Source of the DNA: a virus
Virus record (IMG/VR): IMGVR_UViG_3300030397_000598
Coordinates: 2,330 to 66,329 of that record
Direction: 5' to 3' (one strand)
Length of the DNA stretch: 64,000 nt
How positions within the stretch are numbered: position 1 is the stretch's first letter; each line of letters opens with the position of its first letter. The notes beneath the pieces were generated by a model. The model ran no database searches. It was not told where the DNA came from and saw nothing but the letters and a program-made list of their open reading frames with translations. Below are positions 1 through 64,000 of this stretch, one piece after another. Both the position numbers and the translations under genes were made by a program.

Positions 1-988
1 GGTCCCATCGAAGTAGTGCCACTCCGAACGGCGGCACAGTTTGCACCATAATACAAAGCGTGGTCAGGAACTGTCTGCCGGTGACATTTGATATGACATC
101 TTGGTACATTCCCTCACTGAGTTCATACTTCAAATTGGCAGACTGACGATAATAACCTTCTAGGTCTTCAAATCGGGTGCTTTTGACACTGATAATAGCA
201 TCAACGCCTATATTCTCTTTAAAAGCCAATGCGTCGGGTCTTACGCGAACATTAAGGCCGGTTTCGATGTCAGTGCCGTAAAAGGATATCTCTCGCTTAG
301 AGTGCTTCAGGATGCGCGGGAGTATGCCGCCTCCGTATCGCATATAATTGCGGTGTGTTACCACGATCTGAGCATGCTGAACCTCATTGACTGCTTTAAT
401 GCCGGAAGCTTCGATAATTTTTGCTAGAAACTCCTTTTTGCCTGGGAGTTTACCAAAGCTGTTCATGAGTGAATTGAACGAAGTTTCTATGATCTCCCGC
501 AGTCTTTCGGGTTGCTTCTCTTTAATTGTCCGGTACCAGAACCAAATCAATCGCTTAACGCCGTCCTTGGTGGATCGGGAGTACTTCGGCTCCACGACAA
601 CGCGCTTAAATTTGGTTGGCTCCAAAATGCATTGGTGTATAAAGGTTCCCATGTCGAAGGAACTCTTTTGACGGTGCTTGTCGAGTAGATCCTTCCACCC
701 GTGGTTAATCGAGTAATAGAGATTCAATGGCGTTTTCAGCGCCTCCTTTAATGTGGAGCTACTAAGGTGATCCGAAGACCCCAGGTAGGAATCAAATGAA
801 TCCTGAACGCAATGGCCGTTAACCCTGAGTGATTGCGTGGGAACGTTGCGAGTGGGCGCAGAGTCGTTAAGGCGCTGCAAAATGTCCTCAATGGGTGGAT
901 AGTTAGCAATATCCTTAAACTCCGGTTCAAATGGGGCGAGTTCTGCACCCGCCTCCATTTGATGAAGATTTACGCCGCCCGTGTTCAT
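1..988 (-). CDS. RecE/exonuclease VIII-like PD-(D/E)XK nuclease (3'-partial; absent from the ORF track because no stop lies in the window)
   Basis: Manual translation from ATG 988 (ATGA overlap with the upstream stop) is open to base 1: ..HLSSSTLKEALKTP..FDMGTFIHQCILEP..VRVRPDAL..IISVKST..Y..SEGMYQ.. Confidence 0.75.
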   Translation of the reverse strand, partial: MNTGGVNLHQMEAGAELAPFEPEFKDIANYPPIEDILQRLNDSAPTRNVPTQSLRVNGHCVQDSFDSYLGSSDHLSSSTLKEALKTPLNLYYSINHGWKDLLDKHRQKSSFDMGTFIHQCILEPTKFKRVVVEPKYSRSTKDGVKRLIWFWYRTIKEKQPERLREIIETSFNSLMNSFGKLPGKKEFLAKIIEASGIKAVNEVQHAQIVVTHRNYMRYGGGILPRILKHSKREISFYGTDIETGLNVRVRPDALAFKENIGVDAIISVKSTRFEDLEGYYRQSANLKYELSEGMYQDVISNVTGRQFLTTLCIMVQTVPPFGVALLRWD

Positions 989-1395
989 GCCGCTTTGGGT
1001 TGAAGCGGGCGGACCGACCAACTGTCGTGCTTGAATCCGTTATTCTTGTTGGGCTTCTCTCCTACATAAGTTATTCGAAGCGCAGTGCCGGGGGCTATTT
1101 TGTGTTCGGTAATTGTACCAACTAGCATCTTCGACCCGTTGTGTACTTGGAATGTGTGCCCTTTGTCAGTTTGTTCTAAGAAAAACGCACACTGCAAAGG
1201 TCGTCTCGATTCAGGGTCATTGGGATCTGGAACCATCGCTTCGTCTACTTTCATGAAAAATACCAGTTTGGATTCCCCTGGTTCTTTTGGAGTCCAATAA
1301 CTAGACGCAAGATCTAATAAAGAATCTTCTGCCTCCGTATGTAAATTAGGAAGCTGCTGACCAGGAGCGACTATAAGGTTTTTGCCCTCTACCAT
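985..1395 (-). CDS. Putative phage ssDNA-binding (OB-fold-like) protein
   Basis: 136 aa directly upstream of RecE-like gene; beta-rich with aromatic residues (YWTPKEPGESK, LRITYVGEK, FKHDSWSV). Confidence 0.4.
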   Translation of the reverse strand: MVEGKNLIVAPGQQLPNLHTEAEDSLLDLASSYWTPKEPGESKLVFFMKVDEAMVPDPNDPESRRPLQCAFFLEQTDKGHTFQVHNGSKMLVGTITEHKIAPGTALRITYVGEKPNKNNGFKHDSWSVRPLQPKAA

Positions 1396-1476
1396 TGTGA
1401 TACAGTTTTAAATAAAAAAATAGTTTTCCAAAAATCCCGATCCAGGCCGAACCGGGCATTATAGCAAACACCGGCG

Positions 1477-1866
1477 TTACACGTCGTTAAACATGCAATA
1501 CCGATTTCGTCCGTAGCTTTTTTTGTTGATAACAGTCGTCCCGGCAACGCTGCGAACGTAAATCGTTCCGGACTTAACGCTAACGTGTATGGTGTGCGCC
1601 AATCCATTGGTCTGTGCAAACTCTTCTAACTCGTTCGCCATTTGCGTTAGCTTTTTATACCACTTGAAAGATACCGTAAACGAACGTTGCCGAGTCACAA
1701 CAAACCCTCCTAGCGATCCTTTCAAAGCGTTGTGCAATTCAAGCTCCGGCTTATCACAGTTTTCGCGGTCGAAAGTATTGTTGATAGTCTCTGTAATCCA
1801 AGTTGGCATGTTTAATTTTGTGTTAACAGAAACTTTTTCGTACTGTATTAAATCTTTTGGCATCAT
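1477..1866 (-). CDS. Hypothetical phage early protein
   Basis: 129 aa ORF, operon-like packing with neighbours. Confidence 0.6.
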   Translation of the reverse strand: MMPKDLIQYEKVSVNTKLNMPTWITETINNTFDRENCDKPELELHNALKGSLGGFVVTRQRSFTVSFKWYKKLTQMANELEEFAQTNGLAHTIHVSVKSGTIYVRSVAGTTVINKKSYGRNRYCMFNDV

Positions 1867-2117
1867 TATTGCGATATCTGTTGTAGGATTGAATTAATAG
1901 CGGCCTCGGCAATTTGCGCATCAGTGTAATTGTCGAGGCCCAATTGTAAAACTACACTGAACACATAATGCTTTTGTACCTCCAACCCAGGCCTTTCGTT
2001 GGCTATCTCCATGATGCTATCTATCCTTTCTTTTTGAAACGTCTCTATATCCGTATAGATACCCTCTTTTTCCCCCCTTGAAGGATTCAGTGCTTGAGAT
2101 ATCTGAATTTTATTCAT
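1866..2117 (-). CDS. Small hypothetical protein in Cro position
   Basis: 83 aa; first gene of the leftward operon, divergent from the repressor. Confidence 0.55.
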   Translation of the reverse strand: MNKIQISQALNPSRGEKEGIYTDIETFQKERIDSIMEIANERPGLEVQKHYVFSVVLQLGLDNYTDAQIAEAAINSILQQISQ

Positions 2118-2118
2118 T

Positions 2119-2190
2119 TTAGCGTATATTTACGTTATATGAAGCAAATATATGCTAATCTTATATCAAAATCAACCTTATAGCATATTT
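2119..2190. promoter_or_regulatory. Divergent immunity-region promoter/operator
   Basis: Minus-strand TTG(2175-2173)-20 nt-TATATTTG(2152-2145); inverted repeat TTAGCGTATATT (2119-2130) / AATATATGCTAA (2147-2158) plus a third half-site TAGCATATTT (2181-2190). Confidence 0.6.
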
Positions 2191-2212
2191 TATTTTAAAA
2201 ATAAAGAAAACC

Positions 2213-2665
2213 ATGTCTAATAAGAAGCGAAAACGTAGTACGCAGCACATTGAAAGGGAGGAGGTTGCGAAGAAATTTAGTGAATTAGTTCGCCGCCTGA
2301 CAGATCCGGGTCCAAAGAAAGTGGTATCTAAGCAAAGACTTGCAGACGAACTAAATATAACTGTTGCTACGCTTAACGGGGTGCTGAGAGGTTCTAGCAC
2401 ACAAGTTACAGAGGAGATGCTGGAAGTAATAATCCACAAGTGGGGACGGGAGATCGGCTATGAGATAGAAGAAGAAATAGAAATCAAGAAAAAGGAATTA
2501 AACAAACTGGAAGAGATACTTAGAAACCAAGCCCAAATGTCCGTACTCATAAAAGGCATAGAGGTTGACATGACGCGACTGATGGAGCAAAAGATATCAG
2601 AAGCCATAGAAAAGGCTGTCCCGGAAATAGTCTACAGAATCAAAAAAGACCTACAAGGTGAGTAA
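2213..2665 (+). CDS. XRE/CI-like HTH repressor
   Basis: HTH-like SKQRLADELNITVATLNGVLRG, C-terminal coiled coil, divergent orientation against the lytic genes. Confidence 0.7.
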   Translation: MSNKKRKRSTQHIEREEVAKKFSELVRRLTDPGPKKVVSKQRLADELNITVATLNGVLRGSSTQVTEEMLEVIIHKWGREIGYEIEEEIEIKKKELNKLEEILRNQAQMSVLIKGIEVDMTRLMEQKISEAIEKAVPEIVYRIKKDLQGE

Positions 2666-2781
2666 TGAGTGCCTAAATATTCCCACAATTTCCCATTACT
2701 GCTCAAAAATTAACTCCGACAATACGCAACTTTGTTGTGTGTTAGTTCCTCGCGGGTTAAGTGATTATGAGGGGCAACCGG

Positions 2782-3993
2782 TTATGCCCGTGAGGATTTT
2801 TCCTGTAAAAAAGATAGTAACCATTCATAATCGATTATCTCAACATCAACCTCCCTTTTCTCTGTGCTTTTGAGTGTTTGAAGTTCTTGCTTGAAATCAT
2901 ATTCAAAAGATCGGTCAACCCATTTAACAAGCCCGTTTATAACGGCCCTGTCCCGGCCCCCTTTTCTAGTATGTCTTAAAGCGTATGCCTTAAAAGATGA
3001 AGTCCTGTCGTGTATCTTAACCTCATTGCGGGCATATCTAAATAATATCTCCAATATAATTAGATGGACATTGTGCCCGCTTTTGTCTTGAGAAAAGACC
3101 TCTATTTGGTTAAAAAACCTGCCTATTTTAAAGTCATCCTGAAACACATACCCTGATAGCTCCATTAGTGCCGTGTTATACGCCCCTGCAATCCTCCATT
3201 CCTCTGAAAACCCCTTGTAAGATCCAGAAACCCCAATAGTTTTATACAACTGCAAGGCTTCACCATGTTTCTGCTGTCTAATCAGAGAGATGAACTTAAA
3301 TTGAATGAACTTGAAATAATTGTGCGTCTTCTTATCCGGAATGTTGTCCAAGATGATCTGAAATGCCTCTTCGTGCCTACCATGCTTTATCAAAAGCGGT
3401 AGGGCTTGCAGGGCGAATACCTGCCTTGGTGTGTTGGTTGATAGCTTTACGCTAGATTCAAAATAAGATAATGCATCTTTACAGTACTCTATAACCGCAT
3501 CTTCATCGCCGGTTACCCGGTAATATGTGGCAAGCATTACATACCCTCTGATCGCAATGTGGTAGTTTCTTCGAATGCACATCAAATTCAAAATCCTTGC
3601 CAGTATGGTTTCTTCAAATTTGCTCGATTTCTTAGAATTTATCACAAGCATGAACTTAGAGTATATAGACGCCATTTCTTCCTCCACTCTTCTTGTCACA
3701 ATATACTCTTGATACATTTCCTCATAAACAATTGCCCTGCCTTTGTTTGGAGAAATCACCGAATAGTAATAGGTCAGTATTTTGCAGAAGTCAATCACAC
3801 AATCGACCAGTTGCACCTTTATTGCTTTTGAAAGACAGGACGCAGCAATGCCCTTCGCCTCTGTCCCTTGCCCTCTATGAATGTACGCCATACATATGGC
3901 GTGTTGCTTCTGAACAATGATCATCTCCTTAGCAAAACTGCTCAAATCATCCGTTAACAAGCTGTCGATTCCCCATGACTCATTCATAATCAA
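2782..3993 (-). CDS. All-helical TPR-like protein, 403 aa
   Basis: Repeated helical-hairpin patterns (EDAVIEYCKDALSYF, RHEEAFQII, KHGEALQLY); no catalytic motif or HTH seen. Confidence 0.6.
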   Translation of the reverse strand: MIMNESWGIDSLLTDDLSSFAKEMIIVQKQHAICMAYIHRGQGTEAKGIAASCLSKAIKVQLVDCVIDFCKILTYYYSVISPNKGRAIVYEEMYQEYIVTRRVEEEMASIYSKFMLVINSKKSSKFEETILARILNLMCIRRNYHIAIRGYVMLATYYRVTGDEDAVIEYCKDALSYFESSVKLSTNTPRQVFALQALPLLIKHGRHEEAFQIILDNIPDKKTHNYFKFIQFKFISLIRQQKHGEALQLYKTIGVSGSYKGFSEEWRIAGAYNTALMELSGYVFQDDFKIGRFFNQIEVFSQDKSGHNVHLIILEILFRYARNEVKIHDRTSSFKAYALRHTRKGGRDRAVINGLVKWVDRSFEYDFKQELQTLKSTEKREVDVEIIDYEWLLSFLQEKSSRA

Positions 3994-4156
3994 TCAAAAA
4001 TGTATATCTTAGCAATGTCCCTATTAGGTAAAATTAATCACATTTTCGGTTCCAACAAAAGCAATGGCTAGGGATAATTTTGAAGTATTCGTTCATTTAA
4101 ATACTTCTATTATGGCCTATCAAGTAGTAAGCACTGATATTTTAGGTGCATAAGAC

Positions 4157-4187
4157 AAAAAAGGGCCATCCGAAGTAGAACGACCCT
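4157..4187 (-). terminator. Rho-independent terminator
   Basis: Minus strand AGGGTCGTTC-TACTTCG-GATGGCCCT followed by a T-run. Confidence 0.65.
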
Positions 4188-4209
4188 AGAAATATAAAAA
4201 TCTATAAAA

Positions 4210-4281
4210 CTATGTAAACCAAAAGTGGAAGGCCCAACCGATCTCGCACTCCAGCCTCCACCAAAGAACTAGATTAGTCAC
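4210..4281 (-). CDS. Candidate 23-aa Trp/Phe-rich peptide (MTNLVLWWRLECEIGWAFHFWFT)
   Basis: GTG start to TAG, ending just upstream of the 4157-4187 terminator. Confidence 0.3.
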   Translation of the reverse strand: MTNLVLWWRLECEIGWAFHFWFT

Positions 4282-4475
4282 TAATTCTTTTGAATTTTAC
4301 ATTTCTTCTCCTAAATTAGTATTTTCCAATCGAAATACCTAATCCTTTATAGGTATACTCATCAGATTAGTCATTAAAACATTTTGTTAAAGTAAGCTAT
4401 TTCGGGCGCTTGTTTTGTATTTCAAACAAATACCCCGTTTCACTAATACAAGTGTTAGATTAATCTTGATGTCAA

Positions 4476-4646
4476 ATGAAAAGCATCCAGAAGTTTATTA
4501 AAAATGGAAGTAAGGTAATTAAAGTCCTAAACGAACTAAAAGAGAAAAGGAAGCAACGTCTAGCAGAATTGATGAAACTACGGGAAGCAACAAAGGAGGA
4601 CGACGGAAGTGGAGCAGAAGAGAAGGATACTTCAGGTAGTGAGTAG
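4476..4646 (+). CDS. Small 56-aa charged protein (MKSIQKFIKNGSKVIKVLNELKEKRKQRLAELMKLRE...)
   Basis: Manual translation; amphipathic basic helix and acidic tail; followed by a hairpin. Confidence 0.5.
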   Translation: MKSIQKFIKNGSKVIKVLNELKEKRKQRLAELMKLREATKEDDGSGAEEKDTSGSE

Positions 4647-4651
4647 AGGTG

Positions 4652-4680
4652 ATCCGGAGAACGTGACACGCTCCCCGGAT
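4652..4680. terminator. Hairpin between convergent genes (end of the late operon)
   Basis: ATCCGG..ACGTG..CACG..CCGGAT stem between the 4476-4646 (+) and 4696-5124 (-) ORFs. Confidence 0.4.
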
Positions 4681-4695
4681 GTACCCAATCAAAAA

Positions 4696-5124
4696 CTACA
4701 CTGTCTTTTGTTGCTTAAGTAGGGACCCCTTACCGGACTCAGTTACTATGTACCTGAATCTTTCCTCGTCAATTGTACGTAGGGAATGCATAATTCTTTT
4801 GTCTCTGCTTTTCTGGTCTCTACCGAATATGGACGAGAATAAACGGCCAAAAAATCCAGGAATAGAAGGTAAAACCCCCTTGAACAGTTCATATAGGCCC
4901 GAAGCCGTCAGGAATGAGAACACGGCAGACAGTGCCGTTAATTCAAAGCCTGTGGCCCGTAGAAAAAGCGCAATGACTGTACCACCAGCGAATACCCGTA
5001 ATATTGCGGGCATCTTCTCAAACATCCCTGGCGATACCTTGATATGCTTCATTGTAAAGCCCCACAGCATCGTTAAGGAAGTCAGTATCATGTCAAAATC
5101 TTGCATCAATTCAGGTGTGTTCAT
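4696..5124 (-). CDS. Holin-like membrane protein
   Basis: 142 aa, about 3 hydrophobic segments, basic C-terminal tail, last gene of the late operon. Confidence 0.5.
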   Translation of the reverse strand: MNTPELMQDFDMILTSLTMLWGFTMKHIKVSPGMFEKMPAILRVFAGGTVIALFLRATGFELTALSAVFSFLTASGLYELFKGVLPSIPGFFGRLFSSIFGRDQKSRDKRIMHSLRTIDEERFRYIVTESGKGSLLKQQKTV

Positions 5125-5570
5125 TTTGCTTGAATTTGCGGCGAACAGCTTGTTCTCATAGTATTAAAGTCGTCGCCTTGGATATGAATAATTGTTAATT
5201 TGAATTTTCCCGTGCTGTTTACGCTCTTTTCGAATCCCATATAGAAGTTTATGAGGGCATCACATAATGTTTTATCGCCGTCCTTATCATAATCTTGGTC
5301 CGCAATAAAAACGGCTGATTGGGCATACCTAAATAGCTTTGAATGAATGGCAGTCCGTACCGTCTCGGGACTCCATCCGGATTCTGTAGGCTCAACCGTA
5401 AACTGGATGTCAGAAATCTGCATATGCCCAGTTTCTTCAGGCACTTCGTATTCAAATGAAACAACCCGATCAACTGAGGATTTATAGACAATGGTGTTTT
5501 CAACATCCCCGGCACATCTTCCAATCAACAGACAAGCAACCAATAACAGACATAGGCTGCACTTATTCAT
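5121..5570 (-). CDS. Putative lipoprotein/exported protein (paralog of 7612-8043)
   Basis: Likely start ATG 5570: MNKCSLCLLLVACLLIGRC; shares a W..........FRY..S....DKD..C.A...F..GFE pattern with 7612-8043. Confidence 0.55.
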   Translation of the reverse strand: MNKCSLCLLLVACLLIGRCAGDVENTIVYKSSVDRVVSFEYEVPEETGHMQISDIQFTVEPTESGWSPETVRTAIHSKLFRYAQSAVFIADQDYDKDGDKTLCDALINFYMGFEKSVNSTGKFKLTIIHIQGDDFNTMRTSCSPQIQAK

Positions 5571-6084
5571 TAGTTGGATTTTTGCGCGGTTCGTAGATCG
5601 AACCAACAACTGAACAGGGTTTAAAATCTCTTACCTTGGCCCCTGTAAAATTCTCGGTCAGTGCTACGACTTCATGCAGGGCAATGGGAATGCCCTTTTC
5701 ATCCTCAAACCGGCATTCAAAAAGCCTCATCGCATCCCGTGTTGCTCCGTAATCATTGCGTCCGAAAAACCCAATGGCGGGAACAAATCGGATGCCTTCG
5801 AAATAGGAGTCCATGCAAGACCTGATAGTATCGCAAATCTCGGAAATGGGTATATCTCCGGTTCCCTCTGGGAGAGAAAAGGACATATAGGTTACTGACA
5901 AAACAACACTGTCGCCCTGACTTGTTGCTTGGTATTCGAAACTAGATCCCGGACGGCATTCAGTCGGACTAGGCGCTGGCGGTTGTATCAATTCACACGA
6001 TGAAAGATACCCCATGACAGCCAGTGCTGTCAGTACAATAAGAATGATATTTTGGATTAGCCTTTGCCTTGAAGACGGTTTCAT
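5563..6084 (-). CDS. Putative lipoprotein
   Basis: Basic N-terminus, hydrophobic stretch, LSSC lipobox, Pro-rich linker. Confidence 0.6.
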   Translation of the reverse strand: MKPSSRQRLIQNIILIVLTALAVMGYLSSCELIQPPAPSPTECRPGSSFEYQATSQGDSVVLSVTYMSFSLPEGTGDIPISEICDTIRSCMDSYFEGIRFVPAIGFFGRNDYGATRDAMRLFECRFEDEKGIPIALHEVVALTENFTGAKVRDFKPCSVVGSIYEPRKNPTNE

Positions 6085-6090
6085 AGTATA

Positions 6091-6417
6091 TTAATTTTGT
6101 GTAGTAATAGCTTGCTTTTGCCTCATCATTTCCATCTCGTGCAAATCTCTCTTTTGCTGCATTGAAAATTCGTGTTCCTCCCGCTCTCTCTGCGTCTTTG
6201 CCCTAATAGACTCGGCTTCTGCTTGATTTTTCTTGTATTCGCCTAGCTTACCCACATATGTGGTAACTCCCGTAAATAGAATACCTACAACGGCCAGTAA
6301 AAACCCAGCTACACCGCCCTCATATGATTGTAGATTAATGGAGCCGAGCCAAGCGTAGGCCACCATGTATATTTGAGTGTCAATGTTCCATCCTTTTAAA
6401 AATGTCTTAATCGGCAT
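6091..6417 (-). CDS. TM plus coiled-coil protein (holin/antiholin-like)
   Basis: Hydrophobic GGVAGFLLAVVGILFTGVTTYV followed by a charged coiled coil. Confidence 0.45.
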   Translation of the reverse strand: MPIKTFLKGWNIDTQIYMVAYAWLGSINLQSYEGGVAGFLLAVVGILFTGVTTYVGKLGEYKKNQAEAESIRAKTQREREEHEFSMQQKRDLHEMEMMRQKQAITTQN

Positions 6418-6427
6418 GATCTCAATT

Positions 6428-7285
6428 TTAGCACTTTGTCAACTCTACGTGAGAGCGTATTTTTTTACTACTAACTTCAAAGTTTAGCCATACACCAGCC
6501 TGAACAGCCTTAGGCATAAATATTTTTTCTGTGGCCCATCCGGAACCTTCTCTAAACTCGTCCTTATAGGTTCCGCCTTTCATATACCACATTGATTTTA
6601 TGTGCATCTCTCCATTTCTCTTTACGTCATACTGACCATGTGGGTGGACTAACCAATCATGGGTGTGCCCGGTGTATATAAAGTCTGCCTTTGGGGCAAC
6701 TGATGCCTCCCGGATTATACCTAATGCCCCTTTTGTCACTATTCCCCCAAATTTTCCATGCTGAAAGAAAAGATGCTTCGTTTTGGTGTTCCCTCCTCCC
6801 TCGTGCTGAAATGTGAACCGAATAAACCCGACGTATGGCAAATGCTCTATTTTTGATTTTCCCTTTATTCCAAGGCGAATAATCAGGTTGTCTATTGGGT
6901 CGCTCCCAACATTTTTATGCACTTGCGTTTCGTGGTTTCCATCAGAAAGGGCTATTATGTTTTCAGCGTATGGTGCCAGCTTTTCAGCAATGTCATTGTA
7001 AACCAAATCAAGGTAGTTGTCGGAGTTGTATTCTGGCCTTATACCCTTACGGCTTCGCCTGGGGTCGTACTTCCCTTCCATTAGGCAAAACAGATCACCA
7101 AAATGAAATATTCCTGCCTTCCTCTTTTGGGCTTCGTCAAAGTGAGAGAACAATAAATCCCGGCAACACTTCGGGTTGTCTATGTGGGCGTCTGATCCCA
7201 GTAAAAAACTAAACTTTTCGCCGGATTTGTACTTTATTTTTACATCGACTGTATTCTTTGACAGTCGGGTTACTTTCCACTTCAT
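6428..7285 (-). CDS. Calcineurin-like metallophosphoesterase
   Basis: Motifs SDAH, GDL, DGNHE, FQHG, GHTH in canonical order. Confidence 0.85.
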   Translation of the reverse strand: MKWKVTRLSKNTVDVKIKYKSGEKFSFLLGSDAHIDNPKCCRDLLFSHFDEAQKRKAGIFHFGDLFCLMEGKYDPRRSRKGIRPEYNSDNYLDLVYNDIAEKLAPYAENIIALSDGNHETQVHKNVGSDPIDNLIIRLGIKGKSKIEHLPYVGFIRFTFQHEGGGNTKTKHLFFQHGKFGGIVTKGALGIIREASVAPKADFIYTGHTHDWLVHPHGQYDVKRNGEMHIKSMWYMKGGTYKDEFREGSGWATEKIFMPKAVQAGVWLNFEVSSKKIRSHVELTKC

Positions 7286-7298
7286 GAATAGATAGTTA

Positions 7299-7622
7299 CT
7301 AAAGAAATACGCACCACTGGACGGTTATCCGTTCATTTCTGACTGGTACTCTAATTCCGGCTGAATCCCTTTCAGCCCTTAGAAACATTTGAGTATCGCC
7401 CCACAGTCCACAATCCGCCTTTTCTACTTTGCCGTTAACGGTGTCAAATGTTTTCATATACCAGGTGTTCGGGACGTGTCGTAATCCGTGCCAGAAAAAG
7501 ACCTCGCCCTGGTCGTTCGTTACTCCGGTATGGATACCGCAATTTTCGGAGTGCGGTATAATACCCTCGCTACAGGAGATCAAGAACAGGCAAATCGATA
7601 ATATGACAAGCCTAATTGCCAT
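7299..7622 (-). CDS. Putative lipoprotein
   Basis: MAIRLVILSICLFLISC lipobox. Confidence 0.6.
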   Translation of the reverse strand: MAIRLVILSICLFLISCSEGIIPHSENCGIHTGVTNDQGEVFFWHGLRHVPNTWYMKTFDTVNGKVEKADCGLWGDTQMFLRAERDSAGIRVPVRNERITVQWCVFL

Positions 7623-8043
7623 TGTGCATTGATTTATCTACGTTACATGATTTTCCCTGAGAGACAACCGTGTAGGACTTGAATTCGATTTCTATACCCA
7701 ACGAATCAGATGCATATTGCTCAAATCCACGCATAAAAAGGACACCAGCCTCACAGTAATCCTTGTCGGGGTTTAGTGGAGCCGAACGGAAAGAATACCG
7801 GTACATCTCGTCGAAAACAACCCCCTCTAGCTCCGATCTGGTCCAAGCGGCAGGATCATCCACCGTTGCACAAAACTGACGATTGTAGATATACCCCTCG
7901 TGGTTGCACCCTTCGTGCTTGTTATTCCATGTGAATAGCACGGCTTGAGAAAAGAAAAATTCATTCTTTTCGGATACCGGTATTTCGTGCTGGCACCCGC
8001 AAAGAACGAGCAATAAGAAAAGTGACTTAAATGCGGTTTTCAT
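7612..8043 (-). CDS. Putative lipoprotein (paralog of 5121-5570)
   Basis: MKTAFKSLFLLLVLCGC lipobox. Confidence 0.6.
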   Translation of the reverse strand: MKTAFKSLFLLLVLCGCQHEIPVSEKNEFFFSQAVLFTWNNKHEGCNHEGYIYNRQFCATVDDPAAWTRSELEGVVFDEMYRYSFRSAPLNPDKDYCEAGVLFMRGFEQYASDSLGIEIEFKSYTVVSQGKSCNVDKSMHNGN

Positions 8044-8052
8044 GTTATTTAT

Positions 8053-10320
8053 TTACACCCCTTTCATTCTCCAATTAAGGGACATGTTTACTGATATTGG
8101 CGCAGGTGAGCCGGTAGACCGGTCCACGATATTTACGACTATATTGCTGCCCGATGTGTTGTAGCTTCCCACGGTGTAAATGGGATTGTACGAGGCTGAA
8201 TAAACTTCCACCTCCCCTACTATCGTACTGCCGAGATTGATCTGAATTTGCCCGGAACCATCCGTAACACCAGCCTCTATTCCAAAGCCAGGTGAATAGG
8301 TTTCATTTCCATTCTGATATATCTTGTTGTTGCGCCTGATCTCTTTGACGCCACTAGTTCGTTCTCCATCGATGAACGATATACCCGCATTGCCAACACC
8401 GTCTTCTATATCATATATTCGATTGTCCGTAACGATGTATTGCGGCCCCGGCCCTATGCCGTTGTAGTTTCGAATTAGGAACCTTGGCCCGCCTATTTGG
8501 GTATTGCCTCTGACTATGAGCGTGGAATTATCCGGCATTGGGCCAAAAAACGGACTCCAACTACCCTCTATTATAGCGGCGTCTACGTTTGTCCAGCTAA
8601 TGTTGGGGTTGAAATTGAACTGGCAGTTTTCAATTATGCAAGTACCAAAAGCGGCGGAAATAGACAAAGGGTCCGCATTGTCTGATATCACATTAAACGT
8701 ACAATTTCGTATGACGAAATTAGTAACGCTAACGGCGTTCCATGCCCTGTTTTCAAAATAGCAGTCTTCAATGGTTATTTTAAATCCGTCGTGCTTGGTT
8801 TGAATAACGGCAATCATATCCTGCGCGGTCGGTACGGTAAAATCCACCCTGACAACATCGTATTCGTCGGCGGTGGCATCGGGACCGATTGTGTAGCCTA
8901 CTGTCTGCTTCGAGAAGTCCGCTGCACTCAGCAATTCCAGTTGATAAAATGGGCTTAACCAATCATCCTCAGTAGCGGTGAAAAATGTGGAACCCGAAGG
9001 AACCGCGACAAAAACCCGGTTGTTAGAATTTGCTTGACCTAGTTCGTCATAATTGATTACTATGTACAAGTTTTGCCCGGAACTGGCCGCATCCAAAACG
9101 ACATTAAAATTGTCGTCGTCGATACCGGTAATGCTGTGCCCTATCTCCGTAGTACTTCCCGCCTCGTAAACCCTGGTAGTGGGTGAGCCGGAAACATTGT
9201 CATCAAAAAAACTGAAATCATATCCGAGGTTATGGTTAATTGCATAGGTCGTTCCGCCTGTAGTGGTAAATGCTACGGCAAGGTTGATAAAAGGATCATG
9301 ATTCCCGTTATCGGTGCTGATGTGCGCATTGCCATAGAAGTAGCATTTTTTTATCAATACGTTATCTACCCAATCCTCGCTACCTGTTTTAACCTCAAGT
9401 TGCCCGTCCAGGAAAATAAGGTTATGAAACTGCACATTTCGACCGCCGCCATAGCAGTCTATATTGTCGTCTCCATTAGACGAATACAGTCCGCCGTCAA
9501 AATACCCAACCTCTGAAGCCACATTTAGCTTACCCCCGTCACCGGAATAATTAACGAAGCTGCAATCGATGAACCGAAAGTTATAGGCATGGATCATTGT
9601 AAACCCATTGCCGCCTCCATTTTGACCGTAAACATTCGATAAAAGCAAATTCTCTACCTTGTCCCCTACTCCGGTCCTGAAAGTGGAAACCACGTTGTAG
9701 TAATTCACGTTCATGTTTTTCAGGCTCACATCGTCCCCGGATACCATAAACACCTCACCGGTAACCGGCGTTGCGTCGTTCTTCTCAATAGTCAAATTGT
9801 CAACGATAACGTTATTTCCTGTGACTGTGAAAATGTCGCCATTGATCGAACTATAAACCCTTGCCCCTTGGGCAAAGGTGATCATGATAGAACTTTCAGA
9901 AACCGTTATGGCTGTCGAAATAAAATAATCACCGGGGGGGATGATGTAGTTTTTGCCGTCGCCTCCCGCATCCAATATTTGTTGAATAGTAATAGATTGA
10001 TTGGTTCCCGACATTGTGCCGCTGTTGTAGTCAGCGAATAAACCCAACGTGGACATATCGTAAATCGCGTCGGAATCGACTAGAACAGCGTGGCTTAAGC
10101 CGTCGTCTGCATCCAATACAAACACATCATCAGCGGTTAAGGAAGCACTGGCAGCGTTTCCCGACCTAATCGAATAAACGGCCCCGTCCGTTGTTTTTAC
10201 ATCCCGTCCAACGAGTATTGACATACCGGCCTTTATTCGTCCTATGTCGCTAAAGCAGTGCTGTGACACCAGCGAAAGCGGGAACAGGAACGACAATATG
10301 GATACAGCGTACTTTGTCAT
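8053..10320 (-). CDS. Pectin-lyase-like beta-helix tailspike/depolymerase-like protein with N-terminal signal peptide
   Basis: TNQSITIQQILDAGGDGKNYIIPPGDYFI start-of-helix motif, many I.NC.F/I.DC.F repeats; N-terminus MTKYAVSILSFLFPLSLVSQ. Confidence 0.7.
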   Translation of the reverse strand: MTKYAVSILSFLFPLSLVSQHCFSDIGRIKAGMSILVGRDVKTTDGAVYSIRSGNAASASLTADDVFVLDADDGLSHAVLVDSDAIYDMSTLGLFADYNSGTMSGTNQSITIQQILDAGGDGKNYIIPPGDYFISTAITVSESSIMITFAQGARVYSSINGDIFTVTGNNVIVDNLTIEKNDATPVTGEVFMVSGDDVSLKNMNVNYYNVVSTFRTGVGDKVENLLLSNVYGQNGGGNGFTMIHAYNFRFIDCSFVNYSGDGGKLNVASEVGYFDGGLYSSNGDDNIDCYGGGRNVQFHNLIFLDGQLEVKTGSEDWVDNVLIKKCYFYGNAHISTDNGNHDPFINLAVAFTTTGGTTYAINHNLGYDFSFFDDNVSGSPTTRVYEAGSTTEIGHSITGIDDDNFNVVLDAASSGQNLYIVINYDELGQANSNNRVFVAVPSGSTFFTATEDDWLSPFYQLELLSAADFSKQTVGYTIGPDATADEYDVVRVDFTVPTAQDMIAVIQTKHDGFKITIEDCYFENRAWNAVSVTNFVIRNCTFNVISDNADPLSISAAFGTCIIENCQFNFNPNISWTNVDAAIIEGSWSPFFGPMPDNSTLIVRGNTQIGGPRFLIRNYNGIGPGPQYIVTDNRIYDIEDGVGNAGISFIDGERTSGVKEIRRNNKIYQNGNETYSPGFGIEAGVTDGSGQIQINLGSTIVGEVEVYSASYNPIYTVGSYNTSGSNIVVNIVDRSTGSPAPISVNMSLNWRMKGV

Positions 10321-10323
10321 GAA

Positions 10324-13300
10324 TCAAAAGTTATTCGAAACAACAATCCAGGTGTCTGTAGTTGCTTCGGTGTCGTACTCAAGTGTAATGGTTTGGTATA
10401 CTGCCGTAAAAGCTGTGAAGGACCCGCCAGCGACTCCGTTTAGATTTTCGGCCGGATCTACCGTAATTGTCACCCCATCCCCTCCGGCAAAATCACCGGC
10501 GGCAACGACAAAGGTGATCCTATCCCCATCTGAAGCCCCAGCCGGGATAACGACCGTAGTTATGGCCCCGTCGTCGGCATCTTCAATGGTTTGGGTTGAA
10601 TTAAAGGCGGTTGTGGGAAGCGCGGGCGCTGTGGAGGCCGAAATCAATGCATCCGCACCGGGAGCGATAGCGGCGCCCAAAGACGTGTTACGGTAGATAT
10701 ACCCGGATGCATCCATGACCGCTATATCCGTCAGTGAATTATTTACCACCGCATTGTCTAATTGCAGTTGAGCAGTTACGCCGTCGCCTTCAATTTCTAG
10801 CTGTGCGGTTGGGGTATTGGTGCCGATCCCATTCAGCCACTCTTTCTCCGCTACGGTAAGGCCGTAGTTGGTACCGGTCAGGTTGGACATGGTGCCAGAC
10901 TCTAACCCCAATTCAACAAGTCGAACGGTCCCTGCCGCCCCTGTTGCCGTTAGTAGGTAGCGGGATAGAGTATAATTTCCATTAGCGCCACCGGTTTGCC
11001 CGATCGTTCCGGTAAAGTTCAAGCCATTGGCGTTAATCGATCCCGAAGATGGATTAAACGTACCAATATTAAAATCGATGTAATCCACATCTGAACCGCT
11101 GGTTCGATTGTCGGCACCGGTATTAAATCGCCAATGATAAGAACCGGTGCTATTCGGGTTAGACCCTGTGCTAACGAGAACCTGCCGACCAGCAGAATTT
11201 GCGGCATCTCCCAACATGGGTTGAATCCTGAAAGAATTACTTTGGTCGCTTCCGAATATCACCGCATGTTGAGTACCTGCGGCGTCAAGCTCTCGAACCC
11301 TAAAAAGCTTCGTACCCACCGAGCTGGTCACCTCGAACGGAAAACGATCAATCGAGAAACCACCATCATTGTAAGTCAACCGGCCTACCGAAAACCCGAT
11401 AAGATCTGTGTTGGCGGTTGCGGTCAGAGATGGGCCAACAGTAATAGAAGGGACTGCCGATGCGGCGATATTTGAAATGGGGGCCATTCTAATGGCTCCG
11501 CTTCCATTAGATACAGGGTCAAATGTTGGTCGAATATTGAACTGCCCGGTATTGAAAACCCGGACGTTTCCGGTATTATCAAAATCCCATTGATACGGCC
11601 CGGTGATATCGGTATTTTGCTCCTGTACGCCATCAAAAAACACACTATCTCCAACTACTTCCAAGAGGTGCCCGTCAACAACTGTCGTTGTCACGTCGGC
11701 CAGGGGAACGCTGTGCAAATCCCCTTCTGCATCATGGGCGAATATATGGGTAGTGGCCCCGACGTTGCCGGTTCCAGAAAGAATAGTCCCACTGCCAAAC
11801 GAGTTGAAACGAATGTCCGATAGGCTTCTAAATTCCATGTTCGCGTTGTCGATAAACAGGGAGGAGGCAGGACCGCTAAATATTTCTACCTCGTCTCCGG
11901 GACGGAATTGAATGAATCCCCTATCCGTTCCGTTATCGATCCCCGCGTTAACAGAGATCAGCGCCCCGGTACCTGAATTATCAAAAGTGTAAAAGCCTTC
12001 CAAATTGATTAGGGATGGTGTGGAGCGCCCCAGGTAGGCAATATCAAGGCCGGTCACCTGATTCATGCCCATGTATAGCCCAAGTCCGTCGCCATCTGTA
12101 AACTCAAGGCTTTGCAAGATCGAGTAAGTACGGTCGTTGTCTGTCTGAGACAAATTGGCGTTGGCAAGGTTGATCAAGTCGCCGACATTTGAAAGAGAAT
12201 CCGGTTCGGCCCACTCCCATCTACCTGTTACACTGTCTTGCAATACTGCAATCGACCCTATTGTTGGCCTTCCGATTGCGTTGCCGTTAATCCGTGACGT
12301 TTTAAAGTGCATGGTCTCGCCAAAACTGGAACTCAAAACCAGTGAATCCTCATGCGCTATTAATTGGCTAGTCTTGTTCGTATTACCGGCAAGTACTCTA
12401 ACTCCTCCCTTGTCATCGATGGTTACGTTATTTACGTTCGTTCCCGAGTTGGCTTGTAAATCAATTGATTCCGGACCAATGGCAACGTTGCCGTTAGCGT
12501 CAATTATGCTGTTATCCTGGCTGACGTTAATGACGACACCGCTTCGGCCTATGCTAACGTTAGACCCTACAACGTCAGTTGCTCCGTTTTCTAACCTGAG
12601 TGATTGTATGTTAACGCCGGTGCTGTCATTAATGATAACTTTGTTGTCTACATCAGACTCGTTATAACCTAATTCTAGGTAATGATCAGCCGTGGTATTT
12701 ACCAAAGTGTTTTGGGTTAGGTCCCCACCTAAGATGTGCGTCGAATCATTCAGGGCAGTAAGGCCATTATAGGCCGTGTCAGTTGCAATTGATGCCCCCG
12801 TGGCTATGACCTCCCGGAATCCAACACGCCCGGTTGCACTGTCAGTCACCATAAGGACCATGCCGTTTTTCATGGCACCAGCATAAAACATGCTATCAAG
12901 GATCTGAAAATTGAACTTTGCAGAAATTACCGTAAAGCTATCCTCTAAGGCCACATAATGATCATCGCCAACAGATATGCGCATGGAATCCCCATACATG
13001 TCAATATTAGACTGCCCGTTGAATCTCAGGCTATCCGCAACTGTACTGTTTATGGCTACCACTCCTGTGTTGTTTACCTGAACAGAACCCTGACTGAGCA
13101 ACCCGGCTCCCGCATCATTTTGCGTAGACACCAAACCCACATTTGTTGAATCAATCAAAATAGAACTCCACCGATAGTCAAGCAGTGCATTTGTCCCTGT
13201 TTGATGTTCTACCCTAAGTCTAATCCTTGGCCCAAACGGCCCTGCATCATCCGGCTCGATGGATATGTATTTATGCGTGGCCCCCAATCCTGTACCGATT

Positions 13301-14079
13301 GTATCCCCCAACATCAACCGTTGGTTATCGGCTCCTATATGAGTGGATTCAAGCAGAGGTGAAAAGTTCGCCCCTGATCCCGAAAGTCGGACTGTAGCAG
13401 GACCGGAAAGATAAGTGCCCGACTCGGCATTAACTTGAGTCCCTGAATAATATTCATTCCCATTCTGATACAGAAATACAGAATCGCCCCGAACAACTGA
13501 AGAATCGATAAAAGCCGATGTGTTGGAAAAAATCAACGTGTCCCCATTGTTATTGTTTAGGGTAATGATGGTATCTCCGGCCCCCGTAATCTCAAATGAA
13601 TAGTTAGAAATCGTACCGGGTCCCTGCGTTGCATCCAAGTCCAGCATCAAACTCAAGTGGGTTTCTATGCAAGCTTGCAGGGTGGCACTGATACCGGTGG
13701 CGTTCTCCGCCGTAAACAAAGGATAGTTCTGATTGGTCGTAAGTCGCATAATACCGGCCTGACCAAGAGCAGGAGCCAAACCAGTGCCGTTTACATCCCG
13801 GACATCCACGTTAATATTGCCGCCTGTGCTATTGATCTGCATGATTTCCCATACATCACAATTAGCAGTAAAGATTACATCACCGACCAACATATCCGCG
13901 TCTGTGTAGCGGCCAGCAGGATCATTAAAGAACGCTGTCAACTGCGCATCAGAAGTACCTCCCAGGTTAGAGGCAAAAATGTTTAGCCCAGCATTGAACT
14001 GTGTCAGGGTAGACGGAACTTGAGCGGCTACCCAAAGCGGAAGCCAGATCAGCAAGAGGGAGTATATCAACTTTTTCAT
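10324..14079 (-). CDS. Large tail-fibre/adhesin-like protein with Sec signal peptide
   Basis: Likely start ATG 14079 (TAATG overlap): MKKLIYSLLLIWLPLWVAAQ; Gly/Asn/Thr/Asp-rich; GIGTNTPTAQLEI motif typical of Bacteroidota fibre-like proteins. Confidence 0.6.
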   Translation of the reverse strand: MKKLIYSLLLIWLPLWVAAQVPSTLTQFNAGLNIFASNLGGTSDAQLTAFFNDPAGRYTDADMLVGDVIFTANCDVWEIMQINSTGGNINVDVRDVNGTGLAPALGQAGIMRLTTNQNYPLFTAENATGISATLQACIETHLSLMLDLDATQGPGTISNYSFEITGAGDTIITLNNNNGDTLIFSNTSAFIDSSVVRGDSVFLYQNGNEYYSGTQVNAESGTYLSGPATVRLSGSGANFSPLLESTHIGADNQRLMLGDTIGTGLGATHKYISIEPDDAGPFGPRIRLRVEHQTGTNALLDYRWSSILIDSTNVGLVSTQNDAGAGLLSQGSVQVNNTGVVAINSTVADSLRFNGQSNIDMYGDSMRISVGDDHYVALEDSFTVISAKFNFQILDSMFYAGAMKNGMVLMVTDSATGRVGFREVIATGASIATDTAYNGLTALNDSTHILGGDLTQNTLVNTTADHYLELGYNESDVDNKVIINDSTGVNIQSLRLENGATDVVGSNVSIGRSGVVINVSQDNSIIDANGNVAIGPESIDLQANSGTNVNNVTIDDKGGVRVLAGNTNKTSQLIAHEDSLVLSSSFGETMHFKTSRINGNAIGRPTIGSIAVLQDSVTGRWEWAEPDSLSNVGDLINLANANLSQTDNDRTYSILQSLEFTDGDGLGLYMGMNQVTGLDIAYLGRSTPSLINLEGFYTFDNSGTGALISVNAGIDNGTDRGFIQFRPGDEVEIFSGPASSLFIDNANMEFRSLSDIRFNSFGSGTILSGTGNVGATTHIFAHDAEGDLHSVPLADVTTTVVDGHLLEVVGDSVFFDGVQEQNTDITGPYQWDFDNTGNVRVFNTGQFNIRPTFDPVSNGSGAIRMAPISNIAASAVPSITVGPSLTATANTDLIGFSVGRLTYNDGGFSIDRFPFEVTSSVGTKLFRVRELDAAGTQHAVIFGSDQSNSFRIQPMLGDAANSAGRQVLVSTGSNPNSTGSYHWRFNTGADNRTSGSDVDYIDFNIGTFNPSSGSINANGLNFTGTIGQTGGANGNYTLSRYLLTATGAAGTVRLVELGLESGTMSNLTGTNYGLTVAEKEWLNGIGTNTPTAQLEIEGDGVTAQLQLDNAVVNNSLTDIAVMDASGYIYRNTSLGAAIAPGADALISASTAPALPTTAFNSTQTIEDADDGAITTVVIPAGASDGDRITFVVAAGDFAGGDGVTITVDPAENLNGVAGGSFTAFTAVYQTITLEYDTEATTDTWIVVSNNF

Positions 14080-15545
14080 TAGAGATTCAGCATTAAGGTC
14101 CAATTCGAAAATGCATTTAGATTGATCACTCTGGCCGTAAGGTCGCCGCCGCTGACTGAAATGGCCGGTTGCGGTTGTGGGTCTGACCCTTCATCCTGTA
14201 TGAAAGGTAAAACCGAAGTAGGGCCACCGCCCAACTGAGCAGCGGTATTCACGACTTGAATCATGGGCATGAACATATCGGCTATCCCGGTATTGTAGGT
14301 TGAAGTGGCGTAGTCAAAGACTACCTGAAAATCGTTGGCCCCACCCAAATCAGCAGTAACGCCCTCGATTCTCGCAGAAACGATTTCAACGCCGGAAGGG
14401 ATCGAAAAGGTACCAATGCCGCCCGCCCTTGAAAATGTAACACCTGCTGCCGTTGCCTTGACCATTGCTGAACCGGCTCCGGCTTCAGCATCATATACCT
14501 GTAATCCGCCAGTAGTCAAGGGAAAGAAGCCTTTGGTTCCTGCTCCATCCGTTCCATAGTAGTAGCTGTTACCGGGCGCTACGTTATCGTTAACCAATTG
14601 CAAGGGATCACCCACCGATCCATCGCCAGTAACCGAATTGGTTGAATTAACAGTTGATCCGCTTGTACTAAAGTTCGTGACCGCCGTTCCATCGCCGGGA
14701 TTATAGGTGTACGAACCACCGCCGTTATCGGTGAATATGGGGATTGGAATATTTCCCGCCTGGGTAACCGTATTCCAGGAGAAAGGAGCCGCGTTACTAG
14801 ATAAAACTGCTGCCGGATGCATTTCGGCAACAATCGCGTCAATAATGGTTTGCAAATCTGTTCCAGCCGGGTAGTTAGTTCCGCCGATGTTAGTGGCGGA
14901 TGTCGTGTTGACGTTTCCAGCGTTAATGTTAACGTTAAAGGTATTGGGTTCGTCAGTGGTTACCGTTAACACACCTGACGCAAACGAAACGTTAGTTACG
15001 TTGCTGCCGCTGCCGCCTGATCCGGTCGGAAATCCTGTGATGTTGACAGACCCGCCCGTACTGATATTAAGGGTCAAAACACCTGTTCCGGAATTGAAAG
15101 AACCCGAGCTAAGAACGCCGTCCGATCCGCCGCCACCTGATCCGGAATTACATAGGCAAGCTGTAATAGCATTGATAGCAGCCGTAACGTTGCCGTAGGT
15201 CGTTTGATTGGAGTTAAATGAAACCCTTGTGCCCCTGTAGTCTTCCAGGGTAAATGTTGCGCCCCTTACGATCAAGTTGATAGGTTTGTAAAGGAGCCGG
15301 GACGGCTTGTCTGAGAATTTAACGAGAATACCGTCAACGAATTCACGCCCGTTTGTTCCGGGGCTGCAATTATCGCAATTGCTGTTATCGACTTCTTCAC
15401 AGGATAGACATTCAAGTACAACAGTACTTCCGGAAAGCAAGGCCCTTGGTTGTGTGTCGGGGTTTCCGTTTCCGGGTCCATCCGGTGCGGGGTTGGGATT
15501 ACACGCCCCAATAAGCAATAGGCAGAGTATAACTAGGTATCTCAT
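14079..15545 (-). CDS. Fibre/decoration-like protein with lipoprotein signal
   Basis: Likely start ATG 15545: MRYLVILCLLLIGAC; Gly-rich repeats, DNGGGSYTY and VTGDGSVGDPLQL..PGNSYYYGT motifs. Confidence 0.55.
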   Translation of the reverse strand: MRYLVILCLLLIGACNPNPAPDGPGNGNPDTQPRALLSGSTVVLECLSCEEVDNSNCDNCSPGTNGREFVDGILVKFSDKPSRLLYKPINLIVRGATFTLEDYRGTRVSFNSNQTTYGNVTAAINAITACLCNSGSGGGGSDGVLSSGSFNSGTGVLTLNISTGGSVNITGFPTGSGGSGSNVTNVSFASGVLTVTTDEPNTFNVNINAGNVNTTSATNIGGTNYPAGTDLQTIIDAIVAEMHPAAVLSSNAAPFSWNTVTQAGNIPIPIFTDNGGGSYTYNPGDGTAVTNFSTSGSTVNSTNSVTGDGSVGDPLQLVNDNVAPGNSYYYGTDGAGTKGFFPLTTGGLQVYDAEAGAGSAMVKATAAGVTFSRAGGIGTFSIPSGVEIVSARIEGVTADLGGANDFQVVFDYATSTYNTGIADMFMPMIQVVNTAAQLGGGPTSVLPFIQDEGSDPQPQPAISVSGGDLTARVINLNAFSNWTLMLNL

Positions 15546-15627
15546 TTCAGGAGTTTGAGTAAGGGCGCGGTTACATGAAGCCACCGCGCCCAAAGGATTG
15601 AATTGTTATTAGCCAGGTCGTCTACTT

Positions 15628-16410
15628 CTACTCTTCAGGAGGGCAATTGAACACCTCGGAAGCGCCGCAATTGTTTGCCTCTACGCCTCCGAAAGTAGGC
15701 GCTATATCGCCGACAATCATAAAGCTGATTTCATAGCCGCCAAGAACGTTATTTACAGCAACGTTGACGTTGGTTGCTGTCGCTCCGGCTGCTGTCAATG
15801 CGGCAGCAACATCGGTTTGCAACTGTGCGGCGGTAGCGGCATCAGCGGCAGCGGTTCCGGTATAGGCGTATGGAGAATTGTCAAGGGCTTCGTCCGGGCT
15901 GCCATCGTAGGAGACCGGGCCGATAGCATCAAATCCAAATACCTGCCATTTGATCGCCTGAGCAATTTCACAGCAGCGGGTGCCGTTCAGGTCGGAATCG
16001 TCGGAAAGCTTCACAGATGCCAGAACGCACGCGCCAACGTGAACGATGGTCAAAACGTCGGCCTCCCAAGAAACCTCAACTTTGGCGTCCACCTCTTTGG
16101 TGCGGGTGATCTGATAGATAACCTCTTTCAAGGCTTCCATATCTTCCACCGGTACCGCTCCGGGTGCTTTCATAAAAGTGTAAGATCCATCCAGGTTTTG
16201 AATGTCCTTGGTCAGATCATAGGTAATGCCGTCGAATACAACACTGACGACAGATTCACCCGTGGGTGCAGCGCCGGTTACCGTGTCTTCGCAAACCTGA
16301 TCGTTTGTGCAATCGCACTTGTCGTCAAACTTCAGGTTGTTGGTCGGGCAAGCGTAAGCGTTAGCTCTCTTCTTACCGAAATCGCTAATGTTATGGATAA
16401 TACCACTCAT
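15628..16410 (-). CDS. Putative virion structural protein, Cys-rich
   Basis: 260 aa within the structural operon. Confidence 0.5.
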   Translation of the reverse strand: MSGIIHNISDFGKKRANAYACPTNNLKFDDKCDCTNDQVCEDTVTGAAPTGESVVSVVFDGITYDLTKDIQNLDGSYTFMKAPGAVPVEDMEALKEVIYQITRTKEVDAKVEVSWEADVLTIVHVGACVLASVKLSDDSDLNGTRCCEIAQAIKWQVFGFDAIGPVSYDGSPDEALDNSPYAYTGTAAADAATAAQLQTDVAAALTAAGATATNVNVAVNNVLGGYEISFMIVGDIAPTFGGVEANNCGASEVFNCPPEE

Positions 16411-16802
16411 TTTGCTTGAGTTTTAAAAATTGTATCAATGTCGGCCCACTTATTCCCGTCCGGGTGTGGGCATTTAATTTCCTCTTTGAAGGTTTTTATT
16501 CCAGGTTTCAGACGAATCCTAAAAAACTCTTCCAAGCTCAATGGTTCACCGCCTTTGTCAAGCGTCCTCATGACGTACTCGAAATAAGGCTTTGTTGCAG
16601 ATGGGCAACCGCATAATGTGCAACCGTGCATGATCATACCCGGCAACGGCTCTACAATGCCGTATTTTTCGCACGAAATGCAAATTTCTATCCGGGCAAA
16701 AGCGTGTTCGTCGGTGACCCGGTTAGACCCTGTGTCAAGAAGCATTCTAAACTTTTCGTCCCTCCATTCCTTTAGCCTACCCGAAACGGTACCCATACCC
16801 AT
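16407..16802 (-). CDS. Zn-finger-like protein
   Basis: Likely start 16802; RIEICISCE..GCTLCGCPSATK (CxxC/CxxCxC). Confidence 0.55.
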   Translation of the reverse strand: MGMGTVSGRLKEWRDEKFRMLLDTGSNRVTDEHAFARIEICISCEKYGIVEPLPGMIMHGCTLCGCPSATKPYFEYVMRTLDKGGEPLSLEEFFRIRLKPGIKTFKEEIKCPHPDGNKWADIDTIFKTQAK

Positions 16803-17475
16803 CTGATTTTTCGTCAAAACAATCATCCTGACAATCGCAATCGCAATCATCCTCAAGGCAACCGCAGTCACTACAACAGTTGGCCGCGATCCCTTTGTAC
16901 TCGTCAAAGCATCCGTCACCGTTGTTGTTTTTCATGTAGTGATCCAGGTTGTAAAAAGCCCGTTCCCGCTTTGCTAAGACCGATTGTTGAATTGACTGAT
17001 AATCGGCCTTGCTGGCGGTCTCTATCCCGTTTCCGGTGATCTTAACTAGACCGGCAGCGGCTATTTTCACGTTGATGTGGGGCAACTGATCATTTACAAC
17101 CGTCCAGGCCAGATAAGGACCCAGGAAATCACACCACAGTTTTTCCAAGCATTCAGTGGTAAACTTTGGCGCATTCTCCCAATAGTCTTTATTACTCGGT
17201 GGGTTGCCGCTCGTCGCCTGTATTGCCCTGCGAATAATGCCGTCAGAAAAAACAGTATCGCCGATAGCGTAGGTAGCTGTATTATCGTAGACAACGCAAT
17301 TGTATTCAACTAAGTCCGCCAGCAACTTGTCATAAAAGGCGCTTCCGAGGCACTGGTTGAACTCACAATATTCTATGTCGAATATTGTCCTAAGCTCACA
17401 CTTGGGGAATTCCTTACTGATGTTGGTGAAGTAGATAACCTCACTCGGTCGCAGTATTGTCCTCCTCGTTGCCAT
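16777..17475 (-). CDS. Head-tail connector-like protein with an inserted carbohydrate-binding-like module
   Basis: Directly after the portal; LGSAFYDKLLADL pattern; internal YDNTATYAIGDTVFSDG..AIQATSGNPPSNKDYWE segment. Confidence 0.5.
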   Translation of the reverse strand: MATRRTILRPSEVIYFTNISKEFPKCELRTIFDIEYCEFNQCLGSAFYDKLLADLVEYNCVVYDNTATYAIGDTVFSDGIIRRAIQATSGNPPSNKDYWENAPKFTTECLEKLWCDFLGPYLAWTVVNDQLPHINVKIAAAGLVKITGNGIETASKADYQSIQQSVLAKRERAFYNLDHYMKNNNGDGCFDEYKGIAANCCSDCGCLEDDCDCDCQDDCFDEKSDGYGYRFG

Positions 17476-18784
17476 TGCTTAGGTTTTGATTTTGTGAACC
17501 ATTTTTCAAAGAACTTAGCCGGTCTACCAACTCGTCAATAAGATTCGGGAACTTGATTGTCCGCATCGTTTCGCCTGGGTTGGTAATCTTGCCGATCTCG
17601 GTAAATATGCGCCCCCAAATGTTCTCATAGAACCGTTGATTTGGCGTAACTACCGACGTATTTTTCACGGTGAAAAGATCCAAAATGATATTTCCACCTA
17701 TGTTTGCTTTTGCTGGTGTAGCACCGGTTAACTGCCTGTCCCAATCCCAAATGGAATAAATGGCGGAAGCGTGTTTATCAACCATGTGCTTATCAAACTG
17801 ATGATCACGGTTGACTTCCAAAGGAATAGGGGTAGGCGGCTGCGCTCCACTAGGGTAGTTCATGAGCGCGATTGTACGCGCCTTCTCTCCCTCGTTTGTG
17901 GTAAGCTGCCTTAGCTTGTAGGATGCGCTATCTAAGTCGTGATTGTACACCCCTTCCTTACCGGTCTTTCTCTTGACTACCTTTCGGTTTGGTGGTGGCT
18001 CCTCCATCGCTAGTATCATCTTTGATATTAGCTCGGTACCGGCAACCTTACAGTCCTTTTGCTTTCCGGCATGCTCCACGTAAAGCGACTCAAGTACAGA
18101 CAGTATTGCCGGTCGCCCGTAGTATGGGGATGCGTCCGCCTTTCGCTTGATATGCACTATCGTTTCAAGTACATCACCATTGCGTTTTCTGTTCCAAACA
18201 AAGTCAGACCGTATGTCGGAACCGAAGGCCAAAAAAGGTTTTTTCTTAGCCCAAAAATCCTCACTCCAATACGGCGTGTTTACGATCCGGTTTGCCGTCC
18301 CTCTTTTGCTGCGCAAGTAAGCAGCGTTTTTCGGGTGGATCGGTTCTATCTTCACGTTCCAAGTGCTGTTCACCCTGCTTAACCGGATCAGAACATAAGC
18401 GTTGCCGGTGTCAGAGTAGTTGTCAAAAATCACCTCGGTGTGATCTATGACGGCAGATAGGTCTATACCGATAGAAAAAAGCAATTCTTCGAACTGACTT
18501 TTTTCGGATTCAGATAAAAGGCTTTCTTCATCTTCCCTTTTCCTAGCTGTTCGCGTCGGAATTATTTCAACTCCTGAGCCAAACGCCCAGGTCTTCACGG
18601 CATTCTTGCATGCCGCGTGGGATGGACTTAATTCGGTGAGATCCGATATTAGTTGCAGCATCGAGTGTGAAGACTCGTTTTGCGTACCGTAGTAAGGTAT
18701 GATGTCGTATTTCCTGAATAAATCGTTCAGGTGTAACTCATCCTTTACGGCCTCCAATATGGGATTCACCAGACTAAAGACCAT
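17441..18784 (-). CDS. Portal protein
   Basis: 447 aa; GNAYVLI, IEPIHP and YYGRP motifs typical of portals. Confidence 0.75.
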   Translation of the reverse strand: MVFSLVNPILEAVKDELHLNDLFRKYDIIPYYGTQNESSHSMLQLISDLTELSPSHAACKNAVKTWAFGSGVEIIPTRTARKREDEESLLSESEKSQFEELLFSIGIDLSAVIDHTEVIFDNYSDTGNAYVLIRLSRVNSTWNVKIEPIHPKNAAYLRSKRGTANRIVNTPYWSEDFWAKKKPFLAFGSDIRSDFVWNRKRNGDVLETIVHIKRKADASPYYGRPAILSVLESLYVEHAGKQKDCKVAGTELISKMILAMEEPPPNRKVVKRKTGKEGVYNHDLDSASYKLRQLTTNEGEKARTIALMNYPSGAQPPTPIPLEVNRDHQFDKHMVDKHASAIYSIWDWDRQLTGATPAKANIGGNIILDLFTVKNTSVVTPNQRFYENIWGRIFTEIGKITNPGETMRTIKFPNLIDELVDRLSSLKNGSQNQNLSNGNEEDNTATE

Positions 18785-18793
18785 CGTGTAGTT

Positions 18794-19072
18794 TTATTTT
18801 GCTGATTGCTTCACCTCTTCCACGTATGGACAGAAGCTAAGTTTTGCGTATTGTGCGGGCGTCGCTTCGGGGAAAATCTCATTGTACCCGATGATTTGGC
18901 CCTTTCCGTTTTTGACGGCTTCGCGCTCGTTGCGGATTTTCCGAACTTCAGACACCTTCCGATAGACTTTCACCGGTCCACCGATACCGACGTATTTGCG
19001 CTCGTCAGCAACGCAGTGCAACCGGGGACTGTCTTTCGTCCATTGAGCCGGACCGTATTGTACCTTTGCCAT
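18794..19072 (-). CDS. Hypothetical structural-operon protein
   Basis: 92 aa between the tube-like gene and the portal. Confidence 0.55.
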   Translation of the reverse strand: MAKVQYGPAQWTKDSPRLHCVADERKYVGIGGPVKVYRKVSEVRKIRNEREAVKNGKGQIIGYNEIFPEATPAQYAKLSFCPYVEEVKQSAK

Positions 19073-19108
19073 TATTTGCAGAGTTTTCAGTTTAAAAATT
19101 AGCTCCGA

Positions 19109-19840
19109 CTACACCGGAAGCAATGACTCGGCGACCTCCCATACCATAGGAGCAATCGAAGACTCTCCAACAAGTATGATTTGATCCCCGGCTTTGGACT
19201 GGCCGAACTGGCCGGAACGGTCCGCGTGGGTGCCAATTCGCAGCGTCTTCACTTGCCGTTCAAACGTGCTTCCGTTCCATTCTACGCCGACTATACGGGC
19301 TTGGCAGTTGTTGTCGTAGATAAGGGCGATCAGATCACAGCAGTTAACCAGCTTGGCGAATGCATTCCGGTTGGCCTTACTCTTGCCTTCGAAATTGATG
19401 TCAATAACCTGCTCGTAAACGTCCGCATCCTCAGTAAAGGTGAATTCGTAAAATGAACTCTTACGGTCGAAGGTCATCTTAGCCATAAGAGATCCACCGG
19501 TAACAAGGGGCGGAACTGCGGTCCAACACTGGTTTGTAGCGTCAAAGTAATTGGCATTGCCGAGTGCAACATCTGCCTCAACAGCGGCCCAATCGAAAAA
19601 GTCGTACTTTTCATAGTAGATAGTCCTGATTCCGCCTTTGGTCTTGCAGGTTGTGTTGTCTCCGATGTCCTCTACATCGTCACAATCTGTAACACAGGTC
19701 ATCCCCAACACAGAAGAACGGACAGGGGCCGTCAGTGCCGCCAGGATAAACGACAGGACGAAAGCCTGAAGTGACCCGGCAAACAATGAAACAGCCAGAA
19801 AGGCAACCATAACCCCGTTTAAAATTTTCCTGGTATTCAT
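19109..19840 (-). CDS. Major tail tube-like protein with hydrophobic N-terminal leader
   Basis: Likely start ATG 19840 (removes the overlap with the capsid gene); C..C...GGIRTIY and F.Q.....F.GK patterns; about 45-aa hydrophobic leader. Confidence 0.5.
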   Translation of the reverse strand: MNTRKILNGVMVAFLAVSLFAGSLQAFVLSFILAALTAPVRSSVLGMTCVTDCDDVEDIGDNTTCKTKGGIRTIYYEKYDFFDWAAVEADVALGNANYFDATNQCWTAVPPLVTGGSLMAKMTFDRKSSFYEFTFTEDADVYEQVIDINFEGKSKANRNAFAKLVNCCDLIALIYDNNCQARIVGVEWNGSTFERQVKTLRIGTHADRSGQFGQSKAGDQIILVGESSIAPMVWEVAESLLPV

Positions 19841-19878
19841 TTTCGGATAAATTGAAAGTTCTAAAAAAGGGTTATCGA

Positions 19879-21102
19879 TTAAGCCGGTACTACATACTGT
19901 TGCGTAGCAACGATGTAGTCGGTGTCGGCAATTTGGGTGGACATCAAAGAATGAGCGGCCCAATAGATTTTACCCAGTTCTTTCAGGCTAGTCTCGCGCT
20001 GGATAATAAGCCCGACACCTTGATCAGCAGACGGGATATTACCAAAGCTTCCACCCATGCAGATAACACCGCTTGCGGCCAGGGCGGCAAAGTGCGTTGT
20101 ACCGGTCAGGTATTCATCATAGCAATTCACATCTGACAGCGGAACAACAGGAATGCCGTCGATGTAGTAAACCTTATGGGAGGTCGTGTTGCGCCGTGCG
20201 TCGCCGTTACCGCTTCCGCCGACGATATTTTCAGCAGTAAGTCTCGGATTGATACACACGTTGCTGATACACTGCTCATTGTACGTATCAACGATAGCCG
20301 AATAAATGGAATCTGATACCTTGAAAAGTGGCTGATAAACCGTTTGGTTTCTTACCATTGACCCCTTGTTGATCAACCGGCGGAAACTCGGCTTCGCGGC
20401 GGATTTCAGTTTATCGAACAATGCGATAACATCGCCGGTGTACCTTTCGCCACTGGTGTCAAAGTCGGAAGTTGAGAAAGCTCCCGGCAGATCCAGGTGA
20501 CGTGTAGCGGCATCCGCACCCATGCTTTTCAATAGAAGCAGGTAGCCATTGGCAGTGTCAATCGTCTTCTTAAAAAGGGCTTTTGCCTCCTCGGTTACAC
20601 CATCAGCAAAAACAATAGAAGACGGATCATAAAGCCCGCCCACGGTCATGGTGATTCGGGCACCTTCAGCGGCCTGTTCAACCAACATGCGGGTAACTTC
20701 ATTCAGGACCCTCTCGCCATTGGCGTCTAAGCGTACCGCGTCCGTTCCTCTCCAATTCAGGAATTGCTCGAAACAGGAGTTGAAAAAATCGTCGTAACAA
20801 AGCTCCTCGTTGATCTTTGCGTTTACCGGGGTGAGTTCCTGCTTTCTGACCCGCAGAGATCCGGTTGGGTCCCACGCACAATTGCGGTGTGGTTGCCACA
20901 GGAAAGGCGAACCGCTCAGGGTGTGCAGGATGTATTTTTGAAGTTTGGTAAGCTGCATCCATCCGAAACAGCCGAAACGCCGCTGCCAGAAGTCAAAATC
21001 GCTCAAAACTTCCTCCCGAGCGAAAAAGTTTAGGCTCTTAGAAGGGAATTGCAACTGGTTATCTTGGCGCTTGAAATTGGGCCTTACTAAAATCTGTCCC
21101 AT
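19879..21102 (-). CDS. Major capsid protein
   Basis: 407 aa directly after protease/scaffold; CAWDPTG..KINEELCYDDF pattern, YYIDGIPVV near the C-terminus. Confidence 0.65.
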   Translation of the reverse strand: MGQILVRPNFKRQDNQLQFPSKSLNFFAREEVLSDFDFWQRRFGCFGWMQLTKLQKYILHTLSGSPFLWQPHRNCAWDPTGSLRVRKQELTPVNAKINEELCYDDFFNSCFEQFLNWRGTDAVRLDANGERVLNEVTRMLVEQAAEGARITMTVGGLYDPSSIVFADGVTEEAKALFKKTIDTANGYLLLLKSMGADAATRHLDLPGAFSTSDFDTSGERYTGDVIALFDKLKSAAKPSFRRLINKGSMVRNQTVYQPLFKVSDSIYSAIVDTYNEQCISNVCINPRLTAENIVGGSGNGDARRNTTSHKVYYIDGIPVVPLSDVNCYDEYLTGTTHFAALAASGVICMGGSFGNIPSADQGVGLIIQRETSLKELGKIYWAAHSLMSTQIADTDYIVATQQYVVPA

Positions 21103-21158
21103 TTTTGTGTCTATTTGTCGATTACGAATGTTATTAGAGAGCCGGTTTTCGGCTGTTT

Positions 21159-22568
21159 TTAGTACTTGCTGTCACCGGCCACCGTCAGGGTATCCAGTTG
21201 CTTTTGGAAGTCGTCGAAAGCCTTGTTTTGGCTTGGGACGCCGGTGTTATCCTCTTCGTTGCCGCCTTCACTGTTTCCTTGCAATTCAGCAACGGTCTGT
21301 TCCAAATTGGTTTTGTCGGCCTTAAGGGTTTCGATCTCTGCCTTCAGGTTTTCAATCTGTTCATTTACAGCCGGGGCGTTTTCACTGGATTCTCCAACCT
21401 GTGAACGGAGTTGTTCCAGTTCTCCCTTCATGGAGTTCATGGAGTTTTGTAAATCCTGAAACTGCTGGTTGAGTGCTACGGTAGCGGCAGCAACCGCCGA
21501 GCTAACCTGCTCTGAAATCGGTTTCATTCCGGTCAAACTGTTTACAATATCTTCCTCACTGGTGTCAGCACCCCAGGAAGTGCCAAAAATGGCGTTACAG
21601 GCCGAAATAATTGATTCTCTGAAATTCATATCTGATTGATTTGAATCGTGATCGTTGGTTAAATTAAATGCGAAGTCGTAGACCTCGTTAAGTGTCTTTA
21701 TACCGTCAGCGAGTCCCCGATCTATTGCTTCACGTGCCGGGAACATTCCGCCCTTTAGGGTATTTTCTTTTTTACTGGGGTTTAGTTCTCTATACTTGAG
21801 TACTTCTGATTGGAATCGCTCGGCGCTGGCCGTGGCTTTTTCTTCCAATGGCTTATTATTGCCTTTTAGCCACTCCCTGAAAGCCTTGTTTTTATCCGGG
21901 CTGACAGTGGCGTATACATCCTCGAAATTCTTGTTGAAAAACTTCCGGTATGCCTTGCTTGTGGGGATATAGGACCCGATAGAACCAAATTGACTATCAG
22001 GACCGGCAGCAAAAATTTTGGTAGCAGGTAAAACACCGTCTAATGCGGCTGACCCTACTGTCTGACCATAGACGATTACCGGCGTACCGGCTTTCTCTGA
22101 ATCTATGATTGCGTTTTTCAATTCCTGACCGGCGATGGATTCGCCACCGCCGCTGTTAACCTCAAATACCGTTGCAATAATATTCGGGTTTGCCGCCATT
22201 GCCCTGAAATCGCGGCACAGCGATTTAATCCCACGGCTTGAGATTCCGCCGTCCAGCCGCATTGCACCCGACATTTTCAAATGGGCAACACTTCCCTGTG
22301 GTATGTCAGATCCGGAATTTACCTGATAGGCCGAATACACCCCTTCTGATCGAGATACAGCGCGGAGCATTTCAGATTTTCTCTTTTCAGAGTACATAAG
22401 GGAAAATGCATCCTCTTGCCCGATACTGACAAGATTGACGGCTTGCACATATTCCGCCCAATACTGCAAAGCGCAATCGATATCGATATGCAATTTTTCC
22501 TGAGCGAATACAAACGAATGCACCGCCCGATTGAACTTATGTTTAGTCTTTTTAGGCATTGAGTACAA
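21159..22568 (-). CDS. S49/SppA-like prohead protease with C-terminal scaffold coiled coil
   Basis: VNSGGGES, VGSAAL, QFGSIGSY and GGMFPAREAIDRGLADGI motifs; coiled-coil tail. Confidence 0.85.
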   Translation of the reverse strand: MYSMPKKTKHKFNRAVHSFVFAQEKLHIDIDCALQYWAEYVQAVNLVSIGQEDAFSLMYSEKRKSEMLRAVSRSEGVYSAYQVNSGSDIPQGSVAHLKMSGAMRLDGGISSRGIKSLCRDFRAMAANPNIIATVFEVNSGGGESIAGQELKNAIIDSEKAGTPVIVYGQTVGSAALDGVLPATKIFAAGPDSQFGSIGSYIPTSKAYRKFFNKNFEDVYATVSPDKNKAFREWLKGNNKPLEEKATASAERFQSEVLKYRELNPSKKENTLKGGMFPAREAIDRGLADGIKTLNEVYDFAFNLTNDHDSNQSDMNFRESIISACNAIFGTSWGADTSEEDIVNSLTGMKPISEQVSSAVAAATVALNQQFQDLQNSMNSMKGELEQLRSQVGESSENAPAVNEQIENLKAEIETLKADKTNLEQTVAELQGNSEGGNEEDNTGVPSQNKAFDDFQKQLDTLTVAGDSKY

Positions 22569-22999
22569 TAATACTCATGCACAAGTCCAAAGTAAAGGAA
22601 AGGAGAATTGACCGCGCCGTAAAAGGGCGCGATTGGTGTTTTTAATTAGTGTGCGGTTTGTTTTGGCGCGTTTCGTTAGTACAGGAAGCTATGAAATTAT
22701 ACATTTTAGTGTTTTTCTGAGCTTTTTAGGCTTTTCTGCTGAAGGGTTTACAAACATAGCTCTTCCGTTCTATACTTGGAGTATGCTTAAAAAGATACGA
22801 ACATGGGGCAATAAATTTGTATTTAAAGAGAGTACAAACCCGTCCTGAATGAGTGCTTTGAAGCAGTAGAGTAGCAGGTTCACTGCGCCGTACCGTTTGA
22901 TTATAAGTGTTTCCAAAGGTAGCTCCGAATCTTTATTTTTTTTGCTAACCTGCCTAGTATTGCTAAGGAAAGTCGAAAAAATAAGGCAAAAATTGCATT

Positions 23000-23063
23000 T
23001 GGACAAAAAAATAGGTATTATTGTCTAAACTCCTGTCCAAGAAACTGTCCATAGCTATGTCCG
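23000..23063 (+). repeat. Four TGTC(C/T) direct repeats at exact 12-bp period plus one inverted copy at the Fic 5' end
   Basis: TGTCTA 23022, TGTCCA 23034, TGTCCA 23046, TGTCCG 23058; TGGACA 23000. Confidence 0.6.
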
Positions 23064-24217
23064 CCGATCTAAAAAAAAAGTATCCTCATCTCAGTTTTAC
23101 TAAAAATTGGGAATTAACCTCGACCTCAATGTTCCTTCTGGGGCAATGCCAGGCTTATGTACAAGCAATTTTGAATGCTGGAATTTTGCCTCGTTACTAC
23201 TCCAAACTGATGAGTGTCTCTTTGACAAAGGGGGCTCAGGCGACTACTGCAATCGAAGGAAACTCATTGTCGATCGAAGAAATTGAACAAATCAAAAAAG
23301 GAGACCCTTTACCTCCTAGCAAGGAATATCAAGAAAAAGAAGTGAAGAACATCCTCGAAGCGTATAATATGATTCTAAATAAAGTAATAACAAAGAAAGA
23401 ACCAGAAATTATCACCCCTAAATTTTTAAAGAAATATCATAAGATAATTGGCAAAGATCTTGGTAAATATTTTGATGCGATCCCCGGTGCGTTTAGAACC
23501 GACAATCGCATAGTAGGTAATTATAGATGCCCTGACTATCAAGATGTAATTGAATTGGTGGATCGCTACTGCAAATGGCTTGCTAAAGAATTTCACTATC
23601 GCAGAGGGCAGGAATTTCATGAATCAGTAGTTCAGGCAATTGTTGCGCATGTATATTTAGAGTGGATACATCCTTTTGGAGACGGGAACGGACGGACTGG
23701 GCGACTTCTCGAGCTTTACATCCTTTTAAGAGGGGGAATACCCAATATAGCATGTCATATTTTATCAAGCTACTATAACTTAACAAGACCGCAATATTAC
23801 ACGGAAATAAAGGAAGCCACGCAAAATAAGTCTTTAACAAAATTCATTGAATATGCTCTCCTAGGATTTCGTGACGGTCTTGAACAAACTTTGAAAACAA
23901 TTCAAAAGAGCCAGCTTGAAATTACCTGGCAAAAGTATGTTTACGATCAATTTTCCAATCAAACAATAGGTCAAAGAGGGGTGTTCAAAAGAAGGAGAAG
24001 ATTGGCTTTAGAAATGCCATATGATAAATGGTCAAATAGGGATGAAGTACTCTTTGTTAGCCCTCAAATTGCAAGTAATTACAGAAACGTTTCTGAAAAG
24101 ACGATAGACCGGGACCTCAAATTTTTAGTTGGATTAGATTTAATTGAAATGAATGATTCCAAACAATATCGATCAAAAATCAGTCAACTCAAATCACTAC
24201 TTGCTATGAAAGCATAA
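23057..24217 (+). CDS. Fic/Doc family protein with C-terminal winged-HTH-like region
   Basis: Canonical HPFGDGNGRTGR; TAIEGN inhibitory-helix-like motif; SEKTIDRDLKFL HTH-like end (TTG 23021 is an alternative start). Confidence 0.9.
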   Translation: MSADLKKKYPHLSFTKNWELTSTSMFLLGQCQAYVQAILNAGILPRYYSKLMSVSLTKGAQATTAIEGNSLSIEEIEQIKKGDPLPPSKEYQEKEVKNILEAYNMILNKVITKKEPEIITPKFLKKYHKIIGKDLGKYFDAIPGAFRTDNRIVGNYRCPDYQDVIELVDRYCKWLAKEFHYRRGQEFHESVVQAIVAHVYLEWIHPFGDGNGRTGRLLELYILLRGGIPNIACHILSSYYNLTRPQYYTEIKEATQNKSLTKFIEYALLGFRDGLEQTLKTIQKSQLEITWQKYVYDQFSNQTIGQRGVFKRRRRLALEMPYDKWSNRDEVLFVSPQIASNYRNVSEKTIDRDLKFLVGLDLIEMNDSKQYRSKISQLKSLLAMKA

Positions 24218-24305
24218 AGTTGGGTCCTTTCTCGAAAAGTGATTAAGGTATGTTCCATTGTAAGTGGTGAATGGCTAGCGCTGTGCCCGATAAATCCAAA
24301 CTCTT

Positions 24306-24389
24306 TCATTTGTACACACCTACCTTAGCACCAATCACCCGTAACTCTTTTTCCGTCACCTTCCGCAGCCGCATGATATCGCCTTTCTT
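24306..24389 (-). pseudogene. Degenerate copy of the 3' end of the 27175-27471 gene
   Basis: Encodes KKGDIMRLRKVTEKELRVIGAKVGVYK* versus KKGDIMRLLKVTEKELRTMGARVGEYR*; in-frame TAA upstream and no start. Confidence 0.75.
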
Positions 24390-24709
24390 TGTTTTCCATT
24401 TTTGATGTGTATCTGGTTTCGGGCCGTGTGAAATGTAGTAGCGATGGCCATGATGGTAACAGGACAGTTAGTTGGTATCAGTAGGGGCAGGCTCAATGTA
24501 AAGGGCGAGCGGATTGGGAACGCACTAAATGGGCGCGAATGATATAAAGTGTGCAGATATTATTGAGGCTTCTGCGCAGAATGGAGAAGGCGGCTGACTT
24601 AAAACAATCTCTATAACTCGATGAAACTCATGAATTATCGAACCCGCCGCAAAAAAATCATTGAATAAAAGTATATTTGAGGCTAGTCCTTATAAACAAC
24701 CTGCTGCGT

Positions 24710-25390
24710 TTAGTTGTCAACTACAAGGTATTCCAATAAACAAGATTTTTCTAAATGAGTTCTACCCTGAAATGCACTGGGAATTTGCAACTGTGCCTGC
24801 GATGAATTACCCAACCTCCTAAATTCATATATCAAAGCAGTTATATCATATTCCTGATCGATATTGATCTTTTTCAACCCTCTAGGAAGTTTATTTGCCC
24901 CTCTGTGCAGCCAATTGTAGACCGAATCTCTTGAAGGAGCACGAGAGTCTGAATATATAATTTCATTGGATACTAAAAATGCAATACATCGATAGTATCC
25001 TGGTTTAGCTTTAAATAGAGCTCTTATATAATCAGAAACTGAAAAAATGCGTGTACGAGAGTAGTGATAAATCCATCTTTCGGATTCAGGTTTTGTTGTT
25101 CCATTCTCGTTAATTTGTTCGAGCTGGGTGACCACAGCGAACCCATTTGGTACAGAGAAGTAACTTTTTCTATAATAGCCACAATTATCTAGAGCTTTAT
25201 TTAAAGCGACAAGAACATCACCTAGGGATTTGCTTCTTTTTAATACCGATATTGGTAAGATGTCAATTGCGGAAGGTTTGGGATAGGGGATAGGGAACTC
25301 AGGAATGCCAACAGAGAAATTTCTTAGGCACCCTGACAGCAACAATACAAGACCAATAAAAATTGATATAAAAACACTATTGCATCTCAC
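24710..25390 (-). CDS. Cargo lipoprotein of unknown function
   Basis: VLLLSGC lipobox; AT-rich block. Confidence 0.65.
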   Translation of the reverse strand: MRCNSVFISIFIGLVLLLSGCLRNFSVGIPEFPIPYPKPSAIDILPISVLKRSKSLGDVLVALNKALDNCGYYRKSYFSVPNGFAVVTQLEQINENGTTKPESERWIYHYSRTRIFSVSDYIRALFKAKPGYYRCIAFLVSNEIIYSDSRAPSRDSVYNWLHRGANKLPRGLKKINIDQEYDITALIYEFRRLGNSSQAQLQIPSAFQGRTHLEKSCLLEYLVVDN

Positions 25391-25713
25391 TATATGGGCA
25401 ATTACGATTAAAAATTTAAAATTGCTTTGAATTTAATAAAGAAAATTATATTATACAAATACATACGCAACCTCTCTTCAATGAAAAAGTCATGTGATGT
25501 AGAATTATACACTAATATTTTCTGGCCAATATGCACGGCAAGCTTGGCTCAGGCTGAAGAAATCTCTGAATGATTTATTCTCCCATGAATGCACCCTAAC
25601 TGTTTTAGCATGTAAGGAATCATTTATTAATTGATCCTTAAGTTTAATGTCCATATAGCTATCACATTAAATTGGTTTCTGACAATTTATATACATAAAA
25701 CAATAAAAGGAAC

Positions 25714-26436
25714 ATGTTGCGGTCTTCTATATTTGTGCTGATAGGGGCAATTATAATCCTGTCTATCATAGGGACTCAGGGACTTGGTGGGATATATGGA
25801 GCTAGAGGCCAGCAGGTAAGGGCCTTGGTATGGGTATTGGTCAACTTTATACCTCTATTAGTGGTGTTGAATTTACTAGAAAAAAGCGGTAGGAGGCCCG
25901 GAAATCATCGATTCAAATTTAACACAAAACTAATTCATCAAATCATAATCTTAATCTACGTCTTGGTTTTATTGGGGGTAGTGCTTTCGCAGCCATTTTT
26001 CGAGGCACATCCGATTGAAACTTTAGAAGGGGCCTATTTAATGACTATACCTATGCAGCTAATAATTGTACTATTCTTAGTCTTCTCATCCATGGAACGC
26101 GAGGAAGCGGCCGCTCCCGAAAAAGAGAAGGAGGCAGTTCCAAGGATCAAAGAAGTTCCGAAAATAGCTACTGTGCGAATCCCAGATGAATTAAAGAAAG
26201 AATGTCAAGTTTTGATTTCCCGTGGTAAACTCGAACAAGCTTTGGAATTACTTAGGGAAAAATTGTATTGCGAATCCGGGTCAGAAATTTACCAAGCAAT
26301 CCTATTGCTACAAAGTGAATTCACCAAATTGCATACTGATGAACTTTTGGGTTTGATCACGCCTGATGCCGGGAGAGTTGAGAGAGCAAAGATTTCAAAG
26401 GCTGTAATTGGTTTGTTAAACAAAGCAATTAATTAA
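25714..26436 (+). CDS. 4-TM membrane protein with C-terminal EAD11-like effector-associated domain
   Basis: Four hydrophobic segments then LISRGKLEQALELL..ILLLQSEFTKLHTDELLGLIT....VERAKISKAVIGLL. Confidence 0.65.
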   Translation: MLRSSIFVLIGAIIILSIIGTQGLGGIYGARGQQVRALVWVLVNFIPLLVVLNLLEKSGRRPGNHRFKFNTKLIHQIIILIYVLVLLGVVLSQPFFEAHPIETLEGAYLMTIPMQLIIVLFLVFSSMEREEAAAPEKEKEAVPRIKEVPKIATVRIPDELKKECQVLISRGKLEQALELLREKLYCESGSEIYQAILLLQSEFTKLHTDELLGLITPDAGRVERAKISKAVIGLLNKAIN

Positions 26437-26651
26437 ATGTAAAGCCCTTCCTAATTTCTGTTGGATTGTGCTTGTCTCTTCGCCGGTTTTTCGAACCGCC
26501 GTATTTATGGAGACTGTCTATCATTCTAATTTAGCAAAATTCCAAATCCGCTTTGATTGGAGCTCTCCATATGAAGCTTATAAGTGCTTTAGTTGTTCTC
26601 CTTTTTTGGGTTTACACCCTTTGGGCTTGAGACCAAAAAAGGAGAATAACT

Positions 26652-26975
26652 ATGTCAAATACCACTCACAATCACATTGAAATCAACCCATATCCAAAAA
26701 ATGTTGGCTTTGGATTAAATCTAAACAGAGCTGAAAAAGCAATTAAAAAACTTGGTCTCGCCCCTAATGCTAATATCTATACTCGCTCATTTGATAACTG
26801 TTTTGAAATGTTTGATGGAGGCCCAATTGTTTGGGTCTTACTGCATAAAGCCATGAAGGAGCCGAATACCCTTGGCAAAAATCTTCTTACTAGAAGTATC
26901 CAAGAGATGTTCAGCTCTAGCCTAAATGGTAAAAGTATCCTTCCAAATGGCTTCAGACCTACGAAAAAGGGTTAG
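26652..26975 (+). CDS. Cargo hypothetical protein
   Basis: 107 aa, GGAG upstream, opposite strand to the phage core genes. Confidence 0.55.
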   Translation: MSNTTHNHIEINPYPKNVGFGLNLNRAEKAIKKLGLAPNANIYTRSFDNCFEMFDGGPIVWVLLHKAMKEPNTLGKNLLTRSIQEMFSSSLNGKSILPNGFRPTKKG

Positions 26976-27174
26976 AATCATTGGATCAAACAAACACCCA
27001 AAAGTTTTCTCTCTTTTGAGAAAGCGGACCCTGAAAATTTTTAATTCTAGGACCATTTATTAAAACAAAACTCGATTGTTGACAGATCGGCTGATCCGTA
27101 ATGGGAAAGGTACATAAAACTGGTCTAGAAAATCTAAGTTTGAAAAACCTGTGATTGAAAGTTTGCACGAATAT

Positions 27175-27471
27175 TCATCTGTACTCCCCGACCCTCGCCC
27201 CCATTGTCCTTAGCTCTTTTTCCGTCACCTTCAACAACCTCATAATATCGCCTTTCTTTTTCCCTTCCGCTCGATATTTCATCACCAGTGGTCTCGCCAA
27301 TTCCTTATACTTATAGCAGCTCATTACTGAAAGCCGATGCGCCGGAATATCACAGACCGACGTAACGTCGTCACCCCATACATAGTTATTGTATCGGATA
27401 TACATCCTAGAATAATCTTCAGGTAGCCGGATGACCTTAGCTGCTGACATCTTGTGTACTTTTTGAGTCAA
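27175..27471 (-). CDS. Hypothetical protein ending the tail block
   Basis: 98 aa; 3' end duplicated at 24306-24389. Confidence 0.65.
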   Translation of the reverse strand: MTQKVHKMSAAKVIRLPEDYSRMYIRYNNYVWGDDVTSVCDIPAHRLSVMSCYKYKELARPLVMKYRAEGKKKGDIMRLLKVTEKELRTMGARVGEYR

Positions 27472-27646
27472 TAAAACTTTGCATCCAAAGGGTGAATTCC
27501 CTGTTCGAACAGGTGCTACAATTCGGCATAGCCCCGTGTGCCTTGAGTATCTTCTTTACCTCTGGGTAGTCCCTTTGGCGGTAAAGGGTTATAACGCGGT
27601 CATGCATCCTATCTGGTAGTTTTGAAAAGTCCCAACTTCCGCCCAT
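27437..27646 (-). CDS. Small hypothetical protein (CxxC)
   Basis: 69 aa, coupled to neighbours. Confidence 0.5.
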   Translation of the reverse strand: MGGSWDFSKLPDRMHDRVITLYRQRDYPEVKKILKAHGAMPNCSTCSNREFTLWMQSFIDSKSTQDVSS

Positions 27647-27647
27647 T

Positions 27648-29942
27648 TTAGCAGGTTTTATCTCGTTTTACAATCGGTGTTAATGTGATATCGGCAATAC
27701 CCCTCGGGCACTGCTGAAAGTTTTCTATTGTTGTGGGGTATGCCTCGAATTTCTTGCCCTCGTATTCAATTAGCCATTTGCGCCGGTATTGAATCCGATC
27801 AAATAGGCAAATGTCAATGATGGCCCGGTATTTTGAATCGAAGCTGTTACTGATCTCCTGAAGTCTTTGCAGCCAAAACATTTCGAATAGATCCAGGCTT
27901 TCAGAACCGTATATGATGTGATCTTCCAGGGTGACGAGGTTGGCCGCATCAGGGCCGATAAGCTCTGTGTTCAAGTGGTAGGCATATGGTATTTGATCCT
28001 CTGGCGATTCGGTAGGTACAAGGTTGTTCAGATCTCTTTTAAAGGCCCATTCGGCCAGGACCGGCGCGGCCAGATCATCAACGCCCCGATATTGTTGAAC
28101 TAAACCGGTCGGCGCTGTACGCATCAGCCTTGCCTTTATGTCTGTTGAAACCTTGTTATCTGTATTATCCCATAGCGCCGGGATAAACACATCAGTATCA
28201 ACCGGGTCTCCGTTGAAGGTTCTCGGCGGGTTTAATAGGTCTACTGCCCTGATCATACTGCTTGCCTCAAATGTCGGGTTGGGGTTGTCGGTCGTATCCT
28301 CTACAAAGCCCTCGCCAAGATCTACAACACGACCATGCAAAGGATTTTCCGGGCCGTATCCCAGGTCCTTAACCCGTGCATCTTCCGGATCGCAAAACTT
28401 GAGCCTGACGAATCGGTTTTGAAGCTCTTGCTTGATCTCCAATTGTTCGGAACCGCAGATTATTTCAATGCCGGTGGTGGTCTCGTCTTTGAAAAACGGT
28501 TCCGGCGTACTCCCGTCCCTCATTTCAACGCCGTATGGCTGGTACAGGGTGACTTTCTTGCAGAAGTAATCGGTAACGAGGTTACCACCACCTGTCGCAT
28601 GAATAACGCCTTTGAACCAATCCAGGAAAGACAGATTGCAATCCAGTATTTGCGAAACCGGCAGAATGATATTTTCCCCCATTTGGAAAGTCTTCGGGGA
28701 AACCTTCATATAGGACCCGGCCTGAATAAACTGGTTAGGATCAGCGAAGAACGGATTCATATCCACGTACAGCCGCATAAATCTACCGGCAACTATAGGC
28801 ACATCCAGATAGGTAAAGCAGATCGTGTTTTGACCTGGGTCTACTTGGAGTGACGGGCCAATTGCTACACTTGCCTGGGTGCCGATGTTTACTGCTGTTG
28901 GTGATCCTGCAACAGAATCCTGAACTAAATAGAAATTCATGAGCGCAGCCACGCCGGACGTATTATTGATGTTTATGCAGATCTCTACGTCGTAGGTTCC
29001 AGATAAGCCGGAAGCATAATGATTACCTAGTGCCGTGTCAAAATATCCGGCTCCGGTACCCGCGCCGGTGTCGAAGTTGTCGCCGGTTGAATCATCATCA
29101 AACCGAACCCAATGCACGTCAATCGAACCGCCGCTATCCGTCAGGGTGGATAATTGGTTGAAAGTCTCGTCAGCGGATGTTGACGCCTTGAAACCTATTT
29201 CGATGTCTTCGAAGTCATTGAAGTTTCGCAGTGCATAAGAGATCCAGTGTCGCAATTCCTCGCTTTCAAGGATAGGCGACGAGAATTCCCAACCAATCGC
29301 GCAGAAGGCTTTTTGGATCGCCCCGAGGACGTGAATCCAGGGTCGGAAATCAGCAATTGTTACGCTGGTTTCCTGGGTTAGATTTCCGTCACTATCGTAT
29401 AGGGCTGGTTCTGTCCAATTGCCATAGTGAACGAGCGGGAACCATATGCCGTTATCACCATCGTTGTACTTGAACTCATTGGCCCAATTATTACGAAGAA
29501 AAGCCTCGTCCAAAAAGATGTCGTCATATGGGATATCGCACATAGCAAAACCCTCAAAGGCTTCTTTCCAAAAGTCGGAACCGTCCGTTAGTTCGACCTC
29601 CCACCCTGCCCTATTCTTTCTCAGGACGGATATCATGTTTTGCTGCTTGGTCAATCCGCACTCCCGGACGATCACCGGTATTTTTGCCTTGTGATTAAAT
29701 CCCATGTGGGTGGCACAACCATAACCGGCCAGTATGATAGAATTCTTATCAGTACGCGGTAGCAAAAATCCAAGTATACCGGCACCGGTGATCTGATTGA
29801 ATTCGTTCAACTGCTCCCGCTTCTTGGTTTTGGATAGCTCCAGGTCGCCCACGTCCAGGAAAACCCGCCCGTTATCGTCGTAGCACCATAGCGGCAACCC
29901 GGCAGGGCTTTTTCTCAACATTATTTCAACACAACTACTCAT
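27648..29942 (-). CDS. Tail tip/hub-like minor tail protein
   Basis: 764 aa, second gene after the tape measure; FPLVHYG and FRPWIHV patterns. Confidence 0.6.
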   Translation of the reverse strand: MSSCVEIMLRKSPAGLPLWCYDDNGRVFLDVGDLELSKTKKREQLNEFNQITGAGILGFLLPRTDKNSIILAGYGCATHMGFNHKAKIPVIVRECGLTKQQNMISVLRKNRAGWEVELTDGSDFWKEAFEGFAMCDIPYDDIFLDEAFLRNNWANEFKYNDGDNGIWFPLVHYGNWTEPALYDSDGNLTQETSVTIADFRPWIHVLGAIQKAFCAIGWEFSSPILESEELRHWISYALRNFNDFEDIEIGFKASTSADETFNQLSTLTDSGGSIDVHWVRFDDDSTGDNFDTGAGTGAGYFDTALGNHYASGLSGTYDVEICININNTSGVAALMNFYLVQDSVAGSPTAVNIGTQASVAIGPSLQVDPGQNTICFTYLDVPIVAGRFMRLYVDMNPFFADPNQFIQAGSYMKVSPKTFQMGENIILPVSQILDCNLSFLDWFKGVIHATGGGNLVTDYFCKKVTLYQPYGVEMRDGSTPEPFFKDETTTGIEIICGSEQLEIKQELQNRFVRLKFCDPEDARVKDLGYGPENPLHGRVVDLGEGFVEDTTDNPNPTFEASSMIRAVDLLNPPRTFNGDPVDTDVFIPALWDNTDNKVSTDIKARLMRTAPTGLVQQYRGVDDLAAPVLAEWAFKRDLNNLVPTESPEDQIPYAYHLNTELIGPDAANLVTLEDHIIYGSESLDLFEMFWLQRLQEISNSFDSKYRAIIDICLFDRIQYRRKWLIEYEGKKFEAYPTTIENFQQCPRGIADITLTPIVKRDKTC

Positions 29943-31573
29943 GCTTCAGACGGTTTTAGGTACTCCTGGGACTCGATCACGACTGCCGTAATGGAAAGCT
30001 TGCCGTCACGCTGGTAAATGCGTACTGCGCCCGGTTCTACAAGTATTCGGCGCGGGTTCTTTCCGCCCTGGTCATCCTCGAACATGATGAACTTGCTATC
30101 CGACTGTTTGAATGCCTCTAATAGCCGCTGCGTTTGCGTGTTCTTGGGAAAAGATGTTGCCTGAAGGGAGATCCTTTTGACCGAATCGGAATTATATCGG
30201 AAATCCCCTTGCAGCAGCCTTTCGTTATAGGTGCCGCCGCAGGTAACGTCTCGGCAGATCTCTTCGTAAGTGTCTGTCAGTTCGATGAAATCCACCTTAT
30301 CAAAGGAAATGAAGTTGTAACCGCCTTTGGTGTCCAGGAAATAGATATTGTATTTAGGGCAGCAGCCCTTGCAAACTTGGTACGTGTACGTCTCTGAATA
30401 GTCCTGACTGGCACCGTTTCCAAAAGATGAAAGCTGTATCGTGTACCTATCCACGATCTCCCACGGCACGGTACCGGCGAAAGCGTTTTCAGCGTTCGCG
30501 GTTCCGGATGGTATGATATTGGTCCTATTCGCCCCATCCATTACTACCAAATTGCTTTGAATGGTTGCCCCGTCGGCAGCAAAAAAGGTATACAGAACCC
30601 TATAGTTGGTGATGGGTTCGAAGGTCTGCCCGTTTAGGTGAATCCAAAGCCAATCACAGGCATCAAGGCATATCTGGCGAGTCGTGGGGCCGCTCCTGAG
30701 AAACTTAACCACATTATCGAAAAACAGCGGTGTTGTACCACCCGATCCACGCACAAAGTAATCGCCGCCGCCGTCGCCTTCTTCCAGATTACAAGCCCCG
30801 TTCCAGATTCGGAAGGTCGGGGCCTCCTGAAGCGGGAATTTGTCTACGCCGCACGGGTCTGCCGCTTGCTGATGGCCGTATCTAATTGTGATATCCTTCC
30901 AAATGGTACCATCCTCCGCCATACCACTATCACAATTGGGAATAGTTGTCCTTACTATCTTGGATAGCGCCTTGTGAATAGAGACACAATCATTAAGTAC
31001 ATCGCCCGTAACTTCATCGGTTACATAAGGGCTGTTTTGAGGGTGTATGGCAATGCTTCTACGAGCAAAGTCATCCAGACACTCAACCATATACACAAAC
31101 TCGAAACCAGGGACGTATTCCGCAGAGAACCCGCTGCCTTTTGGTCCTTCCGGATTAGGTGCGAATGCACTAAAGTCGCAAGTATGGTTTTGCCTCTGAC
31201 CTACATTATCCCAAGTCACAACGACAATGGTTGTAACACCTCCGGGTGTGATCACGGCAGAAACTTGACCGGCGAAATTCGGGTGATTCGTTACGGCCTC
31301 AACAAAATTAGCCGCCTGTACATTTTGATCGTTGCTCGATAGGTCAACAAGCCCCGGATCTGTGCCGGTTGTAAACTTCTCACCGGCGAATACAAATTCA
31401 AGTCCCGTCGCGTATGGGCTGTTTTGCTGAAAGTTGACCTGTGCGCTTGCAGGTTGTCCGGCAGTTGTTACCACGTCGATGAATCCGACACAGAACTGAA
31501 TGCAGTTTTCAACCGGGTGTAAAAGATTCGGGTCCGGGGATGATATGAGATTTACATACGCCATTTTATCCAA
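29939..31573 (-). CDS. Distal tail-like protein
   Basis: 544 aa directly after the tape measure; IYFLDTKGGYNFISF pattern. Confidence 0.55.
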   Translation of the reverse strand: MDKMAYVNLISSPDPNLLHPVENCIQFCVGFIDVVTTAGQPASAQVNFQQNSPYATGLEFVFAGEKFTTGTDPGLVDLSSNDQNVQAANFVEAVTNHPNFAGQVSAVITPGGVTTIVVVTWDNVGQRQNHTCDFSAFAPNPEGPKGSGFSAEYVPGFEFVYMVECLDDFARRSIAIHPQNSPYVTDEVTGDVLNDCVSIHKALSKIVRTTIPNCDSGMAEDGTIWKDITIRYGHQQAADPCGVDKFPLQEAPTFRIWNGACNLEEGDGGGDYFVRGSGGTTPLFFDNVVKFLRSGPTTRQICLDACDWLWIHLNGQTFEPITNYRVLYTFFAADGATIQSNLVVMDGANRTNIIPSGTANAENAFAGTVPWEIVDRYTIQLSSFGNGASQDYSETYTYQVCKGCCPKYNIYFLDTKGGYNFISFDKVDFIELTDTYEEICRDVTCGGTYNERLLQGDFRYNSDSVKRISLQATSFPKNTQTQRLLEAFKQSDSKFIMFEDDQGGKNPRRILVEPGAVRIYQRDGKLSITAVVIESQEYLKPSEA

Positions 31574-34500
31574 CTTTTGATTTTAGCCTATTCCGTCTTT
31601 CTTGCTCTATACCTGCCTCAATTGATCCTTTTATCATTCCTTCGATAACTGCTGCCGCCGTTTTGGTAGCTACTGCTTCCGCTATGCTGGCAACTTGGGT
31701 ATGCGACATTGAAAGGCTACTTTTTACATTCACATTCGTTGATCTGTCAGCCGGGATGTAAGGTTGAATAGCACCGGCCATACCTGAGCCTGGGTGAATA
31801 CCCTTGTTCAACATGTCGGCCTCTGCCGCCAATTGACGCCCCCTTTGTGTTGCCAGTGCTTTACGGTTGATTACAAACTCATTCGCGTGTACGATACCTG
31901 CCGGACGATGGCCTGTACTATCTGGCGGAGCTATGCCGGAACCGGTGTACCCGCCTTCAGCGAATGATTGTCTCGATATGGCCGCAACTTGCGCCACGGT
32001 AGTAGCTGCTGTAAAGGCTATTTGTAGCGCCCGGAATGTACCCAGCGACAGAATGTCGGCGGGACCGGGAACAGCGGCCAGGGTGGAAACGATGGCTTGA
32101 GCGCCCGATACAAGTGCCTGAGCAATCTGTAAGCGTTTTTGGCGCTCAAATGCCCGTCTTTGAACCTGCTCTGTTTCTGCGTCTCTGTCCCGTTCCAATT
32201 GCGCGACTCGATCCCGGTTATCTCCGGCTAGTTCTATTTCCCGGTCGTACCGCTGCTCGATTTGTTCTATCTGCCGATCGGTCGCTTGTTCTTGTACTTC
32301 GTTCAGCGCCTCGGCAAGTCCCAGGATGTTAGACCCGGCAAATTCTAAAGCACTACTGACGGTCTGTAGACGCTCCTGGTCTTGTCTTACGATCTCGTCA
32401 TTCTTCGCCCGGTTTATCTCTATTTCCTTATCTGCGAGATCTTGGGCAAGCTGTTCACGCTGGATATTGGATAGCTGTTCCTGCGTTAGTTTCGCGGCTA
32501 ACACATCCCGTTGCGCTTCGAGTTCTATTTGCCGACGACGTGCAGCCAGGGCCTCCTCTCCTAGCCCGACCTCATCCAATGCAGCCAACCGGGCCAAACG
32601 TTCTAATTCGATGGCGTTAAGGCGCTGACGTAACCCGGTGTCAGAATCCAACGTCCCAAGCTCGGCACGTTTTTGTGCCAGTTCAGTTTCGAGTCGCAAA
32701 AACTCGTCCGTCCCATCCTCTTGAATTCTTAGCCGCGCTTCGATTGAATCGATTTCTGATTGCAGCCTGATAGCGGATAATGCGTCTTGAAGCTCCTGCT
32801 GGTCCTGTATTTGCTGTTGGGCTTGACTCTCCCTAAGCAGTCGGATAGACTCGATCAGGTCTAACTCGTCTTGTATGTCTGCCTCGATTAATCCGGTTCC
32901 ACCGGAAGCGATGTCACGGGCGCGGAGTATTTCGTTTTGCGCTTCCTGCAATCTCTCCTCCGCCTCGATCAACTCTTCGGTTATTGCCTGAACTTGATCG
33001 GGTTGGGCCGTTTGTAGTTCTTGCTTAAGTTCGCTAACGACTGCTGACAACCCCTTAACGGATGCGTCCGCAAACTCTGCCGCTAACGCGATTTCATTGA
33101 TAGAGTCCTTAAACTCTTCGTTAACGTTAGTTATCTGCTGCGTTACCTCGTTGTACTGTTCGAGTAAGTCGGCATAATCTCGCCCTTCAGTGATTGCCAC
33201 TTTGATGGCGGTCGCTAGTTCATTTTGCTGTGCGGTGAGCGATTCAAAAGCATTCTTTGCCCTTTCGGCCCCGGCCTCTATGTTTCCGCCGAGTATATCC
33301 GGGATGTCTTCGGTATTCTCCCTGATGGTTTCTGTGAGTTCGCCCGTTGCTTGCTCTGCATCCTCTTTTAGCGCATCAGTTAAAACCTGATTCCTGATAG
33401 TGGCCGACTCATTGAACCCATCCCGGAAAGCTTGTCCGATGGACCGGCCAGAACCTTCAAGGTTGTCACGCTGGTTTCTTAATTCCTGTGCGGCATCCCT
33501 CGAAGCGGATGAAACAAGACCGCGAATGTCATTTATTGCAATCCTTGCATTTAGAACAGTACGCTGAAAGCCGACTGACAAGTTTTGGAATATGTTTTGA
33601 ACGGCCTCGCTTAACCCGTTCAATATGTTCGGCGTCGCTTGGAATAGTGCAACCAAAACCCTGAACCCGTTAGCAAATCGGGTTACTATTCCTGTGGCAT
33701 CATCCAGCAGGGCCACGTAAGACCTGAATGCGTTAACGACGAACGTAACGTTATTGATCAGTCCCTCAATACTATTAGCAAGGAATACAATGGCGTTTAT
33801 CAAGAAATCAGACAGTACTTCACCCAATCCTTGCGCCTGTTCCCGGCCAAAACCTAGCGCCTCAAAAAGTCTTCCCGCCGCTTCTCCTACTGGCGCAAAT
33901 ACGCGAGACAGGAAACTAAGGGCCGGGGTCAGGTTTTCGGTTATGAGGCTCACGAAAGACGTGAATCCCTGAACGATGGCACGCAAACCGCCCTGACTTG
34001 TTTCGAATAGCTCGATTTGAAGCCCTTCGACGGCTGAACGAGCTTTTAATAGGTCCTGCTCCAAGGTGTCACCGACGACGGCAGCAGTAGCCGCCGCAAC
34101 ACCGGCGAATTCTCCAAGCGATTCACCCGTTTTGCTGAACGCCTCTACAGATTCAGACGAGCGGTCAAACTGTCCGGCCAACTCCTCTACTCTATCGGCA
34201 TTTTGAACAAGGGTAACGAGTGCCGCCTGTGAAGTACGACCGACTAATTCAAAAGCCCTTTCGTTATCTACTCCCTGCTCGGCGAGTACTTTAAACGCCC
34301 TGGTCAGGTCTTCGCTGCTTTCAATTGAGAATCCAACAGCCCTAGATAGCTTGCTACTTTCAGTCGATAGGTCCGACAAGATCCGCCGCAATGCGGTACC
34401 CTGCGTTGATCCTGAAAAGTTGGCATCAGCTAAAACACCCTGAGCGGCTGCTAATTCCTCTATCTCTACATTTGCCGCCCTGGCCGTACCGATTACAAAC

Positions 34501-35408
34501 TGAAGCGAGTTTGCAAATGCCTCCCGGCTTTGCTTGGTGCTATTGAATGAGTCAACGAGAACATTTGCTACTCTGTCGGTTTCATCTGCCGCAAGTCCCA
34601 GGCCGGAAATAACACCGGTAACAACGTTGGCCGTATCTTCCAGGCTTGACCGGGTAGCAATGGCAAAGTCCAGACTCGCCGCTGTCGCCGCTTCGATCTG
34701 TTCTACTCCGAAACCCGACCGGGCAAATATGGTTTCAAGTTCTGCTACCTGGGTAGCGGTAAATTGCGTCGTCTCTCCCAGTCGCTTCGCCAATTCTTCT
34801 AACCGGGCGATTTCTTCCGCTGTCGATTGGCTCACACCCTGTAATTCTGCAATCTGCTGCTGAAACTCCCGGAATGTATTCAGACCGTCAGCAAAAGACC
34901 TTTGAACAGCCTGACCAACCGCAATTAGTCCGCCAGTGAGTAAACCACCGGTTACGAGATCACCTACACCCAATAGCGCCTGACGGTAATTGCCGACATT
35001 TCGCTGATACTGGCCTATACTGGCGTCGATCTTCTTTAGTTCCCCGTCTAAGGCTTGGATCTGCCGGACGAGGTTTCGACCGACTCCGGAACGACGTTCT
35101 TCTTCTGATAATTCTCTGAATTGATTTTTGAGGTTGACTAGCTCCGCGTTAAGTGCGCGGTAGGATCTACGGCCACGATCAGCGGCCTGTACGAATTCAC
35201 GCTGCTGATTGCGAGTTTCGGCCCGGATCTCGCTTTGTATTTGCTTCAGCCCTCCCAACTGACGTTGTAGCCGCTGGTATTCAGCCGTTCCTCGGGTGGC
35301 GTTGCCTAGTTCGTCATTCGTGGCCCTGATTGCGGCCTTAACGCTGTTTAGATCGTTTACAACTCCACGAATGCCGCCTATCTCTACCTGAAAGGCAACT
35401 ATTTTCAT
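31566..35408 (-). CDS. Tail tape measure protein
   Basis: 1280 aa, long helical; core A.RLGETTQFTATQVAELE..LARSGF..I..AT.A.LDFA; C-terminal FAEGGYTG..AGIVHANEFV. Confidence 0.9.
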   Translation of the reverse strand: MKIVAFQVEIGGIRGVVNDLNSVKAAIRATNDELGNATRGTAEYQRLQRQLGGLKQIQSEIRAETRNQQREFVQAADRGRRSYRALNAELVNLKNQFRELSEEERRSGVGRNLVRQIQALDGELKKIDASIGQYQRNVGNYRQALLGVGDLVTGGLLTGGLIAVGQAVQRSFADGLNTFREFQQQIAELQGVSQSTAEEIARLEELAKRLGETTQFTATQVAELETIFARSGFGVEQIEAATAASLDFAIATRSSLEDTANVVTGVISGLGLAADETDRVANVLVDSFNSTKQSREAFANSLQFVIGTARAANVEIEELAAAQGVLADANFSGSTQGTALRRILSDLSTESSKLSRAVGFSIESSEDLTRAFKVLAEQGVDNERAFELVGRTSQAALVTLVQNADRVEELAGQFDRSSESVEAFSKTGESLGEFAGVAAATAAVVGDTLEQDLLKARSAVEGLQIELFETSQGGLRAIVQGFTSFVSLITENLTPALSFLSRVFAPVGEAAGRLFEALGFGREQAQGLGEVLSDFLINAIVFLANSIEGLINNVTFVVNAFRSYVALLDDATGIVTRFANGFRVLVALFQATPNILNGLSEAVQNIFQNLSVGFQRTVLNARIAINDIRGLVSSASRDAAQELRNQRDNLEGSGRSIGQAFRDGFNESATIRNQVLTDALKEDAEQATGELTETIRENTEDIPDILGGNIEAGAERAKNAFESLTAQQNELATAIKVAITEGRDYADLLEQYNEVTQQITNVNEEFKDSINEIALAAEFADASVKGLSAVVSELKQELQTAQPDQVQAITEELIEAEERLQEAQNEILRARDIASGGTGLIEADIQDELDLIESIRLLRESQAQQQIQDQQELQDALSAIRLQSEIDSIEARLRIQEDGTDEFLRLETELAQKRAELGTLDSDTGLRQRLNAIELERLARLAALDEVGLGEEALAARRRQIELEAQRDVLAAKLTQEQLSNIQREQLAQDLADKEIEINRAKNDEIVRQDQERLQTVSSALEFAGSNILGLAEALNEVQEQATDRQIEQIEQRYDREIELAGDNRDRVAQLERDRDAETEQVQRRAFERQKRLQIAQALVSGAQAIVSTLAAVPGPADILSLGTFRALQIAFTAATTVAQVAAISRQSFAEGGYTGSGIAPPDSTGHRPAGIVHANEFVINRKALATQRGRQLAAEADMLNKGIHPGSGMAGAIQPYIPADRSTNVNVKSSLSMSHTQVASIAEAVATKTAAAVIEGMIKGSIEAGIEQERRNRLKSKVG

Positions 35409-35441
35409 GAGTAGCTTGTGTTTATTTGTTGTGTCTTACGA

Positions 35442-35672
35442 CTAATGATTTTTTGTTAGTCGTGTAGTTTTATTTGAAGAGAACACTACTTTTGAAAACC
35501 CATTTGAGTCAGTCCCTATAGTAACTGACTCATTACTTAAAAGCGCCCTCAAGAACCTTTCTTTTTCTTCTAAATTTTCGAATTTCAACTTTAACTCCTT
35601 GGGCTTCATCTGTCTTGAACCTTTGCAGGGTCCATCGTATTCAATACCCGAACAATCAGTTATGCAATTCAT
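35442..35672 (-). CDS. Small hypothetical protein
   Basis: 76 aa, coupled upstream of the tape measure. Confidence 0.45.
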   Translation of the reverse strand: MNCITDCSGIEYDGPCKGSRQMKPKELKLKFENLEEKERFLRALLSNESVTIGTDSNGFSKVVFSSNKTTRLTKNH

Positions 35673-36214
35673 CCTACAACAGTATTTTGAATGTCGGTGA
35701 CAAAGTTTTCAAATGTGACCGCTACGAAGTGCCCCAGGTCCAGCAAAACCTCAAACTCGTCAAGATTCTGATCGACTGCGAATCTGGCCCATTCCTTGCG
35801 CCGCCCGTTACTCGAAAACGCAAAGCTTCCGCGTGTCGGGTGTCCTTCCTGCTTTGCCTTATTGGCAATGGCAAAAGCAAATGATCTAGCTTCTGCTTCC
35901 GCCAAGGATGGACGAATGATGCCTATCCACTCTATCAGCGCCTCAATATAACGGGACGTACTACCCCGACCCGTTCTGCCACCAAACGGAACACGGCTTG
36001 CCGGTACGCCTTTATCGACGATCAGCAAATAGTCTTGCATTCTGATTTCAGTCTTAAATCCGTCCTGAGTGGGTGATATGACAATATCGATGTCATTTAC
36101 TCCTCTACCCGTCGCTACGTGACCCTGTGCCCGTAGTTCATCCTGAATCTTCCGCTTTAGGAAGTTCGTCGCCTTGAGGAGTGAAGAGCGTAATATGTTT
36201 TCGGCTAAGATCAT
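35669..36214 (-). CDS. Neck/tail completion protein (HK97 gp10-like)
   Basis: IQDELRAQGHVATG, AFAIANKAKQEG patterns; position in the tail block. Confidence 0.55.
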   Translation of the reverse strand: MILAENILRSSLLKATNFLKRKIQDELRAQGHVATGRGVNDIDIVISPTQDGFKTEIRMQDYLLIVDKGVPASRVPFGGRTGRGSTSRYIEALIEWIGIIRPSLAEAEARSFAFAIANKAKQEGHPTRGSFAFSSNGRRKEWARFAVDQNLDEFEVLLDLGHFVAVTFENFVTDIQNTVVG

Positions 36215-36717
36215 TCAGCTAATGCGTATATCTGCGCGTAATTCATTTTTTGCGCTTCCTTGATTCTTAAGTGGTGGCAGACTTCACCCATTAATTCTAA
36301 ATGCCTTTCACTCCTGCCGTCAACCCTGAAATCCTTGTAAAAATCCTTAGCCATTGGTTCCGACATATTGTCGTAGCCGATTTTATGAAATATCGCCGTC
36401 AACTCCTTAATTGCTGTATCCGATGTGCAAAAGGCAATATTGCTCTCTATGTACCGCCTTTGGTTTTTTATTGTCGTATCGATGTCTTCCGGCCTAACTG
36501 CCCTTTTAGTGCCTTTGGGTTTTAGGTCCCTTGATGATCTTGGGTTGAAAATGGATACAACCAAGACTGCAAGAGAAGCGCCCACGCCACACCAAAAAAG
36601 CACCTTGTCAAAATACCACGTAATCCTTAAGACACGAATACATGCTGTAAGCAGCGACAGCATGAATAAAACAGCAGCGATGTTTGAAATCTTGATCCTT
36701 GTATTCTTACTCAGCAT
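36211..36717 (-). CDS. 2-TM membrane protein inserted in the tail operon
   Basis: Two N-terminal hydrophobic helices. Confidence 0.6.
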   Translation of the reverse strand: MLSKNTRIKISNIAAVLFMLSLLTACIRVLRITWYFDKVLFWCGVGASLAVLVVSIFNPRSSRDLKPKGTKRAVRPEDIDTTIKNQRRYIESNIAFCTSDTAIKELTAIFHKIGYDNMSEPMAKDFYKDFRVDGRSERHLELMGEVCHHLRIKEAQKMNYAQIYALAE

Positions 36718-36728
36718 AGTAAAATGTT

Positions 36729-36848
36729 TTAAGAAAAAATCAATAAAAGCCCCAGGACGACCAATATCAAAGCAGCGAATAGAAACATGAGTAGCGACAA
36801 AGCCAACATGAACGAATCCTCACTGCTTCTCCGTCTCGGCTCTAACAT
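36729..36848 (-). CDS. 39-aa single-TM peptide (MLEPRRRSSEDSFMLALSLLMFLFAALILVVLGLLLIFS)
   Basis: Manual translation; fills the gap between two genes. Confidence 0.45.
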   Translation of the reverse strand: MLEPRRRSSEDSFMLALSLLMFLFAALILVVLGLLLIFS

Positions 36849-37570
36849 CCTTCACATTTTGTTCGAGCTATACCCTTGGGCACTTCCAGCGTATAATCAA
36901 ATTCGGTTTCTATGTCGTGGCAATCGCATGCGCGGATCATGATGGAAATTGCCCTTGCCTGATCGACGTTACCCACGTCCGCCGCGCAAATGTCTACCGG
37001 TATACCGCAATCTAAAAATGGCAATATGTCCCCGCAGTCATTGGTGTAGTCAATTATTGCGCCGGTGGCGAACCAGTGCTGTATCTGGTCATCCGTTGCC
37101 CATACCTGGGAAACATTAGACTCGCCGTCTGTTATACTGTACAAGGCGAATCTTTTCACCTCTTTTAGAATTACTTCTACCATATCTCTGAGATCAGAAT
37201 CGACTTTTGCAATACTGCGCTTACATTCATCCTTACAGTCCCCACAGTCGGGTACATCCATGAACACCAACCACCAATCAAGACAGGTAGTACTTTCGAG
37301 TATGTCCTTTTTCCTACCCTTCTTTTGCTCCAAAACCAACATTGGATACTCTTTACATAGGGTATCCGGATCGGCCCCTTGCATCACCCATTTGCGTGAC
37401 CAAAATGAGCCGTCCAAATAGTCCTGATAGGTCGCCCCCAAATTCGATGTTTCCAGGTCGGCGATACTGTCCACTACGGCAAAGGTGTTGATCTGCGTAC
37501 ATGGAGAGTACGGGTACGCCATCACCATTTGCCGGAATATTGAAATAAAGTCGTCTCTTGTTAATTGCAT
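36842..37570 (-). CDS. Tail terminator-like structural protein
   Basis: 242 aa in the tail block; Cys-rich. Confidence 0.45.
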   Translation of the reverse strand: MQLTRDDFISIFRQMVMAYPYSPCTQINTFAVVDSIADLETSNLGATYQDYLDGSFWSRKWVMQGADPDTLCKEYPMLVLEQKKGRKKDILESTTCLDWWLVFMDVPDCGDCKDECKRSIAKVDSDLRDMVEVILKEVKRFALYSITDGESNVSQVWATDDQIQHWFATGAIIDYTNDCGDILPFLDCGIPVDICAADVGNVDQARAISIMIRACDCHDIETEFDYTLEVPKGIARTKCEGC

Positions 37571-46630: not shown

Positions 46631-46867
46631 TTAATCATATTCCGTTGGCGCATTGTCGGCCATTTCTTCATATGTGGATATTGCTACGGGCGTGTCTGTT
46701 AGGTATTCTTCAAACAGATCAGAAAGGGATTTTTTGAACTCCTCGAATTCTTGTTTAGAGTCAAAAATAAGAGTGCCGGACATATCCCAACGTGCGTCAC
46801 TTTTCCCTACTTCGGGATCACCAGTGTAGAAGATTCCGATTCCTTCGATTTTGAATTGTTTTTTCAT
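46631..46867 (-). CDS. Hypothetical acidic protein
   Basis: Likely start MKKQFK at 46867. Confidence 0.55.
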   Translation of the reverse strand: MKKQFKIEGIGIFYTGDPEVGKSDARWDMSGTLIFDSKQEFEEFKKSLSDLFEEYLTDTPVAISTYEEMADNAPTEYD

Positions 46868-46875
46868 TGCGATTG

Positions 46876-47325
46876 TTAAGTTTTGCTTTTGATGAAGGAA
46901 AGCTCTTGCCCTGTCAGTGAAAAGAATAAGTTTTGAAGGCGATGAACGCAATTTATATGCCTCATTTTGAAGTCATCAAAACGGTCACCTTGATATCTTG
47001 ATTTTGTTATAATCCCCATATCTTCGCGCCAATCGATATCAAATCTCTGTGATGGGTGCCCTGGACTCCATGCATCTACATGCATCATGTTTTCACCCCA
47101 TTCTTTGAATCCGAATTTAGATAACCATTCTTTGTTTATCGGGATGGGGTTAATCATCTTGTAAGTGAAAAGGCGATAACCTGATTGCCCGGTAGTTCCG
47201 TGCGATACTCCCGTTTTTGAAATCTGAGAAACGCGGAAGAAAATATCTTTCCCGGCTGAATGAATTTGAAAGTAATTCCCTATTCTGAGTTCATTTGCTT
47301 CGATCATTTGATTTGTTGGTTTCAT
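46876..47325 (-). CDS. Conserved Bacteroidota phage protein (ANELRIGN-type)
   Basis: ANELRIGNY..PIPINKEWLSKFGF..VHRLQNLFFSLTGQEL. Confidence 0.65.
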   Translation of the reverse strand: MKPTNQMIEANELRIGNYFQIHSAGKDIFFRVSQISKTGVSHGTTGQSGYRLFTYKMINPIPINKEWLSKFGFKEWGENMMHVDAWSPGHPSQRFDIDWREDMGIITKSRYQGDRFDDFKMRHINCVHRLQNLFFSLTGQELSFIKSKT

Positions 47326-47681
47326 TTGGGCTGAAAAAAATGCATATCATCTGACCACTCCCCACATTCTAGTTCTACCTCGTTGTGCGAATGTTGGCCG
47401 ACGTTCTCTATAGAAAAATCTCGCCTTATGTCATTGTATGCGTCTTTCATGAAATACCGGCCATTCAATGCGCCGAGGGTGCCGTAGTTGTTGTAAAAAA
47501 CAACACCGTTTTGGTGACACATTTCTATAGCTGCTTTGAGCCGGTTGAAGTGTGATTGCTGTTCCCTTGTTAGGGTGAATAATTTATCGTTATCCATTAT
47601 TGTCTTTTTTATTCCAGGGCAATGTATCTTCAAAGTGTTCGTGCTGCTGTCCCTTAACTCTGATGTTTTCCGCATTCTCAC
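47322..47681 (-). CDS. Hypothetical protein (true start probably internal, near MDNDK)
   Basis: ORF overlaps the upstream gene; C-terminal part is protein-like. Confidence 0.5.
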   Translation of the reverse strand: MRMRKTSELRDSSTNTLKIHCPGIKKTIMDNDKLFTLTREQQSHFNRLKAAIEMCHQNGVVFYNNYGTLGALNGRYFMKDAYNDIRRDFSIENVGQHSHNEVELECGEWSDDMHFFQPK

Positions 47682-47958
47682 AACTGAGCATTTTAAGTCT
47701 CAGTTGAATGTTATTTCCGGGTCCGATCTGATTGTGTAGCCACCCTACGCAATGCTCGGGTTTGTCGGGTTTCGAGTGGTGACATGCCATTACCTGAATC
47801 TTTGGACTTACCCTGATCTGTCCCGGTTCCGCTATCGTGCGTATAAGTGCGCAATGTGATTCCTCGCTATATCCGTGCGGGATCTTGTGGGTATCAGATG
47901 ACACTTTCCACGGGCAGTTGGAACACTGTACTGTGCGCTTTAGTGTCCACGTTTTCAT
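47590..47958 (-). CDS. DUF6283-like Cys/His protein
   Basis: CSNCPWK..MACH...HCVGWL. Confidence 0.6.
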   Translation of the reverse strand: MKTWTLKRTVQCSNCPWKVSSDTHKIPHGYSEESHCALIRTIAEPGQIRVSPKIQVMACHHSKPDKPEHCVGWLHNQIGPGNNIQLRLKMLSCENAENIRVKGQQHEHFEDTLPWNKKDNNG

Positions 47959-48139
47959 TGATGGATATCTTTAATGTGAGTAGTCAATTTTACTATCTTC
48001 ATCCTGCTTAATAATTCTTCCCTTTGGGAAAGTATAGAAGCGCGGAAATTTTTTAATTCAGATTCCAATTCGACAAGCCTCTTTTTTATCTCCATGTTGT
48101 CAGGGTCAAATAGGATGTAATTGCACAAATCGTGTTTAT

Positions 48140-48442
48140 TTATTGACCTTTTTTACCATCGCCGCCAATGTAAACCGGTTTTTTGTCCTTTCTTATTCCG
48201 ATTATCAAAAATGGCTCTCCGAGGCAGTTAACGTTGTAGCTTGATTGGGAGAGCTTCTGAACCCGGAACTTCTGAAAGTGAGCATTATCCTTTATGAATT
48301 TATCCACTTGGAATCTTACCCCCTTGAATGAACTGCTAGTTAATTCATCATCATAGTGGTTCGACCAAGCGGAAAACGTACAATATTCAGTATTGAAGGT
48401 TATTTCAAAACCCCTGTAGTCCTCTATTTTAACCTCTGCCAT
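48140..48442 (-). CDS. Hypothetical protein, possibly frameshifted (continuation to 47955)
   Basis: 100 aa; the -1 frame after an A6 run is open to a TGA overlapping the next ATG. Confidence 0.5.
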   Translation of the reverse strand: MAEVKIEDYRGFEITFNTEYCTFSAWSNHYDDELTSSSFKGVRFQVDKFIKDNAHFQKFRVQKLSQSSYNVNCLGEPFLIIGIRKDKKPVYIGGDGKKGQ

Positions 48443-48641
48443 AGCTGTCTTATTTATCTGTTTCAGAACAATATCATTCCCCTCCTAGCATCTCTTCAGG
48501 GAACATTTCATCGTATAAATCATCTGGATATGTCTTAAAGCACCAGATCAAAAAAACGATTGCTGCGCCGGATGTGAAACCGACCAAAAACATACCTATC
48601 ATCAACCAAATATCAGATGTCATTTTAAAATAGTTTACTTA

Positions 48642-48717
48642 GTGCCCACGGTTGGAATCGAACCAACCCCCGACGTTCATATAAAACGCTTTCACCCCGA
48701 CCAGTCCCCCTATGCAC
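48642..48717 (-). ncRNA. Degenerate tRNA-like element
   Basis: Perfect T-arm GTTGG-TTCGATT-CCAAC, anticodon-like arm GCGTT-TTATATG-AACGT, but a poorly paired acceptor stem and no CCA. Confidence 0.35.
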
Positions 48718-48778
48718 AGTTCGCAGTTAGTGCGGTTGGTGGGTGTGGGCTTGTGGTTAATAGTGATTACAGGACTGT

Positions 48779-49561
48779 CTACCCCAGTCTCAACACCTCC
48801 TGTTCGTCGCCTTTTATTGGCTTGGATGGAGAAAAACCCATTCCGACTGACTCTCCTTTCAGGAAGGCAAGCATATCCCAGTCTCCTCCACCTGATTTCC
48901 TTCCTGATTTGTAGCCCTTCTTTTCAATAAAGGATTCTACTAGTTGATTTGTCTTTATCAACTGCGTGGCATAGCTATCTCCATATTCCTTTGTTAGCTC
49001 CTGTTTACTTCGCTCGTACCTCAATCTAAGGCCATTAGCAGCGCCGAGGAAAAAGGATTTCTTAAACAATTCACGACGAGGCAACCAATTGCAGTCAATT
49101 AGTTCTTTGATTGTCCATTTGCCCCCGTATCGCTTCAGGGCGGCATTCTTTTCTTTTTCAACCCTTGATTTCCAGGACTTCTTGCATATATCAGAAAAAG
49201 TACGTAGGGCTATTGAGTAGATGTATTCAACCATTTCTATGTCCCTTTTTCTTCCCACTAAATACATTTTCTTGTAGTAGGCGACATATACGCTTTTGCA
49301 ATTATTGCATTCAGCTATTACGCCCCAAAGAACACGCTGATATGTGTAATCGTACCGTGCCCCGTCGTTAGTTTCGAATATCCTAGATCCTGGGTCGAGG
49401 TCATGAGACTTTACATCTGCTATTTCTATATCATGCCGAGCCATAATTTTGTGCATCGCCGCAAACATGGAATTCGCTTCTTCCAAGCTTCCGATCTGAC
49501 GGGCGCTATTGGCCTTGTTGTATATCTTTTTGATCTTGTCTAATATTGAAATATCGTTCAT
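48779..49561 (-). CDS. DUF2786-containing phage protein
   Basis: ILDKIKKIYNKA...EEANSMFAAMHKIMARHDI; SFFLGAANGL. Confidence 0.7.
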   Translation of the reverse strand: MNDISILDKIKKIYNKANSARQIGSLEEANSMFAAMHKIMARHDIEIADVKSHDLDPGSRIFETNDGARYDYTYQRVLWGVIAECNNCKSVYVAYYKKMYLVGRKRDIEMVEYIYSIALRTFSDICKKSWKSRVEKEKNAALKRYGGKWTIKELIDCNWLPRRELFKKSFFLGAANGLRLRYERSKQELTKEYGDSYATQLIKTNQLVESFIEKKGYKSGRKSGGGDWDMLAFLKGESVGMGFSPSKPIKGDEQEVLRLG

Positions 49562-49565
49562 TGAT

Positions 49566-50039
49566 CTATTTTTTAAATGAAAACATGCAATACCCGTCCC
49601 TCAAGCCGAAATCACCATCATTCCAATTGAGTACATGCGTTATGATTACGAATTCCTTTTCCCCGGTATATTCCTTTGTGAATTGGCACCACTCCTCAAG
49701 TATCACCCCGTCCCCAACTTTGTAGTTCCGGTCGTTGAACCGAAGTTCAGACTTCTTTTCCCCGCGCCGGACAGATTGAAAGTGTTCCGGCCAGCACTTG
49801 ACCTTATGGACGATTCCAGACACATTGAATTGACCTACTGGGTGATCAGGTATATTTGCCCATGTGTCGGGCAAGAATGCTTCTTCCGGCCAACTGTTTG
49901 TATAGGTCGAGTTAATCCAAGGAAACCCTTGAACGGGTCCAGGCAACCAAAAGACTGATACCGGGCATTTCCACTGAACATGCCAGCGAATTACGGCCTT
50001 TCTGTTTATCCTTGGCGGTGGTGTGTAAATCCAGTTCAT
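49566..50039 (-). CDS. ASCH/DUF3850-like protein
   Basis: HKVKCWPEHFQSVRRGEKKSELRFNDRNYKVGD. Confidence 0.8.
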   Translation of the reverse strand: MNWIYTPPPRINRKAVIRWHVQWKCPVSVFWLPGPVQGFPWINSTYTNSWPEEAFLPDTWANIPDHPVGQFNVSGIVHKVKCWPEHFQSVRRGEKKSELRFNDRNYKVGDGVILEEWCQFTKEYTGEKEFVIITHVLNWNDGDFGLRDGYCMFSFKK

Positions 50040-50051
50040 TGTAAGGGCCTT

Positions 50052-50417
50052 TTATGTTGCGGTATTCAGGTGGAATTGATCGAGGCCCCAAACATCATTT
50101 GTTACGTCCGGGAACCGGCGACAAATAAGCAAGATGATTGATTCGTAGATGTCCTCATCTTTAAGGAATGAATCGCTTAATGGCCCACTAGTGTAATGAA
50201 TTGAACTATTATCAGGTGGTATATCTCTTTTATCTTCACTGCTTATGTCAAATGGGTCGATACCGGAAACCCTGATAACAATCCTCTTATAAAACTTCAC
50301 TTTTTCGCTCGTATGTTCGGAATAGGGTTCGATATTGAAAGAGGTCCAAGCCAAGTACTTTTCTGCGATACTATTTAACATCCCGTCTATCCAATTGATG
50401 TAATTTAGGTTTACCAT
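50052..50417 (-). CDS. Hypothetical protein
   Basis: 121 aa, packed operon. Confidence 0.55.
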   Translation of the reverse strand: MVNLNYINWIDGMLNSIAEKYLAWTSFNIEPYSEHTSEKVKFYKRIVIRVSGIDPFDISSEDKRDIPPDNSSIHYTSGPLSDSFLKDEDIYESIILLICRRFPDVTNDVWGLDQFHLNTAT

Positions 50418-50429
50418 TGTTCGTTGATT

Positions 50430-50918
50430 TTAATTGTCCGATATATTCAATTCTGACAGGTCGTCTATCTTTTCAACCGATCTGATTTCGGTCATCATCT
50501 CGGCAAACGAAGGATACATCTTTGACCAAGTTGTACGACCCCAGGAAAACCTAACTAGTTCGCAAAAGTGGTTTTCAGTGTTGAACCAGAAGGAAAACCA
50601 CCGATCATCATTTTGGTCAATGCATATACTTATAAGCGAGTCCTTGAAACCATACATTTGCTCGATAATGCCGATGTTCTCAACCGGTATATCCTTGTGC
50701 AATACGCAGTGATAAACCTTTACGCCGGATGGGTTTTTGTCAGGATAACAGAGATCAGTCTGACCTTCAAGGTGAATCCCGTATTGCTTCAAAAAGTCAC
50801 CGAAAACAACACGCCTCGAAAATGGTTTGCCGTTTCTCTTGTCTACTCTAATGAAGGCAGATAGGTGATATCCTTTGCTTGAAGGGTCGTATGGGTTGAA
50901 AACTTTTAGCTTATTCAT
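50430..50918 (-). CDS. Hypothetical protein
   Basis: 162 aa, packed operon. Confidence 0.6.
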   Translation of the reverse strand: MNKLKVFNPYDPSSKGYHLSAFIRVDKRNGKPFSRRVVFGDFLKQYGIHLEGQTDLCYPDKNPSGVKVYHCVLHKDIPVENIGIIEQMYGFKDSLISICIDQNDDRWFSFWFNTENHFCELVRFSWGRTTWSKMYPSFAEMMTEIRSVEKIDDLSELNISDN

Positions 50919-51229
50919 TGATGATTCATTTCTCGTTTAAAATCCGCAGTCAAATACCCGTTGGTCGCTATAAACCCCTCCATGATGGAAAAAACATCGT
51001 CCTCGTTTCGGGCCGGGATGGTGTATAAAAGCTCATCAGGGCAGGACAGATCGAAACCGCCCGGAAAAGGATCTTTAAACCCCTTGAGTATGATCTGTAT
51101 CTCGTCTCCTACCCTAACTGCTTTGTGGGTTGATATTTCTGATATAGTGGTCATATCTTTCAATTTGAAATGATGACTTCGTTTTCGGCACTTCCAACGT
51201 TCTCTCGAAATGATACCTCTACTTCCCAA
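50915..51229 (-). CDS. Hypothetical protein (true start probably at MTTISE)
   Basis: ATGA-type overlaps with neighbours. Confidence 0.5.
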   Translation of the reverse strand: MGSRGIISRERWKCRKRSHHFKLKDMTTISEISTHKAVRVGDEIQIILKGFKDPFPGGFDLSCPDELLYTIPARNEDDVFSIMEGFIATNGYLTADFKREMNHQ

Positions 51230-51363
51230 TCGCCCTCAAGGTATTCACTGAACTCAGGTTTGAGTTCTGACAAGTGTTCAAACACGTCTGGATGCTCAAA
51301 TAGCATTGCAATCACATTCGCCATTTCTTTGGTCGGCGTTTCAATCATTACATGATGACTCAT
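51160..51363 (-). CDS. Hypothetical acidic protein
   Basis: Likely start MSHHVM at 51363. Confidence 0.5.
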   Translation of the reverse strand: MSHHVMIETPTKEMANVIAMLFEHPDVFEHLSELKPEFSEYLEGDWEVEVSFRENVGSAENEVIISN

Positions 51364-51365
51364 AC

Positions 51366-51675
51366 TGACTAACTTTCTGACTAACTTCCGGCTAACAAAA
51401 GTGATAACTGGCGTCAATCAATTAAAAAATGTGTTATATTATCAGAAAATTGACAATGAGGAGATTAGGAAAAATGTAGGTTTTAAGTCTTCAGCCTTGT
51501 ATAGGTTGAAAGAAATATTATTTAACACAAAATAATGCTGGTTGGCTTAATCCAGTGTTAAGTGACCCTGTCTATACGTTAATTCCTAATTAACTGTATG
51601 TCAATTTATTGTAAATAAATTTCAAATACTCCGTTTTTTGACCGACTAACAAACTGACTAACTGTGCGTTAGTCT
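51366..51675. other. Candidate attP: arm-type repeat clusters flanking a 7-7-7 core-like inverted repeat
   Basis: TGACTAAC 51366, 51378, CGGCTAAC 51389; core TTCAGCC-TTGTATA-GGTTGAA 51490-51510; CGACTAAC 51643, TGACTAAC 51655, inverted GTTAGTCT 51668; AT-rich non-coding interior. Confidence 0.5.
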
Positions 51676-52175
51676 GGAAGGTTTTCCATTAAAATACCTT
51701 CCACTTCTTTACAGAAAGACAACATACTTGCCCCGCCCTCTCTTTCGGCGATCTCTACGAATTTGCTCAACTCTGATAAGTTAGTTTTGATCTCGTCAAT
51801 GCTCAAGGACTTCACTGCCGCCCTAAATTCGCGGGATGTGATTCTGTAATTAAAAAGAGAGTCAACAAGTGAATCTGCACCCACTGGGTTTTCATTCAGT
51901 ACTGCCGGATTCTCGAATACCACTTTGCCATTTTCCACTATCAATCTGAATCCAATCGCTACACCTGCACGAGAAAGTGTGTGCAAGTTTGGCGTCCTGG
52001 TGGTGTGTGATGCTCCTTTTTCCCACTTTGAATAAGTGGTTACGTGTATGCCCATCTTATCAGCGACCTCTCTTTGTGTGAGTCCTTTTGATTTCCTGAA
52101 CTCCATTAGCCCCACTCTTACCATATCTGAAAAAGCCTGTTTGCTATCTTCCATTTTGTAAAATTTCAATTTCAT
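51669..52175 (-). CDS. XRE-family HTH regulator
   Basis: FRKSKGLTQREVADKMGIHVTTYSKWEKG..PNLHTL. Confidence 0.85.
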   Translation of the reverse strand: MKLKFYKMEDSKQAFSDMVRVGLMEFRKSKGLTQREVADKMGIHVTTYSKWEKGASHTTRTPNLHTLSRAGVAIGFRLIVENGKVVFENPAVLNENPVGADSLVDSLFNYRITSREFRAAVKSLSIDEIKTNLSELSKFVEIAEREGGASMLSFCKEVEGILMENLPD

Positions 52176-52222
52176 CTTTCATTTCCACTTTCGACACCAT
52201 GTTAACATAGTTGAATTCGATA

Positions 52223-52253
52223 CAAATATATCACTTTCGTGATAAACATGCAA
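52223..52253 (-). promoter_or_regulatory. Promoter with an internal palindromic operator
   Basis: TTG-20 nt-TATATTTG on the minus strand; TATCAC-tttc-GTGATA at 52229-52244. Confidence 0.65.
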
Positions 52254-52268
52254 GTTTTTAGCAAAAAA

Positions 52269-52700
52269 TCATCTATTGTCGTATTCCCGGAACTCTTCAA
52301 AGTCGTCCTCTAATTCGTTAGATTCTAAATACGCTACATGGTCCCTAAGCAACCTCTCGCAGTTGATCAGTTTATATTCGTGATCGCTCATTGCCGGAAT
52401 GACAACAGTTGAACCAATCTTTTTAGAGGTCTCTTCGAATGCATACTGAATGCACTTCGATAGGCTTAACCCAAGGTGGTCAGCAGCGAGGTCAAGGTAT
52501 ATGGCTATATCTCCTATTTCCTTCATTATGGCCCCTGGCGGTATGTTGTCCCCACGTCTTATCTTCTTAATCAGATTGCAAAGTTCTCCTACCTCTCCGG
52601 ATACGGCGCAACCCCAGTCGGAAGCAGTCCAATTATCGCAACTCTTGTAGCTCTGTTGGTTTCTTCTTTGGTTTGCCTCTCTTAACTGATCTAAATGCAT
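52269..52700 (-). CDS. MazG-like nucleotide pyrophosphohydrolase
   Basis: GEVGELCNLIKK..KEIGDIAIYL (ExxE...ExxD). Confidence 0.8.
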   Translation of the reverse strand: MHLDQLREANQRRNQQSYKSCDNWTASDWGCAVSGEVGELCNLIKKIRRGDNIPPGAIMKEIGDIAIYLDLAADHLGLSLSKCIQYAFEETSKKIGSTVVIPAMSDHEYKLINCERLLRDHVAYLESNELEDDFEEFREYDNR

Positions 52701-52712
52701 GATTTTAGTTTT

Positions 52713-52744
52713 AAAAAAGCCGCACCGAACGAATCAGTACGGCC
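52713..52744 (-). terminator. Rho-independent terminator
   Basis: GGCCGTACTGA-TTCG-TTCGGTGCGGC followed by T6 on the minus strand. Confidence 0.65.
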
Positions 52745-52774
52745 TATACGCATGAACATTACCAATAATAAAAT

Positions 52775-53299
52775 CTATTCCTTGGAAAACCCCTTGCAGT
52801 CGCCGTCGTGCAGTGTAAAGTCTGCCGGTAGTCCCTCGATACCCACAAAGGTGTAGCTACACCCGGACCATTCCATAAATCCCCTAACCTTGCCTTTCTT
52901 TATCGCCAATTTAGTGTAGACCCGGTTTGAGTAGTGCTTTTCGATTTCGAAGTTCATGGTTCCAAACTCGGTTGTAGTCAATTTAATGCCTTTGGTCGGA
53001 CTGACCTCCATCCTGCCGGACCAATCCCACGAATCAATATCGGCGCTCAGGTGGTTGATGGTAAACGGAACAACTGACGTTGACGGCTTTTCCGTAATCA
53101 GACCTTGCGCCTTTTTGAATTCAAGGGAAATGTCCGCTTCGCAATCGCCGTCTTTGATCTGGCGGAAGAAAGCGCCGAGTGAATCCATACTGACCATTTT
53201 GGGTTTGAAATTCTCGGGAGTGAGCGAAAGACCGTTTTCCTGGCAAAATGCGAATGAAGCGATAAATACAAACAGTGTAGTTGAAAAGAACTTTTTCAT
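52775..53299 (-). CDS. Exported protein (signal peptide)
   Basis: MKKFFSTTLFVFIASFAFCQ. Confidence 0.65.
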   Translation of the reverse strand: MKKFFSTTLFVFIASFAFCQENGLSLTPENFKPKMVSMDSLGAFFRQIKDGDCEADISLEFKKAQGLITEKPSTSVVPFTINHLSADIDSWDWSGRMEVSPTKGIKLTTTEFGTMNFEIEKHYSNRVYTKLAIKKGKVRGFMEWSGCSYTFVGIEGLPADFTLHDGDCKGFSKE

Positions 53300-53327
53300 T
53301 GTACTTGATTATAGTGGATTGAATTTA

Positions 53328-53789
53328 TTAATCGAGAATTGACAGGATGTAGCTGCGTTTGATTGCTACTCCATTGTGTTCGTGTGAAGTGGTTCCGGGT
53401 AGGTACCAAACGCGGTTTGCATACTGGAACTCCGGGCCAAAGAAAACGGACGCCTCCGGGTCATCTAAATCAATGCCGTTTGCTTCGGCCTGATTGCATA
53501 GTTCACTGACCTGGGTTGCATGGACCTGTTTCATTTCTTTCCCCGTCCAGATCAGCACCTTGATAAATCGCTGTTCCAGGGTGCAAAAATCCCAGCCCTT
53601 GCCGGATTGATATAGCATTCTTGTGCGCTGGTAGTCTTCAAATACTTCAGGGCTTGCCCAATCCCCCATATAGAGGGAGTCCGGTATGAACGTATCTAGT
53701 GGCAGGTTTTCCAGTTTAGAATCCATCACCTGAGCGGCGGCAAGGTTGAATGCAAAAATTAGTGTGAGTATTGCGAATGCTTTTTTCAT
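53328..53789 (-). CDS. Exported protein (signal peptide)
   Basis: MKKAFAILTLIFAFNLAAAQ. Confidence 0.65.
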   Translation of the reverse strand: MKKAFAILTLIFAFNLAAAQVMDSKLENLPLDTFIPDSLYMGDWASPEVFEDYQRTRMLYQSGKGWDFCTLEQRFIKVLIWTGKEMKQVHATQVSELCNQAEANGIDLDDPEASVFFGPEFQYANRVWYLPGTTSHEHNGVAIKRSYILSILD

Positions 53790-54601
53790 TTCGGGTTGAT
53801 TTTATTTCCTTGATCGTCGCATAGCTCAAACGTGTATGCGAAAACCCAAGGGTTAGCAATTATGTGTTTATTAGGGCCGGATTTCCGGCATGTGTCATGT
53901 TTTTCCATCGGGAAGACAAATTGATCCGGAAACCCTTTTTGTTTTTTCCAGGTGTAGGCATTGATGTCGTTCCATACCTGGGTAAATAAGTACTTTGCGT
54001 CAAACATCTTCCCGGTGCTAAAACAGTCTTCGCAATACATGCCATTTCCACTACAATGGCACGGTATCGCTTTGAACCCCTCCGCCCTTGCATCTGATTC
54101 GGAAATGTTCGCAACGCGCTCAACTTTTACATCGGTGACTTTTTGAAAGTACCGGGCATACTTTTGAGGCATGAACATTTTGGATATCCAATTACTCTCA
54201 GAGAAGTTCCTGATATTTGGGTAAGGACCGCGTTTTTCGATGTTGTTTATCCACCTAATGTCAAATGGACCATCAAGGTATTTATACGTTACCCGTGCAT
54301 CAAAACTGTCTTTCCTTTTGGTTATCCCGTTTATTTGGTAAGGTTCCTTTAGGTAAAGCACTTCACCCGGTTGATAGGTGGAAGGCAGAGTATCTATCCA
54401 AGGTGTTATTTCCGGCCTAAGATCTTCAAAGTGCGCTCCGTGCCGTCCCTCTTCTTTCTCGTTCTGACCGTAGTAGTGGAATTTGTACCGGTCCGGCTCC
54501 CAATTAATGATATGCTTTACCGGGATGACCCGGCGAGATTGCGTTTTACTGCCAGATACAACTTTTTTAAAGTTTGCCTCTGTATACATTATTCCCCTCA
54601 T
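53786..54601 (-). CDS. ASCH/PUA-like conserved phage protein
   Basis: VVSGSKTQSRRVI, SKMFMPQKYAR, VERVANISESDARAEG, NPWVFAYTF. Confidence 0.75.
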   Translation of the reverse strand: MRGIMYTEANFKKVVSGSKTQSRRVIPVKHIINWEPDRYKFHYYGQNEKEEGRHGAHFEDLRPEITPWIDTLPSTYQPGEVLYLKEPYQINGITKRKDSFDARVTYKYLDGPFDIRWINNIEKRGPYPNIRNFSESNWISKMFMPQKYARYFQKVTDVKVERVANISESDARAEGFKAIPCHCSGNGMYCEDCFSTGKMFDAKYLFTQVWNDINAYTWKKQKGFPDQFVFPMEKHDTCRKSGPNKHIIANPWVFAYTFELCDDQGNKINPK

Positions 54602-54622
54602 AAGTGTAGTTTCTTATCGGTT

Positions 54623-54853
54623 TTAAAATAGCTTGGCTTGCCCCCGGTCCTTGTCTTGTATCTCTTCGGCCATCTGTATCCAGTAAAGAAGTCGGGCGTT
54701 GTAGTTGTCCGCCTCGTGCTGATGCATCTGCCCGGAACTGATGCGATTGGGGTAAACCTTTTTCCTCATTGCCAACTCCCGTTTGAGTTCTTTCAGGGCT
54801 TGATCAAAGGTGATCGTTTGGCCGTTTATTACTCTTGGTTTGGTCAGCGCCAT
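54623..54853 (-). CDS. Conserved small phage protein
   Basis: Likely start MALTKP; ELKRELAMRKKVYP..I.SG.M pattern. Confidence 0.6.
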   Translation of the reverse strand: MALTKPRVINGQTITFDQALKELKRELAMRKKVYPNRISSGQMHQHEADNYNARLLYWIQMAEEIQDKDRGQAKLF

Positions 54854-55023
54854 GATTTCGGTATTAGGGATGAACAAATGAAGGCCATTGCATCTATTGC
54901 GATTGCCGGTAAAAATGCCAGAACCACAATTAAAAAAGCCCCTAGCTTGAATGAACTGTTTTTGTGAAACCTCAATAGGAGGTACACCAATGGCTCGTCG
55001 TACTTCTTTCGGTTTTTTCTCAT
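54844..55023 (-). CDS. 59-aa membrane peptide
   Basis: Manual translation MRKNRKKYDEPLVYLLL..GAFLIVVLAFLPAIAIDAMAFIC.. Confidence 0.45.
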   Translation of the reverse strand: MRKNRKKYDEPLVYLLLRFHKNSSFKLGAFLIVVLAFLPAIAIDAMAFICSSLIPKSWR

Positions 55024-55043
55024 AGTATGCTGAAATTGGTTAT

Positions 55044-55433
55044 TCAGGTCTTATACAGCCCCGCGTTTGAGGCTAGGGTTATGTCCTGGTCTTGCCTCCA
55101 TTTATCCATGAACTTCAGTCTATCGGACTTTGACCCGCATTCGGTCCAAGCGTCCAGGTCTTGAGCCTTGAAATACACAGTAGACCCCGCCCGATGATGG
55201 GGTATAAACCCATTACAGACGTAATTGCGAAGAGTACTAATTGTATATTTCAGTCCGTGAACAGACTCTAAGTATTGAAGGGTATCCTGATAAGAAAACC
55301 TTTCCTTTAGCAGTCTTTTCATTGCTTCCTTGATCGTTGCTTGCCCATCGATCAATTTATTTACTGCCTGTATCAATTCAGGCATATCAGCAAACGTGAA
55401 TTTATCAGCGTTAAATTTCTCCACGGATACCAA
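55044..55433 (-). CDS. Excisionase-like (HTH_17/MerR-type) DNA-binding protein
   Basis: TISTLRNYVCNGFIPHHRAGSTVYFKAQDLDAW. Confidence 0.7.
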   Translation of the reverse strand: MVSVEKFNADKFTFADMPELIQAVNKLIDGQATIKEAMKRLLKERFSYQDTLQYLESVHGLKYTISTLRNYVCNGFIPHHRAGSTVYFKAQDLDAWTECGSKSDRLKFMDKWRQDQDITLASNAGLYKT

Positions 55434-55531
55434 GTATTATGTTTAGTAAGACAATTAATGTTATTAGGAACATAAAGAATAGTTCCTGGGGGTCTATGGG
55501 TCTTTTGACCTTGGGCTTTCGGCCTCTCATA

Positions 55532-55897
55532 TCATGTACTTATTTTAAGTTCTGGCTTGGGCGAATACCTCGCCGGTGCATTGCCGTTTTCATCAGTCCA
55601 GTTCAGCCCCTTGTTCATGAATTCGTGAACCTCCGGAAGCTTTACCGGTAGTTCGTTTTCGATCAGTTCCTTTGGCTTGAACTTCCGGGCTTTCTCGTTG
55701 TAGAAGTCGAGCCACTTCTGAAACTCGTTTCTCTTGATAAGATCACTTGCCATTGCGGCATTTTCACTAATCAGTATCGCAGACCTTCGGCTATCGATTA
55801 TTGAGTATTCTCTTTTAAGATCCTCAATGGTTTTAATTTGGGCGCTGCTGGCAGTGCATAGCGCCGCCAGGATGAGCGTAAGTAGAATCGGTTTCAT
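55532..55897 (-). CDS. Exported protein (signal peptide)
   Basis: MKPILLTLILAALCTASSAQ. Confidence 0.6.
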   Translation of the reverse strand: MKPILLTLILAALCTASSAQIKTIEDLKREYSIIDSRRSAILISENAAMASDLIKRNEFQKWLDFYNEKARKFKPKELIENELPVKLPEVHEFMNKGLNWTDENGNAPARYSPKPELKIST

Positions 55898-55920
55898 TGC
55901 TATATTGATTTGTTAGTATG

Positions 55921-56775
55921 CTACTTCCAGCTTTCTGCTGTGTATCTTATTACTAGAGAGGTTCCGACGCCAGCAGAGACCATCAGGGCACCGATAAAGA
56001 AAGCTGCCAAATGATCAAGTCCGGGCGTAAGAAACAAGACAACCATGCTACCCGATCCGATGAAGATTGCAAACATGGTTGCGACTCTCAGGTTGTCCCA
56101 AAACTTCAGTTTTTCCTTGGCTAACCAGTTCCCTGTAAGTCTTTCGTATTGCTGGTGATCAAACTTCTGAATTGCCAGCCGTAGCGGTATTAATTCCACT
56201 ACGAAAAACAGGAAGTGGAACAGCCATCTAAGCGAAGCCGGGTAGTTCTGTATCTGATACTTTATGGACATCATTTCAGTACTCACACCGGCGTACATTT
56301 TTACGCCAATCCTGACCATTAGCTCAGTTCCGAAATAACTAATCGTGGTTGCCCAACTGAGAATGATCAAAAACGAGATTATGACGGTTATCAGGCCATA
56401 AGAAGAAAAGTTTACGGCATTGTTAGGACGCCTTTTCCCCTTACTAGTACTTGCATTATTACGTGCTAAGATACGTTTTTTTTCGCTATTTAGCACGTTT
56501 TCGTTAACATTGTATTCACTTATTCCGAATTCTTCTGATAGCCGCCGCCGAGCCTCTTTTTTGAATTCCAACTTTGGGCTTTTTTCGGCCCTGTGCTTGA
56601 GTAGGGCGATGTAGTTTTCCTTTACAAGTAGGTATCTTGGATCTCCGACAATGGGAACGGGGAGTTCCCCGCGTTCCTCCATCCTGTCAATGATGTTCCT
56701 GAGCCGGTTAGAATGTCCGATACCCTGGTTTATCGTTTTGCTTGTGATGTCGTATAGATTAGTTTCGGGATTCAT
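55921..56775 (-). CDS. Multi-TM membrane protein with a soluble N-terminal region
   Basis: About 4 hydrophobic segments in the C-terminal half. Confidence 0.65.
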   Translation of the reverse strand: MNPETNLYDITSKTINQGIGHSNRLRNIIDRMEERGELPVPIVGDPRYLLVKENYIALLKHRAEKSPKLEFKKEARRRLSEEFGISEYNVNENVLNSEKKRILARNNASTSKGKRRPNNAVNFSSYGLITVIISFLIILSWATTISYFGTELMVRIGVKMYAGVSTEMMSIKYQIQNYPASLRWLFHFLFFVVELIPLRLAIQKFDHQQYERLTGNWLAKEKLKFWDNLRVATMFAIFIGSGSMVVLFLTPGLDHLAAFFIGALMVSAGVGTSLVIRYTAESWK

Positions 56776-57281
56776 GCTCTTTTGTTTTTCGGTTTACTGT
56801 ATTTTCTTATCCTGGCTTTAATGGCCTTCTGCTTCATTTCGGTCAGGTTAACCTCTATGATTTCGGCTGCGTTTTGATAATGCATGATCGTGTTGTTCAG
56901 ATAGTGCTTGACAACCTCCCGAACTGCCTCCACATTGTAGCAGACACATACATACCTTTTGCAGTTCTGAAAGTTCACCATCCATTCCAGTTGTTCGAGT
57001 GTCGGCTCATCCGGCTTAGTCTTTCCTTTTTGAATGGTCTTTAGCTCTATCACAAGGCCGTAGAACATCTTATTAGGGTTGATGACAATGATATCATGTA
57101 CGCCTTTTTTGACGCCCTTACGCTTGAGGGTTGCGCCCTGGCGCTGAGTCGTCTTACGCTCATTGGCTACGTGGAACCAACGCAGACCCGGCCAGGAATC
57201 GAGCGCCTTTGCTGCCGCCTCCTGAAACCGGTCTTCGTAACCTCGGTAGGGTTTTGATTTTCCGTATGCGGGGTATTTCAT
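56772..57281 (-). CDS. VRR-NUC (Holliday-junction resolvase-like) nuclease
   Basis: EDRFQ..WFHVANER..GVKKGVHDII..IELKT..EQLEW. Confidence 0.8.
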   Translation of the reverse strand: MKYPAYGKSKPYRGYEDRFQEAAAKALDSWPGLRWFHVANERKTTQRQGATLKRKGVKKGVHDIIVINPNKMFYGLVIELKTIQKGKTKPDEPTLEQLEWMVNFQNCKRYVCVCYNVEAVREVVKHYLNNTIMHYQNAAEIIEVNLTEMKQKAIKARIRKYSKPKNKRA

Positions 57282-57679
57282 TCGTAGAACCTTTCGTCGT
57301 TGTTTAGGCTTTCGAAGGATTTCAATAGATTGGACTCAATCAGTTTGAAATTGTCCCTGAAGTCTTCGAACTCCAAAGGGTTTGCCTCGAAGTTCCACCA
57401 AACACCGTGTTTCTGAGCCGTCAACGACACTTTTAGTGTCACATAGTCCCCGCCGTGGTATTTTACACCAGCATACCAGAGCCATACATTGACACAAAGA
57501 TTATCGTTTGATTCGCACAGATACGGAACATTGAATTTCTTTTGAAAGAAAGTCGAAAATTCCGCCGTACGGGATTGATTGGCCGCTGGTTCCTCTTTAT
57601 ATCCTTCCTCTGAAAGAATAAAACGAACGAGCCGCAATTGGTTTTCCCAAAGTTTCATATGATCATTGTTGATTATCAC
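57278..57679 (-). CDS. Hypothetical protein
   Basis: 133 aa, ATGA overlaps. Confidence 0.6.
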   Translation of the reverse strand: MIINNDHMKLWENQLRLVRFILSEEGYKEEPAANQSRTAEFSTFFQKKFNVPYLCESNDNLCVNVWLWYAGVKYHGGDYVTLKVSLTAQKHGVWWNFEANPLEFEDFRDNFKLIESNLLKSFESLNNDERFYE

Positions 57680-58001
57680 CTAAAAAAGACATTCGGCCCT
57701 GTCTATTATTCATTATGTCCTCCAACCTGTCCTGATATATCCGGTTCATTTCAGAAAAAGGCAAATCCTCGAATTTTGGCTTTTCTCCGGGACTGATTCT
57801 ATTCCACACACGGATCACCTGAACGATATCGGAAGGACCACCGTTTGTTAGATCCTCGTTCCAATGCACCAATCCGTAATTACCGTCACGCATGCTTAAA
57901 ATCATTCCGTCCTTTACGCATTGACAAACGGTTCCTGTATCCCCATCCCGCATTACTACCACGTCGCCGTGCTTTAATTCTGATTTTTTCATATCCGTCA
58001 A
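57663..58001 (-). CDS. Hypothetical protein
   Basis: 112 aa; ELKHGDVVVMRDG..W.EDL..DIVQV. Confidence 0.6.
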   Translation of the reverse strand: MTDMKKSELKHGDVVVMRDGDTGTVCQCVKDGMILSMRDGNYGLVHWNEDLTNGGPSDIVQVIRVWNRISPGEKPKFEDLPFSEMNRIYQDRLEDIMNNRQGRMSFLGDNQQ

Positions 58002-58267
58002 TTTTGCTGGCCCTTTTTTCGCAGCCAGAAATCACCAACTTGGTTTAAAAGAGATTCCATTTTTTCAATGGCCTGATTTTCCGGTAGCGCCCCGACATCA
58101 TCCCTGAACAGTATGAGCAACTGACCACAGGCACCAAAAAAAGCCTCTTTCATCATCTTTCTTTGAAGTGGTGGCATTTTTCGTTTGTCAATGTCCATTC
58201 TGTGAAGGAATAGATTGTATTGGTGGTCCAGGCTAAAAATATCTCCTTTGGGTTCGTTTTTTTTCAT
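57998..58267 (-). CDS. Conserved small phage protein
   Basis: 89 aa; MMKEAFFGACGQLL. Confidence 0.6.
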   Translation of the reverse strand: MKKNEPKGDIFSLDHQYNLFLHRMDIDKRKMPPLQRKMMKEAFFGACGQLLILFRDDVGALPENQAIEKMESLLNQVGDFWLRKKGQQN

Positions 58268-58998
58268 TTCTTGAATTCATTTAGTGTAGTGAAGTGACCG
58301 CCAGCCAGATTATCAATAGGATAATGAATTAGAGATCCGCTACGCCCCATCGAAGCCACACAAGCGGCAATAAAAAGGTTTGTGTAGCAGTTGGTATCCA
58401 GGTGAAAAACGTCGTCCAGGACTTCAACGGCGGTCAGAAACTTGGTTCCGTGTCCGGCAGGATACGACCAATGGCCGGGGTGAATCCAGTTGGCAACACC
58501 GGTTAAATCGATGCCGTTAGACAGGGCGTAAACCAGTGGCCTTTCGACCTTGTAAAAATACTTGGCATCAAAGCACTTTTCCAGGGTGACCTTTAGCCGG
58601 GTGGCGTATGCCTTAATGTAGCCAATTCCGGAACCGTCAATGAATCCTTTGTCACGTTTATGGCGCTGACCTTCGCTCAAACAGTAAGACAGGGCAAGGT
58701 TGAAAAACTCCGTACATTGGTCGTTTTGGACGAATTGAACAACCTCACGCCAAGTATTCATTTTCATGACTGACCTGACGGCCTCTGCCACTTCTCTGTA
58801 GGTCGTAATTATCGGTAATTGGTCGTCGATAATCTCCACGACATGAAACCAAGTTAATGAGTCCTGATCGCCAGCCGCCAAGTGGTTTAGCCGGATTGCC
58901 TGGGACAGTTGTTCGTCCTGGTCAAATAATGGTTCTTCGAGACCGTGCGCTGTTGTTGATTCCCGTTGTTCAACGGTCATTTGTGGTAACTCAATCAT
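58264..58998 (-). CDS. PAP2/vanadium-haloperoxidase superfamily phosphatase-like protein
   Basis: K-x6-RP (KYFYKVERP), SYPAGH (PSGH-like) and GR-x5-H-x3-D (GRSGSLIHYPID) motifs in order. Confidence 0.75.
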   Translation of the reverse strand: MIELPQMTVEQRESTTAHGLEEPLFDQDEQLSQAIRLNHLAAGDQDSLTWFHVVEIIDDQLPIITTYREVAEAVRSVMKMNTWREVVQFVQNDQCTEFFNLALSYCLSEGQRHKRDKGFIDGSGIGYIKAYATRLKVTLEKCFDAKYFYKVERPLVYALSNGIDLTGVANWIHPGHWSYPAGHGTKFLTAVEVLDDVFHLDTNCYTNLFIAACVASMGRSGSLIHYPIDNLAGGHFTTLNEFKK

Positions 58999-59007
58999 GA
59001 TTTAATT

Positions 59008-59424
59008 TTATTTGTTAGCTCTTGGAATGTGTCGCCATCTGACCGCATCGGGTATGCAAAAGTGATCGTAACCGGGTGAAGATTCCCAACCGTATTCTTC
59101 ATCTCCTTCAACTACGCAGTAGTAATAGTTTCCGACGTACATATGCCCTTTAGAATCTTCGATTACCACCGGAATGGACTTCCTCTCTACTTGCGGGTCA
59201 AAAGGACTTTCCCTATATTTTTCCGCCCCTAATTCCGGCTGGCATTCACTGCAATCAATCCATTGTGCCGCCTCCCATTCTTCCAGTATCTCCGCCGCTT
59301 TCTCCTTCCATTGCGTCGCCGGTGAGAGCGGGTTGAATGTAATGGCGTGTAGTTTGTTTATTAGTTCTTCTCGGCTCATAGGGTCACAGATTTTCGTTGC
59401 AAACTTCGATGCAATCAGAAGCAA
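59008..59424 (-). CDS. DUF551-like phage protein
   Basis: WIDCSECQPE..MYVGNY..VRWRHIP. Confidence 0.6.
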   Translation of the reverse strand: MLLIASKFATKICDPMSREELINKLHAITFNPLSPATQWKEKAAEILEEWEAAQWIDCSECQPELGAEKYRESPFDPQVERKSIPVVIEDSKGHMYVGNYYYCVVEGDEEYGWESSPGYDHFCIPDAVRWRHIPRANK

Positions 59425-59821
59425 GCATGTACGCTATTTCTGCAACCGAACGGCAATCTAGCTTTGCGGTGTGCCGTGATAACTTACCTGCATTTTGAGC
59501 TATTTGGAAAGCCGTAGGCAATGATTGTGCAACGAAATACTGCATAATGGTGATACCCATTTCGCCCTGGCCGTTGAATGCTGGTGATAGCTGTTCCGGT
59601 GTCGGCACGTCCTGTGATTTAGATTCTTCTTTTACGACTATTTCCCTCATGATCCTTATCAGTTCGTCCGCGTCTTCATCGCGTTCCATACAGGTAATAT
59701 AGGCCCCTGCCGCGTCGTACTCATCTAACAATTCTCTCAATCTTTGAATATTCTCCTTCATTGTTTTGACTTTAGTTTTTCCAAAATGGTGTGAGGGCAT
59801 TCTCCGATTGGCTTGCCGCAA
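59384..59821 (-). CDS. Hypothetical protein (true start probably MKENIQ)
   Basis: MGITIMQYFVAQSL pattern common in phage proteins. Confidence 0.5.
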   Translation of the reverse strand: MRQANRRMPSHHFGKTKVKTMKENIQRLRELLDEYDAAGAYITCMERDEDADELIRIMREIVVKEESKSQDVPTPEQLSPAFNGQGEMGITIMQYFVAQSLPTAFQIAQNAGKLSRHTAKLDCRSVAEIAYMLASDCIEVCNENL

Positions 59822-59862
59822 TCACACGTTTTCTCTTTGGGTTGGTCGTCGGTTTTCATCGA

Positions 59863-60183
59863 TCAATAGTTTGGTTCCCACCCATTGATTGACATTTCAA
59901 TCACTTTCAGGTGTTCGAGTGAGGAAATATTAAAATCAAGGTTGGAGCCGTCGCCGAGGATCAGGCAAAAGCAGGAGCCGTCATGCTTTACCGCCAGCGT
60001 CAGAGGTACCATGTCGTCCTCTGTATCCTCTCCTATCTGCTTCTCGTAGCAGTACAGCCCCTCCGTCCGTTCAAATCCGTATTCGGTAAGATCGTCGTGA
60101 CCGATATTTATTTTAGGGTGTACCATTCGAGACGCTTCGCCCATTTTTACAGATAGCTCCTGCATGAATTCTTGCTTTGTCAT
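59863..60183 (-). CDS. Hypothetical acidic protein
   Basis: 106 aa, coupled upstream. Confidence 0.6.
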   Translation of the reverse strand: MTKQEFMQELSVKMGEASRMVHPKINIGHDDLTEYGFERTEGLYCYEKQIGEDTEDDMVPLTLAVKHDGSCFCLILGDGSNLDFNISSLEHLKVIEMSINGWEPNY

Positions 60184-60566
60184 TTTCCTGTTCTTTGTTC
60201 TAAAAATCGCTGCAACAAATCCATTGGATAGGTAAACCAGTGCAACAGCACTTCCTTGTTTTCAGATCTCCATTCAGCCCAAGAATCATCGGAAAGCACA
60301 TGGTCTATCCAGTCGGAATGCTCTATTTTCTTTTCGAAGCTATCGTCTCCATTGTCACACCTTTCGCATAAATGACCAGGGTAGTACAGGTGAGACGAGC
60401 AAAAGTGTAAACCGCATCCGTCTTCACCGCCGTAAGGTTCCCCGCCACAAACAGCGTGCAATCCCCTGGTTATTTCTTCTTTACAATCCGGATGGTCACA
60501 ATATGCGGGGACTCCGTAACCCACGAATCTTTGGTGATTTTCATCAAAGCCCAATGCCCAACCCAT
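60180..60566 (-). CDS. Conserved Cys/His-rich phage protein
   Basis: Likely start MGWALG at 60566; GYGVPAYCDHPDC..RGL..CG..GCGLHFC..HL. Confidence 0.7.
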   Translation of the reverse strand: MGWALGFDENHQRFVGYGVPAYCDHPDCKEEITRGLHAVCGGEPYGGEDGCGLHFCSSHLYYPGHLCERCDNGDDSFEKKIEHSDWIDHVLSDDSWAEWRSENKEVLLHWFTYPMDLLQRFLEQRTGK

Positions 60567-60582
60567 AGCGTTAATTTTTCGG

Positions 60583-62163
60583 TTAAAAAATAGGGTTATC
60601 AGTCCGCGCCGACTCCATAGGGTCGGTGTCCTCCCATGCGTCGGAAGGTCGAGCGATTGGAAACTGCGTGGCCGGTGTCGTTTCGGGTCCTGCAATACCC
60701 GGTATTGGTTCGAATACTTCCAGGGCGTCGAAAGTATGGTCGTCCATATCGACAAATTGGGTTCTGTGACCGATGAATTTCAGCATGATTGTCTTTAAGT
60801 CTCCGCTTCGGTTTTTGGCAAAGATGATCTCTGCCACACCTTTCAGGCTTTGGCCTTCCTCGTCTTCCAGTATGTCATAATATTCGGGCCGATAGATGAA
60901 AATTACCTGATCCGCGTCTTGCTCAATGGCCCCGCTTTCGCGTAGGTCCGACAGTTGGGGTCTTTTGGTCCCTCCCCTTATTTCGACCGCACGGCTTAAC
61001 TGAGATAGGGCTAAAACTGGAATGTCCAACTCTTTTGCTATGGCCTTTAGCTCTCGGCTGATCTCTGCAACTTCCTGCTCCCTAATGCTCTTTCCTTTCC
61101 TTCCTTTGATCTGCATCAATTGCAAGTAGTCGACAATGATCATGTCTATATCGAACATCTTTTTCAATTTCCGGGCTTTACTGCGAAGCTCGAAAGGACC
61201 AATGGCACCAGTGTCGTCGATATAGATATCAGATTCAGAGATTTTTTCAAAGGCATTCAAAAACGCTTGGTGTTCGTGCGCTTCCAACTCTTTGGGATTC
61301 TTGAGTTTCCTAACCGGGATTCCCGTTTCCATCGAAATCATCCGGTGAAAAATCTGAACGTCCGACATTTCCAGCGAGAAAATAGCCACGCGCTTGCCCA
61401 GGTAAAGCGTCGCGTTTAGGGCCATGCTGGTAACGAATGCGCTTTTACCCATACCGGGACGGGCAGCGATTACTATCAAATCGGATTTTTGCCAACCTCC
61501 GGTAAACCGGTCAAGGGTTGCAATCCCTCCCGGAACGCCGGTCAATCCGTCCTCCCGGTTCATTCTATCCTCGAAATCCTTTAGGACCTTTGCACCTATT
61601 TTAGACATTGTTGCCACCTCTTTGGACTGCATCCCTTCCATGATCGAAAAGATGTTTTCCAAAACACTATCCACGACTTCCAGCGGGTCGGCAGTGTCGT
61701 CGTATCCATCCTCAATCAGCGTTGCGCCGACTCCTATTGCGCTTCTGCGGATGTACTTTTGCTGAATGATCCGGCAATGGAACTCAATATTAGCGGCAGA
61801 TGCCACTCGGGTAGTTAATTCGGCCAAGTACCCAGGCCCCCCCACCTCGTCAAGCTTGCCCATTTCTTTGAGCTTTTCCATGACCGTAAGCTCGTCGATG
61901 GGCTGGGACTTCATCCACAGCGAAAGCATTGCCTCGAAAATGTGCCGGTGAGCATCGATGTAGAACGACTCCGAAGACAAAACCGAATACACGACCGGGA
62001 AACCCTCCCGGTCAACCATGCAAGCGCCTAAAACGGCTTGCTCCAAATCCGGGGCTTGTGGGGTTAGCTTCCCAAAAACATATTGGGACAGTTGGTCGTC
62101 TTGAGGGACTACCGGCGTCATTTGCGCCTTGTGTTTCGGTTTGAGTGCTACGGTTGCGGTCAT
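60583..62163 (-). CDS. dnaB: Replicative DNA helicase
   Basis: AARPGMGKSAF, IFSLEMS, IIVDYLQL, LSQLSRAVE, PQLSDLRESGAIEQDAD. Confidence 0.97.
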   Translation of the reverse strand: MTATVALKPKHKAQMTPVVPQDDQLSQYVFGKLTPQAPDLEQAVLGACMVDREGFPVVYSVLSSESFYIDAHRHIFEAMLSLWMKSQPIDELTVMEKLKEMGKLDEVGGPGYLAELTTRVASAANIEFHCRIIQQKYIRRSAIGVGATLIEDGYDDTADPLEVVDSVLENIFSIMEGMQSKEVATMSKIGAKVLKDFEDRMNREDGLTGVPGGIATLDRFTGGWQKSDLIVIAARPGMGKSAFVTSMALNATLYLGKRVAIFSLEMSDVQIFHRMISMETGIPVRKLKNPKELEAHEHQAFLNAFEKISESDIYIDDTGAIGPFELRSKARKLKKMFDIDMIIVDYLQLMQIKGRKGKSIREQEVAEISRELKAIAKELDIPVLALSQLSRAVEIRGGTKRPQLSDLRESGAIEQDADQVIFIYRPEYYDILEDEEGQSLKGVAEIIFAKNRSGDLKTIMLKFIGHRTQFVDMDDHTFDALEVFEPIPGIAGPETTPATQFPIARPSDAWEDTDPMESARTDNPIF

Positions 62164-62197
62164 CGGATTGAATTATTAGGATTGAATTAATTTGCTG

Positions 62198-63013
62198 CTA
62201 CCTGAAAATTTTGCCGTCGTCCGGCTTTTTGTATGTCGCTGATTGGGGCTGATCGGCTTTGTCTCGCTTCTGCTTTTCCCTCAAATGCTTTAGGATGAAA
62301 TTCCGGAAGTGCCGATAATCTTTGATTTCAACTTGCCACAACTTCGCTTGATCCATAACTTCCTCAAAAAGATTCTTATCCAACTTCGCCTTAAATTGCC
62401 TTTGGATCTGCTCCGCGAAATTGTAATCCGATTGAAGAGTCAAGAACCATTCTTCCGGCGAATCTCCGGCCAATTCGTTCATTTTGCTTTTTGATACCGC
62501 TTGGCGATCTATGTGCGGTGGTGGTTGGAAATTTTTTTCTTCCGGATTAATATTAAAATTGTTAATACTGTTATTAACCTTATTACTAGTTATTGAAGCG
62601 TTCACTGAGGGTGCAGTGAGTGTTCCGTGAGGGTGCAATGACTGTTCATTGAGTGTGCTTTGAGGGTGCAATGAGTGTTCATTGAGTGTTCCGTGAGTGT
62701 TCACTGACTGTTCAAAATTGCACAAGCTTATCAGGTGTGGGCTGTGCTGGTTTCTGGTCCAGAATACAATCTTGATCACCCCTGCGTCTTGTAACTTGTG
62801 TATAGCCGTTTTAAAGGTAGAACGGTTGCCTATTCCTAGCTCCTCCATAACTTGACTACCATACACGCCTATTTCTTCTTTCCAGGCCAATCTATTGAAC
62901 AGGAAAACCAAGTGATAAAACAGCGCGTGGTGTATCGGCTTCAATCCGCTTGTCTTGAATGATATTTCAACCCAAGCCCTATGCAAGTAGAATATGTTTC
63001 TGTTATTGCTCAC
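62198..63013 (-). CDS. Phage replication initiator (replisome organiser)
   Basis: N-terminal wHTH-like ALFYHL..LGIGNRSTFKTAIHKLQDAGVI; internal iterons; directly upstream of dnaB. Confidence 0.75.
   Translation of the reverse strand: MSNNRNIFYLHRAWVEISFKTSGLKPIHHALFYHLVFLFNRLAWKEEIGVYGSQVMEELGIGNRSTFKTAIHKLQDAGVIKIVFWTRNQHSPHLISLCNFEQSVNTHGTLNEHSLHPQSTLNEQSLHPHGTLTAPSVNASITSNKVNNSINNFNINPEEKNFQPPPHIDRQAVSKSKMNELAGDSPEEWFLTLQSDYNFAEQIQRQFKAKLDKNLFEEVMDQAKLWQVEIKDYRHFRNFILKHLREKQKRDKADQPQSATYKKPDDGKIFR
62548..62715. repeat. Replication origin: ten tandem 11-bp iterons (TGA[G/C][T/G]GT[T/G]Cnn) plus adjacent AT-rich tract
   Basis: 62606-62715 = 10 x 11 bp; AT-rich 62548-62594. Confidence 0.8.
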
Positions 63014-63208
63014 TAGGTAGTTTTAATCCAGTGAAAAAATCACGTCCTGAACAATTACAGGTGAGAAAATTACATCTGATACAATTACATCCCCATTCTT
63101 GACGGGCACCAAACGCCCATAAGTGTAGCTTTGGAAAAAGGTCATCTCCGTAAAATTTGGTCTGATCTCTTAGGAAGGATCAGGATTGAATCAATGTACT
63201 TAAATTAG

Positions 63209-63468
63209 GCAAACAGAAGACAAAGGACCGATTCACCCGGTTTTAGGCTTGAAGCGTTTTACCGCTTCTGCTTCTTCAGTAAGTTCAGCAATCACCTATT
63301 CTTGGGACACCCTACACGGTCTACCAGAGGCCCTACTAGATTATTACGGGCTTGGGTTACTCTTCTGTTTGCTTTGTGAGGAAATCCCGAGTCGAACGGT
63401 ACGAAAAAGAATTGACTAGTATACCCTTTTTCGCGTAAGCACAAGGCAGGACCACTCCGGCGATTCCT
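63209..63468 (-). ncRNA. Candidate structured ncRNA (two domains, one with a T-loop-like GTTCGACT)
   Basis: 12-bp stem 63209-63220/63361-63372 enclosing hairpins; second domain with an 8-bp stem and CCG-TTCGACT-CGG; no ORF of 60 aa or more. Confidence 0.4.
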
Positions 63469-63680
63469 TGGAGTTCTGTCTAGAAAAAAACATCCTTAGA
63501 ACCTGCTCGATTCCCCCGTTTTAAAATGTGGCAGCAACGCAGTATGAAAGAAGTGAAAAAGTGAATAATGTGCTGCCACAAAATATAATCCTATAAACTT
63601 ATGAAGACTTTGAAAAGTGGCAGGGCAGCGAGTGCCCCGCCTCCTACACGCTTTCTCTTTCTACTAATAAAATGTTCTTC

Positions 63681-63753
63681 GGTGAATCGGTGGGGTTCGA
63701 ACCCACATCCCCCGCGATAACTGCGGGATCTTGCCAGTTAGAAGACGATTCAC
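63681..63753 (-). tRNA. tRNA-like gene with a non-canonical anticodon loop (central triplet TTA)
   Basis: GTGAATCG/CGATTCAC acceptor, TCTT/AAGA D-arm, CCCGC-AGTTATC-GCGGG, GTGGG-TTCGAAC-CCCAC; lacks U33, purine 37 and CCA. Confidence 0.6.
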
Positions 63754-64000
63754 ACAGTTCGTCAATTGACGGACCTAGTTCAAAATGCCGTTAGTTTTAG
63801 GCGACTTTTCACCCTTCACTAACAAACAGGCAGACAATCCAAAATACAAGCAAGTGATCCCTATTGATATGCCCTGCCTGTTTAATCTTTCCCCGGCGTT
63901 AACCGGGGCTGAATTACATGAAACAAACAAATTCACATTAAAAAAATTTATAATCCCTTGAAAATTCAGATTCATATTTCAATCTCTACCGGATCTCCAT

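Follow-up and report, generated by a model that had tools for sequence, protein, structure and literature searches.

Host-type export signals on fibre-like, beta-helix-like and lipoprotein genes in the late operon of a Bacteroidota phage

Export signals of host type are found at the start of seven of the nine tightly packed late genes (A–I) at positions 5121–15545 of a 64,000-nt window of viral DNA, the window being the whole stretch that was analysed. It represents bases 2330–66329 of a 67,633-bp IMG/VR virus record with a completeness of 100% (CheckV), and the source is a complete, uncultured phage of Bacteroidota. The seven signal-bearing genes of the initial annotation are confirmed: leaders are present on G and H, and lipoboxes on I and four small proteins. 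Judged from sequence and conservation, these are genuine host-type signals and not start-codon artefacts. The host's own secretion signals are thus carried by fibre-like, sugar-cutting-enzyme-like and small lipoprotein genes, and this variable host-recognition kit is therefore almost certainly moved out of the cytoplasm, the site of particle assembly, via an undescribed route. Region 5121–15545 is best explained as that end of the late operon in which a temperate Bacteroidota siphophage keeps its variable host-recognition genes; the phage has an integrase at 44706–45971 of the window. The best reading of the export, put forward here tentatively, is the first of two options offered earlier, i.e. 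that exported fibres are attached at or after lysis.

The features are as follows; L036 is a syntenic 62-kb relative used as the reference for orthologue comparison.

4162–4187, minus strand: best terminator-like hairpin 3′ of the block, a 10-bp stem and then a T-run
5121–5570, minus strand: gene A, 149-aa lipoprotein of the A/B/F family, MNKCSLCLLLVA then C (leader, alignment A4)
5563–6084, minus strand: gene B, 173-aa lipoprotein of the A/B/F family, ...AVMGYLSS then C (leader, alignment A4)
6091–6417, minus strand: gene C, 108-aa membrane protein (TM) with a charged C-terminus, holin-like (sequence; orthologue in L036)
6428–7285, minus strand: gene D, 285-aa metallophosphoesterase, no leader (phrog_7339, E = 1.9e-12)
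7299–7622, minus strand: gene E, 107-aa lipoprotein, MAIRLVILSICLFLIS then C (L036 orthologue keeps the lipobox)
7612–8043, minus strand: gene F, 143-aa lipoprotein of the A/B/F family, MKTAFKSLFLLLVLCG then C (alignment A4)
8053–10320, minus strand: gene G, 755-aa protein, SPI leader MTKYAVSILSFLFPLSLVS then Q (LVS/Q)
10324–14079, minus strand: gene H, 1251-aa fibre-like protein, SPI leader MKKLIYSLLLIWLPLWVAA then Q
13600–14022, minus strand: conserved N-terminal module of H, residues 20–160, six-stranded beta-barrel plus helix (homologues, AF2)
14023–14079, minus strand: signal peptide of H, residues 1–19, predicted cleavage VAA/Q (Q20 invariant in alignment A1)
14079–15545, minus strand: gene I, 488-aa lipoprotein fibre, MRYLVILCLLLIGA then C, lipobox IGA/C at residues 12–15
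14517–14603, minus strand: phage-fibre motif in I, residues 315–343, LVNDNVAPGNSYYYGTDGAGTKGF (34 IMG/VR loci)
15628–16410, minus strand: gene J, 260-aa Cys-/Ala-rich protein without leader, directly upstream of I (57% identity in L036)

Signals were called by heuristics of this analysis together with conservation. Lipoboxes were taken as [LVI][ASTVIG][GAS]C behind a short hydrophobic leader, and those of I (IGA/C), E (LIS/C), F (LCG/C), B (LSS/C) and A (LVA/C) correspond to Lgt/LspA lipoprotein signals. The predicted Sec/signal-peptidase-I leaders of G and H end in ...LVS/Q and ...VAA/Q, with a basic n-region, a hydrophobic h-region, small residues at −1/−3 and Gln at +1, and so follow the Q-rule of Bacteroidetes signal peptidase I substrates (Bochtler et al., 2018, PMC5837995; PMC10653852). 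These papers deal with cellular proteins, whereas here the n-h-c leader with a small −1 residue and Gln at +1 is found in fibre/tailspike-type phage late proteins (G, H, H′ and G′ of L036, and 33 of 38 members of the H family), for which cleavage and cyclisation are predicted. No leader is present on C (holin-like, TM) or D (metallophosphoesterase). The seven of nine genes in the block compare with ~6 of ~85 in the rest of the genome (Fisher p = 5e-6). No T9SS C-terminal sorting domain of the TIGR04183/TIGR04131 type was found in A–J by Pfam/NCBIfam matching at E ≤ 0.1. Fibre/tailspike-like proteins had been said all to carry signals; this goes too far, since four of the seven signal-bearing proteins are small lipoproteins, three of them paralogous, and are not fibres.

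All signal-bearing genes lie on the minus strand with ATG starts. Neighbouring block genes adjoin or share a few bases, which supports the called starts, and the ATG of G is 3 nt past the stop of H. In orthologues the leader region is kept, with no alternative start ahead of the conserved mature sequence. In L036 the lipobox is retained by I′, E′, F′ and A′, and the leader with Gln by H′ and G′; a leader with Gln is likewise found in 33 of 38 remote homologues of the H N-terminal module, the residue at −1 being A (15), G (9), S (8) or T (1). The sole invariant columns of alignment A1 are M1 and Q20, and the lipobox Cys is invariant in alignment A4 of the paralogous A, B and F. The abutting genes, the signals kept in L036, the 33/38 H-type leaders and the invariant Q20 and lipobox Cys together argue that the starts are real, and the possibility raised earlier that true starts lie downstream of the hydrophobic segments does not hold up. 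It is most improbable that the hydrophobic N-termini are unused for export, whether as mis-called starts or as structural segments of proteins that fold and assemble in the cytoplasm. Such a reading gains from the fact that we know of no export of tailed-phage virion proteins, but an unused segment would not retain an invariant Gln(+1) and a small −1 residue (A/G/S/T in 33/33), which form a host-processing signature. The conserved leaders, the invariant lipobox Cys and the 3-nt spacing of G and H also speak against it.

Gaps between block genes are 0–13 nt, where genes do not overlap. The GC of the block (0.44–0.51) is like that of the structural genes and unlike that of a moron island at 22.6–27.6 kb (0.37–0.41); L036 has no moron island yet keeps the block. 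A hairpin scan showed no terminator between block genes before 4162–4187, the only strong one, which is the probable end of the late operon. The block follows the head genes. The searches recognised no endolysin in any part of the window. A Bor/Lom-type moron, i.e. an autonomous transcription unit, often of deviant composition, was considered for the block and rejected on its late-operon packing, neighbour-like GC and lack of an intergenic terminator.

H is called fibre-like from its architecture, fold matches and predicted trimer. Matches to 37 remote homologues, with total lengths of 92–810 aa, are confined to residues 1 to about 160. H and its homologues show a conserved N-terminal anchor and a variable distal part, and sequence comparison indicates that the C-termini are interchangeable. 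AF2 gives residues 2–18 as a separate helix and residues 30–110 with pLDDT > 90. The N-module is predicted to form a homotrimer with an ipSAE of 0.87 versus 0.00 for the best control, a mark reached by 20/30 solved homomers and 1/23 monomers; at least 51% of contacts are common to runs and partner pLDDT is at least 81. In these models the module is probably a trimeric anchor or neck. Its BFVD and Atlas matches are viral proteins, those in BFVD including T1- and Tls-type tail-fibre N-termini (E about 4e-3), and the fold matches only at a generic beta-barrel level (Z about 6). The module occurs naturally in 33 leader-bearing and 3 leaderless versions. The leaderless homologues start exactly at the mature N-terminus, with stop codons just upstream; thus the leader is an extra part on a module whose production in other phages is cytoplasmic. 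The Bacteroidota O-glycosylation sequon D[ST][AILVMT] is found 16 times in H versus 7.3 expected, a number reached in 0/300 shuffles.

I consists of a conserved Cys-rich N-domain (CxxC-x8-CxxC, CxC), a Gly-rich shaft and a divergent C-terminal tip. Its phage-fibre motif is matched at 34 IMG/VR loci, every one in a leaderless fibre-type protein, and is also repeated within other fibre proteins. A leaderless 259-aa protein of Saprospiraceae elements has the tip domain as well, so that export is unnecessary for this type of tip fold.

G looks like a right-handed beta-helix. This call has as its sole basis an ESM Atlas model (pTM 0.65), with a feature score of 0.92 and TM 0.49–0.54 to beta-helix clusters, and suggests a depolymerase-like protein. 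No sequence relative of G was found, and no Pfam, PHROG or PDB sequence match. Sequons number 0 in G (3.6 expected) and 0 in I (2.1 expected), so that glycosylation cannot explain export across the block.

The small lipoproteins A, B and F form one paralogous globular alpha/beta family to which E is unrelated. The AF2 model of F has a pLDDT of 81, and its sole fold match, T-fold-like at Z about 8, is at noise level; A, B and F show no family match to Llp or Cor. C has no match in Pfam/PHROG-type profile searches, and D displays GDxxx, GNHE and GHTH motifs.

By sequence identity the block is hypervariable, far more divergent than the virion core, which is 50–73% identical between the present phage and L036. 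I and its orthologue P0003 (lipobox MKKLILFALLALIGS then C) share 38–40% identity, with the first 300 residues or so conserved and the tip divergent. Only the N-domain of H aligns (30% identity), and the position of G is taken by an unrelated 1403-aa protein with leader and Gln that shows no similarity to G. The E orthologue (101 aa, lipobox FLS/C) has 40% identity and that of A 25%. In Tal conservation is even throughout, and a variable tip is lacking.

The case is not unique, as the record of a cultured phage shows the same pattern. In Cellulophaga phage phi10:1 (KC821618), gp091–gp094 are annotated as 'structural protein' from experimental MS/MS proteomics. All four carry a leader and Gln (e.g. 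MKKILLLLLFISASLSA then Q), as does the adjacent pectate lyase gp095. The annotation of the record says nothing on leaders. Like the present phage, phi10:1 (Assiduviridae) is a Bacteroidota siphophage with a run of leader-plus-Gln late genes, which there sits between tail genes and holin-like genes and has a glycan lyase among its members. However, it has no lipoprotein fibre such as I, and its block follows tail genes whereas the present one follows head genes. No sequence similarity was found between A–I and gp091–gp095, and thus the support for virion appendages from phi10:1 is by analogy only.

Other systems are more distant. Porphyromonas gingivalis phages ('Nixviridae') also encode predicted exported Q-rule proteins, for which the authors proposed outer-membrane modification; fibre or beta-helix identity, as seen here, was not reported for them (PMC10367356). 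T5 Llp, Cor (T1/phi80/N15) and lambda Bor and Lom are likewise exported or lipid-anchored and encoded beside receptor-binding or lysis genes, but they are single small proteins as against fibre-like/beta-helix proteins of 488–1251 aa, and family profile searches found no homology to the block. Unlike Bor and Lom, which the prophage expresses, the present block is part of the late operon. The conserved N-anchor, exchangeable distal parts and predicted trimer recall T1/T5-type side tail fibres and tailspike depolymerases, and a gene for a beta-helix-like, putative enzyme adjoins the fibre gene; the likeness of the H N-module to T1-/Tls-type fibre N-termini is weak. Canonical tail fibres are assembled in the cytoplasm and lack export signals. 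Exported fibre-like late proteins are covered by no characterised mechanism, in agreement with the initial annotation.

We tentatively favour G, H and I as virion appendages that mature in the periplasm and are added to particles at lysis, by analogy with phi10:1. G and H would accumulate in the periplasm, and I and the small lipoproteins would be lipid-anchored. Maturation there may include pyroglutamate capping, disulfides and perhaps O-glycosylation of H. Once holin-led lysis mixes the compartments, the trimeric fibres and the enzyme would attach to completed tails, there to bind receptors or cut glycans; the small lipoproteins may help assembly in the periplasm or act as accessories in lysis. 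The fibre identity of H and I, the add-on leader, the hypervariability, the late-operon packing and the sequon enrichment of H are consistent with such appendages. On the other side, envelope material that co-purified could account for the proteomic detection in phi10:1, a lipid-anchored I is difficult to place on a particle, and no docking partner on the tail was identified for G, H or I.

The main rival, possible but rather unlikely, is that exported G, H and I act on the envelope of the infected cell and never join the particle. Late in infection the fibre-like binders H and I and the glycan-cutting G would mask or destroy the receptor or capsule, which would block adsorption of progeny and rival phages to the dying cell and its debris and ease release, following the logic of T5 Llp or a receptor-destroying enzyme. 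The genuine signals fit this, as do the lipid anchor of I and the small lipoproteins adjoining receptor-binding-type genes, as with Llp and Cor, and we know of no way of loading periplasmic proteins onto tails. Receptor-specific masking would equally lead to a hypervariable module, Tal (764 aa) and the large Dit (544 aa) could provide the receptor binding of the phage, and outer-membrane modification has been proposed for the P. gingivalis phage proteins (PMC10367356). Yet I, H and G together take about 2,500 aa, a very large cost for exclusion, and the H N-module has the layout of a virion fibre, with conserved anchor and exchangeable tip, and is found without a leader in contigs of other phages. 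Tal has no variable tip, the leader-bearing counterparts in phi10:1 are annotated as MS/MS-detected structural proteins, and for G and H in the periplasm no route to the surface is recognised, as no T9SS CTD was found.

A doubtful proposal for A, B, E and F, along with holin-like C and a downstream 142-aa membrane ORF, is an outer-membrane or lysis arm of spanin or disruptin type; it concerns those genes only and is compatible with either fate of G, H and I. O-spanins are lipoproteins, and here small lipoproteins with an invariant lipobox Cys adjoin a holin-like gene at the operon end, the same gene set being kept in L036. But neither an i-spanin-like partner (N-terminal TM and periplasmic coiled coil) nor an embedded or overlapped gene pair was found, and three globular alpha/beta paralogues and the unrelated E do not resemble a short Pro-rich o-spanin. 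E and F directly follow G, with D separating them from C, and the window shows no recognised endolysin. Lysogenic conversion, in which the prophage would show an adhesin/depolymerase complex on the lysogen surface, had also been suggested and is very unlikely. The phage is temperate and its proteins are exported, and a lipoprotein could anchor such a complex; the late-operon packing, with its sole strong terminator at 4162–4187, the GC shared with structural genes and not with the moron island, the retention of the block in L036 without that island and the lack of a T9SS CTD for surface delivery all make it a poor fit.

Textbook tailed-phage morphogenesis is wholly cytoplasmic. It is possible, although we hold this with less confidence than the appendage reading itself, that here assembly finishes outside the cytoplasm: fibre trimers, an enzyme that cuts glycans and even a fibre with a lipid anchor, exported through the Sec and lipoprotein pathways of the host, then pyroglutamate-capped and perhaps disulfide-bonded or O-glycosylated in the periplasm, would dock on released tails solely at lysis, the leader-bearing N-module of H being one widespread docking family of Bacteroidota phages. 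The locus provides a compact test set, with an N-module in 33 leader-bearing and 3 leaderless versions, a lipoprotein fibre and a relative with swapped distal parts. Should G, H and I work on the envelope after all, they would represent a new class of factors, derived from fibres, for receptor masking or release. If periplasmic maturation is true, it would change the prediction of receptor-binding proteins, since signal-bearing proteins are usually discarded as 'not structural', the expression of such fibres and depolymerases for host-range engineering or enzyme use, and the view of how lysis timing is coupled to infectivity.

The region 5121–15545 is the 3′ end of the late operon, which is ended by a strong hairpin at 4162–4187, and holds nine minus-strand genes, designated A to I. 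The window covers bases 2330–66329 of the source record (IMG/VR, 67,633 bp), which originates from aquatic metagenomes of a single study and is complete according to CheckV. The minus strand holds nearly all genes of the window, and the features referred to here are the following.

44706–45971, integrase
40855–41433, small terminase
39523–40848, large terminase
31566–35408, tape measure protein of 1280 aa, followed by the 544-aa (Dit, 29939–31564) and 764-aa (Tal, 27648–29942) tail-tip proteins
21159–22559, S49 protease/scaffold
23021–24217, plus strand, Fic-domain gene of a low-GC island
24710–25390, minus strand, lipoprotein of the low-GC island
25714–26436, plus strand, membrane protein of the low-GC island with four transmembrane (TM) segments and EAD11 at its end (PF19964, E = 4e-13)
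16407–17475, 27648–31564 and 36842–37570, minus strand, Cys-rich leaderless virion-module proteins
41964–44327, 52775–53789 and 55532–55897, minus strand, leader-bearing proteins of the early/middle region

The late-gene order is unusual, and is so also in L036, a 62,368-bp ENA contig that is the only full relative found. After the terminase come the tail genes (tape measure and the tip proteins of 544 aa and 764 aa; 27648–40848), and only then the protease and the capsid module, which includes a 447-aa protein of portal size (15628–22568). The low-GC island (0.37–0.41; 22600–27600) separates the tail-tip genes from the head genes and is absent from L036. For a 407-aa open reading frame at 19879–21102 (minus strand), the alignment with the capsid-position protein of L036 (343 aa) begins only at residue 68, and translation probably starts at an ATG further downstream. 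Gene A is immediately followed, ahead of the terminator, by a 142-aa open reading frame (4696–5124, minus strand) with two or three TM segments, overlapped by a 160-aa plus-strand open reading frame; it probably closes the late operon. Next to the integrase lies a series of TM proteins without family match. ARAGORN gives a tRNA with anticodon TTA, the ochre suppressor type, at 63681–63752 (minus strand). Stop-codon recoding, which this tRNA-like gene suggested, was rejected since TAA is the commonest stop of the long open reading frames, ending 29 of the 70 on the minus strand; by this measure the genome does not appear recoded.

Seven late genes of the region had been described in the initial annotation as beginning with signal peptides or lipoboxes and, read from ATG, seven of the nine gene starts do carry export signals. 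The leaders of G (8053–10320, 755 aa) and H (10324–14079, 1251 aa) combine a basic n-region and a hydrophobic core with a small −1 residue and a Gln at +1; lipoboxes are present on A, B, E, F and I (14079–15545, 488 aa). C is a holin-like membrane protein and D a metallophosphoesterase (phrog_7339), the only match to Pfam, PHROGs and NCBIfam among A–I and J, a leaderless 260-aa gene directly upstream of I that has two relatives only. Outside the region about 6 of about 85 genes bear signals (Fisher p = 5e-6). Additional signal peptidase I leaders with Gln are present on early/middle proteins of 294, 174, 153 and 121 aa, with no family match. Although a holin-like gene (6091–6417) is present, Pfam and PHROGs recognise no endolysin among about 40 window proteins; the lytic enzyme is novel or belongs to the exported proteins of no recognised family.

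True starts downstream of the hydrophobic segments are ruled out by gene packing, L036, the homologs of H and the small lipoproteins. Neighbouring genes adjoin or overlap, the start of H overlapping the stop of I and the ATG of G following 3 nt after the stop of H. L036 has the same gene order, with a lipobox on the counterparts of I, E, F and A and a leader plus Gln on both proteins at the H and G positions. An exhaustive phmmer search yields 37 remote homologs of H, matching only residues 1 to ~160. The full leader and Gln are present in 33 of 38 proteins (H included), and in these the −1 residue is always A, G, S or T. In a 26-sequence alignment of the H family, Met1 and Gln20 are the only invariant columns; this alignment is too divergent for pattern scans. 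In the A/B/F family the lipobox Cys is invariant. In Bacteroidetes, substrates of signal peptidase I follow a "Q-rule", with Gln at +1 (PMC5837995, PMC10653852). Conservation of this Gln would not be expected in a hydrophobic segment that is not used, and export of the proteins is therefore judged very probable from their sequences. That the leaders are artefacts and not real export signals is contradicted by the same conservation and appears most improbable.

The clade survey is restricted to L036. The virion core of the two phages, including the capsid-module genes, shares 50–73% identity, I shares 38%, and of H only the N-terminal module aligns (30%). In L036 the place of G is taken by a 1403-aa protein that is unrelated to it and bears a leader. 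Tal shows even conservation along its length, without a variable tip. Divergence is thus concentrated in the leader-bearing block, the most variable stretch of the late operon and the one that faces the host.

The N-terminus of H, modelled with AF2 from the family alignment, shows a leader helix (2–18) and, in the conserved module (residues 20–160), a six-stranded beta-barrel (29–111, pLDDT >90) and a helix (132–151). Three copies of the mature module (21–165) are predicted to form a trimer, with ipSAE 0.87 compared with 0.00 for the best control; in calibration, 20 of the 30 solved homomers come up to the mark used, as does 1 of the 23 monomers. Trimer runs share at least 51% of contacts with pLDDT of at least 81, and the interface holds the helices and the first mature residues. 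Fold matches are mostly to viral proteins (best BFVD E = 3.6e-6; T1-/Tls-type tail-fibre N-termini ~4e-3; Atlas viral clusters TM 0.5–0.6). The PDB offers a generic beta-barrel only (Foldseek E of 6.5e-3 or higher, VIA Z of 6.6 or lower) and no sequence match to H. The conserved, predicted-trimeric module is joined to exchangeable distal parts of 90–1100 residues, a layout that, as modelled, is that of phage receptor-binding proteins. Three homologs lack the leader and begin exactly at the mature start, with stop codons just upstream. The leader is thus an addition to a module that is produced cytoplasmically by other phages. The genomic context of one leaderless homolog (P0047) is uninformative.

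Against 50,697 phage records, two N-modules (tblastn) and 25 kb (megablast) gave no match, and H, the 447-aa portal-like protein and alignment A3 gave no related loci in viral or metagenome contigs. H-type modules do occur in Bacteroidota cassettes, which indicates Bacteroidota hosts. These ~10-kb cassettes carry tandem modules (334 aa and ~790 aa, both with leader and Gln) and are found in Flavilitoribacter nigricans (contig76, L043), a Lewinella MAG and, at two sites of one chromosome, a Saprospiraceae MAG (L043–L046 in all). Their conserved content is an Amidase_2 endolysin with a signal anchor, a 114-aa protein rich in Cys, a TM protein of 74 aa, an I-like protein of 256–261 aa, the two H-type fibres and more TM proteins. 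Capsid or tail genes are not recognisable within 10 kb of a cassette, and in the Saprospiraceae cassette PHROGs recognise only the amidase and an S8 protease.

I combines a conserved N-domain, rich in Cys, with Gly-rich spacers and carries the widespread fibre motif LxNDxxAPGNSYYYGTDxxGxKGF/W, which in 34 IMG/VR loci is found in leaderless fibre-type proteins. Its tip, divergent from that of the ortholog, recurs in a 259-aa protein of Saprospiraceae elements that lacks a leader; the Atlas model (pTM 0.25) is too poor to use. The Atlas model of G is a right-handed beta-helix (TM 0.49–0.54; feature score 0.92), and G is a putative depolymerase on this modelled fold. No relative of G was found among 5.8 billion clusters in a word-limited search or among PDB sequences. 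A, B and F are paralogs of a single small alpha/beta lipoprotein family (AF2 pLDDT 81) whose model matches T-fold- or SPFH-like folds only, at noise level. E is a separate small lipoprotein. No literature mention of PF26696 was found.

Genuine conserved signals are thus present on fibre-like and beta-helix late proteins, in a hypervariable block co-packed with virion genes; the destination and purpose of the exported proteins we infer. Pfam and NCBIfam show no T9SS C-terminal domain on A–J, so G and H would stay periplasmic unless another route exists. The best reading, tentative and a little short of an even chance, is that they are virion appendages, which would undergo maturation in the periplasm and attach to the particles at lysis. 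It is suggested by the receptor-binding-like architecture, the leaderless homologs and the lack of another variable receptor-binding candidate. Cellulophaga phage phi10:1 (KC821618) provides a precedent: gp091–gp094 carry the annotation "structural protein ... experimental MS/MS proteomics", and each of them starts with a leader and Gln, as does the next gene, a pectate lyase. There is no homology to this phage, so the support is by analogy. The main alternative, which we regard as rather unlikely, is that the proteins act on the envelope of the infected cell, by receptor masking or destruction or as a release aid, and never join particles. A related idea was proposed by the authors of a P. 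gingivalis phage study for Q-rule proteins (PMC10367356). A role of the small lipoproteins in lysis, instead or in addition, is similarly doubtful and is not exclusive. Display of an adhesin/depolymerase complex on the lysogen surface, an option of the initial annotation, fits poorly with operon structure and composition and is highly improbable.

Modification in the periplasm may be a benefit of export. H has 16 Bacteroidota O-glycosylation sequons compared with 7.3 expected, a count attained in 0 of 300 shuffles. Such sequons are absent from G and I, so glycosylation cannot be the general reason for export. Cys-richness as a reason was rejected, cytoplasmic virion proteins being equally Cys-rich. 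Leaderless virion-module proteins with 13–15 Cys each are the DUF6712 protein, Dit, Tal and a 242-aa protein; a small protein at 16407–16793 shows Zn-ribbon-like CxxC pairs.

No paper describing exported tail fibres was found in the literature. The locus adds a leader-bearing family of N-terminal docking-type modules in which Gln(+1) is invariant, naturally occurring versions of the H-type module that lack the leader, a lipoprotein fibre, and a family of small lipoproteins that accompanies the block.

Follow-up and report, generated by a model that had tools for sequence, protein, structure and literature searches.

What is a tRNA-shaped sequence with a nominal ochre anticodon doing in a phage that ends many of its own genes with TAA? 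The question is posed by an element on the minus strand (63753 to 63681) of the window, by which we mean the whole 64-kb stretch of DNA that was analyzed (it spans 2330-66329 in a virus record of 67,633 bp; positions are those of the window unless marked as genome coordinates). The original prediction had described a tRNA fold whose anticodon loop could not belong to an ordinary decoder, and had offered either a selected tRNA mimic or a weak conditional suppressor as its function. On balance, we lean toward a different reading: the element descends from a tRNA but can no longer decode, making it a degenerate member of a phage tRNA cluster in decay.

The element is carried by a temperate phage of Bacteroidota, called temperate because an integrase gene of the tyrosine family is present (Table 1). 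A large terminase and a tape measure protein are also encoded, and 70 of the 77 non-overlapping ORFs lie on the minus strand. A stretch of ~70 nt is common to both ends of the record (GCATTCTTGGGTACAATACAAGCG...AATAAAACCAC; genome 1-100 and 67500-67633), and the genome is therefore complete; the record is a circle or terminally redundant, though listed as linear in IMG/VR. The nearest matches to the phage DnaB helicase are cellular DnaB proteins of Saprospiraceae (Haliscomenobacter and Phaeodactylibacter, 55-59% identity), as against an identity of at most 48% to any GenBank phage DnaB. This affinity points to Saprospiraceae as the likely host clade and to a DnaB gene probably captured from a host. 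All three stop codons are in use (TAA in 33 of the 77 ORFs, TGA in 26 and TAG in 18), in agreement with the earlier claim that the genome is not recoded.

The element sits in a stretch of ~960 bp without an ORF of at least 80 aa (genome 65343-66300) and is co-oriented with all of its flanking genes. Transcriptionally upstream of this gap are an HTH regulator, a 116-aa gene and a 100-aa gene; downstream are a 271-aa protein and then DnaB. The 271-aa protein is without a PHROG match and has a single full-length relative (36-41% identity, in the phage contig L010 described below), and over 1,300 protein clusters match its first ~110 residues. Among 1.84 billion representatives searched exhaustively by profile, full-length members of its family turned up in this phage and in L010, with no third. 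The protein probably initiates replication and joins a shared DNA-binding head to a tail specific to the lineage. On the upstream side of the element, a 66-aa ORF has neither a PHROG match nor a counterpart in L010, and it may be no gene, because it overlaps a strongly folding stretch (z = -2.4).

Table 1. Positions of the tRNA-shaped element, its parts and its neighbors, and of the tRNA-type genes in the equivalent slot of L010
Feature	Genome	Position	Strand	Rfam score	Description
tRNA-shaped gene, nominal anticodon UUA	This phage	63681-63753	-		73 nt, counting G-1 and the base that follows the discriminator
5' acceptor strand GUGAAUCG	This phage	63746-63753	-		Paired to 63682-63689 in both the MFE and the centroid fold
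D arm	This phage	63729-63742	-		3-bp stem UCU/AGA, loop AACUGGCA; ARAGORN drawing
Anticodon arm CCCGC-AGUUAUC-GCGGG	This phage	63711-63727	-		From sequence and ARAGORN; stem in the MFE and centroid folds
T arm GUGGG-UUCGAAC-CCCAC	This phage	63690-63706	-		Canonical T54 Psi55 C56 R57 A58 pattern
3' acceptor strand CGAUUCA, C73-type discriminator (63682) and C (63681)	This phage	63681-63689	-		From sequence
Weak terminator-like element	This phage	63612-63641	-		9-bp G+C-rich hairpin (63619-63641), then ACUUUUC; from fold
Second, broken tRNA-like unit	This phage	63376-63469	-		Called by ARAGORN only at 80% threshold
66-aa ORF	This phage	63775-63975	-		Hydrophobic middle; stop 22 nt before the tRNA-like gene
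271-aa initiator-like protein	This phage	62198-63013	-		Upstream of DnaB
DnaB helicase	This phage	60583-62163	-		
Tyrosine integrase	This phage	44706-45992			
tRNA-Cys(GCA)	L010	Slot		63 bits	Canonical
t2, second tRNA-type gene	L010	8326-8402		41 bits	Stem CCACC/GGUGG, 11-nt anticodon loop UAUUAAGUUCG
Ile(GAU)-like gene	L010	8406-8554		37 bits	~80 extra nt between anticodon stem and T arm
tRNA-Val(UAC)	L010	Slot		45 bits	One C.U mismatch in anticodon stem

Much of what had been claimed for the shape of the element holds. Sequence, fold and ARAGORN agree on a tRNA shape with well-paired acceptor, D, anticodon and T stems. The acceptor strands GUGAAUCG and CGAUUCAC form eight Watson-Crick pairs; ARAGORN draws an acceptor of seven pairs starting from U63752, leaving G63753 opposite C63682 in a G-1:C73-type arrangement. 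The mark of tRNA-His, a G-1 paired with C73, is thereby present, on an acceptor helix of 8 bp. After the 5' acceptor strand comes a linker of U8 and C9, the base of the D stem carries a U.U, the D loop retains A14, G18 G19 and A21, and the variable loop has 4 nt. Across the acceptor, anticodon, T and D stems, 21 of 21 pairs are Watson-Crick, and the bases of the tertiary interactions are complete: U8, A14, G18G19, A21, T54-Psi55-C56 and A58 are all present in the ARAGORN register. The cloverleaf is predicted at -25.5 kcal/mol, 2.5 kcal/mol above the MFE of -28.0.

The departures from a normal tRNA lie elsewhere. Read directly, the anticodon loop (63716-63722) is A32 G33 U34 U35 A36 U37 C38, with UUA at 63718-63720, confirming a loop AGTTATC that lacks both U33 and the purine at position 37. 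The 3' end reads ...CACC GAAG, so that CCA is absent from the encoded sequence, again as predicted. The predicted short linker between the acceptor and the D arm stands only in part: the segment from position 8 to 26 has 18 nt instead of the usual 19, but the missing nucleotide could be placed anywhere within it, and ARAGORN puts the shortage at position 26. Other ways of reading the element fared worse. The plus strand offers a poorer cloverleaf, with GAUAACU as its loop and without a T loop; a reading as a four-base decoder is ruled out by a loop of only 7 nt; and tRNA-Sec, tRNA-Pyl and allo-tRNA readings were dropped because the arms and anticodon are wrong for them. With tRNA-Sec, for example, the element shares an 8-bp acceptor and a 5-bp T stem, but tRNA-Sec has a long variable arm, a 6-bp D stem and the anticodon UCA, in contrast to the 4-nt variable loop, 3-bp D stem and UUA found here.

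We then have to ask how firmly the element can be called a tRNA at all. ARAGORN, a check that had been proposed along with the original prediction, calls tRNA-Stop(tta) at 63681-63752 as the sole tRNA in the genome. The call is borderline and disappears at -ps105 (105% of the default threshold). Rfam gave no match for the element at the gathering score; the best sub-threshold match was to tRNA-Sec (RF01852), which scored 23 bits where 47 are required (E=0.041 over 601 nt searched, corrected for 4227 families). The score for RF00005 (cut-off 29 bits) must be below 23, because the second match of the clan scored lower and was left out. The element is absent from the output of a genome search with RF00005 as the only family, whose loose first-look filter may have dropped it. 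When we ran ARAGORN on 150 dinucleotide shuffles of the genome (10.1 Mb), it made 1 call, corresponding to ~0.007 expected false calls per genome of this size.

Independent weight comes from where the element lies. The single relative found for this phage is L010, a 62-kb circular phage contig from ENA that was reached through its DnaB; L011, a second contig from the same sample, is identical to it over the relevant slot. The known lineage consists of two genomes. They have shared genes in the same order: the HTH regulator (34% identity), an early protein of 105 or 116 aa (57%), the initiator-like protein of 261 or 271 aa (36%), DnaB (59%) and a PAP2-like protein (63%). The intergenic gap of L010 that is equivalent to the one described above (1.1 kb) holds four tRNA-type genes at L010:8142-8684, between an 83-aa gene and the 261-aa gene. 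Because of these four genes, we identify the slot as the tRNA cluster of the lineage, and aberrant members are normal there. The element occupies the same intergenic slot as the L010 cluster, on the same strand and between the same flanking genes, with early genes before the slot and the initiator and DnaB after it. Given this position and the rarity of calls in shuffled genomes, the tRNA ancestry of the element is established.

The L010 genes also show how far members of this cluster can stray, as two of the four are aberrant. The second gene, t2, is called by ARAGORN only at a lowered threshold, carries U73 and can alternatively be read as Leu AAG with U37; its oversized loop could reflect decay or a non-triplet reading. 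In the Ile(GAU)-like gene, both the D and the anticodon arm (loop CUGAUAA) are normal and the top of the acceptor stem has two mismatches; the ~80 additional nt could represent an insertion or else a giant variable arm. The canonical tRNAs of L010 are likewise without an encoded CCA. In Rfam, the element scores 23 bits (as tRNA-Sec), as against 37-63 bits for the four L010 genes. Its D arm is closest to that of t2 (UC-UUCU-AACUGGCA-AGA vs UC-GUCU-AAUUGGUA-GGA). Its acceptor stem has zero positions in common with any of the four genes, and blastn of the element against the L010 cluster found no similarity past the T loop. With acceptor stems that differ completely, one-to-one orthology with an L010 gene cannot be claimed, and for this reason we infer the decay from a normal tRNA rather than trace it.

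A second tRNA-like unit, 210 nt downstream of the element, is more broken. It has a Val UAC-like loop (CUUACGC, with U33 and G37), the T loop UUCGACU, an 8-bp extra arm (CGAAAAAG/CUUUUUCG) and several mismatches in the acceptor and anticodon stems, and it has no Rfam match at E<=10. An 11-mer, GCCGGAGTGGT, is common to this unit and the D arm of the L010 tRNA-Val; the match between the two, GCCGGAGUGGU, has E=0.39 and is weak evidence. What is left in this phage looks like the remnant of a cluster that in its relative still works in part. The argument for decay thus combines an Rfam score below cut-off, an ARAGORN call at threshold, a broken second unit and ~960 bp without an ORF of at least 80 aa. 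The tRNA region of T4 includes tRNA-like stable RNAs known as 'species 1 and 2'. Mycobacteriophage tRNA gene clusters also include degenerate or tRNA-like members (PMC10264068). Like the slot described here, the clusters of mycobacteriophages and T4 form one intergenic block, oriented like the neighboring genes, in which some members are non-canonical, and the element is a borderline case of the aberrant tRNA genes known from such clusters. The difference is that only one borderline and one broken member are left in this phage.

Beyond L010, our searches for orthologs, relatives and a host source covered phage, metagenome and bacterial collections. Against 50,697 phage records, blastn found no match for a 231-nt query, and for the 73-nt query it found T-arm matches only (E ~7); these weak matches of the T-arm half fall on annotated phage tRNA genes. 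Exact and degenerate acceptor/T-arm patterns had zero matches in IMG/VR, as did the acceptor/T-arm pattern in JGI metagenomes, where a pattern of the anticodon arm plus T loop matched once, in a non-tRNA sequence. A pattern of the T arm plus the 3' acceptor matched three times in 185,579 GTDB species genomes, about the number expected by chance, and none of the three is in a tRNA. E. coli genomes held no match to the element. At the protein level, no relatives of the 271-aa protein or TerL were found in IMG/VR, a word-index search with the 271-aa and 116-aa proteins returned only the queries themselves, and the other DnaB relatives, at 49% identity or less, come without the element. Sequencing runs with this DNA belong to three DNA data sets of one aquatic study. 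The three runs are identical over 62900-64000, at ~130-160x; such identity would tell against decay, but it says little because the samples may be the source of the assembly.

Could the element still read UAA? One might picture an ochre suppressor, weak or conditional, whose occasional reading of UAA extends one or a few phage proteins. Classical ochre suppressor tRNAs, such as E. coli supB, supC and supG, have UUA in a 7-nt loop, as does the element, which presents it on a well-paired body. The classical suppressors, however, keep U33 and a modified A37, whereas the element carries G at 33 and U at 37. At position 33, U forms the U-turn of the anticodon loop, and at position 37 a modified A (of the i6A or ms2i6A type) stabilizes the weak A36-U1 pair on which ochre suppressors depend. 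With the U-turn base and the stabilizing purine both gone, efficient ochre suppression by the element is unlikely. The loop and the unrecoded genome together bear out the earlier view that this is no ordinary decoder. Nor does the genome offer something to suppress: TAA is its most used stop codon, the in-frame open extensions past TAA have a median of 8 codons, no more than chance, with the long ones being neighboring genes that are in frame by chance, and a comparison of this phage with L010 found no conserved target of TAA read-through. A fusion of the HTH gene to the 116-aa gene by read-through was considered and rejected, as the spacer in L010 is closed by several stops. We therefore found nothing to sustain the predicted weak conditional suppressor, and consider it very unlikely.

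Two further readings fare even less well. Because the phage is temperate and the anticodon arm of the element, a perfect 5-bp inverted repeat with a 7-bp spacer, has the form of many tRNA-borne core sites, the element might be an attP site or its remnant, copying part of a host tRNA gene for the tyrosine integrase. Such a copy should be recognizable in a host tRNA, yet the T arm and 3' acceptor occur in 0 tRNAs across the species genomes searched, and that host tRNA would need to have the same abnormal loop. The element also lies 18 kb from int and has a full cloverleaf, including a 5' half for which attP sites have no need; we regard this origin as highly improbable. A chance cloverleaf without tRNA ancestry would fit an ARAGORN call exactly at threshold, an Rfam score below all cut-offs and an RF00005 scan that passed over the element. 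It would also have to beat the low rate of false calls, land, in the orientation of the flanking genes, within the ~1 kb that a tRNA cluster occupies in the relative, and assemble a canonical T loop, G18G19, U8 and A14, and we give it the least credence of all. A tRNA mimic that does not decode is a stronger contender, although still an unlikely one. Here the fold and its His-type G-1:C73 end would be kept under selection to bind host enzymes (RNase P, the CCA-adding enzyme and perhaps HisRS) or a tRNA-targeting defense nuclease, and the loop would be deliberately unusable on the ribosome or proof against that nuclease, making the RNA a decoy, a sponge or a charged tRNA for non-translational use.

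Several features favor such a mimic. Neither the stems nor the tertiary bases show damage; only the anticodon loop and a junction do. The G-1 pairs with a C at the discriminator position, and a G-1:C73 pair is the hallmark of tRNA-His and the main identity element for HisRS; tRNA-His shares with the element the extra G-1 and the 8-bp acceptor, possibly by coincidence, and differs in having the anticodon GUG in place of UUA. L010 also keeps a gene with an abnormal loop, t2, which scores 41 bits and has the D arm most like that of the element. Pseudo-tRNAs with non-translational roles are known, among them tRNA-Other of Bacillus cereus and the cell-wall tRNA-Gly of Staphylococcus, and they too combine a tRNA fold with features that bar use on the ribosome. 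Their genes are chromosomal and conserved, and their charging has been demonstrated, whereas the element is phage-borne. Phage tRNAs are also known to counter anticodon nucleases through changes in the anticodon loop: phage tRNAs with altered loops escape host anticodon nucleases (van den Berg 2023, PMC10264068), the tRNA-Lys of T5 acts against PARIS (PMC11464382), and a phage tRNA-Tyr acts against retron effectors (PMC11555353). These escape tRNAs resemble the element in being phage-encoded with a deviant anticodon loop, but they still decode and have sense anticodons, in contrast to a stop anticodon in a loop without U33 and R37. Other observations weaken the case for selection. No ortholog appeared in any collection searched, so there is no conservation to point to; a G-1:C73 pair arises by chance in ~1 in 16 cases; the scores are borderline; and the broken neighboring unit and the mixed cluster of the relative fit turnover. 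Intact stems are moreover a precondition of detection, and here the ARAGORN call was at threshold, so the preserved stems from which the original prediction argued for a mimic need not reflect selection. The most specific version, a His-type mimic that is processed, CCA-tailed and perhaps histidylated, that serves as a decoy or sponge for a defense nuclease or a tRNA-binding enzyme and that has a second example in the 11-nt-loop gene of L010, seems to us improbable.

A decaying cluster is the simpler explanation, because the call is at threshold, two of the four genes of the relative are aberrant and the neighboring unit is broken. It has its own difficulties. The defects cluster in the anticodon loop, and random decay should have struck the stems as well, though detection selects for intact stems. 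Useless DNA is usually deleted by phages. Finally, orthology with any of the four L010 genes is not demonstrable, given the wholly different acceptor stems.

If the element is a degenerate tRNA, its history and present fate can be sketched as follows. The lineage would keep a tRNA cluster between its early regulatory and its replication genes, and in this phage the cluster would be in decay. The element still has what an L-shape requires (U8, A14, G18G19, the T loop and the acceptor, anticodon and T stems) and would have lost the positions required for decoding, with U33 replaced by G, the purine at 37 by U, and one nucleotide missing at the junction of the D arm and the anticodon arm. It would share a minus-strand transcript with the early genes upstream of it, forming the tail of that early transcript. 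In the last 2.3 kb, a single TAnnTTTG box of the Bacteroidota type is found on the strand of the element, at genome 67029, upstream of the 116-aa gene; the strand shared with the neighbors and this single upstream box are consistent with co-transcription. A scan for sigma-70 promoters found none, with a model that is not right for Bacteroidota. The transcript would then fold, and RNase P, together with RNase Z or exonucleases, could excise the element, after which CCA would need to be added enzymatically to the trimmed end. The element is probably still transcribed and trimmed in a tRNA-like manner. It would play little or no part in decoding, persisting as a relic or as a passive processing module and not as an ochre suppressor. 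The hairpin of the terminator-like element lies 40 nt after the tRNA-like gene, and was missed by the terminator scan because it is followed by only 4 U.

If the element is only a decaying copy, then threshold calls of 'tRNA-Stop(tta)' in phages with the standard code should not be taken as suppressors or as signs of recoding, and the element records how a tRNA cluster turns over in a Saprospiraceae-type phage lineage that has hardly been sampled. Were the mimic reading true, a non-decoding tRNA decoy would join the counter-measures of phages against tRNA-targeting immunity, which so far are working tRNAs.

The surroundings of the element contain two further sets of repeats. A near-repeat with 12 of 15 positions identical is found at 63227-63241 (-) and 63746-63760 (-), AAACCGGGUGAAUCG vs GAACUGUGUGAAUCG, with the second copy covering the 5' leader and 5' acceptor strand of the element. 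The downstream copy has 11 nt of complementarity to the 3' acceptor end (63681-63691), and the chance of such an 11-mer recurring in the region is ~0.03; this copy may be left over from a duplication or may offer an alternative partner for pairing. Direct and inverted GGCAG/CUGCC repeats occur at 63527-63536, 63571-63580, 63614-63627, 63824-63833 and 63870-63883, on both sides of the tRNA-like gene and upstream of the initiator-like gene and DnaB. They may serve as iterons or operators, or form hairpins, in an origin or control region.
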